From Candidatus Krumholzibacteriota bacterium (GTDB lineage Bacteria; Krumholzibacteriota; Krumholzibacteriia; JAJRXK01): 64,000 bases of DNA. The first letter of the stretch is position 1; every line of letters starts with the position of its first letter. The stretch spans positions 96,001 to 160,000 of the forward strand of contig CAVSGG010000008.1 of assembly GCA_963727455.1 (NCBI GenBank). Direction: 5' to 3'. A model generated the notes under the pieces. The model worked only from the letters and a program-made list of their open reading frames with translations. It was not told the DNA's origin and made no database searches. The position numbers and the translations under genes are program-made. Of this stretch, positions 1-64,000 are shown in pieces.

Positions 1-744
1 CTGGTTCTGCTCCCACACCGGCAGTCGCGTGTAGGGTTGGTTCACCGCGAAGCTTTCCGCGTCCCCGAAACTCGTGTTCACGTCGAGACCCTGTACGTCC
101 ACTCGGGGGACCATGATCTCGCGGATTTCGGTGTCTCTCAAATCGAAGATGGAACGCACCAGATCGCGCTCCTCCTCTTCCATCTCCACCTCAGCATCCT
201 CGTCGGCCAGGATGGCGCGCAGCTCGCCTCCGCTCAGAGGCGGGGAAATGTCCATTGCTCCCAGTTCGGGTGCCACTCGTGCCACCAAGAACCAGAGCAG
301 ACGGGTGAAGGGCAGAAATACCGCAAGAAGAAGGGAGGCAAGCGGAAGGCTGGCTCGGGCGAACGCCGCGGGACGCGAGAGGGCCACCGACTTGAAAAGC
401 AAGCTGCCCAGGACCAGGAGCGCGAAGAAAGCGATCCAGGCCGGAATCCACAGGACCGGGCTCCAGTCCAGTGCCACCAAGATTCTCCAAAGTAGCGCGG
501 CGGTGAGACAGGCCGCGACGAGATGCGAGGTCGAAAGCGAAAGGAGCAGATCCTTGGAGCGGGAGATGAGACCCCGGATCGGCCGAGGCAAGTCTTCGTC
601 GCCCAGCAGTCCCTCGCGCCGCATCCGCAAAAGCGTGACATAGGAGCTGATCATTCCGGCCGCAAGGAAACAGAGCAAGAGCCCGCTAAAAAAGAGCAAG
701 AGGTCCGATCCGATGAGCCCGTGATCCAGATCGCCTTCGTTCAC
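1..744 (-). CDS. Hemolysin/CNNM (DUF21)-CBS family membrane protein, 3' part outside window
   Basis: Own translation from GTG at 744 (overlaps ybeY stop): MNEGDLDHG..., several hydrophobic helices, then EEEERDLVRSIFDLRDTEIREIMVPRVDV...YTRLPVW, typical of the CorC/TlyC CBS start; frame stays open to the window edge. Confidence 0.85.
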   Translation of the reverse strand, partial: MNEGDLDHGLIGSDLLLFFSGLLLCFLAAGMISSYVTLLRMRREGLLGDEDLPRPIRGLISRSKDLLLSLSTSHLVAACLTAALLWRILVALDWSPVLWIPAWIAFFALLVLGSLLFKSVALSRPAAFARASLPLASLLLAVFLPFTRLLWFLVARVAPELGAMDISPPLSGGELRAILADEDAEVEMEEEERDLVRSIFDLRDTEIREIMVPRVDVQGLDVNTSFGDAESFAVNQPYTRLPVWEQNQ

Positions 745-1271
745 CTACTCGCTCCTCCTTCTGATCCTCCGAGAGGCTCTTCTCGAGGGGCCTTGAGGAT
801 TGTGTCCTGTGCGTCTTCCATCTCCTTGGCATCCTCGGCGTTGATGTGATCGTACCCGAGAGTATGAAGCATGCCGTGGATGGCTAGAAACTGGAATTCC
901 TCGTTGTCATCGTGATCCCGCCGAATATCTCGCTTTTGCATGGTCTCGACGCTGATGAGAACTTGCCCAACCACGATCTGGTCTTCCGGGGACTCCTGGT
1001 TGAATTCGCGCGCTTTTCGTCTTCCCTGCAGCAGATCCTGCCGGTGCTCTTCGTGCCCTTCCAGATACGAGAACGAGAGTACGTCAGTCGGCCGGTCCTT
1101 GTTGCGATAGTCACGATTGAGCTGACGAATTACCTGGTCGTCGGTGAGCACGACTTCCAGTATCCCGTCGGGGGGGCCAAAACCAGCGATGAGTCGACGC
1201 AGTCGGGTCTCTGCTTCAGCGTCTGGTAGCCACGGAGTCTTGTCCCCGTCGACCGCGAGCTCGAGTCTCAA
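741..1271 (-). CDS. ybeY: rRNA maturation endoribonuclease YbeY
   Basis: LNRDYRNKDRPTDVLSF and HGMLHTLGYDH zinc motif; probable TTG start at 1271 after AGGAG; phoH-HD-ybeY-CNNM synteny. Confidence 0.92.
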   Translation of the reverse strand: MRLELAVDGDKTPWLPDAEAETRLRRLIAGFGPPDGILEVVLTDDQVIRQLNRDYRNKDRPTDVLSFSYLEGHEEHRQDLLQGRRKAREFNQESPEDQIVVGQVLISVETMQKRDIRRDHDDNEEFQFLAIHGMLHTLGYDHINAEDAKEMEDAQDTILKAPREEPLGGSEGGASR

Positions 1272-3507
1272 TGCTCTCCTTCTCCTTCTTGTCCTCATGC
1301 TCTTTCTGTCCGGGATAGGCAACCCGTTGGTGATGAATGCCCACCAGGATCGGCACGAACGCCTCACGGACTCGCGCGAGGTCGCGCATAGTCAGATTGC
1401 AGTCGTCGAGCTCGCCCTCTTCCATTCTCCGCTCGAGAATTCCTTTGACCATTTCCCTGATCCGGCTCGGCGTGGGCCGACGCAGCGAGCGAGTGCTCGC
1501 CTCGACACCGTCCGCGAGCATGACGATGGCCGTCTCTTTGGACTGCGGTTTGGGACCGGGATAGCGGAAATCCTCGACTTTTACCGCACCGCCATCATCG
1601 CGTTCGAGCGCCTTGTGGTAGAAATATCGCATCACGCTCGTGCCATGATGCTCGGGAATGAAGTCGGTCACATCCTTGGGTAGGCCCCACTGACGCCCCA
1701 GTTCGACACCATCTTTCACGTGCGCCGCTATGACCAGAGCGCTCATTCGCGGCGACAGGTCGTCGTGAGCGTTGGGCCCACCCTTTTGATTCTCCACGTA
1801 GTAGCGAGGCTTAAGCAGTTTGCCGATGTCGTGGTAATTCGCGCCGACGCGAGTGCGAAGCGAGTTGGCACCGATCGCACGGCTGGCGGCCTCCGCCAGG
1901 GTGCCAACCACTTGGCTGTGGTGGAAAGTACCGGGTGATTCCAGGGCCATCCTGCGCAAGAGGGGATGATTGAGGTCGCTCAGCTCGAGCAGAGTGAGAT
2001 CTGTCGTGATCTCGAAGATGCTCTCGAATACCGGCAAGAGAAAGAGCGCCAGGGCCGTGCTGACGATGCCGCTGCCGATGCCCCACAGAACGGGATGCAC
2101 CCACTCTCTCAGACTGTTGGCCTGACCCAGCTGCAGCGCGCCGACCGAGATCAGATAGCCGATTGAGACCACTCCGATCGCCTTGTAGAATTGGTTGCGA
2201 TTTCTCACTCGCCTCACCATGCGCATCGCGATGGCGCCGGCGACGATCCAAACCAAAAGGGTCGAGGCAGGAATGCTGGGCAGCAGTGCGATGAGAAGAA
2301 CGGAACACAGGAGCATCCTCGCGGCAGGACCCTCGCCGTGCAGAATGGTGGCCAGCATGACCAGCATGACGATGGGGACCGCGATCGGTCCAAAGGTCCC
2401 GCGGCTGATCGCTATCCAAGTAAACAAGAGGTAGAGCACGAGAAGCACGCAGAGCGCGAGGAAACGCCGGTAGTCACTCAACTGCTTCTTGTGTCTCCCG
2501 CTCAAGCTCAAGCACAGCCCGAGCAAGAGGGAGAGCACCAGAATCGCTCGTCCGGTACGCAGTCTCAGAGCTATGCCCTTGTTCGAAGCGAACGCACGCT
2601 CACGGCGCGCCTCTTCGAGTGCAGTGAGTACCGCGAGGTCCTCGCGATTGACTCGCACGCCACTGTCCAGAATTCGCTCGTTGCGCGCGAATTCCCGGTT
2701 CGTGGGCACTTCCGACACCCCGAGGCTTCTCTGCTCTTCGGTACGCGCGTCGTCGTAGGACAAATTGGGGGTCAGCAAGTAGGCCAAGATTGCGGCTACC
2801 GCCGTCTTCTCGTCCGCTCGGCGAAAGAAGGCGCCGGCCTCCTTGCGCGCCGCTTCGCCCTGACGGTAGCCCAAGACCAGGTCATCCACTTCTTCCACCC
2901 GGTCTTCCAGACTGTCCGGATCGATGACGTGGACGAGACTGTAATTGCCCCGCGGAGTGGTATCCACGATTCCGCGTTCCAGCAGCTTGTCGGCTAGGCT
3001 TGCGATCGCATTCGACTTGCTCTCGGTACCACCATTCACCAGCCACCGCAGGTATGGAGCACCGATTCCACGGAACTCGGATTGAAGTACCGTGACTTTC
3101 TTTGCCAGCGTGAGGCTGTCCGAGGCGGCAAGGAACTTGGCCCGAGCCAAAAATCGCACAACTTCTTCCTTCGAGTGTTTTTCCGCCTCGGTCTCTCGCA
3201 AGTAAACCGGCTCGATTCGCCGGGAAGCTTCGAGACGCGCCGCTTCCAATTCCCTGCGCGGCCGGGGCGCGCTAAAAGGAAAGGGGGCGCGAATCTCGTG
3301 CTCGGTGATGTCCCCCACCTCAAGCTTGAGGCTGGGCGCGGTCCGAATGGGTGGAAAGAGCAGAAGATGCAGAGCGGTGATGGCCAATAGAGGTAGACCG
3401 TAGACGAGAACGAGACGGAAGTTCAGCCCTTCGCGCCACCGCTGGGTGTCCGGATCGCGCGCTTCGACCTGCGCACCTTTCCGGAGAGCCTGTCGCCACG
3501 ATCTCAT
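1216..3507 (-). CDS. pgpH: 7TM-HDIG phosphohydrolase (PgpH-like c-di-AMP phosphodiesterase)
   Basis: Extracellular 7TMR-HDED region, multiple TM helices, PGTFHHS...YHDIGK...HHGT...MLADGVEA HD domain. Confidence 0.85.
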   Translation of the reverse strand: MRSWRQALRKGAQVEARDPDTQRWREGLNFRLVLVYGLPLLAITALHLLLFPPIRTAPSLKLEVGDITEHEIRAPFPFSAPRPRRELEAARLEASRRIEPVYLRETEAEKHSKEEVVRFLARAKFLAASDSLTLAKKVTVLQSEFRGIGAPYLRWLVNGGTESKSNAIASLADKLLERGIVDTTPRGNYSLVHVIDPDSLEDRVEEVDDLVLGYRQGEAARKEAGAFFRRADEKTAVAAILAYLLTPNLSYDDARTEEQRSLGVSEVPTNREFARNERILDSGVRVNREDLAVLTALEEARRERAFASNKGIALRLRTGRAILVLSLLLGLCLSLSGRHKKQLSDYRRFLALCVLLVLYLLFTWIAISRGTFGPIAVPIVMLVMLATILHGEGPAARMLLCSVLLIALLPSIPASTLLVWIVAGAIAMRMVRRVRNRNQFYKAIGVVSIGYLISVGALQLGQANSLREWVHPVLWGIGSGIVSTALALFLLPVFESIFEITTDLTLLELSDLNHPLLRRMALESPGTFHHSQVVGTLAEAASRAIGANSLRTRVGANYHDIGKLLKPRYYVENQKGGPNAHDDLSPRMSALVIAAHVKDGVELGRQWGLPKDVTDFIPEHHGTSVMRYFYHKALERDDGGAVKVEDFRYPGPKPQSKETAIVMLADGVEASTRSLRRPTPSRIREMVKGILERRMEEGELDDCNLTMRDLARVREAFVPILVGIHHQRVAYPGQKEHEDKKEKESIETRARGRRGQDSVATRR

Positions 3508-4493
3508 TGCGGACCCTCCGCACCGCTGGCCTTGTCGCCACGTCCGTTCGAAGCCGCGTTCTCCTCGAAGGCGGCCACGATGCGGCGTACCAGAGGATGG
3601 CGCACCACGTCTCGTTCGTCGAGGTCGATGAAGCTCACTCCAGCTACGTCCTTGATGATGGAACGAACCCTCACGAGCCCGCTGGCTTCGGGCTGGGTGA
3701 TATCGATCTGCGTGATGTCACCGGTAACGATGGCGCGGGTCCCTTCACCGATGCGCGTGAGAAACATCTTCATCTGGCCCAAAGTCGTATTCTGTCCCTC
3801 GTCCAAGATGACGAAAGCGTGATTCAAGGTTCGGCCCCGCATGTAGGCCAGAGGGGCGACCTCTATGGTCCCGTTGGCCAGCAAGCGTGTCAGGCGCGAG
3901 GTGCCGAGACACTCGCTCAAGGCATCGTGCAGGGGGCGCAGATACGGATCTACCTTCTCCTGCAGATCGCCCGGCAAAAAGCCGAGCTGTTCCCCCGCCT
4001 CCACCGCCGGACGCACGAGGAAGATCCTCTCCACCTCTCGGTTCTGCAGGGCCATGAGCGCAAGCACCACGGCGAGGTAGGTCTTTCCCGTTCCGGCCGG
4101 CCCCACCGCGAAGACGACGTCGTGATGTCGAACTGCCTCGAGGTAACGCGCCTGACCCCGAGTGCGCGCATGAATGATGACGCGCTGCTTCCCGTTCAGG
4201 TGAATACCCTCGGCTGCCGCGCCGCGCAGCTTCGGAGCCTCTCCCGCCAGGATCCGATCGATGCTCTCGGGGTCGATGCGCCGGCCCTCCTGGGCCCAAC
4301 GCAAAACTTCGCCCATGGCCTTCTCCATGGCGTCGACGCGCTCGGGTTCACCTTGGAGGATGAGGGTGTCGCCGCGCACCACGAGAGTGCCTTCGAAACG
4401 CTCTTCTAGACGTCGCAGATTGGCGTCTTGGTGGCCCAGGAAATCGAGGAGGTCCAGGCCCTTCAAGGAAATGGTGGTTCGCTTCTCGTTCAT
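3504..4493 (-). CDS. phoH: PhoH family ATPase
   Basis: GPAGTGKT Walker A, RPAVEAGE, LAYMRGRTL, ILDEGQN; start trimmed to MNEKRTT. Confidence 0.93.
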   Translation of the reverse strand: MNEKRTTISLKGLDLLDFLGHQDANLRRLEERFEGTLVVRGDTLILQGEPERVDAMEKAMGEVLRWAQEGRRIDPESIDRILAGEAPKLRGAAAEGIHLNGKQRVIIHARTRGQARYLEAVRHHDVVFAVGPAGTGKTYLAVVLALMALQNREVERIFLVRPAVEAGEQLGFLPGDLQEKVDPYLRPLHDALSECLGTSRLTRLLANGTIEVAPLAYMRGRTLNHAFVILDEGQNTTLGQMKMFLTRIGEGTRAIVTGDITQIDITQPEASGLVRVRSIIKDVAGVSFIDLDERDVVRHPLVRRIVAAFEENAASNGRGDKASGAEGPQ

Positions 4494-4663
4494 CGAGGGC
4501 GGCGCCGCGGCAAATGGGGAACTCCAAAAGGCCCGGTTTCGGGCGCTGGCGATCGTCCGAGGAGTCCCTGGCTGAAATCTATCCCAGTTCCCAGGGCCCT
4601 GCAAGCTACCAGGCAGCAGGGTACGTGCCGAGAAGACCCCTCTTGCGGCGCGAAGATGACGAA

Positions 4664-4689
4664 GCGCCCCCGGCTCTTGCCGGGGGCGC
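4664..4689 (-). terminator. Hairpin downstream of the LysM gene
   Basis: GCGCCCCCGGC-AAGA-GCCGGGGGCGC perfect 11-bp stem with a weak U tract. Confidence 0.6.
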
Positions 4690-4720
4690 CCAGGACGCAT
4701 GGAGCGAGCGAGCTCAGTGG

Positions 4721-5419
4721 CTAGTCGCGCGGAATCCGCAGCTTCCAGCCGGGCCAGATGATGTCGGGATCGCTAATTTGATCCTTGTTGGCCTCGTAGA
4801 GCTTGGTCCACTGCGCGGGATCGTTATAGACCTCCCAATACCAGGCAATCTTGCCCAGATATTCGTCCGGCTGCACAGTCCAAGTGCTAGGCCAGTCGCG
4901 AGGGATGGTCAATTCCCAGCCAGGGTAGATCAGGTTGGGATCCTCGATCTTGTCCTTGTTGGCACGGTAGATCCGTGGCCACTTCAGGGGATCCGCATAG
5001 ATATCGTCCATGGCCGAGATGCCGTAAAGGAATTCTCCGTCTTTCACGGTCCAGACCTTCGGCAGGTTCTCGTAGTAGTCGATCTCCTTCTGCACCGCGT
5101 CGATGTCAGATTTCTTCTGGCTGTACTGATCCTCGAGCTTCTTGATGTCGGCGTCCAGCGAAGCAGTCTGAGCCTTGAGCTTCTGCGTTTCGCCGCTCAC
5201 TTCCTGCGACTTCTGCCCGAGGTTTGCGAGCTCCTGATCCAGAGAGGCGCAGTAATCGGAGTACTGATCCTTGCTCAGCTTCTGCACCTCTTCGGGGGTG
5301 TAGTAATCGCCGGCCGTGACGTCGACCTGGCGGTCGACACCCGAAGAGCAAGCGGTGAGTGCCATGAGTCCGACAGCGACCAGGGAGAGCCCAGCGCGGC
5401 GGATGATCTGCTGCTTCAT
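4721..5419 (-). CDS. Lipoprotein with coiled coil and two LysM domains
   Basis: Lipobox LTAC; coiled coil; two tandem LysM-like repeats ending IYPGWELTIPRD and IWPGWKLRIPRD. Confidence 0.85.
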   Translation of the reverse strand: MKQQIIRRAGLSLVAVGLMALTACSSGVDRQVDVTAGDYYTPEEVQKLSKDQYSDYCASLDQELANLGQKSQEVSGETQKLKAQTASLDADIKKLEDQYSQKKSDIDAVQKEIDYYENLPKVWTVKDGEFLYGISAMDDIYADPLKWPRIYRANKDKIEDPNLIYPGWELTIPRDWPSTWTVQPDEYLGKIAWYWEVYNDPAQWTKLYEANKDQISDPDIIWPGWKLRIPRD

Positions 5420-5446
5420 GTTGATCATTCCTTTCCGGCTTGGGGC

Positions 5447-5725
5447 CTAGCGGCCGCTGCCCTTCTTGAGTGTATCCAGGTGCTCGTCCAACTCACTCTT
5501 GTCGGGCAAGTTCTCGAGCTTCTTCTGAAGATCCGCCTGCTTGGTCTTCTCCGTCTCCAGCTGGGCCTTCGCGGAGTCCAACTGTCCTTGTGCCGTCTGC
5601 AGCTCCGAGCGAGCGCTCTCGATTTGCGACGGATCCGTCGCACAGGGTTGGTTCTTGGAGCAACCCGTGACAAAAAGCGCCAAACCGATCGTGCAAACGG
5701 TGACGAGCCTGATGATGTTCTTCAA
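5447..5725 (-). CDS. Small coiled-coil lipoprotein
   Basis: GGAGG RBS before TTG at 5725; signal peptide with lipobox VTGC; heptad-rich mature region. Confidence 0.75.
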   Translation of the reverse strand: MKNIIRLVTVCTIGLALFVTGCSKNQPCATDPSQIESARSELQTAQGQLDSAKAQLETEKTKQADLQKKLENLPDKSELDEHLDTLKKGSGR

Positions 5726-5836
5726 GCCCGCTGCACCTCCTCTCGCGCCACTTCGTTTCGAGGGCGCAAACGTTGGATCCCGACAAAACGCCCCAATCGC
5801 GTCCTGACGGTGATCGTTCTTCACGATTTCCTCGCC

Positions 5837-5864
5837 AACATAACCTCAGCGGGAATAGTGTCAA
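5837..5864 (-). promoter_or_regulatory. Sigma70-type promoter for the lipoprotein pair
   Basis: TTGACA-N16-TATGTT. Confidence 0.6.
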
Positions 5865-7663
5865 GCACTATTGGTGCCGTTTTCCGAGCCACTTTCCGTC
5901 GGAAGTGTCAGTTTCAAGCCCAGTTCTGCCAATTGACGGTCCGAGATCCTCGAAGGCGCACCGTCGAGCGGGTTGGCCGCGATGGTGGTCTTGGGAAATG
6001 CGATGACCTCGCGAATGCTCCGTCCGCCGACCAGCATGGTCACGATTCGGTCGAGCCCCAGAGCGATTCCCCCATGCGGTGGGGCCCCGTACTCGAGCGC
6101 TCGCAAAAACCAGCCGAACTTTCGCTGGGCCTCTTCCTTGGAAATGCCGCACACCGAGAGGACCCTTTCCTGCAGCTCGCGCTGGTGAATCCGAATGCTT
6201 CCGCTGCCCAGTTCCACGCCGTTACAGACCAGATCGTAGAGCCTGGCGTACACGCTCCCCGGATCGCTCTCCAAGACCTCGAGGTCCTGCTCGCGCGGCA
6301 TGGTGAACATGTGATGCATGGCAGTCCAGCCGCCGCTCTCCTCGTCCTTCTCGAAGAGGGGAAAGTCATGGACCCAGCAGAATTCGAACTCCTCGCCTTC
6401 TCGCAAGCCCAAGCGTTCTGCAACTTCAAGCCGCAGCTGACCCAAAATGCGATTCGCACGCGACCGTGTGTCCGCTACGAAGAGAATGAGATCCCCCGGC
6501 CGCGCACCCGCGTCCTCGGCCAAGCTCTGCAGAGCATCGCTCGTAAAGAACTTGGCGAAAGAACCGCTCAATCCCTCCTCGCCCCACTTCAGGTAGGCCA
6601 GCCCTTTCCCGCCGAACTTGCGCGCGATCTCCTCTAGTTCGCCAATGTCCTTACGCGAGCTCGTGGCCAAGCTCGGTGCGACCACGGCCTTTACTCTTCC
6701 GCCCTCCGCCACCACTTTCGAGAAGACCTTGAACTCGCCGGCAGCGGCTTGCTCGCTGAGATCTACCAAGGGCAGCTCGAATCGCAAGTCGGGTTTGTCC
6801 GAACCGTATACGTCCATCGCTTCATCGAAACTCAGTCGCGGAAAGGGAGTCTGAACCTCCCTTCCCAACGCGCGCCCCACGATGCTGGTCATCAGTCCCT
6901 CGACCAGGGAGTAAATTCTCTCTTCGTCGATGAAGCTCATCTCCAGATCGATCTGGGTGTGCTCGGGTTGTCTGTCCGCGCGAAGGTCCTCGTCGCGGAG
7001 ACAGCGCGCGAGTTGGAAATAGCGATCCACTCCGCTGATCATGAGCGTCTGCTTGTAGAGCTGCGGACTCTGGGGGAGCGCGTAGAACTTGCCGGGATGA
7101 ACGCGACTGGGAACGACGTAGTCGCGCGCGCCCTCTGGCGTGGTCTGAATCAAGAGAGGCGTTTCGACTTCCAGAAAGCCCTCATCTGAGAGAAACTCGC
7201 GCGTTGCGCGGGCCACCTCGTGGCGAATCCGTAGGTTGCGCTGCATCTCGGGCATGCGCAGGTGAAGATAGCGGTGTTTGAGAATGAGCTCCTCGCCCGC
7301 GCCTTCAATTTGCTCGGGTTGGAAGGGTAGGACCGCGCAGCGGTTCAAGAGCTCCAAGCGCTCGGCCACTACCTCGATTCCCCCGGTGTGCATCTGGGGA
7401 TTGATCATGTCGTCGGGCCGTGCGCGGACGGAACCCTTCACCGCCACCACGTCCTCCTGGCGCAGAGACTGCGCCCTCTCGTGCATCGCTTCATCTTGCG
7501 GGCCGAAGACCACTTGGGTCACCCCGTAGCGATCTCGCAGATCGACGAACACAAGCCCCCCGTGGTCACGCCGCGAAGACACCCAACCATTGAGGGTGAC
7601 CCCTTGTCCGACTTGAGCCGGAGTCAGTTCCCCGCAGGTGTGACTGCGCCTGAGCCCTTTCAT
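5861..7663 (-). CDS. aspS: Aspartate--tRNA ligase
   Basis: RSHTCG, RRDHGG, LPQSPQLYKQ, RDEDLRADRQPE, GAPPHGGIALGLDR. Confidence 0.97.
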   Translation of the reverse strand: MKGLRRSHTCGELTPAQVGQGVTLNGWVSSRRDHGGLVFVDLRDRYGVTQVVFGPQDEAMHERAQSLRQEDVVAVKGSVRARPDDMINPQMHTGGIEVVAERLELLNRCAVLPFQPEQIEGAGEELILKHRYLHLRMPEMQRNLRIRHEVARATREFLSDEGFLEVETPLLIQTTPEGARDYVVPSRVHPGKFYALPQSPQLYKQTLMISGVDRYFQLARCLRDEDLRADRQPEHTQIDLEMSFIDEERIYSLVEGLMTSIVGRALGREVQTPFPRLSFDEAMDVYGSDKPDLRFELPLVDLSEQAAAGEFKVFSKVVAEGGRVKAVVAPSLATSSRKDIGELEEIARKFGGKGLAYLKWGEEGLSGSFAKFFTSDALQSLAEDAGARPGDLILFVADTRSRANRILGQLRLEVAERLGLREGEEFEFCWVHDFPLFEKDEESGGWTAMHHMFTMPREQDLEVLESDPGSVYARLYDLVCNGVELGSGSIRIHQRELQERVLSVCGISKEEAQRKFGWFLRALEYGAPPHGGIALGLDRIVTMLVGGRSIREVIAFPKTTIAANPLDGAPSRISDRQLAELGLKLTLPTESGSENGTNSA

Positions 7664-8094
7664 GAATTCACTCCTCTATCCGTTTCGACACCTGCGCCTG
7701 CGCCTACCCGCATGCGGCCAGTCAGAGCATAGTACACGATGGCGATCAGGCCTCCCGCCGAACTTCCTACGAGGTCGGCCGCGTAGTCCGTGAGAGAGGT
7801 CGTGCGCCCGGGAATCAGCCGCTGGTAATTCTCATCCACTGCTCCCATGAAGATCACGACCAGAATCACCCAGATCCAAGCTCCAAGAGGGCTCTTGCCC
7901 TGCGCTCGGAAAAGGCGAAAGGAGAGAAAGCCCAAAATCGAGTACTCGATGCCATGGGCCAAATAGTCCTTCACGGAAAAGCCGACCTTCTGCAGGGTCG
8001 GCTCGGGAATCGAAGATACGGCCAGAATCACCGCCATCCAGATGATGAGCGGGATTCGGTAGTGGAGGGTAGAAGTCGCGTTTCCTGCTGTCAA
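7660..8094 (-). CDS. VanZ family membrane protein
   Basis: SSIP, DYLAHGIEYSILG, DENYQRLIPGRTTSLTD pattern; hydrophobic. Confidence 0.8.
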   Translation of the reverse strand: MTAGNATSTLHYRIPLIIWMAVILAVSSIPEPTLQKVGFSVKDYLAHGIEYSILGFLSFRLFRAQGKSPLGAWIWVILVVIFMGAVDENYQRLIPGRTTSLTDYAADLVGSSAGGLIAIVYYALTGRMRVGAGAGVETDRGVNS

Positions 8095-8112
8095 GACGGC
8101 CCGCCAATGCGC

Positions 8113-8976
8113 TCAAGGACGCAGGTTGGGAAAGGGACGGTCCGGCACGAAGCCGTCGATCCCCAGGAGCGCCAGCCCACTCAACGCGAGCGCGGCGGGC
8201 ATGTGCTTATTGTCGAAGCGGAAGGCGTCCAGATTCAGAGCTGCCGAACGCAAACTCCTGCGCGCGGCATTGGAGATGCTCGGTGCGGCGGCGAGAACGA
8301 TTCCACCCCCGGGCGGACCGGCCGGACCGAAGCTGAAGCGCTTCGGGTCGATGATACCATCCTCGATGGCACGCCGCAGATCACTCTCTCTCACGATGGC
8401 CAGGTCGTAGCCCCCGTGGGCCAGGGCGCAGAGCGCCTCCTCGTGATCGTAGACGTCATGGCCGCTCGCTACCTCGGAGAAGCCGGAGTCCAAGGGATGG
8501 CCGTGATCCGCCAGGTATTTGCTCGCGCCCTTGCCACCCATCCACGACCAGGAGTCCCCCAGGATCAACCGTGGCTTGGCAAGCTCGAACCAACGCTTGC
8601 CCTGAGGGAATACCAGATAGGGCCGCTCGTAGGCTGCATCCAGGCCCGGGCCTTTGGCGCGCGCGAGGATTTCAAAGCCCGTCGAATCCGCGAGGAGGGT
8701 AGCCGGCAGCAGGAAGAGCCGCGCCTTGGAGAGTTCCCCGGGCAGCTCGGAGGCCGTGACCACCTTGGGCACCACGCTACGCCTCAGCTGTTGCGAGAGG
8801 TATTCGCAGAGCGGCTTCACCGCGCGTAGGGTGCGCGTTCGCCCTCCACCTTCCAGCACAGTGAGTTGCACCGATCCCGGCAGCTGAGGATCGTGCCAGG
8901 GCAAGAAAGTACTGAGCGCCGCAATTACCACGAGTCCGAAAATGACCCAAGTTCCCACTTCGCCGACTCGCTTCAT
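8113..8976 (-). CDS. PhnD-like periplasmic binding fold protein (orphan)
   Basis: N-terminal TM; PLCEYLSQQLRRSV, HEEALCALAHGGYDLAIV resemble the PhnD/phosphonate SBP family; no ABC partners adjacent. Confidence 0.55.
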   Translation of the reverse strand: MKRVGEVGTWVIFGLVVIAALSTFLPWHDPQLPGSVQLTVLEGGGRTRTLRAVKPLCEYLSQQLRRSVVPKVVTASELPGELSKARLFLLPATLLADSTGFEILARAKGPGLDAAYERPYLVFPQGKRWFELAKPRLILGDSWSWMGGKGASKYLADHGHPLDSGFSEVASGHDVYDHEEALCALAHGGYDLAIVRESDLRRAIEDGIIDPKRFSFGPAGPPGGGIVLAAAPSISNAARRSLRSAALNLDAFRFDNKHMPAALALSGLALLGIDGFVPDRPFPNLRP

Positions 8977-9899
8977 TGCTTGCCGTTCCCCCCATCGACG
9001 ATTACCTGGAAACTGGGAGGGTCGACCGTGGTGGAGATGACTCCATCGGGTACTTTGACCTTGGGTTCGATCTGATACACTCCACCTTTCGCTTCTTCGA
9101 AGTGCACTACGACACTGAGGTCCTTCTGGGTGATCGCGGCGAGAAGGTGCGCCGGGCCCTTCAGCCGAAGCTTGGCGGTTCGCGGCTGCACGTATACGCG
9201 TGAGGTGTCCACCTGGTCGCTCACCACGCCAATGGGCACGTTGATGAAGCTACGGTCGATGATCTCGTCGATGGCGACGGAGACGTCGGCTTCCACCGGT
9301 AGGAGCACGAGGTCGGCATCGGGGCTGACCAAACGTACGGTTTCACGGAATGAGCGGCGCCGCTTGGAAATCTTGAGCGGCTGTGTATTGACGTGATCGA
9401 GCGAAGCCACCAAGGGAGCCGCACCTTCCACTTTCACTTGTGGTGGGGTCGCTTCCGGCTTCCCGGCCAGAATCAATCCCTCGTCCAGCTTACCGGACAA
9501 AACGACTCGAACCGGAACCGAGGCTTGCGCCTTGGGATAGATCCTGAGGTGCAGCGCGGTGGGGCTCTCGACCGAGAGCGGCGTGCCCCCGTCGACCACC
9601 TCCCGCACCGAGATGTCGTGGTGAAATTCGCCAACGCTCACCGAGGAGAGATCGACCTCCACCTTGCCCCGGCCCTTGTTCAGAAGATCGTGGAGCAGAC
9701 GTTCCAATTTCGATTCTCGGAGCCTTACCCAGATCACTTCTGGCGCCTTGGAGGCCCGAATCGCCAAACTGTCCGGCAAACCGGTAAGTTCCAGAGGCAA
9801 TTCCACGACCTTCTCCACGTCCTGCTGGGCCGCGGCCTGCGCCCAAAGCACGAGGGCAAGGAGCACGCAAACGATTTTGACACTGAGGTTACGGGTCAT
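8973..9899 (-). CDS. CdaR/YbbR-like domain protein
   Basis: N-terminal NLSVKIVCVLLALVLW anchor and three YbbR-like repeats (PPQVKVEGA, PRTAKLRLKGP). Confidence 0.8.
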   Translation of the reverse strand: MTRNLSVKIVCVLLALVLWAQAAAQQDVEKVVELPLELTGLPDSLAIRASKAPEVIWVRLRESKLERLLHDLLNKGRGKVEVDLSSVSVGEFHHDISVREVVDGGTPLSVESPTALHLRIYPKAQASVPVRVVLSGKLDEGLILAGKPEATPPQVKVEGAAPLVASLDHVNTQPLKISKRRRSFRETVRLVSPDADLVLLPVEADVSVAIDEIIDRSFINVPIGVVSDQVDTSRVYVQPRTAKLRLKGPAHLLAAITQKDLSVVVHFEEAKGGVYQIEPKVKVPDGVISTTVDPPSFQVIVDGGNGKQ

Positions 9900-9931
9900 G
9901 TCTGCATGACCTCAACGCGAAGTACGGTCTA

Positions 9932-11296
9932 TCAAGGGAGAATCAAGTCCTGTCCCACCCGGAGGCTACTCGTTTTGAGATGGTTGAGTTCCCGAATCGT
10001 CACGACGCTCGTGTCGTACACACGTGCGAGATCCCAGAGGGTGTCGCCGCGGCGAACTTTGTGAGTCCGCTGTCTCACGATCTGAGGCTGTCCCTTTTCC
10101 CCGTAACGCTCGCAGTACGCGATGACCGCGCTGGTGATCGCTTTCGCAATTTCCACTTGAGTGCTGCGACGTCTCAGGTGCCTCGCCTCGGCCTTGTTGC
10201 TCAAATACCCGACCTCGACCAAAATCGAGGGCATGGAGAGGGTACGCAGGACCGCAAAGCGCGCCTGTTTGATGAAACGGGTGTCCATGCTGGAAACTCC
10301 TCCGAGATGCTCCAGCGTAAGCTCCGCGAACTGACCACTCCGGCGCAGAATTCCCGAGGACTGCAGGTCCATGAGGATCGACATCATGGTGTCGTCCACC
10401 TGATCTGTGGCGCCCATCCCCACCATGTGCGCGGCGTTCTCGCGGTTCGCCAACTCAGCGGCGGCCTGGTCGGTCGCTCCGCGGGGTGAGAGAAAATAAA
10501 TCTCCACTCCGTGCGCCCGTGAGGAACGGGCACTGTTGGCGTGGATGCTCAAGAACAAGTCCCCCTGATGCCGTCGCGCGATCTGCACCCGTCCGTGAAG
10601 GTCGACGAAGCGATCGTCGCTGCGGGTCAGGATGACCTTGAAGTTGGTCCGCGCGCGCAGCTCCTCGGCCATGTACTTCGCGATGTTCAGGACCAGGTCC
10701 TTTTCGCGGATCACTCCACAGCCGCGCGTACCAGGGTCCTTTCCACCGTGACCGGGGTCGATGACGATCACATAGGGATGACCCTCTCCCGGTGCATGCA
10801 GGGTCGGTGAACTCGCACGGCTCGCCTCGGCCTGCTTGCCAGAAGGGCTCGAGTCCTCAGAAGCGCCCCTGTCCGTGCTCGCAAGTTGCGCCACCTGCGG
10901 TTCGGAGCTGTCACTCACGTCGACTACCACGCGCGGAGGTTGCGAGCCCGAGGCGGCCAAGCTGAAGTGGGAATAGGGCAGTTGACTCTCGAGATCGAGG
11001 ACAACCTGAAGGCGATTGCGAAGATCGTTGAAGCGCACTCTCTTTACCCGCCGCTGATCCAGCTCTACCGCGCTCATGTTGAGCTTCGCGGAATGCGGAA
11101 ATTCCAGCACGATCCGTTCGGGATTGTGCACGCGTCGGATGCGATACTGGCTCACCTGACTCAGGTCGAGCACGATCCGCGTACGCTCGTCCGAGCTGGA
11201 ATGGCGTACACGCAAGAGCTGCGCGGCCGACGCATCCAGCGTGACGCACACGCTCCAAATGAGAGCGAGCGAGACGAGAAAGAGCTTCTTGATCAT
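9932..11296 (-). CDS. N-acetylmuramoyl-L-alanine amidase (AMIN + Amidase_3 + LysM)
   Basis: IDPGHGGKDPG, EKD, FLSIHANS, LVEVGYLSN; C-terminal LysM; signal peptide; alternative start at 11305. Confidence 0.92.
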   Translation of the reverse strand: MIKKLFLVSLALIWSVCVTLDASAAQLLRVRHSSSDERTRIVLDLSQVSQYRIRRVHNPERIVLEFPHSAKLNMSAVELDQRRVKRVRFNDLRNRLQVVLDLESQLPYSHFSLAASGSQPPRVVVDVSDSSEPQVAQLASTDRGASEDSSPSGKQAEASRASSPTLHAPGEGHPYVIVIDPGHGGKDPGTRGCGVIREKDLVLNIAKYMAEELRARTNFKVILTRSDDRFVDLHGRVQIARRHQGDLFLSIHANSARSSRAHGVEIYFLSPRGATDQAAAELANRENAAHMVGMGATDQVDDTMMSILMDLQSSGILRRSGQFAELTLEHLGGVSSMDTRFIKQARFAVLRTLSMPSILVEVGYLSNKAEARHLRRRSTQVEIAKAITSAVIAYCERYGEKGQPQIVRQRTHKVRRGDTLWDLARVYDTSVVTIRELNHLKTSSLRVGQDLILP

Positions 11297-11332
11297 GTGT
11301 TGCACGGAGGATGGCTGAATCCTCTCGGCGGC

Positions 11333-11361
11333 AGCCTAGATAGCCGATGCGAGCCTGTCAA
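11333..11361 (-). promoter_or_regulatory. Sigma70-type promoter of the amidase operon
   Basis: TTGACA-N17-TAGGCT. Confidence 0.6.
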
Positions 11362-11412
11362 TGTCGGGACGCGCTAAGAAGTCAATTCCAGAACTATTTC
11401 GGTGGCTTCGGC

Positions 11413-12327
11413 TCAGTCGCGGATGATGAAGAGGAAGGGATTCTCGGTCTTGCCGTTCTGCACCACTTCGTAGTGGACGTGCGGTCCAGTGCTACGACCG
11501 GTATTTCCCACGTAACCAATGAGATCGCCGCGATGGACGTGCTGCCCCTTGTGCACTGTGAAACCGTTCAGATGACCGTAGCGTGTGTGCACACCGCTCC
11601 CGTGGTCCAGCTCCACCATCTTCCCCATACGGCCACGCCGCGAAGCGCGCACCACCACTCCGTCCGCGGTTGCGTGGACCGGAGTGCCAATGGGGGCCGA
11701 AAAGTCCACGCCGTTGTGGAAGGCAGGTCGTCCGGTGAAGGGATCAATGCGCCTGCCGTAGCGGCTGGACAGATAGCCGCGCTGCAGAGGACGAATACTG
11801 GGAGTGGCCTCGCGCGCGAGTTGATCATCCTGGAGGACGCGGAGTACCTGCTGGTAGCTCTCCTCCTGGAAACGGGCCTGCCGAAGCAGTTTGTCGAGCT
11901 GGTCGGAGACCTCGCTCAGACGTTCCCGGCTCAGGGGCGTCAGGCTTTCCACGGAGGGATCCGGTGTCGGCTCCGGCCCCCCCACTCCCATTTGGATGAC
12001 CGTCTTGTCCAGAGTGCCCAGTCCGGCCAGGAGGTTGGCTCGCTCCAGGAGCTCGAAATTGCGATTCATCTGAGCTTCGTAGTCGGCCGACTTTTCCTGC
12101 AGTTGGGTGATCTTGGTCTGCAGCGCCCTGATTTCGCGGCCGCGACGTCCCTCGTCGTGCATGGCGATGCCCTGGCGCGCGAATCCGACGGTCATCACCC
12201 CAACCATCAGGAAGAGGAGTAGGAGAGCCGCGGCCAGAGCGCTCACTAAGCGCTTGCTGAGCCGCACCGTGCGCACTCCACCTTCCCCGCTCGGGACGTA
12301 GAGGAATGTCCAATGGGAGTTTTTCAT
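11413..12327 (-). CDS. M23 family metallopeptidase
   Basis: HNGVDF and STGPHVHYEV zinc motifs, TM plus coiled coil; start trimmed to MKNSHW. Confidence 0.92.
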   Translation of the reverse strand: MKNSHWTFLYVPSGEGGVRTVRLSKRLVSALAAALLLLFLMVGVMTVGFARQGIAMHDEGRRGREIRALQTKITQLQEKSADYEAQMNRNFELLERANLLAGLGTLDKTVIQMGVGGPEPTPDPSVESLTPLSRERLSEVSDQLDKLLRQARFQEESYQQVLRVLQDDQLAREATPSIRPLQRGYLSSRYGRRIDPFTGRPAFHNGVDFSAPIGTPVHATADGVVVRASRRGRMGKMVELDHGSGVHTRYGHLNGFTVHKGQHVHRGDLIGYVGNTGRSTGPHVHYEVVQNGKTENPFLFIIRD

Positions 12328-12403
12328 CGTTTCGTGATTGGAGCTCTGTTGGCGGTCGTTCGCGGTTTGGGTTCGTGCGGGGCCTGATCCGAAGAGCCGC
12401 GCT

Positions 12404-12432
12404 ACGTTACGCAGGCCCTCGCGGCTTGTCAA
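12404..12432 (-). promoter_or_regulatory. Sigma70-type promoter of the M23 gene
   Basis: TTGACA-N17-TAACGT. Confidence 0.6.
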
Positions 12433-12526
12433 GCCGGCCCCACCGGTCCAACGCGGATCAGCAAAAGATGTTCCAAGAAATTCCGCCCCACTCCCGGCGC
12501 TGGCCGGAGGCGCCCAATCGCGCCCC

Positions 12527-13393
12527 TCAGCCCTCGTCGTAGTGCATTCGCAGAACCTCGCATTCTTGGTCGGCTTCGCGCAGACGTCGCAGAGCACGCT
12601 CCTTGAGCTGGCGGATTCGCTCACGGGTGAGATTCATCCGCTGGCCAATCTCTTCTAAGGTCAATGAACGTACCTCATTCATGCCGTAATAGAGCTGGAG
12701 AATCTCCGCTTCTCGCTGGGGAAGACCGGTGAGGGCCTTCTCGATGTCGTCGCGGCGGCTCCGCTCCAGAAGGGGCACCTCCGCGCCTCTCTCGGGGCGA
12801 TCGGCCAGGGTCTCGACGTAGCTCCGGCCATCCTCGTCCGAAAGAAGATCATCGAGATACGCCTCGGATTGACCCACGCAGAGCGCCTCGCGGACTTCGG
12901 GCTCGCTATAGCCGCAATCGGCCGCGATCTCGTCGGGCCGCGGATCGCGGCCGAGAACCTGCTGCAGACGTCCCTGCGACTTGGTGACGCGGTGCAGAAC
13001 CGCGGTGCGATTCTGGGGCAGGCGAACTACCCGAGATTGGTCCGAGAGCGCCTGCAGGATGGACTGGCGGATCCACCACACTGCGTAGGAGATGAACTTG
13101 AAGCCCCGCTTCTCGTCGAAGCGATGCGCCGCCTTCATCAGGCCCAGATTGCCCTCGTTGATAAGGTCCTGCAGTGAGAGACCCTGATTCATGTATTGCT
13201 TGGCCACGGTGACCACGAATCGGAGATTCGCGCGCACCATCTCGTGCGCGGCCTCCTCGTCACCGTCGTGAATCCTGCGAGCCAGACGAATTTCGTCGTC
13301 CTTGGTAAGAAGCGGATAGCGTCCGATCTCTCGCAGGTATTGTTCGAGACTGCGTTCGTTCCTTCCTCCACCTCGTGCGCGATGGCGGATCAT
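12527..13393 (-). CDS. RNA polymerase sigma-70 factor, RpoD/SigA family lacking region 1.1
   Basis: QYLREIGRYPLL, ANLRFVVTVAKQY, DLINEGNLGL, SYAVWWIRQ, TLEEIG..LTRERIRQ. Confidence 0.92.
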   Translation of the reverse strand: MIRHRARGGGRNERSLEQYLREIGRYPLLTKDDEIRLARRIHDGDEEAAHEMVRANLRFVVTVAKQYMNQGLSLQDLINEGNLGLMKAAHRFDEKRGFKFISYAVWWIRQSILQALSDQSRVVRLPQNRTAVLHRVTKSQGRLQQVLGRDPRPDEIAADCGYSEPEVREALCVGQSEAYLDDLLSDEDGRSYVETLADRPERGAEVPLLERSRRDDIEKALTGLPQREAEILQLYYGMNEVRSLTLEEIGQRMNLTRERIRQLKERALRRLREADQECEVLRMHYDEG

Positions 13394-13539
13394 GACAAGG
13401 TTCCTGACCTGGGGTACGGATCTCAGCGACCGGCTCGCTGATCGGTTGACTTCACCCCCTCCTTCGACATGGACGGTGGCAAGCCCGCCCTACCGCGTGC
13501 GCTCTGATCGGCGAGATAGAGCGCAGCGGAAATTCACGA

Positions 13540-15111
13540 TCAAGGTTGCTCCGGAGCCTTTTTTGGCGAGGGCTTCGGATCGATTTCGAGATAACTGTTC
13601 ATGTCGCCACGGCGCACCAGAAGTCGTATGGGATTCCCATCCTTCGCTCCCTGGCGCGCCTGCAACTGGATCTGAAAGACTGCGTAGGAATCGTCGTTGC
13701 CCTCCAGCGGCACTCCGTCGAATTCCACGATCAGATCTCCCGGACGAAGTCTCGCCCGGTCGGCGGGACTGTTCTTCCACACTCGCACCACCACGATGCC
13801 TTCCTCGTCCGAAAGATCGAACTCCTCTTTGAGGGTCTGCACCTGCGGATCAGGGCTATCCAGGGGCGCCGCGGTGAATCCGAGCCAGGGCTCGGATTCG
13901 CTTGGATTGCCGTTCGCATCGTGGGAGGCGAGCGCCGCCGCTTCGTCGTATTCGTCCAGCACCACATCGAAGTCGAGCGGTTTGCCGTCGCGCATGACGC
14001 GCAGGTGAGCCTTCGACCCCACTTCGGATTCCGCGACGCGGAAACGCAGGGCCGGGATGTGCTCCACGGGTTCGCCGTTGTACTCAGTGAGAACGTCTCC
14101 CGCCTTCAGCCCCGCGCGCGCGCTCGGGGTGTCGGGAAGGACCTCGGTGATCACCACTCCCTGATCCTCCGGGATCGTCTGGCCCTGTTGGCGCAGGTTC
14201 TCGATCTCCGCCATGGTAATGCCGAGATAGCCGCGCCGTACGCGACCGAACTCACGGATCTGCTGATAGACGTAGCTGGTAAGGCGCGCGGGAATCGCGA
14301 AACCGATGCCCTGACCGGCCCGGTTGATGGCGGTGTTCACTCCGATCACGTCGCCGCTGATGTCCACCAAGGGCCCACCACTGTTGCCGGGATTGATCGC
14401 CGCATCGGTCTGCAGAAAGTTCTGGTAGCGCAGCATGTCCGCGCCCTGGATGGCCAGGTTGGCGCGACCCTTGGCGCTGATGACGCCGACGGTCAGGCTG
14501 CCTTCCAGCTCTCCCAGTGGATTCCCAATGGCGATGGCCCAATCACCCACGCGGATTCCGTCGCTGTCACCGAAGCGCAGATAGTGGAGCTCGTGACCGG
14601 GCTCGACCTTGATGACCGCCAGGTCCGTGGCAGGGTCCGCCCCGACCACTTTGGCCGTCAGGGGTTCGCTCACTCCGGCCAACTTGACGTGAATGTTGTC
14701 GGCGTTCTCGATGACGTGGTTGTTGGTGACGATGTATCCGTCGGATGAGACCACGAAACCCGAACCGGCACCGGGTACGTCGAAGTCCGGATGATGGAAA
14801 TCGCGCCCCTTGGGGAAGAACTCGCGGAACATCTCGCGCAAACTGCTATCGCTACTGGAGCTGTGCACGGTTCGAATGGCAACGACTGCAGGAGTCACGC
14901 GCTCGGCCACCTTGACGAAGGGCGAGTGCGGGGTTTGGGTCGCGGGAACTCCGCCCCCTTCCGCAGCAGTGGCAAGCTTGGTCGAGAAAAAGAGGGAACT
15001 CGCGCACAGTACGAGACTACAAGTGAGCAGCACAGCCAGACCCGCAAGTAACTCAAGCCGCTTGCGCGGAGAGGTCGGGGTATGTGAAAACTTGGCGTAT
15101 TCAGTTTGCAT
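13540..15111 (-). CDS. HtrA/DegQ family serine endoprotease with two PDZ domains
   Basis: TNNHV, DLAVIK, QTDAAINPGNSGG catalytic triad; two PDZ domains. Confidence 0.95.
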   Translation of the reverse strand: MQTEYAKFSHTPTSPRKRLELLAGLAVLLTCSLVLCASSLFFSTKLATAAEGGGVPATQTPHSPFVKVAERVTPAVVAIRTVHSSSSDSSLREMFREFFPKGRDFHHPDFDVPGAGSGFVVSSDGYIVTNNHVIENADNIHVKLAGVSEPLTAKVVGADPATDLAVIKVEPGHELHYLRFGDSDGIRVGDWAIAIGNPLGELEGSLTVGVISAKGRANLAIQGADMLRYQNFLQTDAAINPGNSGGPLVDISGDVIGVNTAINRAGQGIGFAIPARLTSYVYQQIREFGRVRRGYLGITMAEIENLRQQGQTIPEDQGVVITEVLPDTPSARAGLKAGDVLTEYNGEPVEHIPALRFRVAESEVGSKAHLRVMRDGKPLDFDVVLDEYDEAAALASHDANGNPSESEPWLGFTAAPLDSPDPQVQTLKEEFDLSDEEGIVVVRVWKNSPADRARLRPGDLIVEFDGVPLEGNDDSYAVFQIQLQARQGAKDGNPIRLLVRRGDMNSYLEIDPKPSPKKAPEQP

Positions 15112-15271
15112 CGAGCACGACCATCCTACTACTGCTCAACCTCTGACCTCGGCCTGATCCCAAGCCCGGGGGCAAATGCAGCTCGGATCGATCGTCCAGT
15201 GGAACGGAGGAGGTTGGGAGCCTCCTGGCAAGCCCGTTCTAGTTCCAGAATAGCAGCAAGCGCCGGCACGG

Positions 15272-15670
15272 TCAATCTGGACGATCGGTCGCCTCCGCTT
15301 CGGCAGCGCCCTCCTCGGCCTGCTCGGCGCTCCGCTCCGTGGTCTCCTCGGCGCCTTCGGCGGCGGGCTTCGACTTGGACTCCCGCAGCTCCTGCATCTC
15401 CTCCTCGGCCTGATGCAGCTCCTCCTGATGGCGTGCAATCCGGCCCATTTCGGCCCTCACGGTGGCATCCGTGCTCAGAACCGCGTTTTCGTCCTCGCTC
15501 ATCAGGCGGTGCACCAGGCGCCCCAGACGCGCGTAATCCCGTTCGAGATCGCGTGCGATTCCATGGCGGTCGTAGGCCCTCATTCCCAGGCGAGCCAGTC
15601 GATCGGTGCCCTGAGCCGCCTCCTGGAACCAATTCCCCATGCTATGCTTGACGTCTTCCCACGAGTTCAT
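15272..15670 (-). CDS. Hypothetical coiled-coil protein
   Basis: AAGGAG RBS before MNSWEDVK; helical, acidic tail. Confidence 0.7.
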   Translation of the reverse strand: MNSWEDVKHSMGNWFQEAAQGTDRLARLGMRAYDRHGIARDLERDYARLGRLVHRLMSEDENAVLSTDATVRAEMGRIARHQEELHQAEEEMQELRESKSKPAAEGAEETTERSAEQAEEGAAEAEATDRPD

Positions 15671-15761
15671 GGCATTCTCCTTCCCGCCCGCGGTTGCCCG
15701 CACCCGGGGCTTCGTCTAACCTGCGTTCACGCCGGCGGGGACGTGGACCAGGAATCTCATA

Positions 15762-16511
15762 ATGACAGAAACCGTCTATTTTGCCAGTGACACGCACTTC
15801 GGAGCCATGGCCGCATCGCGCGAACGAGCCCGAATCCAGCGCTTTCTCAACTGGTTGCAGAGTTTGGAGGATGGCTCCGAGCTCATCCTCCTGGGGGATA
15901 TTTTCGACTTCTGGCTGGACTATCCCACCTTCATGCCCAAGACGCACCTGGAGATTCTCTATGGGCTCAGAAAGCTGCAAGACCGCGGCGGGCAGATCTC
16001 TTTCGTGGGGGGAAACCACGACGTTTGGTGCGCGAATTTTCTGCGCGAGGAGCTGGACATCCCCACGCTCGCCAGCGGTACCGTCATCGAGCGGCAGGGA
16101 AGCAAGCTACGGCTGGATCACGGCGACGGCATCCTGAGCGGCGACATCTTCTACCGGGGCTTTCGGGCGGCGGTGCGCAATCCCTTCCTAGTGTTCCTCG
16201 CCAAGTCCCTCCATCCGGAGATCTTGAACTGGCTGGCCAACCAGATTTCCCATGCCTCGCGCAAGAAAGGCAGGAGTTATGGCAAGGCCTTGGACGGGGC
16301 CATTCGGCGCTACGGCGAGCAGCACGATCACTCGGACGTCGACTACCTGGTGATCGGACACATCCATCACCCCTGCAACGAGAGCTTCGATTCCTGGCGT
16401 CTGGTCTGTCTGGGAGATTGGGTGCAGCACCACACCTACGGGCGATTGCGGAATGGAAAACTCGAGGTTCTCACGGCCGAAGAACCCTCCAGCGAGGCCG
16501 TGGGCGCCTGA
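15762..16511 (+). CDS. lpxH: UDP-2,3-diacylglucosamine diphosphatase-like metallophosphoesterase
   Basis: SDTHFG, LGDIFDFW, GNHD, HGD, GHIH, LGDW. Confidence 0.8.
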   Translation: MTETVYFASDTHFGAMAASRERARIQRFLNWLQSLEDGSELILLGDIFDFWLDYPTFMPKTHLEILYGLRKLQDRGGQISFVGGNHDVWCANFLREELDIPTLASGTVIERQGSKLRLDHGDGILSGDIFYRGFRAAVRNPFLVFLAKSLHPEILNWLANQISHASRKKGRSYGKALDGAIRRYGEQHDHSDVDYLVIGHIHHPCNESFDSWRLVCLGDWVQHHTYGRLRNGKLEVLTAEEPSSEAVGA

Positions 16512-16518
16512 GTGCGAA

Positions 16519-17448
16519 TCAGGGCAGGAAGGCGAAGGACAGCGAGATGCGGTGGTCGTCCGAGAGATCGTTGCCGCTGTCCATGTAGGCGTAATCCACG
16601 CTCAAGCTTCCCGCGTGATAGCCCAGGCCCGCCGTGAGTCCGTAGGAATCGTAGTTGATGCGATAGCCGGCTCGCAGCGCGAAGCTCGAGTGGAGCCTCA
16701 TCTCGCCTCCCACGTGAATACGTCCATTGCCGTCATTGGGCAGCACGAGGTCGGTGGCCAGAGTGAGGTTTTCCGCCATCCCCTCCCCCTCGGTGTGCGG
16801 GGTGTAGCTCGCGCCCAGACGGGTGGTGAGGGGCAGATCGTAGGGTTCTTCCTTCAGGGTCATCTGTCCGCCGAGATTGGCGACGGCCGCGGCCAGGGTC
16901 AGACCGGGGATCTTGCTGCGGTGGCTGATCCCCAGATCCAGGGCCAGGCCCGCGGCGCTGTAGGCATCGATGCGCTCGTACAGGAACTTCCCTACCAGGC
17001 CCAGCGAGAAATCCTTGAATTGGTAGGCGTAGCCCAGGCCCACCGCGAGTTGGTAGGGCTGGAACTCTCCCTGGTACACGCCGATTCGATCCAGAGTGGT
17101 GCGTGGGATGGACTCACTATAGAAGCCACTGAAGATGAGACCGATGGCGCCTTTGGGGAGGCGATGACTCACAGCCGCAGCCTCCTGCCGGAAGAGGCTG
17201 AAATGTTCAACGTGCTGCAGGGTGAGGTTCGTTCCCTCAGCGAGCACGAGGTTGGCAGGGTTGTAGTACATGGCCGTCGCGCCGGTCGACTCGGCAACGC
17301 CCACGTCCCCCATCGCGCCGTTGCGGGCCCCGATACCGAACCTGAGGGAGAGAAATCCCGCGTCCCCGGGATTTCCCGCCCAGGCAGAGGGCGCGATCGC
17401 CAGGAAGACGAAAAGCGTCGCGATGGCGAAACAGGATGATTTGCGCAT
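16519..17448 (-). CDS. PorV/PorQ family outer-membrane beta-barrel
   Basis: Signal peptide; FLSLRFGIGARNGAMG...YYNPA; C-terminal VDYAY...HRISLSFAF; start trimmed to MRKSS. Confidence 0.8.
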   Translation of the reverse strand: MRKSSCFAIATLFVFLAIAPSAWAGNPGDAGFLSLRFGIGARNGAMGDVGVAESTGATAMYYNPANLVLAEGTNLTLQHVEHFSLFRQEAAAVSHRLPKGAIGLIFSGFYSESIPRTTLDRIGVYQGEFQPYQLAVGLGYAYQFKDFSLGLVGKFLYERIDAYSAAGLALDLGISHRSKIPGLTLAAAVANLGGQMTLKEEPYDLPLTTRLGASYTPHTEGEGMAENLTLATDLVLPNDGNGRIHVGGEMRLHSSFALRAGYRINYDSYGLTAGLGYHAGSLSVDYAYMDSGNDLSDDHRISLSFAFLP

Positions 17449-17540
17449 GAGGCTCCCCCAGGGATTCGAATCGCGCCCGCGGCGCGGATTGGAGAATTGA
17501 GTATACAGCTCCCACAGAGACCTTGGCAAAGACCAGCGTC

Positions 17541-20500
17541 TCATCGAACGATAGCAAAGGGTTTGAAGGCGACGCTGCCTTCGGTTTCCACCTTCGCCAC
17601 ATAGAGCCCGGCGACCAGACCATTCAGAGGGATCTCGAACTCCAATTGACCCGGCCCCTCGCCGCGGACTGTGCCCGTCTGGCGCACCACCTGTCCTTGC
17701 AAGTCGAAGACGGTCGAGCGCACCTGAGCCGAGCGGTGCAGCTGAATTCGCACATGCACGCTGGGACCGTCCGCCGGGTTGGGGTAAAGAACGAGGTCCT
17801 CGTCGGCGAAGGCCTCGCCTCCGCCAGGAATGGCACTCCCGCTCGAGTCGAGCGCTTGGTGTCCGGTTCCCCAGGCATCCGCCCCACCCTGGTTCCAGGG
17901 CGCAAAGCGCGTGCTGGGAATCGACAGACCATAGACGCGGATCTCCCCCACGCGATGGGTGAGTGGCAAGCGCTCCTCGAAGTCCGTTCCCGTGAGAGCG
18001 TCGAAGCCCGAGGCCAGGACGAGTTCGAGCTGCCCGTCTCCGTCGAGATCCGCCACTGCGGGCGAGCCGCAGGGTTCGCCGGGACCCTGGATGGGCCATC
18101 CTGGCAGACTCTCAGATTCCAGATTCACCGCGTGGACCCGTCCCACCCGATCGTGCCACAGCGCTTCCACTCTTCCGTCCCCGTCGAGATCCACGAGCAG
18201 CGGAGCGGCGGGAACGCTGCCCTCGATCGCTGCCGTGGAATAGCCGGGCTGGTAGGGGCCGCCGGTGAGCTGCGCGAGATTTCGGTCCAGAAGCCACAGT
18301 TCATCGCCCGCCACCACGGCCAACACGGGGTCGCCGTTCTCGCGCGCTGGCCCACCCACCAGGGCCGACCAAGGCGTGGGAAGGGTGCGGCCGTGGGCGG
18401 TCAGCGGGGTGCGAGGAACTCCCATGGTGTCGATCAAGGCCAAGCCCAGCCACATGTCACCCCGGAAGCGGTAGCTCAAGAGCTCCGCCGGTGTCTCCAG
18501 AACCAGTGGGACCGGCGGCGTGAGCGCCGCTTTGGCGAGCTTTGCGGGCCCGCGCAGGAGAATGCGGCCCGCGCGATTCTCAGGGATTCCCCCACCGACC
18601 GCGAGATAGAGTACTCCGGTGCCGCCATCGATCAGCACGCCGCGGCGCGCGGCTCCGTCGCAACGATCGGGGGAGATGCTGACGCTGGGTGCCGCCGTGC
18701 CGTCCCACTGCACGAGACTCGCGCCCACCGGATCCCCCTCCTGCAAGCCGCGGAAGATCATGACCAGATCGGCCTGTGACCGGGGTATGGCGTCGGCGAG
18801 AGTGCCGCTATGGGGAGCCAAGATGCAGGGGTGCGAGAGCTGCGTCGGCGCTCCATCCACCTGGGGTGCGGCCAAAAACAGCCCAAAGGTCGCCGGATTC
18901 CCATCGCCATCGCGCAGCTCGTTCCCCTGCGGGTCGAAAGCGAAGACCCCTTCTGCTGCGCTGAGGAAGATCTCCGGAGTACCATCGCCGTCGAGATCGC
19001 CGACGACGGGGGCGCCCAGCCAGTTCGGCGGACCATCAGCTCCGGTAGCGCGCGCGAGCACGGCGGGATTGTTGGGATCGGCTCCGGCTGACCAGGGTGA
19101 GAGATCGCCATGCAAGACCAACAGCGCGCCCTCATCGCCCGCCAGGAGGATCTCGGGTACTCCGTCGCCATCCAGGTCCGCGAGTCGCACATCGTCCAGC
19201 GGCCCATCCGCCGCAAGCTTGCGCTGCGCCTGAAGGGTGACGCCGGCCGCCTGCAGCTCAGGAGCGAAAGCGAGATCGAAGCCGAGTCGATCCCGATACA
19301 GAAAGCGGTTGGCATAGGGACAGTCGGGACCCGGATTGCACGCTTCGATCCCCAGCTGCACGCTGTCGATTCCGCTGATGGAGAACCCGATCGAGGCGCC
19401 ATCATAGCTCAAACTGCTGGGCAAGGTGTCATCCGCGAAGCGCGTGCCGAAGAGTTGGTCTCCGATGAGCACACCCTCTCCGCGGAAGCAGTCGCGATCC
19501 CATCCCAAGAGGAAACGCGAGGCCTTGAGGGTATCGAGATCCTGGACACCGTCCGCTTCTTCGAGGTCGACGCCCTTGCGCTTGGGATCGGCATTGATCG
19601 TGTTCGATCCGGCGTTCAACGACTCCTGGATGACGCGCTCGTCGATGTGCCACACGTAGAGGCCGTTGCCGCGCCCCGGCCCGCGCAGTGAGCCATCCGA
19701 GTCGTTCACGGGGAATTCGCTCATGAAGAAATCCCACTCCGCCCCAAGCGTGCTCTCCCAGGTGTCAGTCGCGGGGTCGAAGGTCGATGTGGGCTCTCCG
19801 TCTCCACTACTGCTGTCCGCGTCGTAAAAATCCGGCACCCGGTTCCCGTTGAGGTCGTCGAAGCTGAAAGTGAAAGTCCCGTCAGGATCCTGAAGACGGT
19901 ATTCCAGCAGGAAGTACTCGCGGTCGGTGATGGGAACTTTGACCAGGAGGGTGTCCCCCACTCCCGTCTCGATGGGCGGCAACTCGACCCGCGTGTCGGA
20001 ATCGATCGTCACGGCATCCACCCAGCCCATGAGCATGCGATTCATGGCACATGGCTCGGCGGGAACGATGCCGAGTCCGGTGAAAAGCCCGTAACCCATC
20101 AGGCCGTAGTTCCCGATCCCCTGACTGTCGGGACGTCCTTCTGGAGTGAAGTCCGCCAGACTGAGCATTCCCAATCGCAGCCCCACCTCAAAGCAGTAGA
20201 CGCCTCGCATTCCGAAAAAACCATTGAGGCCGAGCGAGGCCACCGCGTCTTGCGTCTCGGTTTCAGGCAGAATGAGGACGTGACGGATCAGAACTCCATC
20301 CTGCGTGCTGATCCCCGGCTCGGTGAGAACGGTGTCCGCCATGGCCTGCTCGAAATCGCGGCGATCCAGGTAGTTCGAAAATAGCTGCTGAGGGCTGTCG
20401 TTGTTGATGTCGGTCTCTCGTCCGGCGCCGGCGTGGATGAGGACCAGCGTATCGAAGTCGTTGAAGTCCACTTCGGGGTCGATGGCCTCCACCACCTGCT

Positions 20501-21083
20501 TGGCCATCTCCACCAGACGATCGTTGTCCTCGCGGTCCGCGCCGTAGTAGCCCATGGACTCGGGTAGATTCACCAGAGTCGACAGTGCCTGCCACTGCAG
20601 AGTGAACTTGCCGCGCGAGACGGTGCTGAAGTAGTCCGCGGTCTTGCGCATCTGCAGGTCGAAGTAAGTGGAATCGTGCGCGGCGAATTCGTAGATCGGA
20701 TTGCCCTGCTGGTCGGTGATCGCCCGGCCCAGATCGTCGTAGAGGAAGTTGCCCTCTCTGGCGGGAGTTGGCCAAGCGGCGAACTGCGTACGGTCGCGAC
20801 CCCAGAGCAAACTGTCGGCGAAGTCACACCCCACGACCAGCATCCGCAGAGTGTCGGGAGCCTTGTGCGAGCGCAGCGCTTCCATCTGGCTCGCCTTGGC
20901 TCCACTGACCCGCATTCGGGCCGACGAGCGCGCCAGCAACTGACGCGTTGCATCCTTGGCGGAAAGAGCGCGGCTCTGAAACCAGGGCGCTGTTTCAGCG
21001 CTTCTCGCCGCACCGGCAAGGAGGTGGATTGATAAGAGGGTGCAAACCAGCAGGGCAGCCCAGGACCCACGGCTCGAGCTCAT
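17541..21083 (-). CDS. Secreted M6 (InhA)-like domain + FG-GAP repeats + T9SS-type C-terminal domain
   Basis: LIHAGAG, GLMGYG Met-turn, EYFLLEYR, YVWHIDE; DLDGDG repeats; YPNP...FDLQG...GLYVAKV...IVR tail. Confidence 0.8.
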   Translation of the reverse strand: MSSSRGSWAALLVCTLLSIHLLAGAARSAETAPWFQSRALSAKDATRQLLARSSARMRVSGAKASQMEALRSHKAPDTLRMLVVGCDFADSLLWGRDRTQFAAWPTPAREGNFLYDDLGRAITDQQGNPIYEFAAHDSTYFDLQMRKTADYFSTVSRGKFTLQWQALSTLVNLPESMGYYGADREDNDRLVEMAKQVVEAIDPEVDFNDFDTLVLIHAGAGRETDINNDSPQQLFSNYLDRRDFEQAMADTVLTEPGISTQDGVLIRHVLILPETETQDAVASLGLNGFFGMRGVYCFEVGLRLGMLSLADFTPEGRPDSQGIGNYGLMGYGLFTGLGIVPAEPCAMNRMLMGWVDAVTIDSDTRVELPPIETGVGDTLLVKVPITDREYFLLEYRLQDPDGTFTFSFDDLNGNRVPDFYDADSSSGDGEPTSTFDPATDTWESTLGAEWDFFMSEFPVNDSDGSLRGPGRGNGLYVWHIDERVIQESLNAGSNTINADPKRKGVDLEEADGVQDLDTLKASRFLLGWDRDCFRGEGVLIGDQLFGTRFADDTLPSSLSYDGASIGFSISGIDSVQLGIEACNPGPDCPYANRFLYRDRLGFDLAFAPELQAAGVTLQAQRKLAADGPLDDVRLADLDGDGVPEILLAGDEGALLVLHGDLSPWSAGADPNNPAVLARATGADGPPNWLGAPVVGDLDGDGTPEIFLSAAEGVFAFDPQGNELRDGDGNPATFGLFLAAPQVDGAPTQLSHPCILAPHSGTLADAIPRSQADLVMIFRGLQEGDPVGASLVQWDGTAAPSVSISPDRCDGAARRGVLIDGGTGVLYLAVGGGIPENRAGRILLRGPAKLAKAALTPPVPLVLETPAELLSYRFRGDMWLGLALIDTMGVPRTPLTAHGRTLPTPWSALVGGPARENGDPVLAVVAGDELWLLDRNLAQLTGGPYQPGYSTAAIEGSVPAAPLLVDLDGDGRVEALWHDRVGRVHAVNLESESLPGWPIQGPGEPCGSPAVADLDGDGQLELVLASGFDALTGTDFEERLPLTHRVGEIRVYGLSIPSTRFAPWNQGGADAWGTGHQALDSSGSAIPGGGEAFADEDLVLYPNPADGPSVHVRIQLHRSAQVRSTVFDLQGQVVRQTGTVRGEGPGQLEFEIPLNGLVAGLYVAKVETEGSVAFKPFAIVR

Positions 21084-21118
21084 GCGCGTTCGTTCCTAGA
21101 GAGAGAATAAGGTAGCGG

Positions 21119-21148
21119 AGTATAAAAAGGAGACGGCGGTAGGGTCAA
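21119..21148 (-). promoter_or_regulatory. Sigma70-type promoter
   Basis: TTGACC-N18-TATACT upstream of the M6-like gene. Confidence 0.55.
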
Positions 21149-21388
21149 CCGCCGCCCCTTTTCACCACATCCACCGCACGAAACCGTGGGAGAGGAGCGT
21201 CGGGTCCTGCATCGTCGCCCCTGATCGACAAATCCGGCCTTTGGCCCCTCTCCCAAGAGGGTCCCATGGAGTCCGCTGATTCCCCCCTCCCGCTTACGGC
21301 TGCCAACCATCAATGGGGAAGGAACTTGCGGCCCGCTCGCACCTTTCAGGCAGAGTGGGAATCCCTCACTTCAATCGTTCGCGAGTTG

Positions 21389-23230
21389 CTATTCGCGACC
21401 TCCTCTGCCTCTGGAATGGGAGCTCGAACCGGATCTGCCGGAGCGCGCAGGGGCGGACGGACGCGGAGCCGAGGAATTCCGCGGAGCCGGTGCCACTCGC
21501 CGACTCGAGGCGCCCTGCGAAGGTCTCCGCGGGGCTGCGGAGTACCCTTGCCTCGAGGAGGATTGAGAGGGCGCGCGACGCGCTTGCGCTCCTTGGCTCC
21601 GCGAACCGCCGGAACGCGGTGCCCGATACGAGGAAGCGTGAGGAGCCCCTTTCGAATCCCGGCTACCAGACCTTTGCCGGGTGTCCCTGGACTTCACACG
21701 GGGCGCTGCCTCGCGCCTCTTGGGTTGCGAATTGCGCGCTGGCGGAGAGACACGCTGTCTCTCTCCCTGCTGTTGAGGAGCGGAGGGCCTACGTAGGTTC
21801 CTGTCGCTACCCTGGCGCTGAGGCGCGCTTTGCTTCGGCGCGGGAGATACCCGCGTTGCGGGCGCGTTGCGTACGACCGGCCTGGTCCAGCGCCGACCAT
21901 GACTCGTACCGGTGGCGCCTGACTCGCGCCCTCCACTCCGCTCGCGCACCGTTGGCGACACTGTGGTAGTTCCGCTGGGATTCAAGCTGCGCACGGTACG
22001 GGCCGGCCTTCCACGAGTGGGCCGTACTCCGGACCGTTCGCCGGTAGTCCGTGAGCTCGAGGGAACCAGCTTGCGATCGCCAGGCGCCCGCACCGGCATC
22101 TCGTTCCGCGTGAGCTGGTCGCGACTCACCCGCGAGGGATGCTTGGAATCCGTGGACCCGCGCCGCGCAATGCTGGGGGGAACGCGGGTGAGATCGCGTC
22201 CCCGCACCGGCGAGGGCTCGCGGCTATGACGGATGTCGTAGATCGGCCTCTGCTTCACCACTCCGCGGTCATACAAGGTTACGTAGTCCCCTCGATAGCG
22301 CGGGTGATTCCGCCAGCGATACACCGGATAGCTGCGCACATAGCAGTTCCAGCTGGGCCACGAGTAGTAGATCGGGTAGTAGCTGTAGTAGTACGGCCGG
22401 TAGAGCCAGCGGTCCCAGTAGTAGTACGGCGCGTCACAGTACAGAGGGTAGTAGCCGAAGCTCGCGTACCAGTGCGTGTACCAGCCCCAGTCGGCATAGA
22501 TGTTCACCTGGGTGCAGGTACTCGTGTAGGGGGCGTACTTGGGATCGTTGCCCGTGTGACACTGCGTGCAAGTATAGCGCGGATACTCCACTTTCTGATC
22601 CACGTAGATGTGGGTCCAGTCGGTGACCAGCCAGTCCACGTCTTCATCGAGGCCCGTGATGGCGTAGTTGATGTCGTTCACCGCCAGGAACGGATCTCCC
22701 GACACCCGGTGCGCGTACTCGCCCGTCTCGTCCGGACCAAAGCGGAAGTCGATCGCCAGCTGACGCAAATCGAAGGGGTACTGACTGGCGATGGCCTCCA
22801 CGTATTCCACTCCGCGAGACTGCGAAACCCACAACCCCTGATCGGAGGAGCGTCCGGGAATGGAGTAGGTATGCCCGCCGAACACGAAGCCGTCGTCATA
22901 GCGGCTCTGCGGCCAGAGGATCTCGGTGTAGCCGTCGGCATCGATGTAGTAGAGCACCACATAGGCGTCGTCGTTGGTGCGGAAGTACAACTGGAGCGCT
23001 TCGCCGCGCGCAAAAACCGCGTCGTCGTCCTTGTCGTGCCACACTCTGACCCGCAGCTCACGCGAAGCGTAGCGGACCTCGTCCGCCGAAGAGTCGCCGG
23101 CCGGCTGTTGATCCTCCAGCGAGAGAACCGTGGTCGGGGTGACCGTGGTAGCGACCGAACTCGAGGGCCAAGCCCCCAGAACGATCAGAGCAAGAAACAG
23201 GGGAAGTATGGTTTGAATCCGGGTGCTCAT
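21389..23230 (-). CDS. Secreted DUF4384-like protein with Tyr/Trp-rich core and Arg/Ser-rich disordered tail
   Basis: Signal peptide; GEALQLYFRTNDDAYVVLYYIDADG..ILWP pattern; CxxCH; low-complexity C-terminus; start overlaps the upstream stop (ATGA). Confidence 0.75.
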   Translation of the reverse strand: MSTRIQTILPLFLALIVLGAWPSSSVATTVTPTTVLSLEDQQPAGDSSADEVRYASRELRVRVWHDKDDDAVFARGEALQLYFRTNDDAYVVLYYIDADGYTEILWPQSRYDDGFVFGGHTYSIPGRSSDQGLWVSQSRGVEYVEAIASQYPFDLRQLAIDFRFGPDETGEYAHRVSGDPFLAVNDINYAITGLDEDVDWLVTDWTHIYVDQKVEYPRYTCTQCHTGNDPKYAPYTSTCTQVNIYADWGWYTHWYASFGYYPLYCDAPYYYWDRWLYRPYYYSYYPIYYSWPSWNCYVRSYPVYRWRNHPRYRGDYVTLYDRGVVKQRPIYDIRHSREPSPVRGRDLTRVPPSIARRGSTDSKHPSRVSRDQLTRNEMPVRAPGDRKLVPSSSRTTGERSGVRPTRGRPARTVRSLNPSGTTTVSPTVRERSGGRESGATGTSHGRRWTRPVVRNAPATRVSPAPKQSAPQRQGSDRNLRRPSAPQQQGERQRVSPPARNSQPKRREAAPRVKSRDTRQRSGSRDSKGAPHASSYRAPRSGGSRSQGAQARRAPSQSSSRQGYSAAPRRPSQGASSRRVAPAPRNSSAPRPSAPARSGRSGSSSHSRGRGGRE

Positions 23231-24165
23231 GACGAGCCCTCCTTCCCGGTGCCCCGCGGCGGTAGCGCCTCACGGGCCTGCTTGAGCTCGGGCAAGCCGT
23301 CTACCGGCTGGTAGCCCCACATCAAGCTAATCGTGCCGTTGTTCGGCGAGATGTTCACCACGTAAACCTTCGCGTAGTTGAGCTGCTCACCGTCTACAAT
23401 CTCAAGAAAATAACTGTGTCCCTCGATCGCTTCCATCATCCCGGTCTGCGACCAGCCGAACTCGGGGGCATAGCTGGCCACGTCGAAATCGACGTTCCCG
23501 TAATCCTGCATCCTCACCCAGGGAATCTGAGCCGTGAAGACGGGAACGCCGCTCACGAAATCGAAGCTGAGATCGCTAAGAAGGTCGGCGGGATAGCGTC
23601 GCGTTTCCTCACTGAAATCGAAACCAGCGCGCGAGGAATCCATGCTGGCCGCGCTCAGGGTCACCGTGCCTTCCGGCCGCGGGGTGTCCACCACGTAGTC
23701 GGTAGAAAGCGCGCTCTCGTTGCCCGCATCATCGAAGGCGGTGATCGCGTAATAGTAGTCGAAACCGTTGTCGACGGTGTGATCCTCGAAGATCAGATAG
23801 GGTCGTCCACCGCTGGTGTCGGGATCATAACTGACCAAGTTGGGAATGTCCGGGTACGGCGTCCCCACCTCGAGTAGCTTCTCCCAGTGGATGGGGTTGC
23901 CGTTGCCATCGGCTTCGGTGGTCGAATAGACACGGTAGCCGGCCAGGTCCGGCTCGCGGTTAGCGTTCCAGATGACCCAGATCACCGAATCGCCGGTGAT
24001 TGAGCTCACCCCATTGGGAATGGCCGGCGGTGTGACGTCCACGATCTCGTCGTTCTCGTCACAGCCGGCAGAGAGGAGAGTCAGAAACGCCAGCGAGAGG
24101 ACGAGGAGCACACGGAAATCCCTCAAGGAAGTGCTCTTGGTCTGTGCTTCAAGTGCTGCGTTCAT
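23227..24165 (-). CDS. Lipoprotein with FN3-like domain
   Basis: Lipobox SAGC; WNANREPDLAGYRVY...YYYAITAFDDAGNES FN3 signature; GAAGGAG RBS. Confidence 0.8.
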   Translation of the reverse strand: MNAALEAQTKSTSLRDFRVLLVLSLAFLTLLSAGCDENDEIVDVTPPAIPNGVSSITGDSVIWVIWNANREPDLAGYRVYSTTEADGNGNPIHWEKLLEVGTPYPDIPNLVSYDPDTSGGRPYLIFEDHTVDNGFDYYYAITAFDDAGNESALSTDYVVDTPRPEGTVTLSAASMDSSRAGFDFSEETRRYPADLLSDLSFDFVSGVPVFTAQIPWVRMQDYGNVDFDVASYAPEFGWSQTGMMEAIEGHSYFLEIVDGEQLNYAKVYVVNISPNNGTISLMWGYQPVDGLPELKQAREALPPRGTGKEGSS

Positions 24166-24222
24166 GGCTCTCTCCTTCAGCGGAAGGCCTCGTCCCCTCC
24201 CTTGTCCCCACCCTCTCTCTTC

Positions 24223-24237
24223 GCAGCCGCCATGCCA
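24223..24237 (-). promoter_or_regulatory. Sigma54 -24/-12 promoter for the lipoprotein-DUF4384 operon
   Basis: TGGCATGGCGGCTGC (GG-N10-GC) about 58 bp upstream of the ATG. Confidence 0.65.
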
Positions 24238-24277
24238 CCGCCTGGCACGGGGGCTTCCGTGAGCGGAGCGTCTCTTC

Positions 24278-24290
24278 CAAGATATTGACT
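24278..24290 (-). promoter_or_regulatory. IHF-like binding site
   Basis: AGTCAATATCTTG versus WATCAANNNNTTR (1 mismatch), about 40 bp upstream of the sigma54 site. Confidence 0.45.
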
Positions 24291-24474
24291 TCTAATGGCT
24301 TAGACTCGTAGATCCGGAAGATCTCAGAAATTAGAGCAGGCAGATTGGCTTCTCCGAGAAGCGGAAGTTGTCGCCATCCAGATATAAAAACGTCCCATGG
24401 AGGGGACACTGCCAAGCCCCTGCTCCACGGCATCCTCGACTTCCTCAGCGCTGGAAAAATGGCGTTGGAACGCA

Positions 24475-24503
24475 CGAGAGCCGCCCCTGAGGGACGGCTC
24501 TCG
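24475..24503 (-). terminator. Strong hairpin closing the putative RNA
   Basis: CGAGAGCCGUCCC-UCA-GGGGCGGCUCUCG; no U tract immediately after it. Confidence 0.45.
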
Positions 24504-24852
24504 CAACCATAAGAGCGTGAGTGGTGCACCAGATCCCCTTGAGCGGCCGCTCCAAGATCTCGCCAGTCCTGGATGCCGGGGGTGTCTCGTGCTGGATCTC
24601 TCCTTTTACCTCTCTCACTGCATCCCATGGGATGTTTCGGAGGACGGTGCGATAACGCTGTCTTCCTAGCTTCCGCCGAGATCCTCAGCCCGACCCCACC
24701 TCGTGCTGATGAATCGACGAACCGAATTGATGGAAAACAACCTCTTTCAGCCGGTTGACGGAGAGGAGCGTTCCCACCCCGTCCTCCGATAAACTCAGGC
24801 CCAGAAGGCCAACTGGACGACCGGACCACGTTTGCCTAGTGACTCCAGCCGC
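24475..24852 (-). ncRNA. Putative sigma54-dependent structured RNA (contains a 30-codon sORF)
   Basis: Follows the sigma54 promoter; 23-position long-range stem 24767-24789/24637-24659 and 13-bp terminal hairpin 24475-24503, whose G-U pairs form only on the minus strand; ends inferred. Confidence 0.45.
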
Positions 24853-24863
24853 ACATACCCATT

Positions 24864-24878
24864 GCACCCTCCATGCCA
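24864..24878 (-). promoter_or_regulatory. Sigma54 -24/-12 promoter
   Basis: TGGCATGGAGGGTGC(AA), GG-N10-GC, about 200 bp downstream of the bEBP gene. Confidence 0.7.
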
Positions 24879-24916
24879 TGGGGACGGCGTCCGGATAGAA
24901 AGTGTATCTTGTTATA

Positions 24917-24929
24917 AATCAGTAAGTTA
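24917..24929 (+). promoter_or_regulatory. IHF binding site
   Basis: AATCAGTAAGTTA matches WATCARNNNNTTR in an AT-rich patch about 40 bp upstream of the sigma54 site. Confidence 0.6.
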
Positions 24930-25079
24930 TAAACGGAAGTCCGCACCCTTGCCGGGGAGATTTTCGCGTCCGGATCCAGTTAGAAAGTTCCTTGATAGGC
25001 GCGGAAGGGGGAATTTTCGTAAGTACCAAAAAACAGAGAACTTATTCGCTATAAAAAGAATTGATGAAGAATGTCCGCA

Positions 25080-28000
25080 CTAGTTAGGGAGTTTGAGACC
25101 ATAGCGCTTGATCTTCTGCAGGATGGTGGGATAGCTGATCTTCAGCCTTCGGGCTGCCTCGCTGCGATTCCAAGCGCAGCTCTTCAGCGCTCGCTCCAGG
25201 AGGACTTTCTCGAACTGGGCGACCTCGCTCTTGAGCGGCTGAATCCGATCAAGCGCCTCCTCAGCGTCGACGGCTCCCTCGGGGTCATTTCCACCGCGGC
25301 AGAGGCTGGGCAGATGCCGGGCCTGCAGACGCTCGTCGCCGGCACTCAAGATGACCGCCCGCCGAATCACCTTCTCCAGCTCGCGGACGTTGCCCGGCCA
25401 AGAGTAGGCGCGCAAACCACTGGTAAAGGCGCGCGTCATCTGAGGGATCGGCCGCCCCAGTTCACTCGAGACGCGGTCGAGGTAGTGGCGGGCCAAGAGG
25501 AGGATGTCGTCGGCGCGCTCGCGGAGCGGCGGAACGTCGATGGGAAAATCCAGCAGGCGGTAGTACAGATCCTCCAGGAACAGGTCCTTGCGCACCATTT
25601 CTTTCAGATCGCGCATGCTCGCACTGAGTACGCGGACGTCCACGGTTTGACTCTCCCCACCACCCACCGGTCTCACTTCCTTGCTGTCCAAGAAGTGCAA
25701 GAGCTTCGCCTGCATGGGCAGGCTCATCTTGCCGATCTCGTCCAGGAAGAGGGTGCCTCCATCGGCGCTAGGAATGAGCCCCTTGCGAGTTCGATCCGCG
25801 CCGGTAAACGCACCCTTCACGTGGCCGAATAACTCGCTCTCGAGCAGGCTCTCGGGAATGGCGGCGCAGTTTAACGATACGAAGCGCTGGTTTCCGCGCG
25901 GGCTGAAGCGGTGCACCGCGTAGGCCAACAGACCCTTCCCGGTTCCGGTCTCGCCGGTGAAAAGCACGGAGTATGGAGTGGGAGCGACTTTCGCGCAGAG
26001 ACGCAGGACCTCCACCATCGCATCGCTCTCGGTGATGATGTTCTCGAAGGCCTCTTCCAAGAGGAACGCGCGATTCCCGCTGTCGCTGCGCCCGCCACGC
26101 GCCAAATCGAAGATCGGGGCGCGCAGAAGTTCCACGTAGCTCGCCGCCACCGCCAGGGCCTCGTTGTTGAATCCGCGCGGAGCACCCTTGCGCGGCGCGG
26201 TGTCGAAGTAGATCAGAGCGCGCAAGGAACCGGAACTTCCCAAGGGCAGCGCCGCGGCGGCGCCGATCTCGCGAAGCTCTTCATCCTGAAGCACGTTCCA
26301 CGTTTGGTCGGCTTGGGGATTCGTCCAGACCCTGGGGCCGGTTGCCTCGTCCAGGAGCGCGAAGACGTGACGCGCGATGGTAGCGGCGCGTCCCCGCGCC
26401 AGGTGGTGCGCCGACAGAATGCGAGGGGCCTCGCTTGCCTCCTGCACCGCCAGGAAGGCCCGATCAGCCTGTAGACGATCCGCGAGGGCCAGTAGCATGC
26501 TGCGCAGATTCCGCTCGGCATCCGGCTTTTCGGTATCCAGGAGTTCGGGAAGATCGGCCAGCGCCTGGTAGCTCGAGGAGATCGTTTCCGCGTCCTGCGA
26601 AAGTGCTTCCTCGATTTCCGCTCGCAGAGCCTGTACCTCGCCCATGAGACTTCCGTGATTCCCCGTGCAGGAGAGGCGCTCGAGTTCGTACAGAGCCAGC
26701 AGGGCTTCGTCGTATTCGCCCAAGTTCAGTTCCACGCGGGCAATATCCAGTTGCACCTGGCAGGGCGAATATTCCCCGTCCTCGTCGGGAATCTCGGACA
26801 CCTCGCGCAGGCGTGTGCGCGCCAGAAGCAACGATTCGCGTTCGGGCTGAGCCATGTGCAGATGCACTAGATCCCTCAGGATTCGCCGCATCTGGACCGG
26901 CAAGCGAAACTCGCTGACCCGATTCAGTGCCGACTCCAAGGCGTCCCGGGAGGCCTGGTACTTTCCCCGCGAGGCCAGAGCCAATCCGATCACGCGCTCG
27001 AAGAAAGGCAGCTCGAAACGCTCGCCGCAGGCCTCGGCGATGCGAACCCCCTGGTTGGCCAGAGCAAGCGCAGCTCCCTCGTCTCCCCGGCGCAGGGCCA
27101 ACTCGGCACGGCGCCGGAGAACTTCGGCCTGGATGTCACTGGCCGGGCCCATGCTCTCGGCCCGTTTCTCGGCCAGACGGTAATTGAGTTCAGCCTCTTC
27201 GAAGCGTTCCTGAGCGGCCATGAGGTCCCCCAAGAACTCGTCCGCGAGCGCGAGATCGCGGCCGGTCTGGCGACGCTCGGCCAGCACCCGGGCCTCCAGC
27301 AAATTCTGCTCGGCCTCCGAGTACCGCCCATCCTCGATGAGAATCTGTCCTTTGAGTAGTCTCAGCCGGGTGAGCCGGCTCTGATCGCCCAGATTGCGAC
27401 CCAGCTCCAGCCCTCGTTCCACTTGAGCCATGGCCTCGGCTCGCCGTCCCATCTTCCGGTAGAGCACCGCCATGCTGTTGTGAAGCACTGCGAGCTCGTG
27501 GGAATGGCCGCGGTCGCGCACGATGGTCTCGGCTTTGGAGAAGAGCTGGAGTGCGCTGGACCAACGGCATTCGTTCTTGGCCAGAGTCGCCAGGTTGATC
27601 AGGGCTTGCGCCTGACCCAGCGGGAGATCCACGCGCCGGAAGGTCGCCAGGGCATCCTGAAAGAACTCGTCGGCCTTTTCGGTGCGTCCGAGGCGGGTGG
27701 CACAGTTCCCCAGAATCATCTGGGCGTTCCCCACCTCGCGGTGTTGGTCGCTCGTGGCGAGGTCCCGGAATCCCTCCATCGCTAGGGTCTGTGCCTTGCG
27801 GTACTTGCCCTGTCGGAAGTGGACGAGAGCCCTGCGGACTCTCAACACGGCGTGAGCCAGCGCAGCGCCATTGGGAAGCAGGTTTTCGGCTTGGTTCAGC
27901 TCACGGGAGGCGTCAGAGGGAAGTCCCTGTTGAAGCAAACAGTCGCCCAGCTTGCGGTGGAGCCGGGCCAGGGTCTCCGCCGGCACGCTCCCCGCCTCAG

Positions 28001-28172
28001 CGCCACTACGCAGCGCGGAACGGTAGTACTCCATGGCCGAAGAGTACGCCGCGCCGTCATAGTGCAAGTCACCCACTTGCTCCGTACGCAACAGAGTGGG
28101 GTTCTCAGCGCTGTTGCTTGGACTTGAGGAGGAGGGCCTGAAGCCCTCGTCTCCCTCTCGAAACTCCTGCAT
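25080..28172 (-). CDS. TPR-repeat sigma54-dependent transcriptional activator (TPR-GAF-like-AAA+-Fis HTH)
   Basis: About 530 aa of TPR-like helical repeats; GETGTGK, LNCAAIP, ELFGHVKGAFTGA, LFLDEIG, WPGNVREL, NRSEAARRLKIS; start at MQEFREG after AAGGGA. Confidence 0.92.
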   Translation of the reverse strand: MQEFREGDEGFRPSSSSPSNSAENPTLLRTEQVGDLHYDGAAYSSAMEYYRSALRSGAEAGSVPAETLARLHRKLGDCLLQQGLPSDASRELNQAENLLPNGAALAHAVLRVRRALVHFRQGKYRKAQTLAMEGFRDLATSDQHREVGNAQMILGNCATRLGRTEKADEFFQDALATFRRVDLPLGQAQALINLATLAKNECRWSSALQLFSKAETIVRDRGHSHELAVLHNSMAVLYRKMGRRAEAMAQVERGLELGRNLGDQSRLTRLRLLKGQILIEDGRYSEAEQNLLEARVLAERRQTGRDLALADEFLGDLMAAQERFEEAELNYRLAEKRAESMGPASDIQAEVLRRRAELALRRGDEGAALALANQGVRIAEACGERFELPFFERVIGLALASRGKYQASRDALESALNRVSEFRLPVQMRRILRDLVHLHMAQPERESLLLARTRLREVSEIPDEDGEYSPCQVQLDIARVELNLGEYDEALLALYELERLSCTGNHGSLMGEVQALRAEIEEALSQDAETISSSYQALADLPELLDTEKPDAERNLRSMLLALADRLQADRAFLAVQEASEAPRILSAHHLARGRAATIARHVFALLDEATGPRVWTNPQADQTWNVLQDEELREIGAAAALPLGSSGSLRALIYFDTAPRKGAPRGFNNEALAVAASYVELLRAPIFDLARGGRSDSGNRAFLLEEAFENIITESDAMVEVLRLCAKVAPTPYSVLFTGETGTGKGLLAYAVHRFSPRGNQRFVSLNCAAIPESLLESELFGHVKGAFTGADRTRKGLIPSADGGTLFLDEIGKMSLPMQAKLLHFLDSKEVRPVGGGESQTVDVRVLSASMRDLKEMVRKDLFLEDLYYRLLDFPIDVPPLRERADDILLLARHYLDRVSSELGRPIPQMTRAFTSGLRAYSWPGNVRELEKVIRRAVILSAGDERLQARHLPSLCRGGNDPEGAVDAEEALDRIQPLKSEVAQFEKVLLERALKSCAWNRSEAARRLKISYPTILQKIKRYGLKLPN

Positions 28173-28250
28173 GGCATCCCTTGGGCGAGAAGGGTTCAAC
28201 TAGAGATACCGCTTTGGGAAAAAAGCGAGCTTCCTCGACTTCGATTTGTG

Positions 28251-28604
28251 TCAGCGAGCCTCCACGATTCGAAGCGTGCTTCCTTGGATCCATTTCACGA
28301 GTCGCTGCCAGAGACTCTTCATCAACGAAGAATCGTCCGAGCTGGAACTCGTCGGAGCCCAGACTGACAGGTTTCCCCCCGTCAACTCATCGGGATCTCC
28401 ATTTTGCGTGGTCGGAGTATCCTGGATGAAAATTCCACCATGGCTTCCGGTCGATCCCCCTGGGCTCGGCGCGGGGTTGTATACGCTGTTGTCGCAATCG
28501 ACTCGCAACGAAATTTCCGCGGCAGCGGCCGGCATCACCATCCACGTCATCGTGCAGATCAAAAGAGCGATTCCAATCGTGAGGCGCTTGCTCTTGCTCA
28601 TCAT
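28251..28604 (-). CDS. Small secreted pre-protein / candidate signalling pro-peptide
   Basis: GAGGAG RBS; Sec signal (KSKR-hydrophobic-AAAA); Gly/Ser/Pro-rich linker, GDPDEL, C-terminal amphipathic helix. Confidence 0.7.
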   Translation of the reverse strand: MMSKSKRLTIGIALLICTMTWMVMPAAAAEISLRVDCDNSVYNPAPSPGGSTGSHGGIFIQDTPTTQNGDPDELTGGNLSVWAPTSSSSDDSSLMKSLWQRLVKWIQGSTLRIVEAR

Positions 28605-28710
28605 GGCCAAATCTCCTCAGGCAATCTTGCTCGGCTCAGGCGGTAAGGCCGCAGATTGCCTCCGGCAGACCTAAATCTGTGTTGTGGATCATACCACAAA
28701 TCTAGGATAC

Positions 28711-28740
28711 ACAATACGTAGGAGCAACGCACGGGGTCAA
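28711..28740 (-). promoter_or_regulatory. Sigma70-type promoter of the peptide/activator pair
   Basis: TTGACC-N18-TATTGT. Confidence 0.55.
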
Positions 28741-28758
28741 GCGCCCCGGACCAGCTCA

Positions 28759-30123
28759 TCAGCTTGAGGTCCTCAAGCCGTAGCGCTGGATCTTCTTGTA
28801 CAAATTGCTGCGCTGCATTTGCAGTTCCTCGGCGGTTCGGCTCACGTTGTAGCCGAATTCCCGTAGCTTCCCCTGCAGGAAGATGGCCTCGCTGGCCGCC
28901 TTGAAATCGTTGAAAGTGGGGCTCGAGAAGACGTCCTCGTGCTCCCGCTTACTCCCACCCTCGCCGGCCAGGACGCTCAAGTCCTCCTCGTGAATCGTCT
29001 CGTCCGGCGCGACGATCGCCAACCGTTCCGCCAGATTTCTCAATTCACGGACATTCCCGCGCCAGGGCTGCCGTTTGAGCAGTGCCATGACCCCCCGATC
29101 GACTCCCTTGACCTTCTGCCCCATCTCCAGTGCGGCGCTCCGGAGGAAGTGAAGGAAGAGACTTTCGATGTCCTCAGGTCGTTCCCGCAAGGGGGGCAAG
29201 TGGATCTGGATGACGTTGAGGCGGTAAAAGAGGTCCTGCCGGAAGCCGGTGCTTTCATCGCTCAGCTCACGGTTCGTGGCCGAGATTACCCGCACGTCGA
29301 CGTGGATGAGATCCTGTCCCCCGACTCTCTCGAAGGTGGAGGTTTCCAGAGCCCGCAAGACCTTGGCCTGTGCGGCCTGGCTCATGTCGCCGATCTCGTC
29401 CAGGAAGAGAGTCCCCTGGTCCGCTCGTTCGAACTTTCCCAGTCGCCGCCGTTCGGCCCCGGTGAACGCGCCCCTTTCGTGTCCGAAGAGCTCGCTCTCG
29501 ATGAGGTCATCGGGAATCGCGGCGCAGTTCAGCTCCACGAAGGGGCCGCTGGCGCGCGCCGAGCGGGCGTGGATGGCACGGGCCAGAAGTTCTTTGCCGG
29601 TTCCGTTCTCCCCGGTGATGAGAACCCTCGCGGGTGTCGGGGCGACTTTCTCCAGCAACTCCTTCACGTGATGAATCGAAGGGCCGTCGCCGATGATCTC
29701 GCCGCCGCGGGCGGAGGATTCGGCAAGCTCCCGATTGGCTCGCTTCAGTCGCGAGTGCTCCTGGGCCTTCTGCACGCGGACCTTCAGAGCCTCACGCTTG
29801 AACGGCTTTTCCAGGAAGTCGTAGGCGCCCCGTCGGATGGCTTCCACTGCGTTCGCCACTGCCTCGTGCGCAGAGATCACCACCACCGGCACTTCGAGCC
29901 CCTCGTTCTGCATCACCTTCATGACTTCGAAGCCGTCCATGCCGGGCATCTTGACGTCCAGCAATAGGACTTCACAGACACCTTTGCGCAATTCCCGGAG
30001 AGCGTGCGGACCGTCCTCGGCTTCGGCCACTTCAAAACCGTCGTACTCCAGAACTTGCCGCACCATCGCGCGCAGTCCTGAATCGTCGTCCGCAATGAGG
30101 ATTCGGCCCTTCTTGGAATCCAC
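28759..30123 (-). CDS. NtrC/NtrX-family sigma54 response regulator
   Basis: Receiver (ADDD, LDVKMP), GENGTGKE, GAFTGA, HTH SNLYKK. Confidence 0.93.
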   Translation of the reverse strand: MDSKKGRILIADDDSGLRAMVRQVLEYDGFEVAEAEDGPHALRELRKGVCEVLLLDVKMPGMDGFEVMKVMQNEGLEVPVVVISAHEAVANAVEAIRRGAYDFLEKPFKREALKVRVQKAQEHSRLKRANRELAESSARGGEIIGDGPSIHHVKELLEKVAPTPARVLITGENGTGKELLARAIHARSARASGPFVELNCAAIPDDLIESELFGHERGAFTGAERRRLGKFERADQGTLFLDEIGDMSQAAQAKVLRALETSTFERVGGQDLIHVDVRVISATNRELSDESTGFRQDLFYRLNVIQIHLPPLRERPEDIESLFLHFLRSAALEMGQKVKGVDRGVMALLKRQPWRGNVRELRNLAERLAIVAPDETIHEEDLSVLAGEGGSKREHEDVFSSPTFNDFKAASEAIFLQGKLREFGYNVSRTAEELQMQRSNLYKKIQRYGLRTSS

Positions 30124-30138
30124 TGTCTCTCCCCACGC

Positions 30139-30528
30139 TCAGAGAAGAAAATCCTCGAGTTCCTGAGCTTGCGGACCGGCGGGGCCGCGAGCCGCGAGAC
30201 TCGGGTTCTCGCTCAAGTTCAGCCAGCGCTGCAAGAAACTCTGCAACTCGAACTCAACCGTTCCAGCGCCGGCAGGCGCCCAGCGGTACACCCGCTGTCT
30301 GCCCTTGGTCTCCACGGCCAAGAGTCCGCAACGGCGGAGGATCCCCAGATGATGGGAGACCCGCGGTTGCGCAGCACCGAGTTGTCGGCAGATCTCAGAA
30401 ACCGACGCCGGCTCCTCGGCCACGAAGCTCAAGATTCGCAGGCGGAGATCGTCGCCGACTGCGGAGAGCAGCGCTGCCAAAGCGGCCTCGCCGCGCGTCT
30501 TGGTTCCTTCTATACTCTTCTTGGCCAT
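30139..30528 (-). CDS. ArsR/SmtB family HTH transcriptional regulator
   Basis: LRLRIL..SVSEICRQLGAAQPRVSHHLGILRRCGLL..GRQRVY. Confidence 0.85.
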   Translation of the reverse strand: MAKKSIEGTKTRGEAALAALLSAVGDDLRLRILSFVAEEPASVSEICRQLGAAQPRVSHHLGILRRCGLLAVETKGRQRVYRWAPAGAGTVEFELQSFLQRWLNLSENPSLAARGPAGPQAQELEDFLL

Positions 30529-30608
30529 CTCGTTCCGCGCTTCTACTACGAGTTTCGTAGCAACTTGATCCCTAGTTCCACTCAGTGTCAAGTGATCGCG
30601 AGCCCAGA

Positions 30609-31664
30609 ATGAACCCTCGCCTGCACGATCTCAGCCCCGAAGAACTCGAGGAACTCCTCGGCCGCTTGGGCGAGCCCTCCTATCGAGGCCGACAGCTCGC
30701 CCACGGTCTCTATAAGAGGAGAGTTCGATCGATCGAGGAGCTGAGCGATTTGCCGTTTAGCCTCAGAATGCGGTTGTCTGCCGAACATGGCTTCACGCAA
30801 TTGCGCCAGGTGGGCCAGACTCCGGCCGCCGACGGGACGGTCAAGCACCTCTTCGAGCTCTGGGATCGCCAGCGCATCGAATCGGTGTCCATCGAAATGG
30901 AGAAGGGCCGCCGAACCTTCTGCCTCTCCAGCCAGGTGGGCTGCAAGATGGCGTGCCTCTTCTGCGCCACCGCCCGCATGGGCCTTAAAAGACAACTCAG
31001 CCCGGGTGAGATCGTGGCGCAGGTGCTCGCGCTCAGCCGAATCCATCCCACCCGTCGCCAGGCCAACCTGGTGTTCATGGGGATGGGAGAACCCCTCGAC
31101 AACTTCGACAATCTGCAGAGCGCACTGAGAATCCTCTCGCACAGGAAGGCACTGGATATCGGCGCGCGACACATCACGATCTCCACCAGCGGTCCCCTGG
31201 AGGGAATGCGTCGGCTTCAGGAACTCGAGCGGCCGTATGGGCTCGCGTTGTCCCTGACCACCGCGTCCCCCGAAGGCCGGCGACGACTGATGCCGGTGGC
31301 GGGAAGCGAAGCCATCGAGGAGATCGTGGCACTGGCCGCCGCCCACGGACGCCGCACGGGGCGCAAGGTGACGCTCGAGTGCGTTCTGATTTCCGGCGAG
31401 AACGACAGCGAAGACGACGCACGGGCTCTCGCGGGGTTCGCCCGGAGTGGTCCCTTCAAGGTGAACCTGATTCCCCTCAACGAAATCGACGGCTTCTTTG
31501 GAAAGCGGCCGGCGGCAGATGGGGTGAAGCGCTTCGCGGATCGGCTGTGGCGTGCGGGGATCGTATGTACCGTTCGTGATAGTGCCGGGCGAGAAGTCGC
31601 TGCCGCATGCGGTCAGCTGGTGCAGAAAAGCAAGCGATCCGCCCCCTCCAGCTCGCGCGTCTAG
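30609..31664 (+). CDS. rlmN: 23S rRNA m2A2503 / tRNA methyltransferase RlmN
   Basis: CLSSQVGCKMACLFC radical SAM motif, FMGMGEP, AACGQL. Confidence 0.93.
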   Translation: MNPRLHDLSPEELEELLGRLGEPSYRGRQLAHGLYKRRVRSIEELSDLPFSLRMRLSAEHGFTQLRQVGQTPAADGTVKHLFELWDRQRIESVSIEMEKGRRTFCLSSQVGCKMACLFCATARMGLKRQLSPGEIVAQVLALSRIHPTRRQANLVFMGMGEPLDNFDNLQSALRILSHRKALDIGARHITISTSGPLEGMRRLQELERPYGLALSLTTASPEGRRRLMPVAGSEAIEEIVALAAAHGRRTGRKVTLECVLISGENDSEDDARALAGFARSGPFKVNLIPLNEIDGFFGKRPAADGVKRFADRLWRAGIVCTVRDSAGREVAAACGQLVQKSKRSAPSSSRV

Positions 31665-31701
31665 GGCGAAAGTAGCGCCACCCAATTCTCGCAGAATCGG
31701 A

Positions 31702-33360
31702 TCAGGAGTGAGTCTGCGCCGCGAGTTCTTTGGGAACCACGCGCCGGTGGAAGGAACCGAAGCGGCTGCCGATCACGCACCCATAACCCAAACTCAGGGC
31801 CAAGAACTTCAGAACGAGGTCCACGTTGCGCGCCAACGCCATTCCCTCTCCTCCCGGAGAGAAGATCAATGCGAAGACCACCAAGAAGATGGCCGGACCT
31901 TCCAGCACGATGAGACCCAGGAGGATGCTCTGCCAGCTGAGGGGCTCGCTGCCCGGGCGTAGCGCGCGGAGAATACGCTCACCTAGCAGACGGCAGGTGA
32001 CGAAATAGGCCGCGAGCACCAGGGCCGCGAGGATCGCTCCGAGCAGTACCACCACCGGAATTCCGATGATGGTGAGCGCTAGAGTGAAGGAGAGAATCAG
32101 GAAGAGAAAAAGCGTGACGAGGAGCCAGACCATTCCCGAGGCGAAGGGCCGCACCAGCCCACCATGGCACTGCGCGCACATCAGGTCGAGGCGGTCGCCC
32201 ATGAGCGCCAGGAGAATCAGGGCCAACAAGGTCATGATGAGAAGCCGCAGCGCGAGCATGACGATGTTCAAATAGGGTGCCGCCTCACGGACTCCCTGTA
32301 CACCAGGGATCAGACGACCGAAGTCGATTTCCTGGCCCTTGATTTGGGCATCCCCCTCTCGCTGCACGTGGCCGCCGAAGCTCAGCGCATCCCCTTCGAC
32401 GATTCCTGAATCGTCGATATTGAGGTTGCCCGCCACGGCCACCGCTTTCCCCAGCACCTTCCCCGAGACGGTGAGGGACCCCCCCACTACAACCACGTCC
32501 CCCTGCACCAGTTCGTCTTCGCTCACGTGAAAGTCGGATCCCATCTTGAAGACCGATCGTCCGATGACTTTCCACTGCTTTGGCCGCTTGTGCTTGCCCA
32601 GATTCCCGAACAGGATCCGCGGACCCTTTCCGTCTTGAGTGTAGTGCTGGAGATTCCGACCCAGCTCCTGCAGCATCGAATCCGACAACACCCGGCCCAG
32701 TTCCTGGTTAAAAGCCATCACTCCGGATTTGAGGTTTTCCTGAACCTCCGCGGGAATCTGGACGTCGATATACCCGCCACCCTCAGTGGCCAGACGAAAA
32801 CGCTCCGCGCTGATCTCCAGCTGTACCTGTCCCAACTTCTGTCCCAGCTCCTGGCTGACCTCTCCGAGCTGACCCAGAAGTTCTCCGAGGTCCTTGTTGA
32901 AACTCGTCCAATCTCCTCGCTGCGCTGAATCGTGGATCTGTTGTTCGAGCTCATTGAGCTGGGGATCTCCCTCGTGCGCGAGGGAAGAGCTTTTGCGCCG
33001 CGCAGCTCGCAGCGCCGTGACTCTGGCCTCCAGCTGGCGGACCGCCTGGACCAGACTGTCGCGCTCCGCTTTTTCGTGGGTGCGGGAAAGCTGAGTGGAG
33101 GCTTCAAAGAGGAGACGATACAGCTCGGCGGCGCTCTGAAAAGTCTCGGCGGAGTCGGCCTCGGCCTGCACGCTCACGGTGAACTGCGTACTGTCGGTAT
33201 CTGCATCGGCAGAGGTGGCCTGAGCACTGCCCCAAAACGACAAAACCAGGACCAGGCAAACGCCGAGCCCCAGCAGAGTCCCCGCGCGGGAAACTCCGGT
33301 TTCGAAATCAATGGGGATAAGAGGGCCGCTCCGTATGTGCCGGAGCACCAGTTCAAGCAT
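31702..33360 (-). CDS. Membrane protein with coiled coil, bactofilin-like beta-helix and multi-TM C-terminus
   Basis: Repeats GDVVVVGGSLTVSGKVLGKAVAVAGNL..GDALSFGG; C-terminal TMs; third gene of the ECF operon. Confidence 0.7.
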   Translation of the reverse strand: MLELVLRHIRSGPLIPIDFETGVSRAGTLLGLGVCLVLVLSFWGSAQATSADADTDSTQFTVSVQAEADSAETFQSAAELYRLLFEASTQLSRTHEKAERDSLVQAVRQLEARVTALRAARRKSSSLAHEGDPQLNELEQQIHDSAQRGDWTSFNKDLGELLGQLGEVSQELGQKLGQVQLEISAERFRLATEGGGYIDVQIPAEVQENLKSGVMAFNQELGRVLSDSMLQELGRNLQHYTQDGKGPRILFGNLGKHKRPKQWKVIGRSVFKMGSDFHVSEDELVQGDVVVVGGSLTVSGKVLGKAVAVAGNLNIDDSGIVEGDALSFGGHVQREGDAQIKGQEIDFGRLIPGVQGVREAAPYLNIVMLALRLLIMTLLALILLALMGDRLDLMCAQCHGGLVRPFASGMVWLLVTLFLFLILSFTLALTIIGIPVVVLLGAILAALVLAAYFVTCRLLGERILRALRPGSEPLSWQSILLGLIVLEGPAIFLVVFALIFSPGGEGMALARNVDLVLKFLALSLGYGCVIGSRFGSFHRRVVPKELAAQTHS

Positions 33361-34009
33361 GAGTCCCCTTGTCCCGGAGGCGACGGCGACCCAGGCTCAT
33401 CAGCGCGTAGACCAAAGCTGCGAACGCGAGCCCCAAGACGAGCGTGACTACCGCCGACCCCCAAGTTCGGTTCCAATGAGCAACGAAACTTATCGACGAA
33501 TGGCAAGCCGCGGCCAAGAAGGAGACCAGCCGCGAGAGCAATGGCACGTGCACCGTTTTCTCCGCCCAGAAATCGAGAGCATCACGCACCGCCAGCGCTC
33601 CCCCTCCCACCGCGCGCTGCAAGAAACTATGACTCACCAATAAGAACAGGGAGTACGCCACCGTGAGTGCGGCGACCCCGGACCGGAAGAGACCCAAACT
33701 CCTCACGAGGAATCCCGGCATCTTCGAACCCAGGATCAACACCGGGAGCGCGCGCCGGGGCGCGCCTGCGTATTTCGCGTAGGGCACGGCCTGCAGAACT
33801 CTAGCATCGAACTGCGGCGATGGCTCGTCGCGCGGGTCTTTCTCCAGTAGCTCGAAGAGACTGCGATATTCCGCTAGGGCACCCGCCAAGGCGGGATCTT
33901 TCTCGGCCTGAAGAAAGAGTCGCGTGGCGTCGCGACCCTGAAGATCTCCGTCAAGGTAGCGCTGGAGCAGCTGATCCACGTTTTCCTCGAGCCGCTGCGT
34001 GTCACTCAT
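33353..34009 (-). CDS. Anti-sigma factor (membrane-bound)
   Basis: LLQRYLDGDL...EPSPQFDARVL then TM helices; directly downstream of the ECF sigma. Confidence 0.75.
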   Translation of the reverse strand: MSDTQRLEENVDQLLQRYLDGDLQGRDATRLFLQAEKDPALAGALAEYRSLFELLEKDPRDEPSPQFDARVLQAVPYAKYAGAPRRALPVLILGSKMPGFLVRSLGLFRSGVAALTVAYSLFLLVSHSFLQRAVGGGALAVRDALDFWAEKTVHVPLLSRLVSFLAAACHSSISFVAHWNRTWGSAVVTLVLGLAFAALVYALMSLGRRRLRDKGTHA

Positions 34010-34081
34010 GATGACCTCCACTGCGATGCCTCGCCCAACTCTGTGTTTTCGTACTACATTGCTTCATGCAGTATTCATACC

Positions 34082-34666
34082 TCAAGGAAGGAGACGCGAC
34101 GCCATGCGACGCTTGACGAGTTTCTCCTTCATCATGGCTCTCGCGCGATGGATCCGGGCCTTGACCGTACCCAACGGGAGTTCCAGCATCCCGGCAATCT
34201 CCTCGTAGCTGAGCTGCTCCTGATGCCGCAAAACGATGATCGCGCGATAGTGCGGCGGGAGTTCATCAGTCAGCTCTCGCAGCAACTTCCCTACTTCACG
34301 CTGGTGCAATTCTTCGTCGGGCGGCAGAGCTTCATCAGGGAGCTGCCGCTCGATCTCTTCGCCTCGATAGTGAACCGGCTCATCCAGACGCAGCAGCTTG
34401 ACGCGATGCTTGCGAATGAAGTCGATGCACTGGTTCGCGGCGATCTTGAATACCCAGCTGCGAAACGCGTAGCGATCGTCGTAACGTTCGAGCATCGAGA
34501 ACACTTTGATGAAAACATCCTGAGCCATGTCCTCGGCATCATCCCGGTTCTTCAACATGCGAAGACACAGGTTGAAGACCGGTGCCCGATAGCGTCGAAG
34601 CAGCTCGGCAAACGCGCTCTGCTCTCCACGCCGGGCCCGGGCGATCACCAGGCGATCCTTTTCCAA
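34082..34666 (-). CDS. ECF RNA polymerase sigma factor (SigW/RpoE-like)
   Basis: DAEDMAQDVFIK, FRSWVFKIAANQCID, LSYEEIA..LPLGTVKARIHRAR; start uncertain (34666 or 34705). Confidence 0.92.
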   Translation of the reverse strand: MEKDRLVIARARRGEQSAFAELLRRYRAPVFNLCLRMLKNRDDAEDMAQDVFIKVFSMLERYDDRYAFRSWVFKIAANQCIDFIRKHRVKLLRLDEPVHYRGEEIERQLPDEALPPDEELHQREVGKLLRELTDELPPHYRAIIVLRHQEQLSYEEIAGMLELPLGTVKARIHRARAMMKEKLVKRRMASRLLP

Positions 34667-34770
34667 AGTGCCTACCCCCGCGGACGGCGTCCCTCGAAAG
34701 CCCACGCAGCCGCGCTGTCACAAGAGCTGCGGCGAGAGGAGCTTGGCCCGCCAAGTGGCACACCTCTCCG

Positions 34771-34797
34771 TACGCCGAAGCCCTCTGGCTTGTTTCA
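34771..34797 (-). promoter_or_regulatory. ECF (SigW-type) autoregulatory promoter
   Basis: TGAAAC-N17-CGTA upstream of the ECF gene. Confidence 0.6.
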
Positions 34798-34813
34798 CAG
34801 ACGAACCCTCTGA

Positions 34814-36716
<1,903 letters not shown>

Positions 36717-36720
<4 letters not shown>

Positions 36721-36745
36721 CACTCGGGGGATTCCTCGCTAGTTT
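36717..36745 (+). promoter_or_regulatory. Sigma70 promoter of the tRNA
   Basis: TTGACA-N17-TAGTTT. Confidence 0.7.
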
Positions 36746-36761
36746 GCCGCCCTGGAATTGG

Positions 36762-36838
<77 letters not shown>

Positions 36839-36840
36839 TC

Positions 36841-36878
36841 AGGGGGCAGTCGTGAAAGCGGCTGCCCCTTCTTCTCTT
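36841..36878 (+). terminator. Intrinsic terminator after the tRNA
   Basis: GGGGCAGTCG..CGGCTGCCCC stem followed by TTCTTCTCTT. Confidence 0.7.
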
Positions 36879-37048
36879 GGATTCCCCCCTCGTCCTGCAT
36901 ACATTTTCCGCTGCCGCGGGGCAGATGGGGCCGAGGGGACCTTCCCCGGAACCTCGTGAATCACCTGCCGCGACAACATGACACGTGGTCGAAGGCGGCT
37001 TTTGCGCCAAGTGTCTCGCAAAGCCAGCCGTCCCGCATTAACCCATAG

Positions 37049-38407
<1,359 letters not shown>

Positions 38408-38435
38408 TCGGATTGAGTACATTGGGTTAGAGTGG

Positions 38436-38465
38436 ATCGAGGGGTGCCCCCGGGCGCCCCTCGAT
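38436..38465 (+). terminator. Hairpin after gdhA
   Basis: ATCGAGGGGTGCCC..GGGCGCCCCTCGAT long stem. Confidence 0.6.
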
Positions 38466-38495
38466 TCGTTCCATCCTCGACGCACAAGAGACGGT

Positions 38496-41495
38496 ATGCA
38501 CGACCTTCTCCCCGGCGGCGGCCCGGCCAACATCCGAAACCTCACCGCCGCCTTCGACAGCCTCATGCCTCACCGCGTCCACGACATTCTCGTGGTCGCA
38601 AGCTCCTACGATGCCTTCATCCTGGAAGAGGGCGGACGCCTGACCGAACTCATCCTGAACGAGTACGTCAGTCTGAACCTCACCTACGCGCCGAGCATCA
38701 CCCGCGCTTCTTCCGCGGAGGAGGCGCTCGAGTTTGTCGAGAAAAAACACTTCAACCTCGTCCTCAGCATGTTGTGGTCGGGCTCGGCCGAGGCCTTCGA
38801 CTTCGGGCTGCGCATCAAACAGATCGATCCCCGGGTCCCGGTGATCATGCTCGCCTTCGATGCGCGAGAGGTGCGCCGTCTCCAGTTGGATCAATCGGCT
38901 CAAGGCTACGACGAGATCTTCACCTGGTCCGGTGACACGGGGCTTTTCCTGGCGATCATCAAGCTCTTCGAGGACCGCTGGAACGTCGACCACGACACCT
39001 CTGTCGCGAGCGTGCGTACCATTCTCCTCATCGAAGACTCCATTCGCTTCACTTCGCTCTATCTGCCGCTACTCTATACCGAGCTCATGAAGCAGACCCA
39101 GTCCTTGATGGACGAGGGGATCAATGTGACCCATCGCCTGCTCCGCATGCGTGCGCGCCCGAAGATCCTCTTGGCACGCGACTACGAGGAAGCGACCGGG
39201 CTCTACGAAAAGTACAAACGTTACATGCTGGGAGTGATCAGCGACGTACGCTTTCCCCGCAACGGCAAGGCGGATCCAGAGGCGGGGGTCGATTTCGTGC
39301 GCGCCATCCGCGCCGAAGATCCGACCCTGCCCGTGGTGCTTCAATCCAGCCAGGACAACGGACAGGAGCTGGCGGAGTCGGTCCACGGCCACTTCATCAA
39401 CAAGCGTTCGCAGAGCCTGCTCACCGACCTGCAACAATTCATCGAGAAGAACTTCGGTTTCGGCGATTTCGTGTTCCGGCTTCCCGACGGCAGCGAGGTT
39501 TCCCGCGCCAACGATCTGCGCTCCCTGCAAGAGCAAATTGAGACGATCCCGGACGAATCTTTGGAGTATCACGCACGCCGCAACGATTTCTCGAACTGGC
39601 TGCGAGCGCGCACCGAGTTTGGCCTGGCCTCTCTCATTCGTCCCAGACGCGTGAGTGAGTTCGAGACCATGACAGACTTACGTCGCTATCTGGTCAAGAC
39701 CTTCAACCAGCATCGTCTGGAAACCCAGCGCGGCGTGATCGCCGATTTCTCCCCGCGGCGTTTCGACGAGGACTCGAGCTTCGTGCGGATTGGGCATGGG
39801 TCGCTGGGCGGGAAAGGCCGTGGCCTCGCCTTCGCCAGCCACCTCATTCTGCATCAAGGCATGACGAGGGCCTTCCCCGGCGTCCGCATCGAGGTTCCGC
39901 CCACCGCAGTCATCGGTACGGATATTTTCGACGAGTTCATGTCACAGAACCAGCTCTTCGAGATCGCTTACACCTCGAAGGACGACCGCCGCATCACCAG
40001 GGCCTTCTTGGCAGCGCGTCTGCCCCGCGAGGCCCAGGACGACCTCGCCTCGTTTCTCTCGCAGGTGGACTATCCTTTGGCGGTTCGTTCTTCCAGCCTA
40101 CTCGAGGACTCCCAGTTCCAGCCCTTCGCAGGTATCTACGACACCTACATGGTGCCAAACAACCACACGCATCCCACGGTCAGACTCGCCCAGCTCTGCA
40201 AGGCCATCAAACTGGTCTACGCGTCCACCTTCTCGAGTGCCAGCAAGCGCTACATGGAGAACACGCCCTACCGGGTGGAAGACGAGAAGATGGCGGTGAT
40301 CCTGCAGCGTCTCGTGGGCTACCCGCACGGCGAGCGCTACTACCCGAATTTCTCGGGTGTCGCCCGCTCCCACAATTTCTATCCCATCGCACCGATGCAG
40401 CATGAGGACGGCCTCGCCGTGGTGGCGCTGGGACTCGGCCGTCAGGTGGTGAGTGGTGCGGACGCCCTAAGGTTCTCTCCGGCGTATCCGCGGCACATCC
40501 CCGAGTTCGGAAGTACTCAGGCCACCCTGCGCGCTTCGCAACGCCGATTCTATGCCCTGGATCTGGGGCGCACCCATCTGATGCCGACCATGATGGACGG
40601 CGAAAGCAATCTGCTCTGCCTGGGCCTGAAGGAGGCCGAGCAGGACAACACTCTTTTGCCGGTGTGCTCGAGCTACTCGCTCGAGAATGACGTCATCTAC
40701 GACGGAATGCGTTCCGGCGCCACTCCCGTCATCACCTTCGCGCCCATTCTCAAGGCGGAGACCTTCCCTCTGGCGGCCATCCTGCGCAGCCTCCTCGATC
40801 TCGGCAAGCGCGAGATGGGTTCGCCGATCGAAATGGAATTTGCCGTCGACCTGAACTCCGATCCCGCGTGGTTCGGGTTCCTGCAAATCCGTCGACTGGT
40901 GGTGGGTGGAGAACCCGACGATGTCAGGCTCGATGATGCGACCGTAGAGAAATCAGTGCTGTACTGCGAAAAGGCACTCGGCAACGGGGTGGTCGACGGC
41001 ATCCGCGATATCGTCTATGTCGATCCTACCAAGTTCGACAGCGCCCACACTGCGGAGATCGCCAGAAGCGTCGCCGAGATCAATGATGGTCTACGTCAGA
41101 ATGGTCGCCCCTGCATCCTCATCGGTCCCGGACGCTGGGGATCGGCGGACCCCTGGCTGGGAATCCCGGTGAGCTGGGAGCAGATCTCACAGGCCCGGGT
41201 CATCGTCGAGGCGGGGATCGAGAACTTCCGCGTCACCCCCTCTCAAGGAACCCACTTTTTCCAGAACATCACCTCGCTGAGAATCGGCTACTTCACCGTC
41301 AATCCCTACCTGGGTGACGGGCGGGTGGACTGGGACTGGTTTGCCGCGCAGCCCGCGGTGCGCGATACTGAGCGAGTACGGCACATTCGCACCAAGTCTC
41401 CGGTGCGGGTACGAATCGACGGTCAGAGCGGCCGTGGCGTCATTCTCCCGCCCGGCATCGAACCCTTCGCCCCCGAAGTTGAAGTGGACGCGTGA
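38496..41495 (+). CDS. Receiver-like + PEP/pyruvate-binding (PPDK_N) domain protein
   Basis: Two REC-like regions (VISDVRFP); [18 protein letters not shown]...[13 protein letters not shown]; no phospho-His swivel recognised. Confidence 0.85.
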
Positions 41496-42715
41496 TGGCG
41501 CAAGCGAGACGAGAGACTCCCACTTGCTGGATCGGCTCCGTGCCGATCGGCTCCTCTCACCCCGTCGTCGTGCAGAGCATGACGAACACTCCGACCGAGG
41601 ACGTCGATCAGACCGGCTCGCAGATCCTTCAGCTAGTGGAGGCGGGAAGCCAAGTGGTCCGGGTGACGGTCAACACCCCGGAAGCAGCCGCGGCGGTTCC
41701 GAAGATCAGACAGCGCCTGGAAGATGGAGGAGTGTCCGTCCCCTTGATCGGCGACTTCCACTACAATGGACACCGCCTTCTCGCGGAGTTCCCTGCCTGC
41801 GCGGAGACCCTCGACAAATACCGGATCAACCCGGGGAACGTGGGAACTTCGCGCACGCACGACCTGAACTTCAAGTCCATGGTTCAGGCCGCAATCACCC
41901 ATGAGAAACCTGTCCGTATCGGCGTGAACTGGGGTTCGCTGGACCAAGCTCTTCTCACCTCGCTCATGGACGAGAACGCGCGCCGAGAGGAGCCCCTGGA
42001 TGCCACCGAAGTCTACCGCGAGGCAATGGTGCGCAGTGCGCTGGACAGCGCAACCGCCGCGGAGTCGATAGGACTCCCCCACGACCGCATCGTCCTGAGC
42101 GTGAAGACCAGCCTGGTGCAGGACCTGGTCGCCGTCTACGAATCCCTGGCCTCTCGCTGCGACTACCCGCTCCATCTCGGCTTGACCGAGGCCGGAATGG
42201 GCATGAAGGGGATGGTGGCCTCCACTGCCGCAATCGCGATTCTCTTGCAGAAGGGAATCGGCGATACCATCCGCGTGAGCCTCACTCCCCTGCCGGGCGG
42301 GGATCGAAGCGAGGAAGTTCTGGTCTGTCAGCAGATTCTCCAGTCGCTGGGCTTGCGCCATTTCACACCGCAGGTAGCAGCGTGTCCCGGTTGCGGAAGA
42401 ACTACATCCACTTTTTTCCAGGAGCTGGCTGCCCGCATCGAAGGGGAGCTCCGAGCGAAAATGACGCGCTGGAGGAAGGAATATCCCGGAGTGGAAACGA
42501 TGAAGGTGGCGGTAATGGGCTGCGTGGTCAACGGTCCGGGGGAGAGCAAGCATGCCGACATCGGGATCTCGCTGCCGGGAACCGGGGAGTCCCCCAAAGC
42601 TCCGGTCTACGTCGACGGAGAACTCAGAACGACTCTCAAGGGCGACCGCATCGCCGAGGAGTTCGCGGAGTTGCTCAACGACTACGTGGAGCGACGCTAC
42701 GGCAGATCGTCGTAG
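41495..42715 (+). CDS. ispG: HMBPP synthase IspG
   Basis: [39 protein letters not shown]. Confidence 0.96.
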
Positions 42716-44295
42716 ACGATTTCCCCGTCGACCATTGTCATGCGAATTCTCGCGCTCTTCCATCCGTAGGGATCATCCGCGCTGGGCGCTTCCAACGCGA
42801 CGAGGTCCGCGAGCTTCCCCGGGAGTAGACTTCCCATTTCTGCGTCCCAGGCTGCCGCCTGCGCCGCCCACTTGGTATACCCCAGCAGTGCCTCTTCTTC
42901 GCTCAGGCACTCCGCCTTAAAAAAGGCCCCCCGCGAACGGTTCTCCTCTTTCTGACGCGTGATGGCGGCAGAAATCCCTTGTCGGGGATCGATGCTCGCC
43001 ACCGGAGCATCGCTTCCCAAGACGACTCGCATGCCGTGCGAGATGAGAGAGCGCGCGCAGTAGACGTAACTTCCTTGGGTGGGCCACAACTCGTCGAGCA
43101 GAGGCAGATCATCCATGAGATGTATCAATTGCATCGCGCAGCTCAAGCTCAACGAACTCATGCGCTGAAGTTCCTCTGGACGCACACACTGCGCGTGCTC
43201 GATACGAGCGAGTGGATGCAGGTCCTTCCCCTCGCCTCGTAAGCTGGCACGCGCATCGAGCAGCGCATTCACTACGACCCTCATTGCCCCGTCTCCGATT
43301 GCGTGAATGGAGGGAGCAATCCCGCTGCGGCCAGCCCGGACGATGGTTTCGCTCAGGGCGTGTTCCTCCACGAGCAATCGTCCGTGTCCCCCATCGGGAT
43401 AGGGTTCGAGCATGTAGGCCGAGGCGGAGCCGAGAGAGCCATCGGCGAAGATCTTGACCCCTCCCCACCTCAGCCAGGGATCTGCGTCGAGGTAACTGGG
43501 CTGCCGTTCGGCGATGCGCTGCTCCAGCTCCTTCACCGGCGAATGGTAGACCACTCGCATTCCTAGTTTACCCGCGCGGGCTAGCTCGCGGTAGCTGTGA
43601 TAAGCCTGCAGGGGCTCCATGCTGTGGAAGGAACTCAGTCCGAAGGAATGCGCTTCGGCGATGGCCTTCTTGAGCCATCTTTGGCGCAGCGGTTCGGGTT
43701 CCGGCGGACGCGCTTTGAGGATGAGCTCCCACGCGGTCTCGTAGAGCAGTCCATCGGGACTGTCGTCTGGCCCGCGCCCGATCTCACCGCCCTTTGGCGG
43801 CGTGCGTCCATCCAGGATCCCCGCCAGCTTCAATGCCGCGGAATTGCACCAGAGGGTGTGAAAATCGCGCGATTCCAGGGCCACGGGCTGTTCAGGAAAG
43901 ATCTCATCCAGAAGCCATCGATCCGGTCTCTCTTCGTCCCGCAGGAGCCGTGGGTCCCAACCACTTCCCCCCAGCCAAGCGCCGGAGGGTGCCTCGTGCT
44001 CGCGGTACGCGCGCAGTTTCATTCTCACTTCATCGAGAGTCTTCGCTTCGGTCAAGTCGACACCCGAAAGTTTGCGGGCCCACTCGAAGAAATGGGTGTG
44101 GGTATCGATGAATGCGGGGAGTAGCGTGCTACCGCGCAGATCGACGAGTTCGGCCTTGGGCGCCTGGCTGCGCAAATCTGGCGCGGCGCCGATGGCCTCG
44201 ATACGATTACCGCGCACCAGAAGCGCCTCTTCGCTTCCACCGCCTTCCATGCTGCGTAGGTGGCCGCCGTGAAAGAGGATCCCGTTGCGCTTCAT
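42697..44295 (-). CDS. YtcJ-like amidohydrolase
   Basis: [42 protein letters not shown]. Confidence 0.9.
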
Positions 44296-44828
44296 ACTCG
44301 ACCGCGGCCCGTTCTCACGCTCTGCAGCAAATCGTGGACCTCCTTGCGGTCGGCGAAGTGTGGATCGAAGTACGCGCGAACTTCATCACGTAGAAGCAGA
44401 AACAAAAAGAGGGTGCTCCAGAGGATCGAGATGCCGGGTTGTTCCCAGTATGCCGAGTCGATCAGGTGTACCGTTCCCAGAAGAACGCCCAGAACTTCCA
44501 AGGAGAGAAAGGAAACACCGAGCAGAATGCCCAGTCTCTTGCGAAACAAGAGCCCCAATCCCGCCGACACCGCCAGCAGGAGGCGCAGGGTCACCAAAAG
44601 CAGTACTACCTTGGTCTGAGGGTGCGGGAGCGCCCTCACCAGCCCGATGCCCGCCACGATGGTGGTGGCGACGATGTCCACACCGTAAAGCACGAGCAGG
44701 AGCTTCATCGTCAACGGCAGGTACGCGCGCTCGACTTCCGGCTCCCGCTCGCTCTCGCAGTAGGCACAAGCTTCGCCATTGGCCGGGATGGTGCGTCCGC
44801 ATACCGCGCAACGAGTGATGTTTACCAT
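44292..44828 (-). CDS. Hypothetical membrane protein with N-terminal Zn-ribbon
   Basis: CAVC...CAYC then four TM helices; GGAGAG RBS. Confidence 0.7.
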   Translation of the reverse strand: MVNITRCAVCGRTIPANGEACAYCESEREPEVERAYLPLTMKLLLVLYGVDIVATTIVAGIGLVRALPHPQTKVVLLLVTLRLLLAVSAGLGLLFRKRLGILLGVSFLSLEVLGVLLGTVHLIDSAYWEQPGISILWSTLFLFLLLRDEVRAYFDPHFADRKEVHDLLQSVRTGRGRV

Positions 44829-44961
44829 GACGAACTCTCCGGGGGGGAAGTACTACCCAACTAAACTACACTCTTCTGCGAGGAATCGGCAATCGCCTAG
44901 AGCTTGCTCGCAGCGGGCCGGCGCTCTAGGCTGAGTGTTCACTTTAACTTCGGAAGTCAAA

Positions 44962-46761
44962 ATGCCCTCTCATTTGGATCTCAGGTCCTTTCTCCGCTCG
45001 CTTGAAAGAGACGACCAGCTCGTGGCGATCGATGCGCCGGTGGATCCCTACCTGGAAATGGCCGAAATTCACCGCCGGGTCATCGCGGCCAACGGTCCGG
45101 CGCTGCTCTTTCGCAATCCCAGCCGGGGAAAGCTGCCCGTGGCCACCAACCTCTTCGGCACGGCCGAGAGGGTAGAACGAGCTTTCGGCCCCAAACCCCT
45201 GGAGCTGGTAAAGAGGCTCGCGAAGCTCCCCGAGGAGTTATTGCCGCTGAGCGTGCGAAAGCTCTGGACGCAACGCGCCCTCTTTGGCGAACTGCGAAAG
45301 TTGGGTCTGCGCCGCAGGAGCGGCCCCATCTTGTCCGTGCGGCAGACTACCTCCGACCTGAACGAATTGCCCTTGCTCACCACCTGGCGGGATGACGGCG
45401 GTCCTTTCATCACCCTCCCTCTCGTCTACACCGAACACCCTGAGCTTGGAACGCACAATCTGGGCATGTACCGCATGCAGCGCTTCGACGCCGAGAGCTG
45501 CGGGATCCACTGGCAGATCGGCAAGGGAGGTGGCTTTCATCACCACCTGGCGGAATCGCGCGGCGAGTCGCTTCCCGTGAACGTGTTTCTCGGCGGCCCC
45601 CCGGCCGCCATACTGGCCGCGATCGCTCCCCTTCCGGAGAATCTGCCCGAGCTGATCCTTGCCTCTCTGCTCGCCGGCGAGAGACTGCCCATGGCCAAGA
45701 ATCCTCGCGGTCCCCTGCCGGTCCTGTCCACGGCCGAGCTAGCCTTGGTCGGAGAAGTGCGCCCCCATGAGCGCCGCCCTGAAGGTCCGTTCGGCGACCA
45801 CTACGGCTACTACTCCCTCGCGCACCCCTTCCCCGTATTTCATTGCTCTGCAATTTTGCGCCGCAAGGACGCGATCTATCCGGCAACGGTGGTGGGCAAA
45901 CCGCGACAGGAGGACTTCTACATCGGCGATTACTTGCAAAATCTGCTCTCGCCCGTGTTTCCATTGGTCATGCCCGCGGTGCAGGATCTATGGAGTTACG
46001 GGGAGACCGGCTTTCACAGCCTCGCGGCCGCAGTAGTGAAAGAACGCTACAAGCGAGAGGCGATGATGAGCGCATTCCGCATTCTCGGCGAAGGACAACT
46101 CTCGTTGACCAAGTTCCTCCTGGTCCTGGACCAGAGACGCGACCTACGGAACTTTCGCGAGACTCTCACGCACGTGCTCGAGCGTTTCGACCCCGCGACC
46201 GATCTCTACGTCTTGGGTAATCTGTCGATGGATACGCTCGACTACAACGGTCCGCGCTTGAATGAAGGATCGAAGGGAGTCCTCTTGGGGATGGGCGAGC
46301 CCATCCGGGATCTTCCCCGAAGTTTTCAGGGTGAGTTGCCCAGGGGATTCTCGCAGGCGCGCGTGTTTTGCCCCGGCTGCCTGGTGTTGAGCGGACCGAG
46401 CTATCAAGAAGAGCCCGAAGCCGCGCTCAGGGCGGCTCGATACGAAGCGTTCTCGGCTTGGCCTCTACTGGTATTGGCGGACGATGCCGCCAGGGCGAAT
46501 GCGAGCGAAGCGAACTTTCTGTGGACGACCTTCACTCGCTTCGAACCGGCCGCCGATCTGCACGCGCGCAGTGTCGAACTGAAACGGCTGCACCCTTCTT
46601 TTGGGACACCAGTGGTGATCGATTCCCGTTTGAAGCCAGGCTTCCCCGATGAGCTTTACTGCGATGAGGAGACGGCCCGGTTGGTCGACAAGCGATGGAA
46701 GGAGTACTTCCCCTCGCGCGAGGTGCCCATGGGGGATAGCGATCGGGCCCATTTGGATTGA
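44962..46761 (+). CDS. UbiD family (de)carboxylase, MqnL-like
   Basis: GPALLF, DGGPFITLP, NLGMYR, EGPFGDHYGYY, VVGKPRQED. Confidence 0.9.
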   Translation: MPSHLDLRSFLRSLERDDQLVAIDAPVDPYLEMAEIHRRVIAANGPALLFRNPSRGKLPVATNLFGTAERVERAFGPKPLELVKRLAKLPEELLPLSVRKLWTQRALFGELRKLGLRRRSGPILSVRQTTSDLNELPLLTTWRDDGGPFITLPLVYTEHPELGTHNLGMYRMQRFDAESCGIHWQIGKGGGFHHHLAESRGESLPVNVFLGGPPAAILAAIAPLPENLPELILASLLAGERLPMAKNPRGPLPVLSTAELALVGEVRPHERRPEGPFGDHYGYYSLAHPFPVFHCSAILRRKDAIYPATVVGKPRQEDFYIGDYLQNLLSPVFPLVMPAVQDLWSYGETGFHSLAAAVVKERYKREAMMSAFRILGEGQLSLTKFLLVLDQRRDLRNFRETLTHVLERFDPATDLYVLGNLSMDTLDYNGPRLNEGSKGVLLGMGEPIRDLPRSFQGELPRGFSQARVFCPGCLVLSGPSYQEEPEAALRAARYEAFSAWPLLVLADDAARANASEANFLWTTFTRFEPAADLHARSVELKRLHPSFGTPVVIDSRLKPGFPDELYCDEETARLVDKRWKEYFPSREVPMGDSDRAHLD

Positions 46762-46771
46762 CGGACCCTGC

Positions 46772-47413
46772 TCAGCCGCGGGCCTTCCCCATCTCGAACT
46801 GGGCTTTCTTGGGTGCTCCCGCCGGGGCGAGTTGAACTTTCACCGGATTGATTACAGCCGCCGTATCCGCGTAGGCAAAGGCCCTCAAGTCCTTGATCCC
46901 CTTGCATGCGAGATAGCCGGGGGAGGGGGGATGGAAGCTGCCGTTCGCGACCGGCGCCAAGCCCAGCACAAGATCGTGGCCCGCATCCGGAGCGATCGTC
47001 ACGGTGTAGGTGGCCAGAACGATCTGTTGCTCCTGTTTGCATTCCTTGCCCAGGCCTACCCGCCACCCGTCGACTTTGCTCCCCATGTTGAGTCCGTCGG
47101 CCTCGCGCTTGAGCACCATGATGCCCTTGCCGAGCACGACCTGAGCCTCCCAGGCCTTGATGCCACCCGCGCTCCCCTCGGCCACCACGGAGAACTGCGC
47201 CTGCTCGCCCGGCTGGAGCGCAATGCTCCTGGAATGAGAAAAAAGGTCGAAGTAGATCGCCAGTCTGGCCGGTTCATCACTCGCGGACTGTTCGGGCTCC
47301 GACACGAGTTCGCTGGAGGAGCTGTCGTTCTCGGCCACAGGCTGAACATCTTGCGCGCGCGCAGTGGAAGCGATGATGAGAAGGAGAAGGGAAAACAGCA
47401 CTTTGCTTCGCAT
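46772..47413 (-). CDS. Secreted hypothetical protein (cohesin-like beta sandwich)
   Basis: Signal peptide ARA|Q; beta-rich GGIKAWEAQV...VLATYTV. Confidence 0.6.
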   Translation of the reverse strand: MRSKVLFSLLLLIIASTARAQDVQPVAENDSSSSELVSEPEQSASDEPARLAIYFDLFSHSRSIALQPGEQAQFSVVAEGSAGGIKAWEAQVVLGKGIMVLKREADGLNMGSKVDGWRVGLGKECKQEQQIVLATYTVTIAPDAGHDLVLGLAPVANGSFHPPSPGYLACKGIKDLRAFAYADTAAVINPVKVQLAPAGAPKKAQFEMGKARG

Positions 47414-47499
47414 GCCGACTCCGTCGCTTCGGGAGAGGGTTGGGGCCCAGACTGGCTGCATTAATGATAGAGCGCTTCGCCTCGCGCTTCCAGCGTGAA

Positions 47500-48261
47500 T
47501 CAAACCTTCGTTTCGTCGGGATCTTCCTGCGCGGCTTCCAGGAAGTCGCTTTCCTCCATTCTCACCACCACGACGGATACATTGTCCTGTCCCCCGAAGT
47601 CGTTTGCCAGCTGGATCATCTCGTTCACGAGCCGGTCGGGCCGTTCACCGGATGAGATCGCGTCGAGAATTTGTTCGTGGCGCACCATGTCACTGAGCCC
47701 GTCGCTGCACAACAAGAAGGTATCCTCTGGCTCCAAATCGTAGTCGAAGAGATCGACTTCCGTTCCCATCGCACCGCCAACACAGCGGGTGAGAATGTTG
47801 CGCATGGGATGATCGTCGGCCTCTTGCATGGTCAATTCTCCGCGATCCACCATCTCCTGGACCAGACGGTGATCGTTGGTGATCTGACGACCGACTCCGT
47901 TGTGATAGAGATAGGCGCGCGAGTCTCCCACTTGCGCCAAGGCCATGGTCCCGCGCAGGATGGACGCAGCGATGCAGGTCGTCCCCATACGGTAGAGAGC
48001 GGGAGTACGCTCTCCGAGCTGGTTGATCTTCTGATTCACGTCGTGGATCGCGGCGCGCAGCTCTTCGGAGGAAAGTCCGTACTCGCTGGAGAGGGCAGCA
48101 CGGGCAAGTTCTCCAGTAAGCATCTGCGATGCGACCTTTCCTCCCTTACTGCCACCTACCCCATCCGCCACTGCGAAGAGTCCGTGCTGCGGCAATAAGA
48201 GAATGCTGTCCTCGTTGACCTTGCGAACTTGCCCGATATCCGTGGCACCAGCACAAATCAT
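47500..48261 (-). CDS. PP2C-type Ser/Thr protein phosphatase
   Basis: RKVNED, VADGVGG, MGTT, VGDSRAY, LCSDGL, GGQDNVS. Confidence 0.93.
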   Translation of the reverse strand: MICAGATDIGQVRKVNEDSILLLPQHGLFAVADGVGGSKGGKVASQMLTGELARAALSSEYGLSSEELRAAIHDVNQKINQLGERTPALYRMGTTCIAASILRGTMALAQVGDSRAYLYHNGVGRQITNDHRLVQEMVDRGELTMQEADDHPMRNILTRCVGGAMGTEVDLFDYDLEPEDTFLLCSDGLSDMVRHEQILDAISSGERPDRLVNEMIQLANDFGGQDNVSVVVVRMEESDFLEAAQEDPDETKV

Positions 48262-48542
48262 GAATTCAACTTCCCTGGGGAACTTTTTCTTCTGGTTCGG
48301 GAACGGCGCCCACTCGCCCCTGAGATCTCCTTCTGCCCGAACAAATCTCCTTGGAGGTCCGCGCAGTATACAGCTCGATGCAGTCCATTGACATCCTCGA
48401 GTCGGCATTCCACCGTCCAGCCGCGCCGCTGCATCTCCTTGACGGTCTGCAGGTAGTCCGCGCCGACCTTGCGCAGCATCCAGCGCGCGTCTCGCGGCTT
48501 TTCCTTCAGGTAACGATACAGCCGCTCCAGTTCCATCTCCAT
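48258..48542 (-). CDS. Small hypothetical protein
   Basis: GAGGA RBS, ATGA coupling to PP2C; contains QGDLF and a basic tail. Confidence 0.65.
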   Translation of the reverse strand: MEMELERLYRYLKEKPRDARWMLRKVGADYLQTVKEMQRRGWTVECRLEDVNGLHRAVYCADLQGDLFGQKEISGASGRRSRTRRKSSPGKLNS

Positions 48543-48597
48543 TCCTCGTCCCTCCAGCGAAATTGAGTCTCCGCGACCCCCATTGGTATCATACTCG

Positions 48598-49248
48598 TCA
48601 TTCTCCGGCCAGATCCGCCTCGATCCTCTCCCCCATCGCCTTCATCGCCGCATCGAAATAGCTGTGGTCGCCCGGCAGGACCAAAAGCTCCACTGGCCAC
48701 TTCGCTTTGCGTAAGAACTCCTCGTCCGCCCGCAGCGCGGGGAGATGCACCGTTCGATCCGACTCGCCCCAGAGAATGGTCACGGGAAACGGCGCCTGGC
48801 TTGTCAAGCGGGGCCTGAAATCAGGCGGACAATCGCCCGCCAAAAGGAAGAGTCGACGGGGCCGAAGCTCGGGGAGGCACGCGACGCGATAGGCGGTCGA
48901 CGCGCCCTGAGAGAATCCAAAGAGATAGAGAGGAAGCTCGCCGTAGGAGGATTTCAATCGCGAGAGCAGCTCGCGCGCGTAACTCGAGATCTGTTCGGCC
49001 TGGCGCTCGCGGCGGAAGCGTGTCATCCATGAGGCGACCACCTTCCCCTTGCGGTTGTAGAAGTGGTGTTGGCCCATCGGACCCACCAGGAGCGCGCGAT
49101 CTACTTCCGCCTTGCGCAATCCTTCCAAACAGTGCGCGGGGCGTTCTCCGTATCCGTGAAAACCCATGATGAGGCATCGAGCTTCATCCGGCGCATCCAC
49201 CAGAGTGAAGGCCGCAGTCGTGAGGGGGAATTCCAGCCAATGCACCAT
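48598..49248 (-). CDS. Alpha/beta hydrolase (phospholipase/carboxylesterase)
   Basis: GFHGYG, GFSQG nucleophile, GESD, GDH. Confidence 0.88.
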   Translation of the reverse strand: MVHWLEFPLTTAAFTLVDAPDEARCLIMGFHGYGERPAHCLEGLRKAEVDRALLVGPMGQHHFYNRKGKVVASWMTRFRRERQAEQISSYARELLSRLKSSYGELPLYLFGFSQGASTAYRVACLPELRPRRLFLLAGDCPPDFRPRLTSQAPFPVTILWGESDRTVHLPALRADEEFLRKAKWPVELLVLPGDHSYFDAAMKAMGERIEADLAGE

Positions 49249-49262
49249 GGAGACATCGCGCG

Positions 49263-49826
49263 CTAGGATTCGGGCGCGAAGAGGTCGATCTGTGGGGGCT
49301 CGGTCGGCAAGCCCAGGGTCTTTAGGGCGAAATTGATCCAGCCCGGTCGATCCTCAAAATCCAGTCGATAGGAGCTGGCGCCGAAGGCATCCACGAGTTC
49401 GTCGATCAACTCGTCGATCTCACTCTGAAAGGTGGCCGAGAGGGCTCTGGTTCCGTCGAAGCTGGGCGGCTGCAGGATGGGTACTTTGAAAAGCGCGTCG
49501 TAGGTGCCGACCCAAGTCTCGACCAGGGGATCATACTCCAAGCGGCGTCCCAGGCGATGCACCAGGTAAGCGTAGTTGTCCAGGACGGAGCGATCACAGA
49601 CCACGGTGTCGAAGAGATTGCCGGCACTGATTTCCTGCGCAATTTGGGTGTGGAGAATCCAGGCCTGCGCCTCCAGAGTGGTCTCCTGATTGATGGGAAG
49701 CGGGCAGTGGCGCGCGACTTCGCGGACGATATCCACGTTGAGATCGAGCCTCTTCAGCCGGGCGGCCAGGTCGAAACAGAGGGTTGTCTTGCCCACTCCG
49801 TGAGTGCCGATGAACGCGATCTTCAT
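49263..49826 (-). CDS. AAA_28 (NadR/Ttd14-like) P-loop kinase
   Basis: IAFIGTHGVGKTT, EVAR, CDRSVLD..AY, DGTR. Confidence 0.8.
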   Translation of the reverse strand: MKIAFIGTHGVGKTTLCFDLAARLKRLDLNVDIVREVARHCPLPINQETTLEAQAWILHTQIAQEISAGNLFDTVVCDRSVLDNYAYLVHRLGRRLEYDPLVETWVGTYDALFKVPILQPPSFDGTRALSATFQSEIDELIDELVDAFGASSYRLDFEDRPGWINFALKTLGLPTEPPQIDLFAPES

Positions 49827-49904
49827 GAGCCGCACGATACCACATGAACTGGGCGGAACAAGACGGTACTTGTGAGCCTGCGAAAATCGACTAATCTGGC
49901 GCCC

Positions 49905-51644
49905 ATGCCTTTGTTCCAACGCATCGCATCACTGCTTCGTCCCAGCTCGGGATCCACCGGCCGTCTGGTCTTTCTGTCGGCGATCGTGGGGGTCGTCGGG
50001 GGCCTCGCCGCACCCGCATTCATGTGGATGCTCCGCATCGCCTCCCATTACCTGCTGCAGGGGATCGCCGGCTATGTCCCACCCGGGCTGGCCTCAGAGG
50101 GCTCCTCCGGTCTGGAAGTCGTCGGAGCCCACGGCCTGTGGCTCATCCCGGTTTCCACCACCATTGGCGGAATTCTCTCGGGTCTCATCGTCTTCCGCTT
50201 CGCGCCGGAGGCCGAGGGCCACGGGACTGACGCCGCGATCAGTGCCTTCCACGAGAAGGGGGGCGCAGTGCGCGGGCGGGTGCCCCTGGTGAAGTCGATC
50301 AGTTCCGCACTGACCATCGGTTCGGGCGGCGCGGCGGGACGCGAAGGTCCAGTGGCGCAGATCAGCGCCGGTTTTGGCTCGATCATGGCCGAGTGGCTGG
50401 GTTGCTCACCGCGGGAACGGCGTCTGTTGGTCCTGGCCGGGGTGGCGGCCGGACTTTCGGCTATTTTTCGCTCCCCCCTGGGTACCGCAGTCTTCGCGGT
50501 AGAAGTCCTCTACTCGACCATGGAGTTCGAGGCCCGCGCCCTCATCTACACGATCATGGCCGCCGTGGTGGCCTATGCTGTCAACGGCATCTTCGTGGGC
50601 TTCGATCCCATTTTCAGCCTGCCGGCCGGCCTGACCTTCGACCGTATCGACACGCTCTTCTGGTTCGCCGTCCTGGGAGTCTTCACCGGTCTGGCCTCCG
50701 CCACCCTCCCCTGGCTGTACTACCGCACCCACCAGCTCTTCCACGCGCTTCCGGGACCGCGCTTCTTGGGCCCCGCTCTGGGCGCGTTGATCTTGGGTCT
50801 GCTGGGACTGCTACTCCCGCAGATCCTGGGTGGCGGTTACGGTTGGATGCAGATGGCCATGGACGGCAAACTCGCAATCGGGCTCTTGCTGGTGCTGGCA
50901 GTGGCCAAGATGGTGGCGATGTCCTTGACCGTGGCCTCAGGGGGATCGGGCGGCGTATTCGCGCCGAGTCTCTACGTGGGGACCTTTCTCGGCGCGGCAC
51001 TCGCCCTGGCGGTAAACCGGATCTTCCCGGCCTCTCAGTGCTCGGTCGCGGCCTTCGCGGTGGTCGGCATGGCCTCGTTCTTCTCCGGGGCGGCCCGGGT
51101 TCCCATCGCCACGATGCTGATGGTCATGGAGATGACCGGAGGTTACGGGCTCTTGGTGCCGAGCATGCTCGCCGTCATTTTGAGTTATCTGATCGAGTCG
51201 AAGGTGACCACGGGCTGGCGTTGGCCCAGCCTCTACGAAGCCCAGGTGCTCACGCGCGCGGATTCACCGGTCCACCACGAGGAATACACTCTGCGCGCCA
51301 TGGACCTCATACGTTCCGGGCGCGCGCGCTTGCCGCGCGAGGCGACGCCGGCACACCTGGTGAACCTGCTGCAGATGGGCACTCCCATTCCCATCGGGGG
51401 TACCGGGCGCAGTCTCTGCCGCTGCCGCGTACGGGAAGGGGCGCCGGGCGCGGGCAAGACGCTGCGCGACCGACCCTTCGGTCCGCACATTCAGTTGCTC
51501 TCGATTTTGCGGAGGGGAGAAGTCATCGATCCCTTCCCCGACACGGTGTGCCTGGTGGGAGATGAACTAATTTGCTTGCTCTCTCCGGATGCCTTCGATC
51601 ATGCCAGCGACAGCTTGGAGTTGATCACGCAGCCCGGCAACTGA
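49905..51644 (+). CDS. ClC family chloride channel/antiporter with C-terminal TrkA-C (RCK_C)-like domain
   Basis: EAEGHGTD, GREGP, GGVFAPSL; C-terminal ILRRGEVIDP...VGDEL. Confidence 0.9.
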   Translation: MPLFQRIASLLRPSSGSTGRLVFLSAIVGVVGGLAAPAFMWMLRIASHYLLQGIAGYVPPGLASEGSSGLEVVGAHGLWLIPVSTTIGGILSGLIVFRFAPEAEGHGTDAAISAFHEKGGAVRGRVPLVKSISSALTIGSGGAAGREGPVAQISAGFGSIMAEWLGCSPRERRLLVLAGVAAGLSAIFRSPLGTAVFAVEVLYSTMEFEARALIYTIMAAVVAYAVNGIFVGFDPIFSLPAGLTFDRIDTLFWFAVLGVFTGLASATLPWLYYRTHQLFHALPGPRFLGPALGALILGLLGLLLPQILGGGYGWMQMAMDGKLAIGLLLVLAVAKMVAMSLTVASGGSGGVFAPSLYVGTFLGAALALAVNRIFPASQCSVAAFAVVGMASFFSGAARVPIATMLMVMEMTGGYGLLVPSMLAVILSYLIESKVTTGWRWPSLYEAQVLTRADSPVHHEEYTLRAMDLIRSGRARLPREATPAHLVNLLQMGTPIPIGGTGRSLCRCRVREGAPGAGKTLRDRPFGPHIQLLSILRRGEVIDPFPDTVCLVGDELICLLSPDAFDHASDSLELITQPGN

Positions 51645-51652
51645 GAACGCCC

Positions 51653-54600
51653 TCAAACCATGCGCCGGTATTCCCCGCCCACCTCGTACAGGGCGTGCGT
51701 GATCTGGCCCAGCGTAGCGACTTTCACCGTCTCCATCAGTTCTTCGAAGATGTTCTCACCATTGATGGCAACTCTCTGCAAGCGCATGAGTGCGTCCTGT
51801 GCCTCGCTCTGGTGGCGCCGCTGGAAGCGCTCACAGCCGTCGATCTGACGCTCCTTGGCTTCCTTGGAAGCTCGTATGAGTTGTCCCGCCTCCAGTTGAT
51901 ACTCGCTCTTGTTGGGGTCGAGAAAACTGTTTACTCCGATAATGGGGAGTTCGCCGGAGTGCTTCTTGGTTTCATATAGCAGACTCTCTTCCTGGATGCG
52001 TCCGCGTTGATACTGGGTCTCCATCGCGCCCAGAACGCCGCCTCGGTCACTCAAGCGATCGAATTCGGTCAGCACGGCTTCCTCCACCAGATGCGTCAGC
52101 TGTTCCACGAAGTACGAGCCCTGCAGAATGTTCTCGTTCTTCATGAAGCCCAGCTCACGGTTGATGATGAGCTGAATCGCCAGGGCGCGGCGCACGCTCT
52201 CTTCGGTGGGGGTAGTGACGGCCTCGTCGTAGGCATTCGTGTGCAAACTGTTGCAGTTGTCCGCCAAGGCCATCAGGGCCTGCAGTGTGGTGCGGATGTC
52301 GTTGAAAGCAATTTCCCTGGCGTGCAGCGAGCGTCCGCTGGTCTGAATGTGGTACTTGAGCTTCTGACTGCGCTCGTTGGCATGGAACAGCCGTCTCATG
52401 GCCACCGCCCAAATGCGACGCGCCACCCTGCCGATGACCGTGTATTCGGGATCTAGACCATTGGAGAAAAAGAAACTCAGATTAGGCGCCACTTCATCGA
52501 TCGACATCCCACGACTCAAGTAGTGTTCGACGTAGGTGAAGCCATTGGCCAGGGTGAACGCTAGCTGAGAAATCGGGTTTGCTCCCGCCTCGGCGATGTG
52601 ATAGCCACTGATGCTCACGCTGTAGTAGTTGCGCACCTTGTGATCGATGAAGTACTGCTGGATGTCCCCCATCATCTTGAGCGCGAAATCGGTCGAGAAG
52701 ATGCAGGTATTCTGAGCCTGATCTTCCTTCAGGATGTCGGCCTGGACCGTCCCTCGCACGATTTTGAGCGTGCCTTCCTTGATCCGTGCATATTCCTGCG
52801 GCGGGAGAAGTTCATCCCCCGTGACCCCAAGTAGATCCAAACCGAATCCGTCGTGCGTGGAAGGCAGTTCCCCGTGATAGCTAGGGGCTCCCGCGCCCTT
52901 CTTTTGCAGAAGCTCGTCGCGACGCGCGCGCGCTTCTTCAAACTTGCCATTCTCCTTCAGCCAACGCTCGCATTCCTGGTCGATCGCGGTGTTCAGGAAC
53001 ATGGCCAGAATCATGGGTGCAGGACCATTGATCGTCATACTCACCGAAGTCGTGGGGTCGGTGAGATGAAAGCCGCTGTAGAGACGCTTCATGTCGTCCA
53101 GACTACAGATGGAGACCCCACTCTCGCCCACCTTCCCGTAGATGTCTGGCCGGTGCCCCGGATCCTCACCGTAGAGAGTGACGGAATCGAAAGCAGTGGA
53201 GAGGCGCTTGGCTTTGCTGTCCTTGCTGAGATAGTGGAAGCGGAGATTGGTCTGTTCGGGAGGTCCCTCCCCCGCGAACATCCGGGCCGGTTCCTCTTCG
53301 GGGCGCTTGAAGGGGAACACTCCTGCCGTGTAGGGCCATTTTCCGGGCACGTTTTCCTCCAGGAGAAAACGGACCTGGTCGCCCTTGTCTTCCGTCGTGG
53401 GGAGCACCACACGCGCAATCGGGGTGCCCGCGAGAGAACGAGTATTGAGACGGTTGTGAATCTCCTTGTCCCGGATGCGCACCACCATCTCTTCGCGCCG
53501 ATAGGCTTCGCGCAATTCATCGAAGCTGTCCAGCGCGGCCGCGATGCTCGGATCCAGCCCGGCACGCGCCTCCTCGAGCTTTGCCGAGAGCGCCGCGCCT
53601 TGCTCCTGCCCGATTTCCTCCAGAGCTCGCTGTAGCGCATCTACCCTTCGTGCCGCCTTCACCTGCTGCTCGGTGTGCTGGTGGTGCTCGCGCAAGGTCT
53701 CGGCGATCTCCGAGAGATAGCGCAGGCGCGAGGGATTGATGACATGCGTTTTGATATCGGTCTGCTGGCGGCAGGGAATTTCGAGAGTGCTATCCCACTT
53801 TCTCTCGCTGAAATTTCCGAGCTCGATCATGAGCGCCTTGTAGAAGGCATTGACGCCATCATCGTTGAAGCGCGAAGCCATGGTCCCAAACACGGGAAGC
53901 TGCTCGAGAGAAATCGAGGGATCCATGTCCTGTTCGCGTCGAAGCTGCTTGCAGACGTCGCGGAAAGCATCCTCGCTGCCGCGGCGATCGAACTTGTTCA
54001 CCACAACCATCTTGGCGTAGTCCAACATCTCGATCTTCTCGAGCTGTGTGGGAGCGCCAAATTCGCTAGTCATGACGTAGATGGGGATGTCACACACCTC
54101 GACGATGCCCGCGTCGCCCTGACCGATTCCGCTGGTTTCGACGATCACAAGATCGAAACCCGCCGCCTGTGTCACCACGATGGCATCTCGAATCGCTCCG
54201 GAAAGCTCTCCGCGACTCTGCCGCGTTGCAAGGCTGCGCATGTAGGCGCGCTCGTGATGCACCGCGTTCATACGCAATCGATCCCCCAAGAGAGCGCCGC
54301 CAGTGCGCCTCTTCGAAGGGTCGACGCTGAGCACGGCCACGCTGCGATCCTCGAAATCGAGCAGGAACCTGCGCACGATTTCGTCGGTCAAACAGCTCTT
54401 CCCGGCACCTCCAGTTCCGGTCAATCCCACCACGGGAGCGAGAGTACCTTTGGGCCGATCCTTCAGGATTGCCGTGACCTCGCGAAGTGCTTTGCTGTCC
54501 TCTCCTTCACGCTCCACCCGGGAGATCCAGCGAGCGACCGTCGTCCAACGCGCAAATCCGCTCTCGCTCTGCGCGGGCGCTTCTTTGGGCGCGGGACAGA

Positions 54601-55075
54601 GAAAATCGCTGCGGCGCATCATGTCGAAGACGATGCCGTCCAAGCCCAAAGCCCGGCCGTCGTCCGGACTGTAGATGCGTTCCACCCCTTCCTTCTGAAG
54701 AATGGCGATTTCGTCGGGAACGATTACTCCACCGCCGCCCCCGAAGATCTTGATGTGGCTGGCGCCCTTCTTGTCGAGTAGCTCCCGCATGTAGCGGAAG
54801 TACTCCATGTGCCCGCCCTGGTAGCTGGAAACGGCGATGGCCTGGGCGTCCTCCTGGATCGACGCGTCCACCACTTCCTCCGCGGCACGATTGTGACCGA
54901 GGTGAATGACTTCGGCTCCGTGGCGTTGCAAAAGTCGTCGGAAGATGTTGATCGCCGCGTCGTGACCATCGAACAGTCCGGCGGCGGTCACGAAGCGCAG
55001 CGGATGCTCAGGCTTGTAGGAATGGGCGGAGGAATCTGCCTGCTTTTTCGCGGTGGGAGAAATCGCTGGATTCAT
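51653..55075 (-). CDS. icmF: Fused isobutyryl-CoA mutase/GTPase IcmF
   Basis: DGHDAA B12 motif, GTGGAGKS and NKFD MeaI G-domain, RMFAGEG (Phe specificity residue), GTVQADILKE. Confidence 0.93.
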   Translation of the reverse strand: MNPAISPTAKKQADSSAHSYKPEHPLRFVTAAGLFDGHDAAINIFRRLLQRHGAEVIHLGHNRAAEEVVDASIQEDAQAIAVSSYQGGHMEYFRYMRELLDKKGASHIKIFGGGGGVIVPDEIAILQKEGVERIYSPDDGRALGLDGIVFDMMRRSDFLCPAPKEAPAQSESGFARWTTVARWISRVEREGEDSKALREVTAILKDRPKGTLAPVVGLTGTGGAGKSCLTDEIVRRFLLDFEDRSVAVLSVDPSKRRTGGALLGDRLRMNAVHHERAYMRSLATRQSRGELSGAIRDAIVVTQAAGFDLVIVETSGIGQGDAGIVEVCDIPIYVMTSEFGAPTQLEKIEMLDYAKMVVVNKFDRRGSEDAFRDVCKQLRREQDMDPSISLEQLPVFGTMASRFNDDGVNAFYKALMIELGNFSERKWDSTLEIPCRQQTDIKTHVINPSRLRYLSEIAETLREHHQHTEQQVKAARRVDALQRALEEIGQEQGAALSAKLEEARAGLDPSIAAALDSFDELREAYRREEMVVRIRDKEIHNRLNTRSLAGTPIARVVLPTTEDKGDQVRFLLEENVPGKWPYTAGVFPFKRPEEEPARMFAGEGPPEQTNLRFHYLSKDSKAKRLSTAFDSVTLYGEDPGHRPDIYGKVGESGVSICSLDDMKRLYSGFHLTDPTTSVSMTINGPAPMILAMFLNTAIDQECERWLKENGKFEEARARRDELLQKKGAGAPSYHGELPSTHDGFGLDLLGVTGDELLPPQEYARIKEGTLKIVRGTVQADILKEDQAQNTCIFSTDFALKMMGDIQQYFIDHKVRNYYSVSISGYHIAEAGANPISQLAFTLANGFTYVEHYLSRGMSIDEVAPNLSFFFSNGLDPEYTVIGRVARRIWAVAMRRLFHANERSQKLKYHIQTSGRSLHAREIAFNDIRTTLQALMALADNCNSLHTNAYDEAVTTPTEESVRRALAIQLIINRELGFMKNENILQGSYFVEQLTHLVEEAVLTEFDRLSDRGGVLGAMETQYQRGRIQEESLLYETKKHSGELPIIGVNSFLDPNKSEYQLEAGQLIRASKEAKERQIDGCERFQRRHQSEAQDALMRLQRVAINGENIFEELMETVKVATLGQITHALYEVGGEYRRMV

Positions 55076-55175
55076 GTCGGCAATCTCTTGGGAGGAAAGG
55101 AGTTGGATCGTCACAGTATCATTGAGCAGCATACTGCCAGGCCCCGCATTGAGCAAGGCGCGGCTCAATGCGGCC

Positions 55176-56267
55176 TCATTTCGCCAGTTTGCTGGAGAGT
55201 TTTACCGCCGCCGCAGTAAGTCCCAGTGTTCGTGCCTCCTGAAAACTGGCCCAGTACAAGTCCTCGCTCTCTCCCTCGACCTCTCCCGCCACCGCGAATG
55301 CAGTGAGCGTTATGCGGTGGAAGGTGATGCTGTGCTTCACGGTCGCCAGTCGTTCTCTCACCCGCCACTCACCGTGATACTCGCGGCCGAGTTTCGCGAT
55401 TCTAGTTCGCGCCTCATTCTCGTCCATCTCGCCCGGATGCCAGGCCGTCGTCGGCAGTTCCCAAAGGCCTTCGTTGTGACCACCGGCCGAGCGACGACGC
55501 CACAGCACCTTCTCCTTCCTGCGCAGGATGGCCGCGTAGGCGGAAACCCCCTCGATGGGGCGAGCTGCGGCGCGCTCGGGGAGCTCGTCGACCCGCCCCT
55601 CCTGGTATGCTCTGCACTCCTTCGCCCACGGGCAGCTCTCGCATGAAGGGCGGCGCGGCAGACACACCAATGCTCCGAGTTCCATCAGAGCTTGGGTGAA
55701 TAGGTGGGGCGGTTGCGTCTTGATGAGGGTCTGCGCCACTTCCCGGATGGAGCGCGCGGCGGTGCCGCGTTTGGGGTCGCCCTCGATGGCAAAGACGCGC
55801 GACAGAACCCGCTCCACATTTCCGTCCACCGCCGGGACGGCTTCGTCGAAGGCAATGCTGGCCACCGCGGCCGCAGTGTAGGGGCCCAGTCCCGGCAGCT
55901 TTCGCAGCGCCGCATAGCGCTGAGGCAGCCGTCCCCCGTTTTCTTGCTGGATCTGTCTGGCCGCCTGGTGCAGCAAGCGCGCCCGCCGGTAGTACCCCAG
56001 ACCGGCCCACTCGGCCAAGAGCTGTGTGAGATCGGTCTCTGCCAACGACTTCAGGGTGGGAAAGCGCTCGAGGAAGCGCTCCCATCGTCCCTTGACCGCT
56101 TCCACCCGCGTCTGCTGTAGCATGACTTCACTGATCCAAATCGCGTAGGGGTCGCGGGTGCGCCTCCAGGGAAGGTCACGGCGTTCCGTTTCGTACCAGT
56201 CGACGAGAGCTTGGCTGAGCTTGCAGCCAAGTCGCGAAGTCAAAAGTGACTGGGGAACTTTCTTCAC
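55176..56267 (-). CDS. mutY: A/G-specific adenine glycosylase
   Basis: SEVMLQQT, GLGYY, LPGLGPYTA, VDGNV, C-X6-C-X2-C-X5-C cluster. Confidence 0.95.
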   Translation of the reverse strand: MKKVPQSLLTSRLGCKLSQALVDWYETERRDLPWRRTRDPYAIWISEVMLQQTRVEAVKGRWERFLERFPTLKSLAETDLTQLLAEWAGLGYYRRARLLHQAARQIQQENGGRLPQRYAALRKLPGLGPYTAAAVASIAFDEAVPAVDGNVERVLSRVFAIEGDPKRGTAARSIREVAQTLIKTQPPHLFTQALMELGALVCLPRRPSCESCPWAKECRAYQEGRVDELPERAAARPIEGVSAYAAILRRKEKVLWRRRSAGGHNEGLWELPTTAWHPGEMDENEARTRIAKLGREYHGEWRVRERLATVKHSITFHRITLTAFAVAGEVEGESEDLYWASFQEARTLGLTAAAVKLSSKLAK

Positions 56268-56371
56268 GCAGGATCCTCCGTTGACACCTCTCGTTGGACG
56301 CGGTGAATATAGAGCTTGGTGCATCGACCGTCCATCCACCCGCGCCCCACTCCTTCACATAGGAGGCAGAC

Positions 56372-58165
56372 ATGGCGGTAGAGACTCTCGTCGATCTCTT
56401 CACCACGGCAGTCCGAGATTATCCCCGCGCCGACATGTTTGCGTACAAGCGCGATGGCGAATGGCAACGCGTTTCGAGCGACGAAACCCTCGCCGCGGTA
56501 AAGGAACTCACCGAGGGACTGGCCAGTCTCGGGCTCAAGGAAGGCGAGCACATTGCGATCTTGAGCCAGAATCGACTGGAGTGGGTTCTGGCCGATCAGG
56601 CGATCCTACGCCTCAAGGGAGTGGTGGTCACCCTTTACCCCACTCTCTTGCCCAGCCAGGTTGAGTTCATTCTGTGTGATAGCGAAGCCACCGCCGTCTT
56701 CGTGGAAGACGAACAGCAGCTGGAAAAGGTCGAGTCAGTTCGAGCGCGATGCCCTCAACTGCGAACCATCATCTCCTTCGAGACGATCCATCGCGGCGGC
56801 ATCTATTCTCTGCAACAACTGCGCGAGCTAGGACTGGTCCAACTCGAACGTCATCCCGAAGACGCGGAAGCGCGGGGTAGGGGAATCAAGCCCACGGACC
56901 TGGCCACTCTCATCTACACCAGCGGAACCACCGGGGATCCCAAGGGAGTGATGCTGAGTCACCGCAACATCGTGAGCAACGTGATCAACGGCCTGAGGGC
57001 CTTCGATCTCGGACCATCGGACAGATGCCTGTCTTTCCTTCCCCTATCCCACGTCCTGGAGCGTACCGCCGGTTATTACATCATGGTTCACAGCGGGGTG
57101 GGCATCGCATTCGCCGAATCCATCGAGACCGTGGCCGCAAACATGGGTGAAGTCAGACCCACGGTGATGATTTCGGTTCCCAGGCTCTATGAGAAGATCT
57201 ACTCCAGGGTTTTGGGCCTTGCAGTGGCGGGGTCCCCCATCAAGAGGGGCATCTTCTTCTGGGCCAAGGCGACCGGTGAGGCCTGGGTGAAGAAGAAACT
57301 GACTCCGGCGCGCATCTCACCGCTTTTGGCCATCAAGAAGCTCCTCGCGGATCGACTGGTGTTCCGCAAATTACAGAAGAGGACCGGCGGCAGGCTACGC
57401 TTCTTCATCTCCGGGGGCGCTCCCCTGGCCAAGGAAATCGCCGAATTCTTCTACGCAGCGGGCATGGTCATCTACGAGGGTTATGGGCTCACGGAAACCT
57501 CACCCGTAATCGCGGTCAACAACGCAAAGGCATTCCGTCCCGGCACCGTCGGACCGCCGATCTTCGGCGTGGAGGTCGAGATTGCCCAGGACGGAGAGAT
57601 TCTCACCCGCAGCTCCTCGGTAATGATGGGGTACTGGAAGCGGCCGGAGGAGACCGCCGAAGTTCTCATCGACGGATGGCTCCACACCGGTGACATTGGA
57701 CGGCTCAGCGAAGACGGATTCCTGGAAATTACCGATCGCAAAAAGGACATCATCGTTACCGCGGGCGGCAAGAACGTGGCGCCCCAGCCCATTGAGAACG
57801 AGATAAAGCTGAGCCGCTACGTGACGGAAGCCTGCTTGATCGGCGACAAACGCAAGTATATCGTCGCTCTCCTGGTGCCGAATTTCGAGAGCCTGGACGA
57901 ATACGCCGCGCGCAACGAGTTGCACTTCGAAGGACGCCGGGGACTTCTGGACTCGAGTGCGGTCCAGAGTCTGTTCCAGCACCTCATCGACAAGGTGAAC
58001 CAGAATCGGCCCAGCTATGAACAGGTGAAGTACTTCCGGCTCCTGGATCACGAATTTAGCCAAGAAGAGGAAGAACTCACCCCTTCCATGAAGGTAAAGC
58101 GGCGCGTGATCCAGGCGCGCTACGCCGAGATTCTCGAAGACATGTACGCCGGCGAAGAAGGCTGA
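56372..58165 (+). CDS. fadD: Long-chain fatty acid--CoA ligase
   Basis: YTSGTTGDPKG, YEGYGLTE, WLHTGDIG, DRKKD. Confidence 0.92.
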   Translation: MAVETLVDLFTTAVRDYPRADMFAYKRDGEWQRVSSDETLAAVKELTEGLASLGLKEGEHIAILSQNRLEWVLADQAILRLKGVVVTLYPTLLPSQVEFILCDSEATAVFVEDEQQLEKVESVRARCPQLRTIISFETIHRGGIYSLQQLRELGLVQLERHPEDAEARGRGIKPTDLATLIYTSGTTGDPKGVMLSHRNIVSNVINGLRAFDLGPSDRCLSFLPLSHVLERTAGYYIMVHSGVGIAFAESIETVAANMGEVRPTVMISVPRLYEKIYSRVLGLAVAGSPIKRGIFFWAKATGEAWVKKKLTPARISPLLAIKKLLADRLVFRKLQKRTGGRLRFFISGGAPLAKEIAEFFYAAGMVIYEGYGLTETSPVIAVNNAKAFRPGTVGPPIFGVEVEIAQDGEILTRSSSVMMGYWKRPEETAEVLIDGWLHTGDIGRLSEDGFLEITDRKKDIIVTAGGKNVAPQPIENEIKLSRYVTEACLIGDKRKYIVALLVPNFESLDEYAARNELHFEGRRGLLDSSAVQSLFQHLIDKVNQNRPSYEQVKYFRLLDHEFSQEEEELTPSMKVKRRVIQARYAEILEDMYAGEEG

Positions 58166-58187
58166 GGGCGATTCGTTCCGAGACGGC

Positions 58188-58222
58188 AGAGGCTCCTCCC
58201 ACAAAGGAGGAGCCTCTTTTTT
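58188..58222 (+). terminator. Intrinsic terminator between convergent fadD and SGNH genes
   Basis: AGAGGCTCCTCC..GGAGGAGCCTCT followed by T tract. Confidence 0.8.
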
Positions 58223-58243
58223 CGAGGGAGAGATGCTCGCGGC

Positions 58244-59779
58244 TCAGTGGCCGTTGCCCATGAGACGCGCCGTCGCATCGAGCCCAGCTGCGCCCCTGCC
58301 GGTAAACGAGATTCCCAAACTCGCTTTGGCAACGATACGCCCTTGTTTCCCACCAGCAAGTACCTGCTCAAAGCCGGCGACGTTCTGCACGCTATTGGGG
58401 TTCGACTCTTGATAGCTCGTCCCGTAAGTCGCGTTCAAAGCCATCGCGAACCACTCCGCAATTGCGCTGTAGCCTTTCTCGCTGGGGTGAATGCCATCGA
58501 GGCTGAATGCGCTATTGACGTTCTGCTCGGGCATTCCGTCCCCCGTCAGGTCCAGCCAGGGAAAGACCCCGTTGAGCGAGGTGTAGGTCTGCGGGTCCTG
58601 GGGATCCCGCGGCAGGGCGAGCATCTTCGCATTCACGTCCACCAGCGCCCAACCACGCGCCTGCGCCTGCTGAGCGATGATCGCGTTGTAGGCGTTGATC
58701 TGCCCTTCCACCGCATCCCATTCGGACTGCGTGATGGTGTACTCGGCCGGGATACTCTCAGTCCCGCCCGCAGGCGCGAGGTAGTCCGGACCCAGCGGAG
58801 GATCCAACTCGCTCGCCGCGGGGAGCAGCACGTAAATTACGTTGCTCTCGTCGGTCGTCCAGGGAACGAACCCCACGTTGGGCACGTCGCTTCCCAGGGG
58901 AACCGTGGTGAGATAGGGCAGCGTACTCTGCAGGTTGGCCAGGGCGATTTGCGCATCCGGCGCGAACGACTCTACCCGGTCGAGGATGCTGGAGTACATG
59001 CCCTGCCACACGGTGGACGGCGTCACGTTCACCCCGACCACCGGGTTGCCCGTGAGCACTCCACCCAGAATGTCGTTGTCGCCGATCCACAGGGTGAGGA
59101 TCCGGGGAAGGTTGACCGCGTTGATGGGCGCGCCGGTTCCCGGGTCCTGCCCCACGATCGTCTCGCGGGTGAAGTGCGCCTCGAGCTGATCCAGCTGCGA
59201 GGTATCGAAGGGGGGCAGAGCGGAATTGCGCAGGATGAGATCGAAGTACGCGTTATTGCCGGCCTGGCTGCTGGCCGCGTCGAGCGCGCTGTATGCGTCG
59301 GCCGTGGTGGCGCCGGGCACGCCCAGATTGTCGTAGGGCAAGGGGTAGCTGGCATTGCGCAAGAGCGTCGAAGGATCCACGGCCAAGCTGTCCCGCGTGA
59401 TCTCACCGGTGCCCCCGTCCACGTAGAGGCAGCTGAGCCCCGGCGTGCTGCCGATCCCCGTCTGCTGCACGGGAGTACCCGTCCCCACGAGCGGCATCTG
59501 CATGTACACCGGCAACTGGCTGGAGATCCGCGGGCCGCCCACCAGGGCGGTGAGCACCTGCGGGAAACCCGCGAGCTGGCCGGTGATGACCAAACCGCCG
59601 TTTTGAAAGCCGGCGGTGAGGCTGTTTCCGATCGAAACCACCGGACGGGCCGTGCGCAAATCCGCGTTCGTGAGCGGAATGTCTGGAGCGCTCGGCTGAT
59701 CCAGGCTACAGCCGGAGAGATTGCCAGCGGCAAGAAGAAGCAGCGCTGCCAGCGCGAGAAGGATATGTTGCGTTCGCAT
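58244..59779 (-). CDS. SGNH/GDSL hydrolase lipoprotein
   Basis: Lipobox LSGC; IGNSLTAG, NLGVPGA, WIGDND, DGIHP. Confidence 0.85.
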   Translation of the reverse strand: MRTQHILLALAALLLLAAGNLSGCSLDQPSAPDIPLTNADLRTARPVVSIGNSLTAGFQNGGLVITGQLAGFPQVLTALVGGPRISSQLPVYMQMPLVGTGTPVQQTGIGSTPGLSCLYVDGGTGEITRDSLAVDPSTLLRNASYPLPYDNLGVPGATTADAYSALDAASSQAGNNAYFDLILRNSALPPFDTSQLDQLEAHFTRETIVGQDPGTGAPINAVNLPRILTLWIGDNDILGGVLTGNPVVGVNVTPSTVWQGMYSSILDRVESFAPDAQIALANLQSTLPYLTTVPLGSDVPNVGFVPWTTDESNVIYVLLPAASELDPPLGPDYLAPAGGTESIPAEYTITQSEWDAVEGQINAYNAIIAQQAQARGWALVDVNAKMLALPRDPQDPQTYTSLNGVFPWLDLTGDGMPEQNVNSAFSLDGIHPSEKGYSAIAEWFAMALNATYGTSYQESNPNSVQNVAGFEQVLAGGKQGRIVAKASLGISFTGRGAAGLDATARLMGNGH

Positions 59780-59790
59780 GCGGAGCCTCC

Positions 59791-61107
59791 TTAGAAACGG
59801 CGGGTGTAGCCGAGAGTGAAGATGTGGGCGCGACTTGTATACGCACCATCCAAGCCGTCGTAGTTCTGCCCCACTCCACCCTGTAGAGTGTTGCGGTCCA
59901 CGAACTCCACCAGCATGTATCCGGCGGTGAGATCATAACGTCCGTCTCTGGAGGTCCAGCTCAGGCCCAGACTATAGTCGTTGCGATTGGCGTCGGGCAG
60001 GAGAGGCGAGATCGATCCCTTGGGTTGAGGCGTCTCGTCGTGCACGTAGCCCGCCATGAAGCGCAATTGGTCGCTCTGGCGATATTCGCCGCCCACGCGA
60101 ATCTGCCAGGCGTTTTCGTAGTTTTCCTTCAAGGTCTCCGTACTGCCGTCAGCGAACGCAAGAGTGACCTGATCGAAGGTCGACCAGCCGACCAGGACAT
60201 AGTCCGCCTCCAGAGCAAAGCGCTGCGAGAACTCGTAACGCACCGCACTCATGAAGAGGTCGGGGAAATCCAAATCCCCGCTTACGCCCTGCGTACCCAG
60301 TTTCGTACCCAGAGCCGCGGTCACCGCGTCATCGATACTCTGAGAACCGGTGAGTCGCTGCGTCACGGTAGCATCTACGTCCTTGAACTTGTTGGTGACA
60401 CCCATCTTGTAGTTGAAACCGAGAGTGAGCGGATCGACCGGCTTGTACATCAGAGCCGCCGCCAATCCCATGCTCACGCCGCTCGTCCCGTTGATCTTGA
60501 CGTCCGCAATGTTCAGATCATCCGCACCCGTTCCCAGGTTGGCCGTCGCAATGTTTTCCAGAGTGAGGTGGGTGATCACCGCGTGCGCTCCGATCGAAAG
60601 CGCGAGCCGACGATGAGGCTGGTAGCTCACGACGGGGCTCAAGTAGTAGCCCTGGATCTCCGCGTTGGTGGAGAGAGGACGACCCGCGAAGGTGTCCTTG
60701 CGGTCCCAGTCGACCCCCAGTCCGAAGGGAGTGAAGACGCCAAAACCCGCCGACCAGTCGCCCCTCTTGTAGCTAAGGTAGGCGCCGGTGGGGAAAAACC
60801 ACTTGCCCGCGGTCGCGCTCTCCACATCCCCGGGATAGCTGATCGGGGCAGCCCCCTCCGACCTGGTGAATTTGGATTCTGGATGCAGGGGAGAAACGTT
60901 CAGCGAGAGTTGCCAGCCCTCGGGTTGAAACGAGAGACCGGCCGGATTGAAGAAAATCGCGGAAGGATCGTCCGCGGTGGCGGTGAATGCGCCCCCCAGC
61001 GCAGTGGCACGCGACCCCATCTCGTAAATGTTGAAACCGGCGGCCCACACACGGGCTGAGGGAGCGAACAGGACCGCCAAGGCGATCAGGGCAAGCTGTT
61101 TTCTCAC
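59791..61107 (-). CDS. fadL: FadL/OmpP1 outer-membrane long-chain fatty acid transporter
   Basis: AGFNIYE..ALGGA..ADDPSAIFFNPAG hatch, LPDANR, C-terminal YTRRF; GGAGG before GTG at 61107. Confidence 0.88.
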   Translation of the reverse strand: MRKQLALIALAVLFAPSARVWAAGFNIYEMGSRATALGGAFTATADDPSAIFFNPAGLSFQPEGWQLSLNVSPLHPESKFTRSEGAAPISYPGDVESATAGKWFFPTGAYLSYKRGDWSAGFGVFTPFGLGVDWDRKDTFAGRPLSTNAEIQGYYLSPVVSYQPHRRLALSIGAHAVITHLTLENIATANLGTGADDLNIADVKINGTSGVSMGLAAALMYKPVDPLTLGFNYKMGVTNKFKDVDATVTQRLTGSQSIDDAVTAALGTKLGTQGVSGDLDFPDLFMSAVRYEFSQRFALEADYVLVGWSTFDQVTLAFADGSTETLKENYENAWQIRVGGEYRQSDQLRFMAGYVHDETPQPKGSISPLLPDANRNDYSLGLSWTSRDGRYDLTAGYMLVEFVDRNTLQGGVGQNYDGLDGAYTSRAHIFTLGYTRRF

Positions 61108-61300
61108 TAGCACCTCCTGGATCCGAGCGTGAGGAGCATCACGCTAAACAGACCACAATATCTGATGTGGCCACGAGTTTCGTGGACCCGGGAGAGGATG
61201 TCCAACGCTAATCTGGGCCATGCACGGGCGGAGCCGAGATTCTGGCCTTTTTCGGCCCCAGGACGTAGTCTAGGGTTTTCCAGCGCCCGAGGAGCTTGGC

Positions 61301-62644
61301 TTGATTCTGGAACGATGCACGCACGCTCTCAGCTTGCCCGAGGCTCCGCTTGCCGTGTTGAACAAGTTGCATCGAGCCGGATTCCGCGCGCTAGCGGTGG
61401 GAGGCGCGGTACGCGATGCGCTCTTGGGGGTGGCCCCCAAGGATGTGGATCTCGCCACTTCCGCCACTCCCCGGGAAGTCGCCCAGCTCTTCCCCCACTC
61501 CCACGAGGTGGGTGCCCGTTTCGGCGTCATGCTCGTGATCGAGGAGGGCGTAGCCGTCGAGGTCGCCACCTTCCGCTCCGAAAGCGGATATGAGGACGGC
61601 CGTCATCCTGGGCGAGTCGAATTCGGCGCTCTCGAACAGGACGCGACTCGCCGTGACTTCACCGTAAACGGTCTCTACTACGACCCCCTCCGCGACGAAA
61701 TCATCGATCCGGTTGGGGGGATGAAGGACCTAAAGGCCGGTATCCTGCGAACGATCGGCGATGCCTCCCGGCGCTTCCAAGAGGACCACCTGCGCGTCCT
61801 GCGTGCCGCCCGCTTCGCCGCGCAACTGGATTTCTCTATCGAGAGCGACACCTTCGAAGCGCTTCGGGAAAATTCTGCCCGCCTGCAATACACCAGTGCG
61901 GAGCGCGTACGGGCGGAACTCGAGGCGATGCTCTTGGGTCCCAGGCCGGCACGTGGCCTGAGAATTCTGCACTATTGCGGGATCCTCGAGGTGGTGCTCC
62001 CGGAAGTGGAGGCGATGATCGGTGTCCAGCAGCCCGTCGATTTCCATCCCGAGGGCGACGTCTTCGTACACACTTGCCTGGCCCTCGAAGTCTTGCGACC
62101 CGATACCCCCGTACTCGCCTGGGGTGCCCTGCTCCACGACGTGGGAAAGCCCCTGACCTTCAGTGTCAAGGATCGGATCCGATTCGATCGTCACGTTCCG
62201 GTGGGCATGGAAGTGGCCGAGAAGATCCTGCGACGTCTGCGTTGCGATCGTAGTACGATCGAGCAAGTGGTCGCCTTGATCCGCGAGCATCTGCGATTTG
62301 CCGCGGTAATGAAGATGCGTCCGGCGACCCTGAAGCGCTTTTTGCGCCAGGAAAACTTCGCCGATCACTTGGCCTTGCACCGGGCGGATTGTCTCTCTTC
62401 CCACGGAGATCTCTCGCTCTACGATTTTTGTCGGAAGCAACTCGAGGGGCTCAGGGAGGAAGGCCTCAGGCCCAGATCACTTCTGAGCGGACGCGACTTG
62501 ATTTCCATGGGTTTCGCTCCCGGGCCGCTTTTGGGCACCATCCTGCGCGCCGTGGAGGACGAGCAGCTCGAGGGGCGCCTGCAGTCGGTCGAGGAGGCCA
62601 GGGCCTTCGTCGCTGCGCGCTGGCAACCCGGCACGAGTGCTTGA
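61301..62644 (+). CDS. cca: CCA tRNA nucleotidyltransferase with HD domain
   Basis: VGGAVRD, DVDLAT, RRDFTVN, EDHLRVLRAARF, HPEGDV, LLHDVGK. Confidence 0.88.
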   Translation: MILERCTHALSLPEAPLAVLNKLHRAGFRALAVGGAVRDALLGVAPKDVDLATSATPREVAQLFPHSHEVGARFGVMLVIEEGVAVEVATFRSESGYEDGRHPGRVEFGALEQDATRRDFTVNGLYYDPLRDEIIDPVGGMKDLKAGILRTIGDASRRFQEDHLRVLRAARFAAQLDFSIESDTFEALRENSARLQYTSAERVRAELEAMLLGPRPARGLRILHYCGILEVVLPEVEAMIGVQQPVDFHPEGDVFVHTCLALEVLRPDTPVLAWGALLHDVGKPLTFSVKDRIRFDRHVPVGMEVAEKILRRLRCDRSTIEQVVALIREHLRFAAVMKMRPATLKRFLRQENFADHLALHRADCLSSHGDLSLYDFCRKQLEGLREEGLRPRSLLSGRDLISMGFAPGPLLGTILRAVEDEQLEGRLQSVEEARAFVAARWQPGTSA

Positions 62645-62669
62645 TTTCTCCAGCTCACGGAACCTTGCC

Positions 62670-63356
62670 CTACGGCAGGAGTGCTAGTTCGTGTACGAGC
62701 TGCGCACTCGCGTGACGCTTGAATGACGTCGTGAGCGCCTCGGCCGTTTCGAAAATGCGCTCAGGTTCGCAGTCTGACGGTGCGAATACGATCGCCAAGA
62801 GAGTTGTGGTGGAGGCGGTCACGCGGGTGCGCGAAGAATCGCTGGTGGGCGAACCGAAGGCTCCCGCCTCGTCCGCGATGCACAACCTACCTTCCAGGTG
62901 AACCGGGCCCTTGCGAATCCCCGGATACTCCTCTCCGGACAAACCCTCGCGGATCGAGGCGCTTTCGCCCTGGATCCTGGCGCGATCGTAGAGACCAATC
63001 GGAAGCAGGGTCTTCAGCGAGGCGAGATTTCCCGAATCGACCACGTTGTTCAGATGATACAGCTCTCTGCCCTGCAGGGCCCGCTTCAGCAGGGCCTCGC
63101 TCGATGGTCTCGTGCGGGTGGGGTCGATTCCAAACGAGCGATAGAGGCGGCGTGCGTGTGCGACGCCATCGACCCGACCCACGCTCTGAGCTCGAAATCG
63201 CTCCTTCAGACGCGCGGCGAGCTCAGTAAGCTCCAGGTAGGCGTCCTCATCCTCATCGACTCTCACTTCATCGTACCACAGAGCGTGCGCGCGAACGCGT
63301 CCCGCGAGGCTTTCCGACAATCCAACCGAAGGATATGGCAACTCTTTGCTTGACAT
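62670..63356 (-). CDS. Stand-alone B3/4 domain (PheRS-beta-like editing) protein
   Basis: GIDPTRTRPSSEAL, NNVVDSGN, PIGLYD, GSPTSDS. Confidence 0.88.
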   Translation of the reverse strand: MSSKELPYPSVGLSESLAGRVRAHALWYDEVRVDEDEDAYLELTELAARLKERFRAQSVGRVDGVAHARRLYRSFGIDPTRTRPSSEALLKRALQGRELYHLNNVVDSGNLASLKTLLPIGLYDRARIQGESASIREGLSGEEYPGIRKGPVHLEGRLCIADEAGAFGSPTSDSSRTRVTASTTTLLAIVFAPSDCEPERIFETAEALTTSFKRHASAQLVHELALLP

Positions 63357-63532
63357 TTTCTCAGTCTACGTTTCGACCGTCCAGCCTACCTGGCGTCTGG
63401 TGGTTGACAGAATCCCTCGCTCCACGAATTCTTTAGGGAAGATGTCATGCCGCTCCGGGTCACGCCAGACTCGGTGAGATTGAGGGCTCTCAAGTGCGGC
63501 GTCAACTGACCGCAGGGGAATGAGATCGCGCG

Positions 63533-64000
63533 ATGATCGATTTTGAACAGAGGGGAATTCTCCGCAGCGCACAGCGCTTTCTCGGACCCTTCAAGCGGCC
63601 CGCCGAGGAGATCTCCGTCCGGGATTTCCAGGCGGTCGTCGATTTCCTTCTGGCGCATACCGGCGGAACCGAGGCACTGCTCAACGAACTATGTTCGTGG
63701 GAAGATCGCGAGCTGGATTCATTCCTGGGAGCAAGCTGGCGTTCGCGAGTTCCCGAAGCCCGTGAGCTCGCTGCCCAGCTGCTGATGCGCCGTGGCTGCG
63801 TTGGGCTCGTGTACCGCCTGGAAGAAATTCTTCGGGATGAAGACGGCGCCCGCTGGCTCACTGACGTCCTGAGCGATGTCGACGATGACGAGAGTACCCG
63901 CCTTCTGATCCAGTTGCTCGATCACGGGGAACTTGGAGTTCGCCGCGCTGCGAGCAAGGGTCTTTGCCGTCACCGCACCCGGCTCGACGCGCGGAACTTC
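63533..64000 (+). CDS. Hypothetical HEAT-repeat-like protein, partial
   Basis: Own translation MIDFEQRG...ARELAAQLL...LLIQLLDHGELGVRRAASKGL; frame open to the window end. Confidence 0.6.
   Translation, partial: MIDFEQRGILRSAQRFLGPFKRPAEEISVRDFQAVVDFLLAHTGGTEALLNELCSWEDRELDSFLGASWRSRVPEARELAAQLLMRRGCVGLVYRLEEILRDEDGARWLTDVLSDVDDDESTRLLIQLLDHGELGVRRAASKGLCRHRTRLDARNF

Follow-up and report, generated by a model that had tools for sequence, protein, structure and literature searches.

The locus lies in the genome of a member of Candidatus Krumholzibacteriota, an uncultured, soil-type bacterium, and was analysed within a 64-kb window, by which we mean the whole 64,000-nucleotide stretch of DNA under study. 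A small open reading frame sits between two sigma-54 activator genes, and two sigma-54 promoter motifs, P1 and P2, follow the second of these. The small ORF, the second activator gene, P1 and P2 are all on the minus strand of the window. The three genes are:

28759..30123, minus strand: NtrC-type (receiver-domain) sigma-54 activator of 454 aa (Pfam Response_reg 9.5e-31, Sigma54_activat 1.3e-67, and HTH_8)
28251..28604, minus strand: small ORF of 117 aa (ATG at 28604, stop at 28251-28253; 119 aa if an upstream TTG start is used)
25080..28199, minus strand: sigma-54 activator with TPR, GAF-like, AAA+ (GAFTGA) and HTH_8 regions (1039 aa from TTG 28199; 1030 aa from ATG 28172)

The initial annotation had placed the 117-aa ORF 78 bp upstream of the TPR activator gene and in the same orientation. 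The coordinates are borne out, and the two genes are co-oriented neighbours in 3/3 genomes, all close relatives. The activator start at ATG 28172, from which the 78-bp gap is counted, is preceded by an SD-like AAGGGA. The relatives compared are two Candidatus Krumholzibacteriota MAGs (loci L001 and L002) obtained from one genome-contig scan. The order of genes from an ArsR-family gene to an M6-like gene is unchanged in all three of these closely related genomes. Orthologues of the TPR activator are 94% and 86% identical to it, and those of the receiver-domain activator, which lies upstream of the small ORF, are 97% (L001) and 91% (L002) identical at the amino acid level. Because the comparison covers three genomes that are all close (activators 86-94% identical), the power of any conservation argument is limited. 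Neither a histidine kinase gene nor rpoN was seen within the 64-kb window.

The TPR activator comprises four regions, numbered here by residue in the 1039-aa form:

26550..28052, minus strand: TPR superhelix, residues ~50-550, ~12 repeats (Pfam, AF2, Foldseek)
26064..26534, minus strand: probable divergent GAF domain, residues ~556-712 (Atlas feature search)
25539..26039, minus strand: AAA+ sigma-54 interaction domain, residues 721-887 (Pfam PF00158, Sigma54_activat, 1e-63, covering profile positions 1-167 of 168)
25101..25223, minus strand: Fis-type HTH_8 DNA-binding domain, residues 993-1033 (Pfam PF02954, 1.2e-11)

Pfam profiles matched residues 119-312 as TPR_12 (2.1e-21) and residues 121-312 as TPR_MalT (2.3e-15), and an AlphaFold2 model of residues 49-548 consists of ~24 paired helices with pLDDT ~70-87. 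The motifs GETGTGK (Walker A, 749), GAFTGA (796) and DEIG (820) are invariant in the three orthologues, and an AAA_lid_14 domain was found by Pfam at residues 893-974. Pfam, AF2 and the motif search together uphold the initial description of N-terminal TPR-like repeats, an AAA+ domain with intact GAFTGA and an HTH. By its domains and motifs, the protein is a bacterial enhancer-binding protein. In NCBIfam its best alignments, all below the model cut-offs, involve NorR and NifA and cover the AAA+/HTH part.

A GAF-like region between the repeats and the motor, also part of the earlier description, is weakly confirmed. A language-model Atlas search with this region returned GAF clusters (0.91-0.94), the ten best matches belonging to one family or clan, which we treat as a lead and not as a test. 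One in-frame sequence of the region gave no Pfam match at E<=10, no PDB sequence was matched at E<=10, and pLDDT in the AF2 model falls to ~30 here, where the model is unreliable. Residues ~556-712 are probably a divergent GAF domain.

The TPR model resembles generic TPR superhelices (OGT, LGN, TONSOKU) in Foldseek, where the 50 ranked matches listed include no RRNPP receptor. A sequence search returned a Rap protein only among generic TPR matches, at E 4.4e-4 and behind kinesin light chains.

Downstream of the activator gene lie the promoter motifs and their surroundings:

24974..25066, minus strand: two conserved blocks, each ATCAA-N5-TTTNT (25066-25049 and 24998-24974; alignment)
24917..24929, plus strand: IHF-like site 1, between the conserved blocks and P1 (consensus match)
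24863..24878, minus strand: sigma-54 promoter motif P1, TGGCATggaggGTGCA (consensus scan, three-way alignment)
24278..24290, minus strand: IHF-like site 2, upstream of P2 and less conserved (consensus match)
24223..24237, minus strand: sigma-54 promoter motif P2, TGGCATggcggCTGC, identical in 3/3 loci, with a ~45-nt leader to ATG 24165

The window was scanned for the generic sigma-54 consensus TGGCAC-N5-TTGC (11 specified bases) with at most two mismatches. This yielded no excess over chance (11 found, 13.4 expected), detecting P1 and missing P2. P1 has two mismatches to the consensus and P2 three (counted by eye), and the spacing is exact in both. A narrower pattern, TGGCAYGNNNNNTGC, derived after the fact from P1 and P2 themselves, has exactly two matches in 64 kb, namely P1 and P2, against 0.34 expected, and 4 of 100 shuffles reach two. 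It likewise has exactly two matches in each related locus, at orthologous positions, although the relatives are close. Aligning the three loci shows the GG and GC elements retained, with the P1 spacer varying in L002.

The IHF-like sites, defined by the consensus WATCAANNNNTTR with at most one mismatch, each lie ~66-79 nt upstream of the predicted P1 or P2 start, with equal spacing at the two promoters. The whole window has 12 such matches, these two included, and by-eye alignment places site 1, and not site 2, within one mismatch of the consensus in L001 and L002. The two downstream sigma-54 motifs with IHF-like sites reported initially are therefore present, and the promoter motifs are conserved in all three loci. 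The ATCAA-N5-TTTNT blocks, which precede the P1 start by ~135 and ~205 nt, form conserved islands in a spacer that is 49-63% identical, and are candidate activator binding sites.

No protein gene follows P1, a point that the initial annotation overlooked. Conservation instead starts at the predicted P1 start and runs for ~385 nt, and a second, shorter island precedes P2:

24465..24852, minus strand: conserved structured non-coding element, core ~388 nt, a candidate sigma-54-dependent RNA (conservation, fold, indels)
24358..24410, minus strand: second conserved island, flagged as terminator-like, in which a 6-bp hairpin or dyad (GTCCCC..GGGGAC-like) precedes GATGGCGACAACTTCCGC

Nucleotide identity over the element is 92% (L001) and 88% (L002), compared with 87-88% and 78% in neighbouring genes and 25-63% in flanking spacers. 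By 40-nt block, three-way identity rises from 33-48% upstream of P1 to 90-98% over 24792-24593. The element folds with an MFE of -181.8 kcal/mol (z -3.74; 0/100 shuffles as stable) and a structure conservation index of 0.94. Variable columns avoid pairing (11/254 paired, 37/138 unpaired), a bias that persists with single-sequence structures (p 0.002 for the window, 1.3e-4 for L002). Among the 12 core pairs that vary, ten stay paired through a one-sided change and two break. The covariation control is not significant, with the observed score reached by 161 of 500 shuffles, and the sole pair changed on both sides is in L002, outside the element core.

The element does not code for protein, because indels break every reading frame between the genomes; neither L001 nor L002 retains the 226-aa ORF that the window has over this region. 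A search of Rfam 15 over 23800-29000 (5.2 kb) gave no match at E<=1, and at E<=10 over 24340-24900 (561 nt) only two weak matches appeared, which reached 17.9 and 10.4 bits where the gathering scores are 50 and 60. A strong fold in a non-coding stretch that belongs to no Rfam family therefore makes the element a candidate sigma-54-dependent structured RNA. It is present in one copy per locus, and its 3' part holds a 14-bp GC-rich hairpin (24503-24475) without a U-tract. No target or partner of such an RNA was found. By eye, the element is GC-rich and highly paired, with no evident A-rich Hfq motifs.

The same constraint might instead act on DNA, as an extended enhancer, or on a small protein, with the RNA fold incidental; we regard this as most improbable. 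High identity alone cannot separate kinds of constraint because the three sequences are close, and the hairpin at 24410-24389 may just as well be a palindrome bound by a protein. Against such a reading, conservation sets in at the predicted start rather than in the region where enhancers are located, upstream of the promoter; variable positions avoid the predicted helices; indels leave no frame intact; and the 226-aa ORF is missing from both relatives. The second island (91% and 79% identity in L001 and L002), which contains the pair changed on both sides in L002, may be either an RNA terminator or a P2 upstream activator site. The U-rich tail of its terminator-like site (24410-24389) occurs in the window sequence only.

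Three genes follow P2:

23227..24165, minus strand: predicted lipoprotein of 312 aa, lipobox LSAG|C, first gene after P2 (no Pfam family; kept in both relatives)
21389..23230, minus strand: DUF4384 protein of 613 aa (Pfam PF14326, 1.9e-16)
17541..21083, minus strand: M6-like protein of 1180 aa; FG-GAP repeats, T9SS C-terminal sorting domain (NCBIfam, Por_Secre_tail)

The DUF4384 protein has a signal-peptide-like N-terminus and an Arg/Ser/Pro-rich tail. The M6-like protein aligns with NCBIfam NF052323, "T9SS-dependent M6-like inactivated metalloprotease" (4.6e-70, below the model cut-off), and contains no HxxxH motif anywhere, so that the catalytic motif is absent. P2 thus appears, from gene content, to head an envelope operon made up of these three genes.

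This position raises the possibility, which we consider rather unlikely, that the 385-nt element is a long structured cis-regulatory leader of the lipoprotein/DUF4384/M6-like operon, with P1 and P2 as tandem promoters. The element lies upstream of the operon on the same strand with no canonical terminator between them: the 14-bp hairpin is without a U-tract, and conservation does not extend to the U-rich tail after 24410-24389. A AAGGAGAGATCCA stretch in the element also resembles the ribosome-binding region of the operon, AAGGAGAGAGCCA. However, complementarity between the element and the operon start region does not exceed chance (203 of 300 shuffles score as high), two spacers with identities of 25-39% lie between the element and P2, and P2 has a conserved upstream block and an IHF-like site of its own. 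A length of 385 nt is also long for a leader.

We favor, with moderate confidence, the reading of the locus as a conserved sigma-54 regulatory island in which P1 drives a structured non-coding RNA and P2 an envelope operon. A cytoplasmic enhancer-binding protein, whose AAA+ motor is preceded by a probable GAF domain and, before that, a long TPR superhelix, would be part of it. One or both of the activators, TPR-type and receiver-type, would bind at conserved sites within the 914 bp that follow the TPR activator gene, and DNA bending at the IHF-like sites would allow bound activator to open both sigma-54 promoters. Transcription from P1 would yield a structured non-coding RNA, ~390-470 nt long and outside all described families, and transcription from P2 would express the lipoprotein, the DUF4384 protein and the T9SS-exported M6-like protein, in which the catalytic motif is missing. 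The genes and their domains, the conserved promoter motifs and an element that is conserved, foldable and non-coding are established by the analysis; within this account the activity of the promoters, their pairing with activators, the ends and function of the RNA and anything said about signals are what we infer.

The small ORF and its surroundings have the following additional features:

28711..28740, minus strand: sigma-70-like promoter motif TTGACC, 18 nt, TATTGT, 5' of the small ORF (consensus scan)
28347..28421, minus strand: best-conserved segment of the small protein, 25 residues, DTPTTQNGDPDELTGGNLSVWAPTS (three-genome alignments)
28150..28230, minus strand: gap between small ORF and activator plus the first activator codons, with ~75 nt identical in 3/3 genomes (alignment)

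Judged by sequence comparison, the small ORF is a real, conserved gene under purifying selection. Its dN/dS against L001 is 0.25, with 24 of the 41 differences at third codon positions, and the ORF opposite it on the other strand is broken in L001. In the 25-residue segment, nine synonymous changes and one non-synonymous change separate the window from L002 (counted by hand from the alignment). A GAGGAG Shine-Dalgarno lies 8 nt 5' of the ATG. The sigma-70-like motif is weak on its own because the scan found one against 0.9 expected, and its -10 region is kept in all three loci. The small ORF is probably co-transcribed with the TPR activator. The gap between them contains a small hairpin (CGCTTT..AAAGCG) whose loop length differs among the genomes, and its complementarity to the ncRNA element is not above chance.

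Residues 1-29 of the small protein resemble a Sec signal by eye (a K/R-rich n-region, ~20 hydrophobic residues and AAA|E), the L002 orthologue reads ASA|KE at the putative cleavage site, and a signal-peptide-like N-terminus is seen by eye in all three orthologues. A Ser/Gly/Thr/Pro/Asp-rich middle part is followed by a C-terminal amphipathic helix. In the AF2 model (mean pLDDT 49.9), residues 42-93 are without secondary structure and residues 94-118 form a helix (119-aa numbering). No Pfam or NCBIfam family was matched at E<=0.01.

An exported-looking protein encoded beside a TPR regulator suggests an RRNPP-like peptide circuit in a diderm, in which the 117-aa protein would be Sec-exported and cut outside, and a re-imported fragment would bind the TPR groove and switch on the ATPase. 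We consider this improbable. It would fit the adjacency and co-orientation of the two genes in all three genomes, the purifying selection on the ORF, the signal-peptide-like N-terminus, the prediction that most of the mature protein is unstructured, as expected of a protease substrate, and a strongly conserved 25-residue core. The TPR grooves of LGN and OGT, the best structural matches here, bind extended peptides, which also counts in its favor. The fold of the TPR region is nevertheless generic, with RRNPP receptors missing from the 50 ranked structural matches listed, and the GAF-like domain beside the AAA+ motor, as a conventional small-molecule sensor, is an equally good candidate. Five operational criteria for RRNPP systems are given in PMC10075063: a propeptide of 10-100 aa that is Sec-secreted, a receptor of 250-500 aa that contains TPRs, and adjacent genes. 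The locus agrees with three, Sec export being counted from the by-eye signal, TPRs being present in the receptor, and the receptor and propeptide genes being adjacent (78-bp gap, 3/3 genomes); it departs from two, with a receptor of 1030 aa and a propeptide of 117 aa. The lack of an oligopeptide permease (Opp) gene within the 64-kb window also counts against peptide sensing, a diderm peptide would additionally have to cross the outer membrane, and co-variation of the small ORF and the TPR region would not show among three genomes this close. The fuller proposal, that an FCB-group diderm uses a Sec-exported peptide as a cell-to-cell signal, read by a TPR/GAF/AAA+ protein whose first output is a new structured RNA class, is very improbable in our estimation.

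Alternatively, the small protein may remain in the periplasm or the envelope and serve as an accessory or feedback part, acting through an unlinked kinase and the receiver-type activator without contacting the TPR region; we judge this doubtful. Accessory or feedback logic of this kind is known in envelope signalling from ZraP for ZraSR and CpxP for CpxAR. In line with it, the small gene is flanked by the TPR activator and by a receiver-type activator for which the window contains no kinase gene, and the operon behind P2 encodes envelope and secreted proteins. The common tie of sigma-54 regulons to the cell exterior described in PMC3162934 also counts for a periplasmic accessory. Against it, the small protein is predicted to be largely unstructured and not all-helical, and no kinase for the receiver-type activator was found in the 64-kb window. 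By profile the protein does not fall in the ZraP/CpxP/Spy family either, as it has no Pfam or NCBIfam match.

The regulatory island, our preferred reading, shares features with several known systems. As in cbrB-crcZ of Pseudomonas, an activator gene is followed by a -24/-12 promoter and then by a ncRNA of several hundred nt, here predicted from sequence. CrcZ is one of the Rfam families, whereas the element here matches none; CbrB is a receiver-domain activator, whereas the activator here has TPR and GAF-like regions, and the phylum is also different. The crcZ gene lies directly downstream of cbrB and its promoter is CbrB- and RpoN-dependent (PMC5113210), and its activation is also IHF-dependent (PMC6296734). 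The locus resembles RRNPP systems (Rap, NprR, PlcR, PrgX, AimR) in that a cytoplasmic TPR regulator adjoins a small gene with an apparent Sec-type signal. RRNPP output is an N-terminal HTH or a phosphatase, whereas here it is an AAA+ sigma-54 activator; the host is a diderm outside the Firmicutes, and the TPR region shows no specific structural similarity to those receptors.

Like NifA, FhlA and NorR, the TPR activator carries a GAF-like domain directly N-terminal to the AAA+ domain and a C-terminal HTH_8, but it has ~500 extra N-terminal TPR residues, and its GAF domain is called from the Atlas feature search alone. A survey of sigma-54 activators reports GAF in ~10% of them, and TPR has no occurrence in its main text (PMC3162934). 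With MalT and the STAND proteins, the activator shares a long helical-repeat sensor, an ATPase and a DNA-binding domain, including the TPR_MalT match; in contrast to them, its repeats are N-terminal and, in place of a STAND NTPase, it has a sigma-54-type AAA+ ATPase with GAFTGA. Sensor-motor fusion has its classic example in sigma-54 activators, with receiver, PAS, GAF, V4R and similar domains as known sensors. No description of a 500-residue TPR superhelix before a GAF-AAA+ core was found in the literature searched.

These features occur in a phylum without a cultured model. If the P1 element is a true RNA, it would be a large, family-less structured addition to the short list of sigma-54-dependent RNAs, and it is directly testable because its regulator and promoter are already identified. 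Should the small exported protein prove to be a signal, cytoplasmic-receptor peptide signalling would extend beyond Gram-positives.

All features of the locus lie on a single strand of the window, the minus strand; they are listed below by coordinates, strand and description.

Features of the locus in 5' to 3' order
30139-30591, minus strand: ArsR-family gene, first in the locus
28759-30123, minus strand: sigma-54 activator with a receiver domain, 454 aa (domain call)
28251-28604, minus strand: small ORF, 117 aa (ORF call)
25080-28199, minus strand: TPR activator, a sigma-54 activator of 1030 or 1039 aa (ORF and domain calls)
24166-25079, minus strand: 914-bp stretch with no credible protein gene, between the TPR activator and the envelope genes
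25066-25049, minus strand: block upstream of P1, conserved in three genomes
24998-24974, minus strand: second block upstream of P1, conserved in three genomes
24878-24863, minus strand: P1, putative sigma-54 promoter, TGGCATggaggGTGCA, exact -24 GG / -12 GC spacing
24410-24358, minus strand: block upstream of P2, conserved in three genomes
24237-24223, minus strand: P2, putative sigma-54 promoter, TGGCATggcggCTGC, exact -24 GG / -12 GC spacing
After the 914-bp stretch, minus strand: envelope/secreted trio of a 312-aa predicted lipoprotein, a 613-aa DUF4384 protein and a 1180-aa M6-like protein

One scan of genome contigs with the N-terminal 715 residues of the TPR activator as query matched two loci, each from a Candidatus Krumholzibacteriota MAG: L001 is 93% identical across the segment that aligned and 94% over the whole activator, and L002 is 85% and 86% identical, respectively. 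Gene order is the same in all three genomes, from an upstream 552-aa protein to genes past the M6-like gene. All comparisons below concern these three close genomes only. Relative to the window proteins, L002 has its M6-like gene in four pieces and its DUF4384 and RlmN genes in two pieces each; RlmN, the small ORF, DUF4384 and M6-like align piecewise in different frames at L002 positions 6555-7617, 9600-9955, 15083-16691 and 17120-20674. The broken genes point to indel errors in the assembly or to gene decay, and gene calls in L002 need care.

Sequence matches to the motif are weak evidence by themselves: a generic sigma-54 consensus with two mismatches allowed is found 11 times in the window against 13.4 expected. 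The case for both P1 and P2 as candidate promoters comes from position and conservation. A pattern drawn from the two sites has no other exact match in the 64 kb (0.34 expected against these two), and it has exactly two matches in each of L001 and L002, at the orthologous places. P2 is identical in all three genomes, and P1 retains its GG and GC with a different spacer in L002. An IHF-like site lies 66-79 nt upstream of the predicted start of each promoter; the window has 12 such matches in all. The two sigma-54 promoters with IHF-like sites described in the initial annotation are supported as conserved motifs. A shared upstream motif for P1 and P2 was sought in a loose TTTNTANCNGGAY family of four copies, which was not relied on because it is poorly retained in L002.

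A conserved element (24465-24852) begins at the predicted start of P1. Upstream of P1, three-way identity is 33-48% per 40-nt block; from the predicted start (~24851) it is 73-78%, then 90-98% over 24792-24593, and it stays at 75% or more up to ~24480 before dropping to 30-38%. Pairwise identity of the 388-nt core is 92% to L001 and 88% to L002, with 87-88% and 69-78% for three neighboring genes and 25-63% for the flanking spacers. Every reading frame of the element is disrupted by indels of 1-3 nt, and the 226-aa ORF that the window has there is absent from L001 and L002. The predicted minimum free energy is -181.8 kcal/mol (z -3.74; 0 of 100 shuffles equally stable), and the consensus fold retains 94% of the mean single-sequence energy. 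Among the core pairs that vary, ten still pair through a one-sided change (U-G to C-G, A-U to G-U and others) and two break; with three sequences, the shuffle control for covariation was not significant (161 of 500 shuffles). Variable columns are rarer at paired positions (11 of 254) than at unpaired ones (37 of 138; p 4e-10) with the structure taken from the same alignment, and this bias persists with single-sequence structures (p 0.002 for the window, 1.3e-4 for L002).

The element has no family match in Rfam, ARAGORN placed no tRNA or tmRNA in the region (the one tRNA-Met of the window lies elsewhere), and there is a single copy per locus in the window, L001 and L002. The 3' end of its core is a 14-bp GC hairpin that lacks a U-tract. 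A second hairpin, of 6 bp, lies beyond a further ~55 variable nt; one of its pairs differs on both sides in L002, and only in the window does a U-rich run follow it. Because there are two candidate end hairpins, the predicted RNA would be ~390 or ~470 nt long; the 6-bp hairpin may alternatively be a palindromic activator site of P2. A role as a CsrB-like sponge was discarded because GGA triplets lie mostly in predicted stems, not loops. RNAduplex returned unrealistically long duplexes between the RNA and the local translation starts of all genes, and the longest complementary runs did not exceed those of shuffled sequences, 294 of 300 shuffles reaching the observed length for the leader of the activator, 278 for the start of the small ORF and 203 for that of the lipoprotein. 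The sequence CATCAATTC (24724-24737 and 25058-25071), from the conserved block upstream of P1, recurs in a conserved unpaired loop of the RNA, which may be coincidence.

The TPR activator (residues in 1039-aa numbering) has matches to TPR_12 (2.1e-21) and TPR_MalT (2.3e-15) in its N-terminal third, and to Sigma54_activat (1e-63, residues 721-887), AAA_lid_14 and HTH_8 (Pfam). Its GAFTGA, Walker A and Walker B motifs are invariant across the three orthologues. An AlphaFold2 model of residues 1-715 from a three-row alignment, unreliable at residues 1-50 and 558-715, has ~24 paired helices over residues 49-548 (pLDDT ~70-87), which would correspond to about twelve TPR-like repeats. Residues 556-712 gave no Pfam match at E<=10 (one valid query) and no PDB sequence match, and fall among GAF clusters (0.91-0.94) in an Atlas feature search. 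From the Pfam calls, the helix model and the Atlas placement, we take the protein to consist of TPR, a probable divergent GAF, AAA+ and HTH_8. The initial description of a TPR-like N-terminal half, an AAA+ domain with intact GAFTGA and an HTH is borne out, whereas its GAF-like region stands on feature similarity and not on Pfam or PDB sequence matches. In the literature on sigma-54 activators that contain TPRs, we found no description of a TPR-GAF architecture; TPR occurs zero times in the main text of a 2011 survey (PMC3162934). Among the matches listed in a literature search, no Krumholzibacteriota title or abstract had regulation as its subject.

The activator likely starts at ATG 28172, which is preceded by a Shine-Dalgarno-like AAGGGA; TTG 28199 has none. 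A stretch of ~75 nt within 28150-28230 (minus strand), which reaches from the last part of the spacer behind the small ORF into the first codons of the activator, shows no difference among the three genomes despite a dS of ~0.6 between them, and a small hairpin of variable loop length precedes it. This suggests that the activator is under translational or RNA-level control.

The initial annotation had proposed that the TPR domain senses a peptide derived from the small-ORF product, in the manner of RRNPP receptors. The fold of the activator's N-terminal part is that of a generic TPR, which argues against assigning it to the RRNPP family: the folds that match the model in a Foldseek search of the PDB are generic TPR superhelices, among them OGT, LGN/Pins, TONSOKU and designed consensus TPRs, with no RRNPP receptor in the best 50 ranked matches, and in sequence searches kinesin light chains score best (4.3e-8), with a Rap protein (4.4e-4) amid other generic TPR proteins. 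The presence of a conventional GAF-like sensor in the same protein also weighs against that assignment.

The small ORF itself is a real gene as judged from its substitution pattern, under weaker constraint than its neighbors (ratios 0.06 and 0.02), because its ratio relative to L001 is 0.25 (dN 0.078, dS 0.315), 24 of its 41 differences lie at third codon positions, and an overlapping opposite-strand ORF has stops in L001. It is preceded by a GAGGAG ribosome-binding site. In L002 it carries two frame changes, yet the protein sequence is kept in all three pieces, with nine synonymous changes and one non-synonymous change in the out-of-frame middle segment (counted by eye from the alignment). 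Gene decay is disfavored by this 9:1 ratio and by at least three other broken L002 genes; assembly indels are likelier, since the M6-like, DUF4384 and RlmN genes are also frame-broken. An imperfect palindrome, TTGTGGTATGATCCACAA, at 28676-28693 (minus strand), between a sigma-70-like promoter and the small ORF, has arms partly retained in L001 and L002 and could be an operator or a hairpin.

Purifying selection on the small ORF speaks in favor of the proposed pro-peptide, as does its adjacency to the activator in all three, closely related, genomes. The N-terminus resembles an export signal, ending AAA/E (ASA/KE in the L002 orthologue), and leaves a mature protein of 88 aa rich in Ser, Gly, Thr, Asp and Pro that is predicted to be unstructured, as a pro-peptide might be: the low-confidence AlphaFold2 model (mean pLDDT 49.9; 119-aa numbering) has no secondary structure at residues 42-93 and a helix at 94-118. 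Its core is also sharply conserved, the best-conserved parts being DTPTTxNGDPDELTGGNLSV[WY]APTS and the C-terminal amphipathic helix. However, the system departs from two of the five operational criteria that PMC10075063 gives for RRNPP family assignment, and the 64-kb window contains no peptide permease gene. A co-fold of TPR residues 45-560 (three-row alignment) with the mature protein (residues 32-119, two rows) scored 0.01 against a mark of 0.32 and, run without controls, counts neither way on binding. No family match was obtained in Pfam or NCBIfam, and the best Atlas matches, a lead only, are weak (0.81-0.83) and fall in unnamed clusters of ~110 aa, commonest in Candidatus Eiseniibacteriota. 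We consider it unlikely that the TPR activator senses a peptide from this protein. A similarly low weight is given to an action of the small protein in the envelope, for example in feedback with an unlinked kinase that serves the receiver-type activator.

Downstream of P2, the M6-like protein (17541-21083, minus strand) contains FG-GAP repeats and a T9SS sorting domain. It lacks the HxxxH motif throughout, in agreement with the top-scoring NCBIfam model, "T9SS-dependent M6-like inactivated metalloprotease" (4.6e-70, a match under the cut-off of that model). It is a secreted pseudo-protease and is probably controlled by sigma-54. The DUF4384 protein (21389-23230, minus strand) has a middle part rich in Tyr, Trp and Pro and a 284-residue C-terminal tail in which Arg (58), Ser (49) and Pro (33) predominate. 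Elsewhere in the window, a 999-aa protein (38496-41495, plus strand) pairs, unusually, a receiver-domain match lying exactly at the Pfam cut-off (30.2 bits) with PPDK_N (PEP-utilizing, ATP-binding). A 1171-aa fusion (51653-55168, minus strand) combines a B12-binding domain, a MeaB GTPase and a methylmalonyl-CoA-mutase domain, the layout of fused isobutyryl-CoA mutase (IcmF).

The locus thus combines a pair of activator genes with a pair of conserved -24/-12 motifs, each accompanied by an IHF-like site; a conserved non-coding element that can fold sets in at the predicted start site of P1, and an envelope operon lies behind P2. An activator bound to the conserved upstream blocks would open P1 and P2, so that a regulatory RNA would be made from P1 and the envelope proteins from P2. 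The upstream blocks of the two promoters have no clear motif in common, so each promoter could have an activator of its own. By analogy with other activators, the N-terminal region with TPR and GAF would keep the AAA+ ring inactive until a ligand or partner is bound. The full scenario, in which peptide sensing would be coupled to an RNA output, is more improbable still than peptide sensing itself.

This layout, with an activator gene, then a promoter, then an RNA, matches that of cbrB-crcZ. According to PMC5113210, crcZ "maps downstream from cbrB" in every Pseudomonas genome analyzed and requires CbrB and RpoN; IHF is also required for crcZ, as stated in PMC6296734. Activators of this family are of a known kind, as are sigma-54 promoters and the sigma-54-dependent RNAs that adjoin activator genes. 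What is unusual here is a combination of TPR and GAF sensors for which we found no description, together with an RNA without a family. The interest of the locus comes mostly from this RNA and the unusual sensor, and not from the peptide idea.
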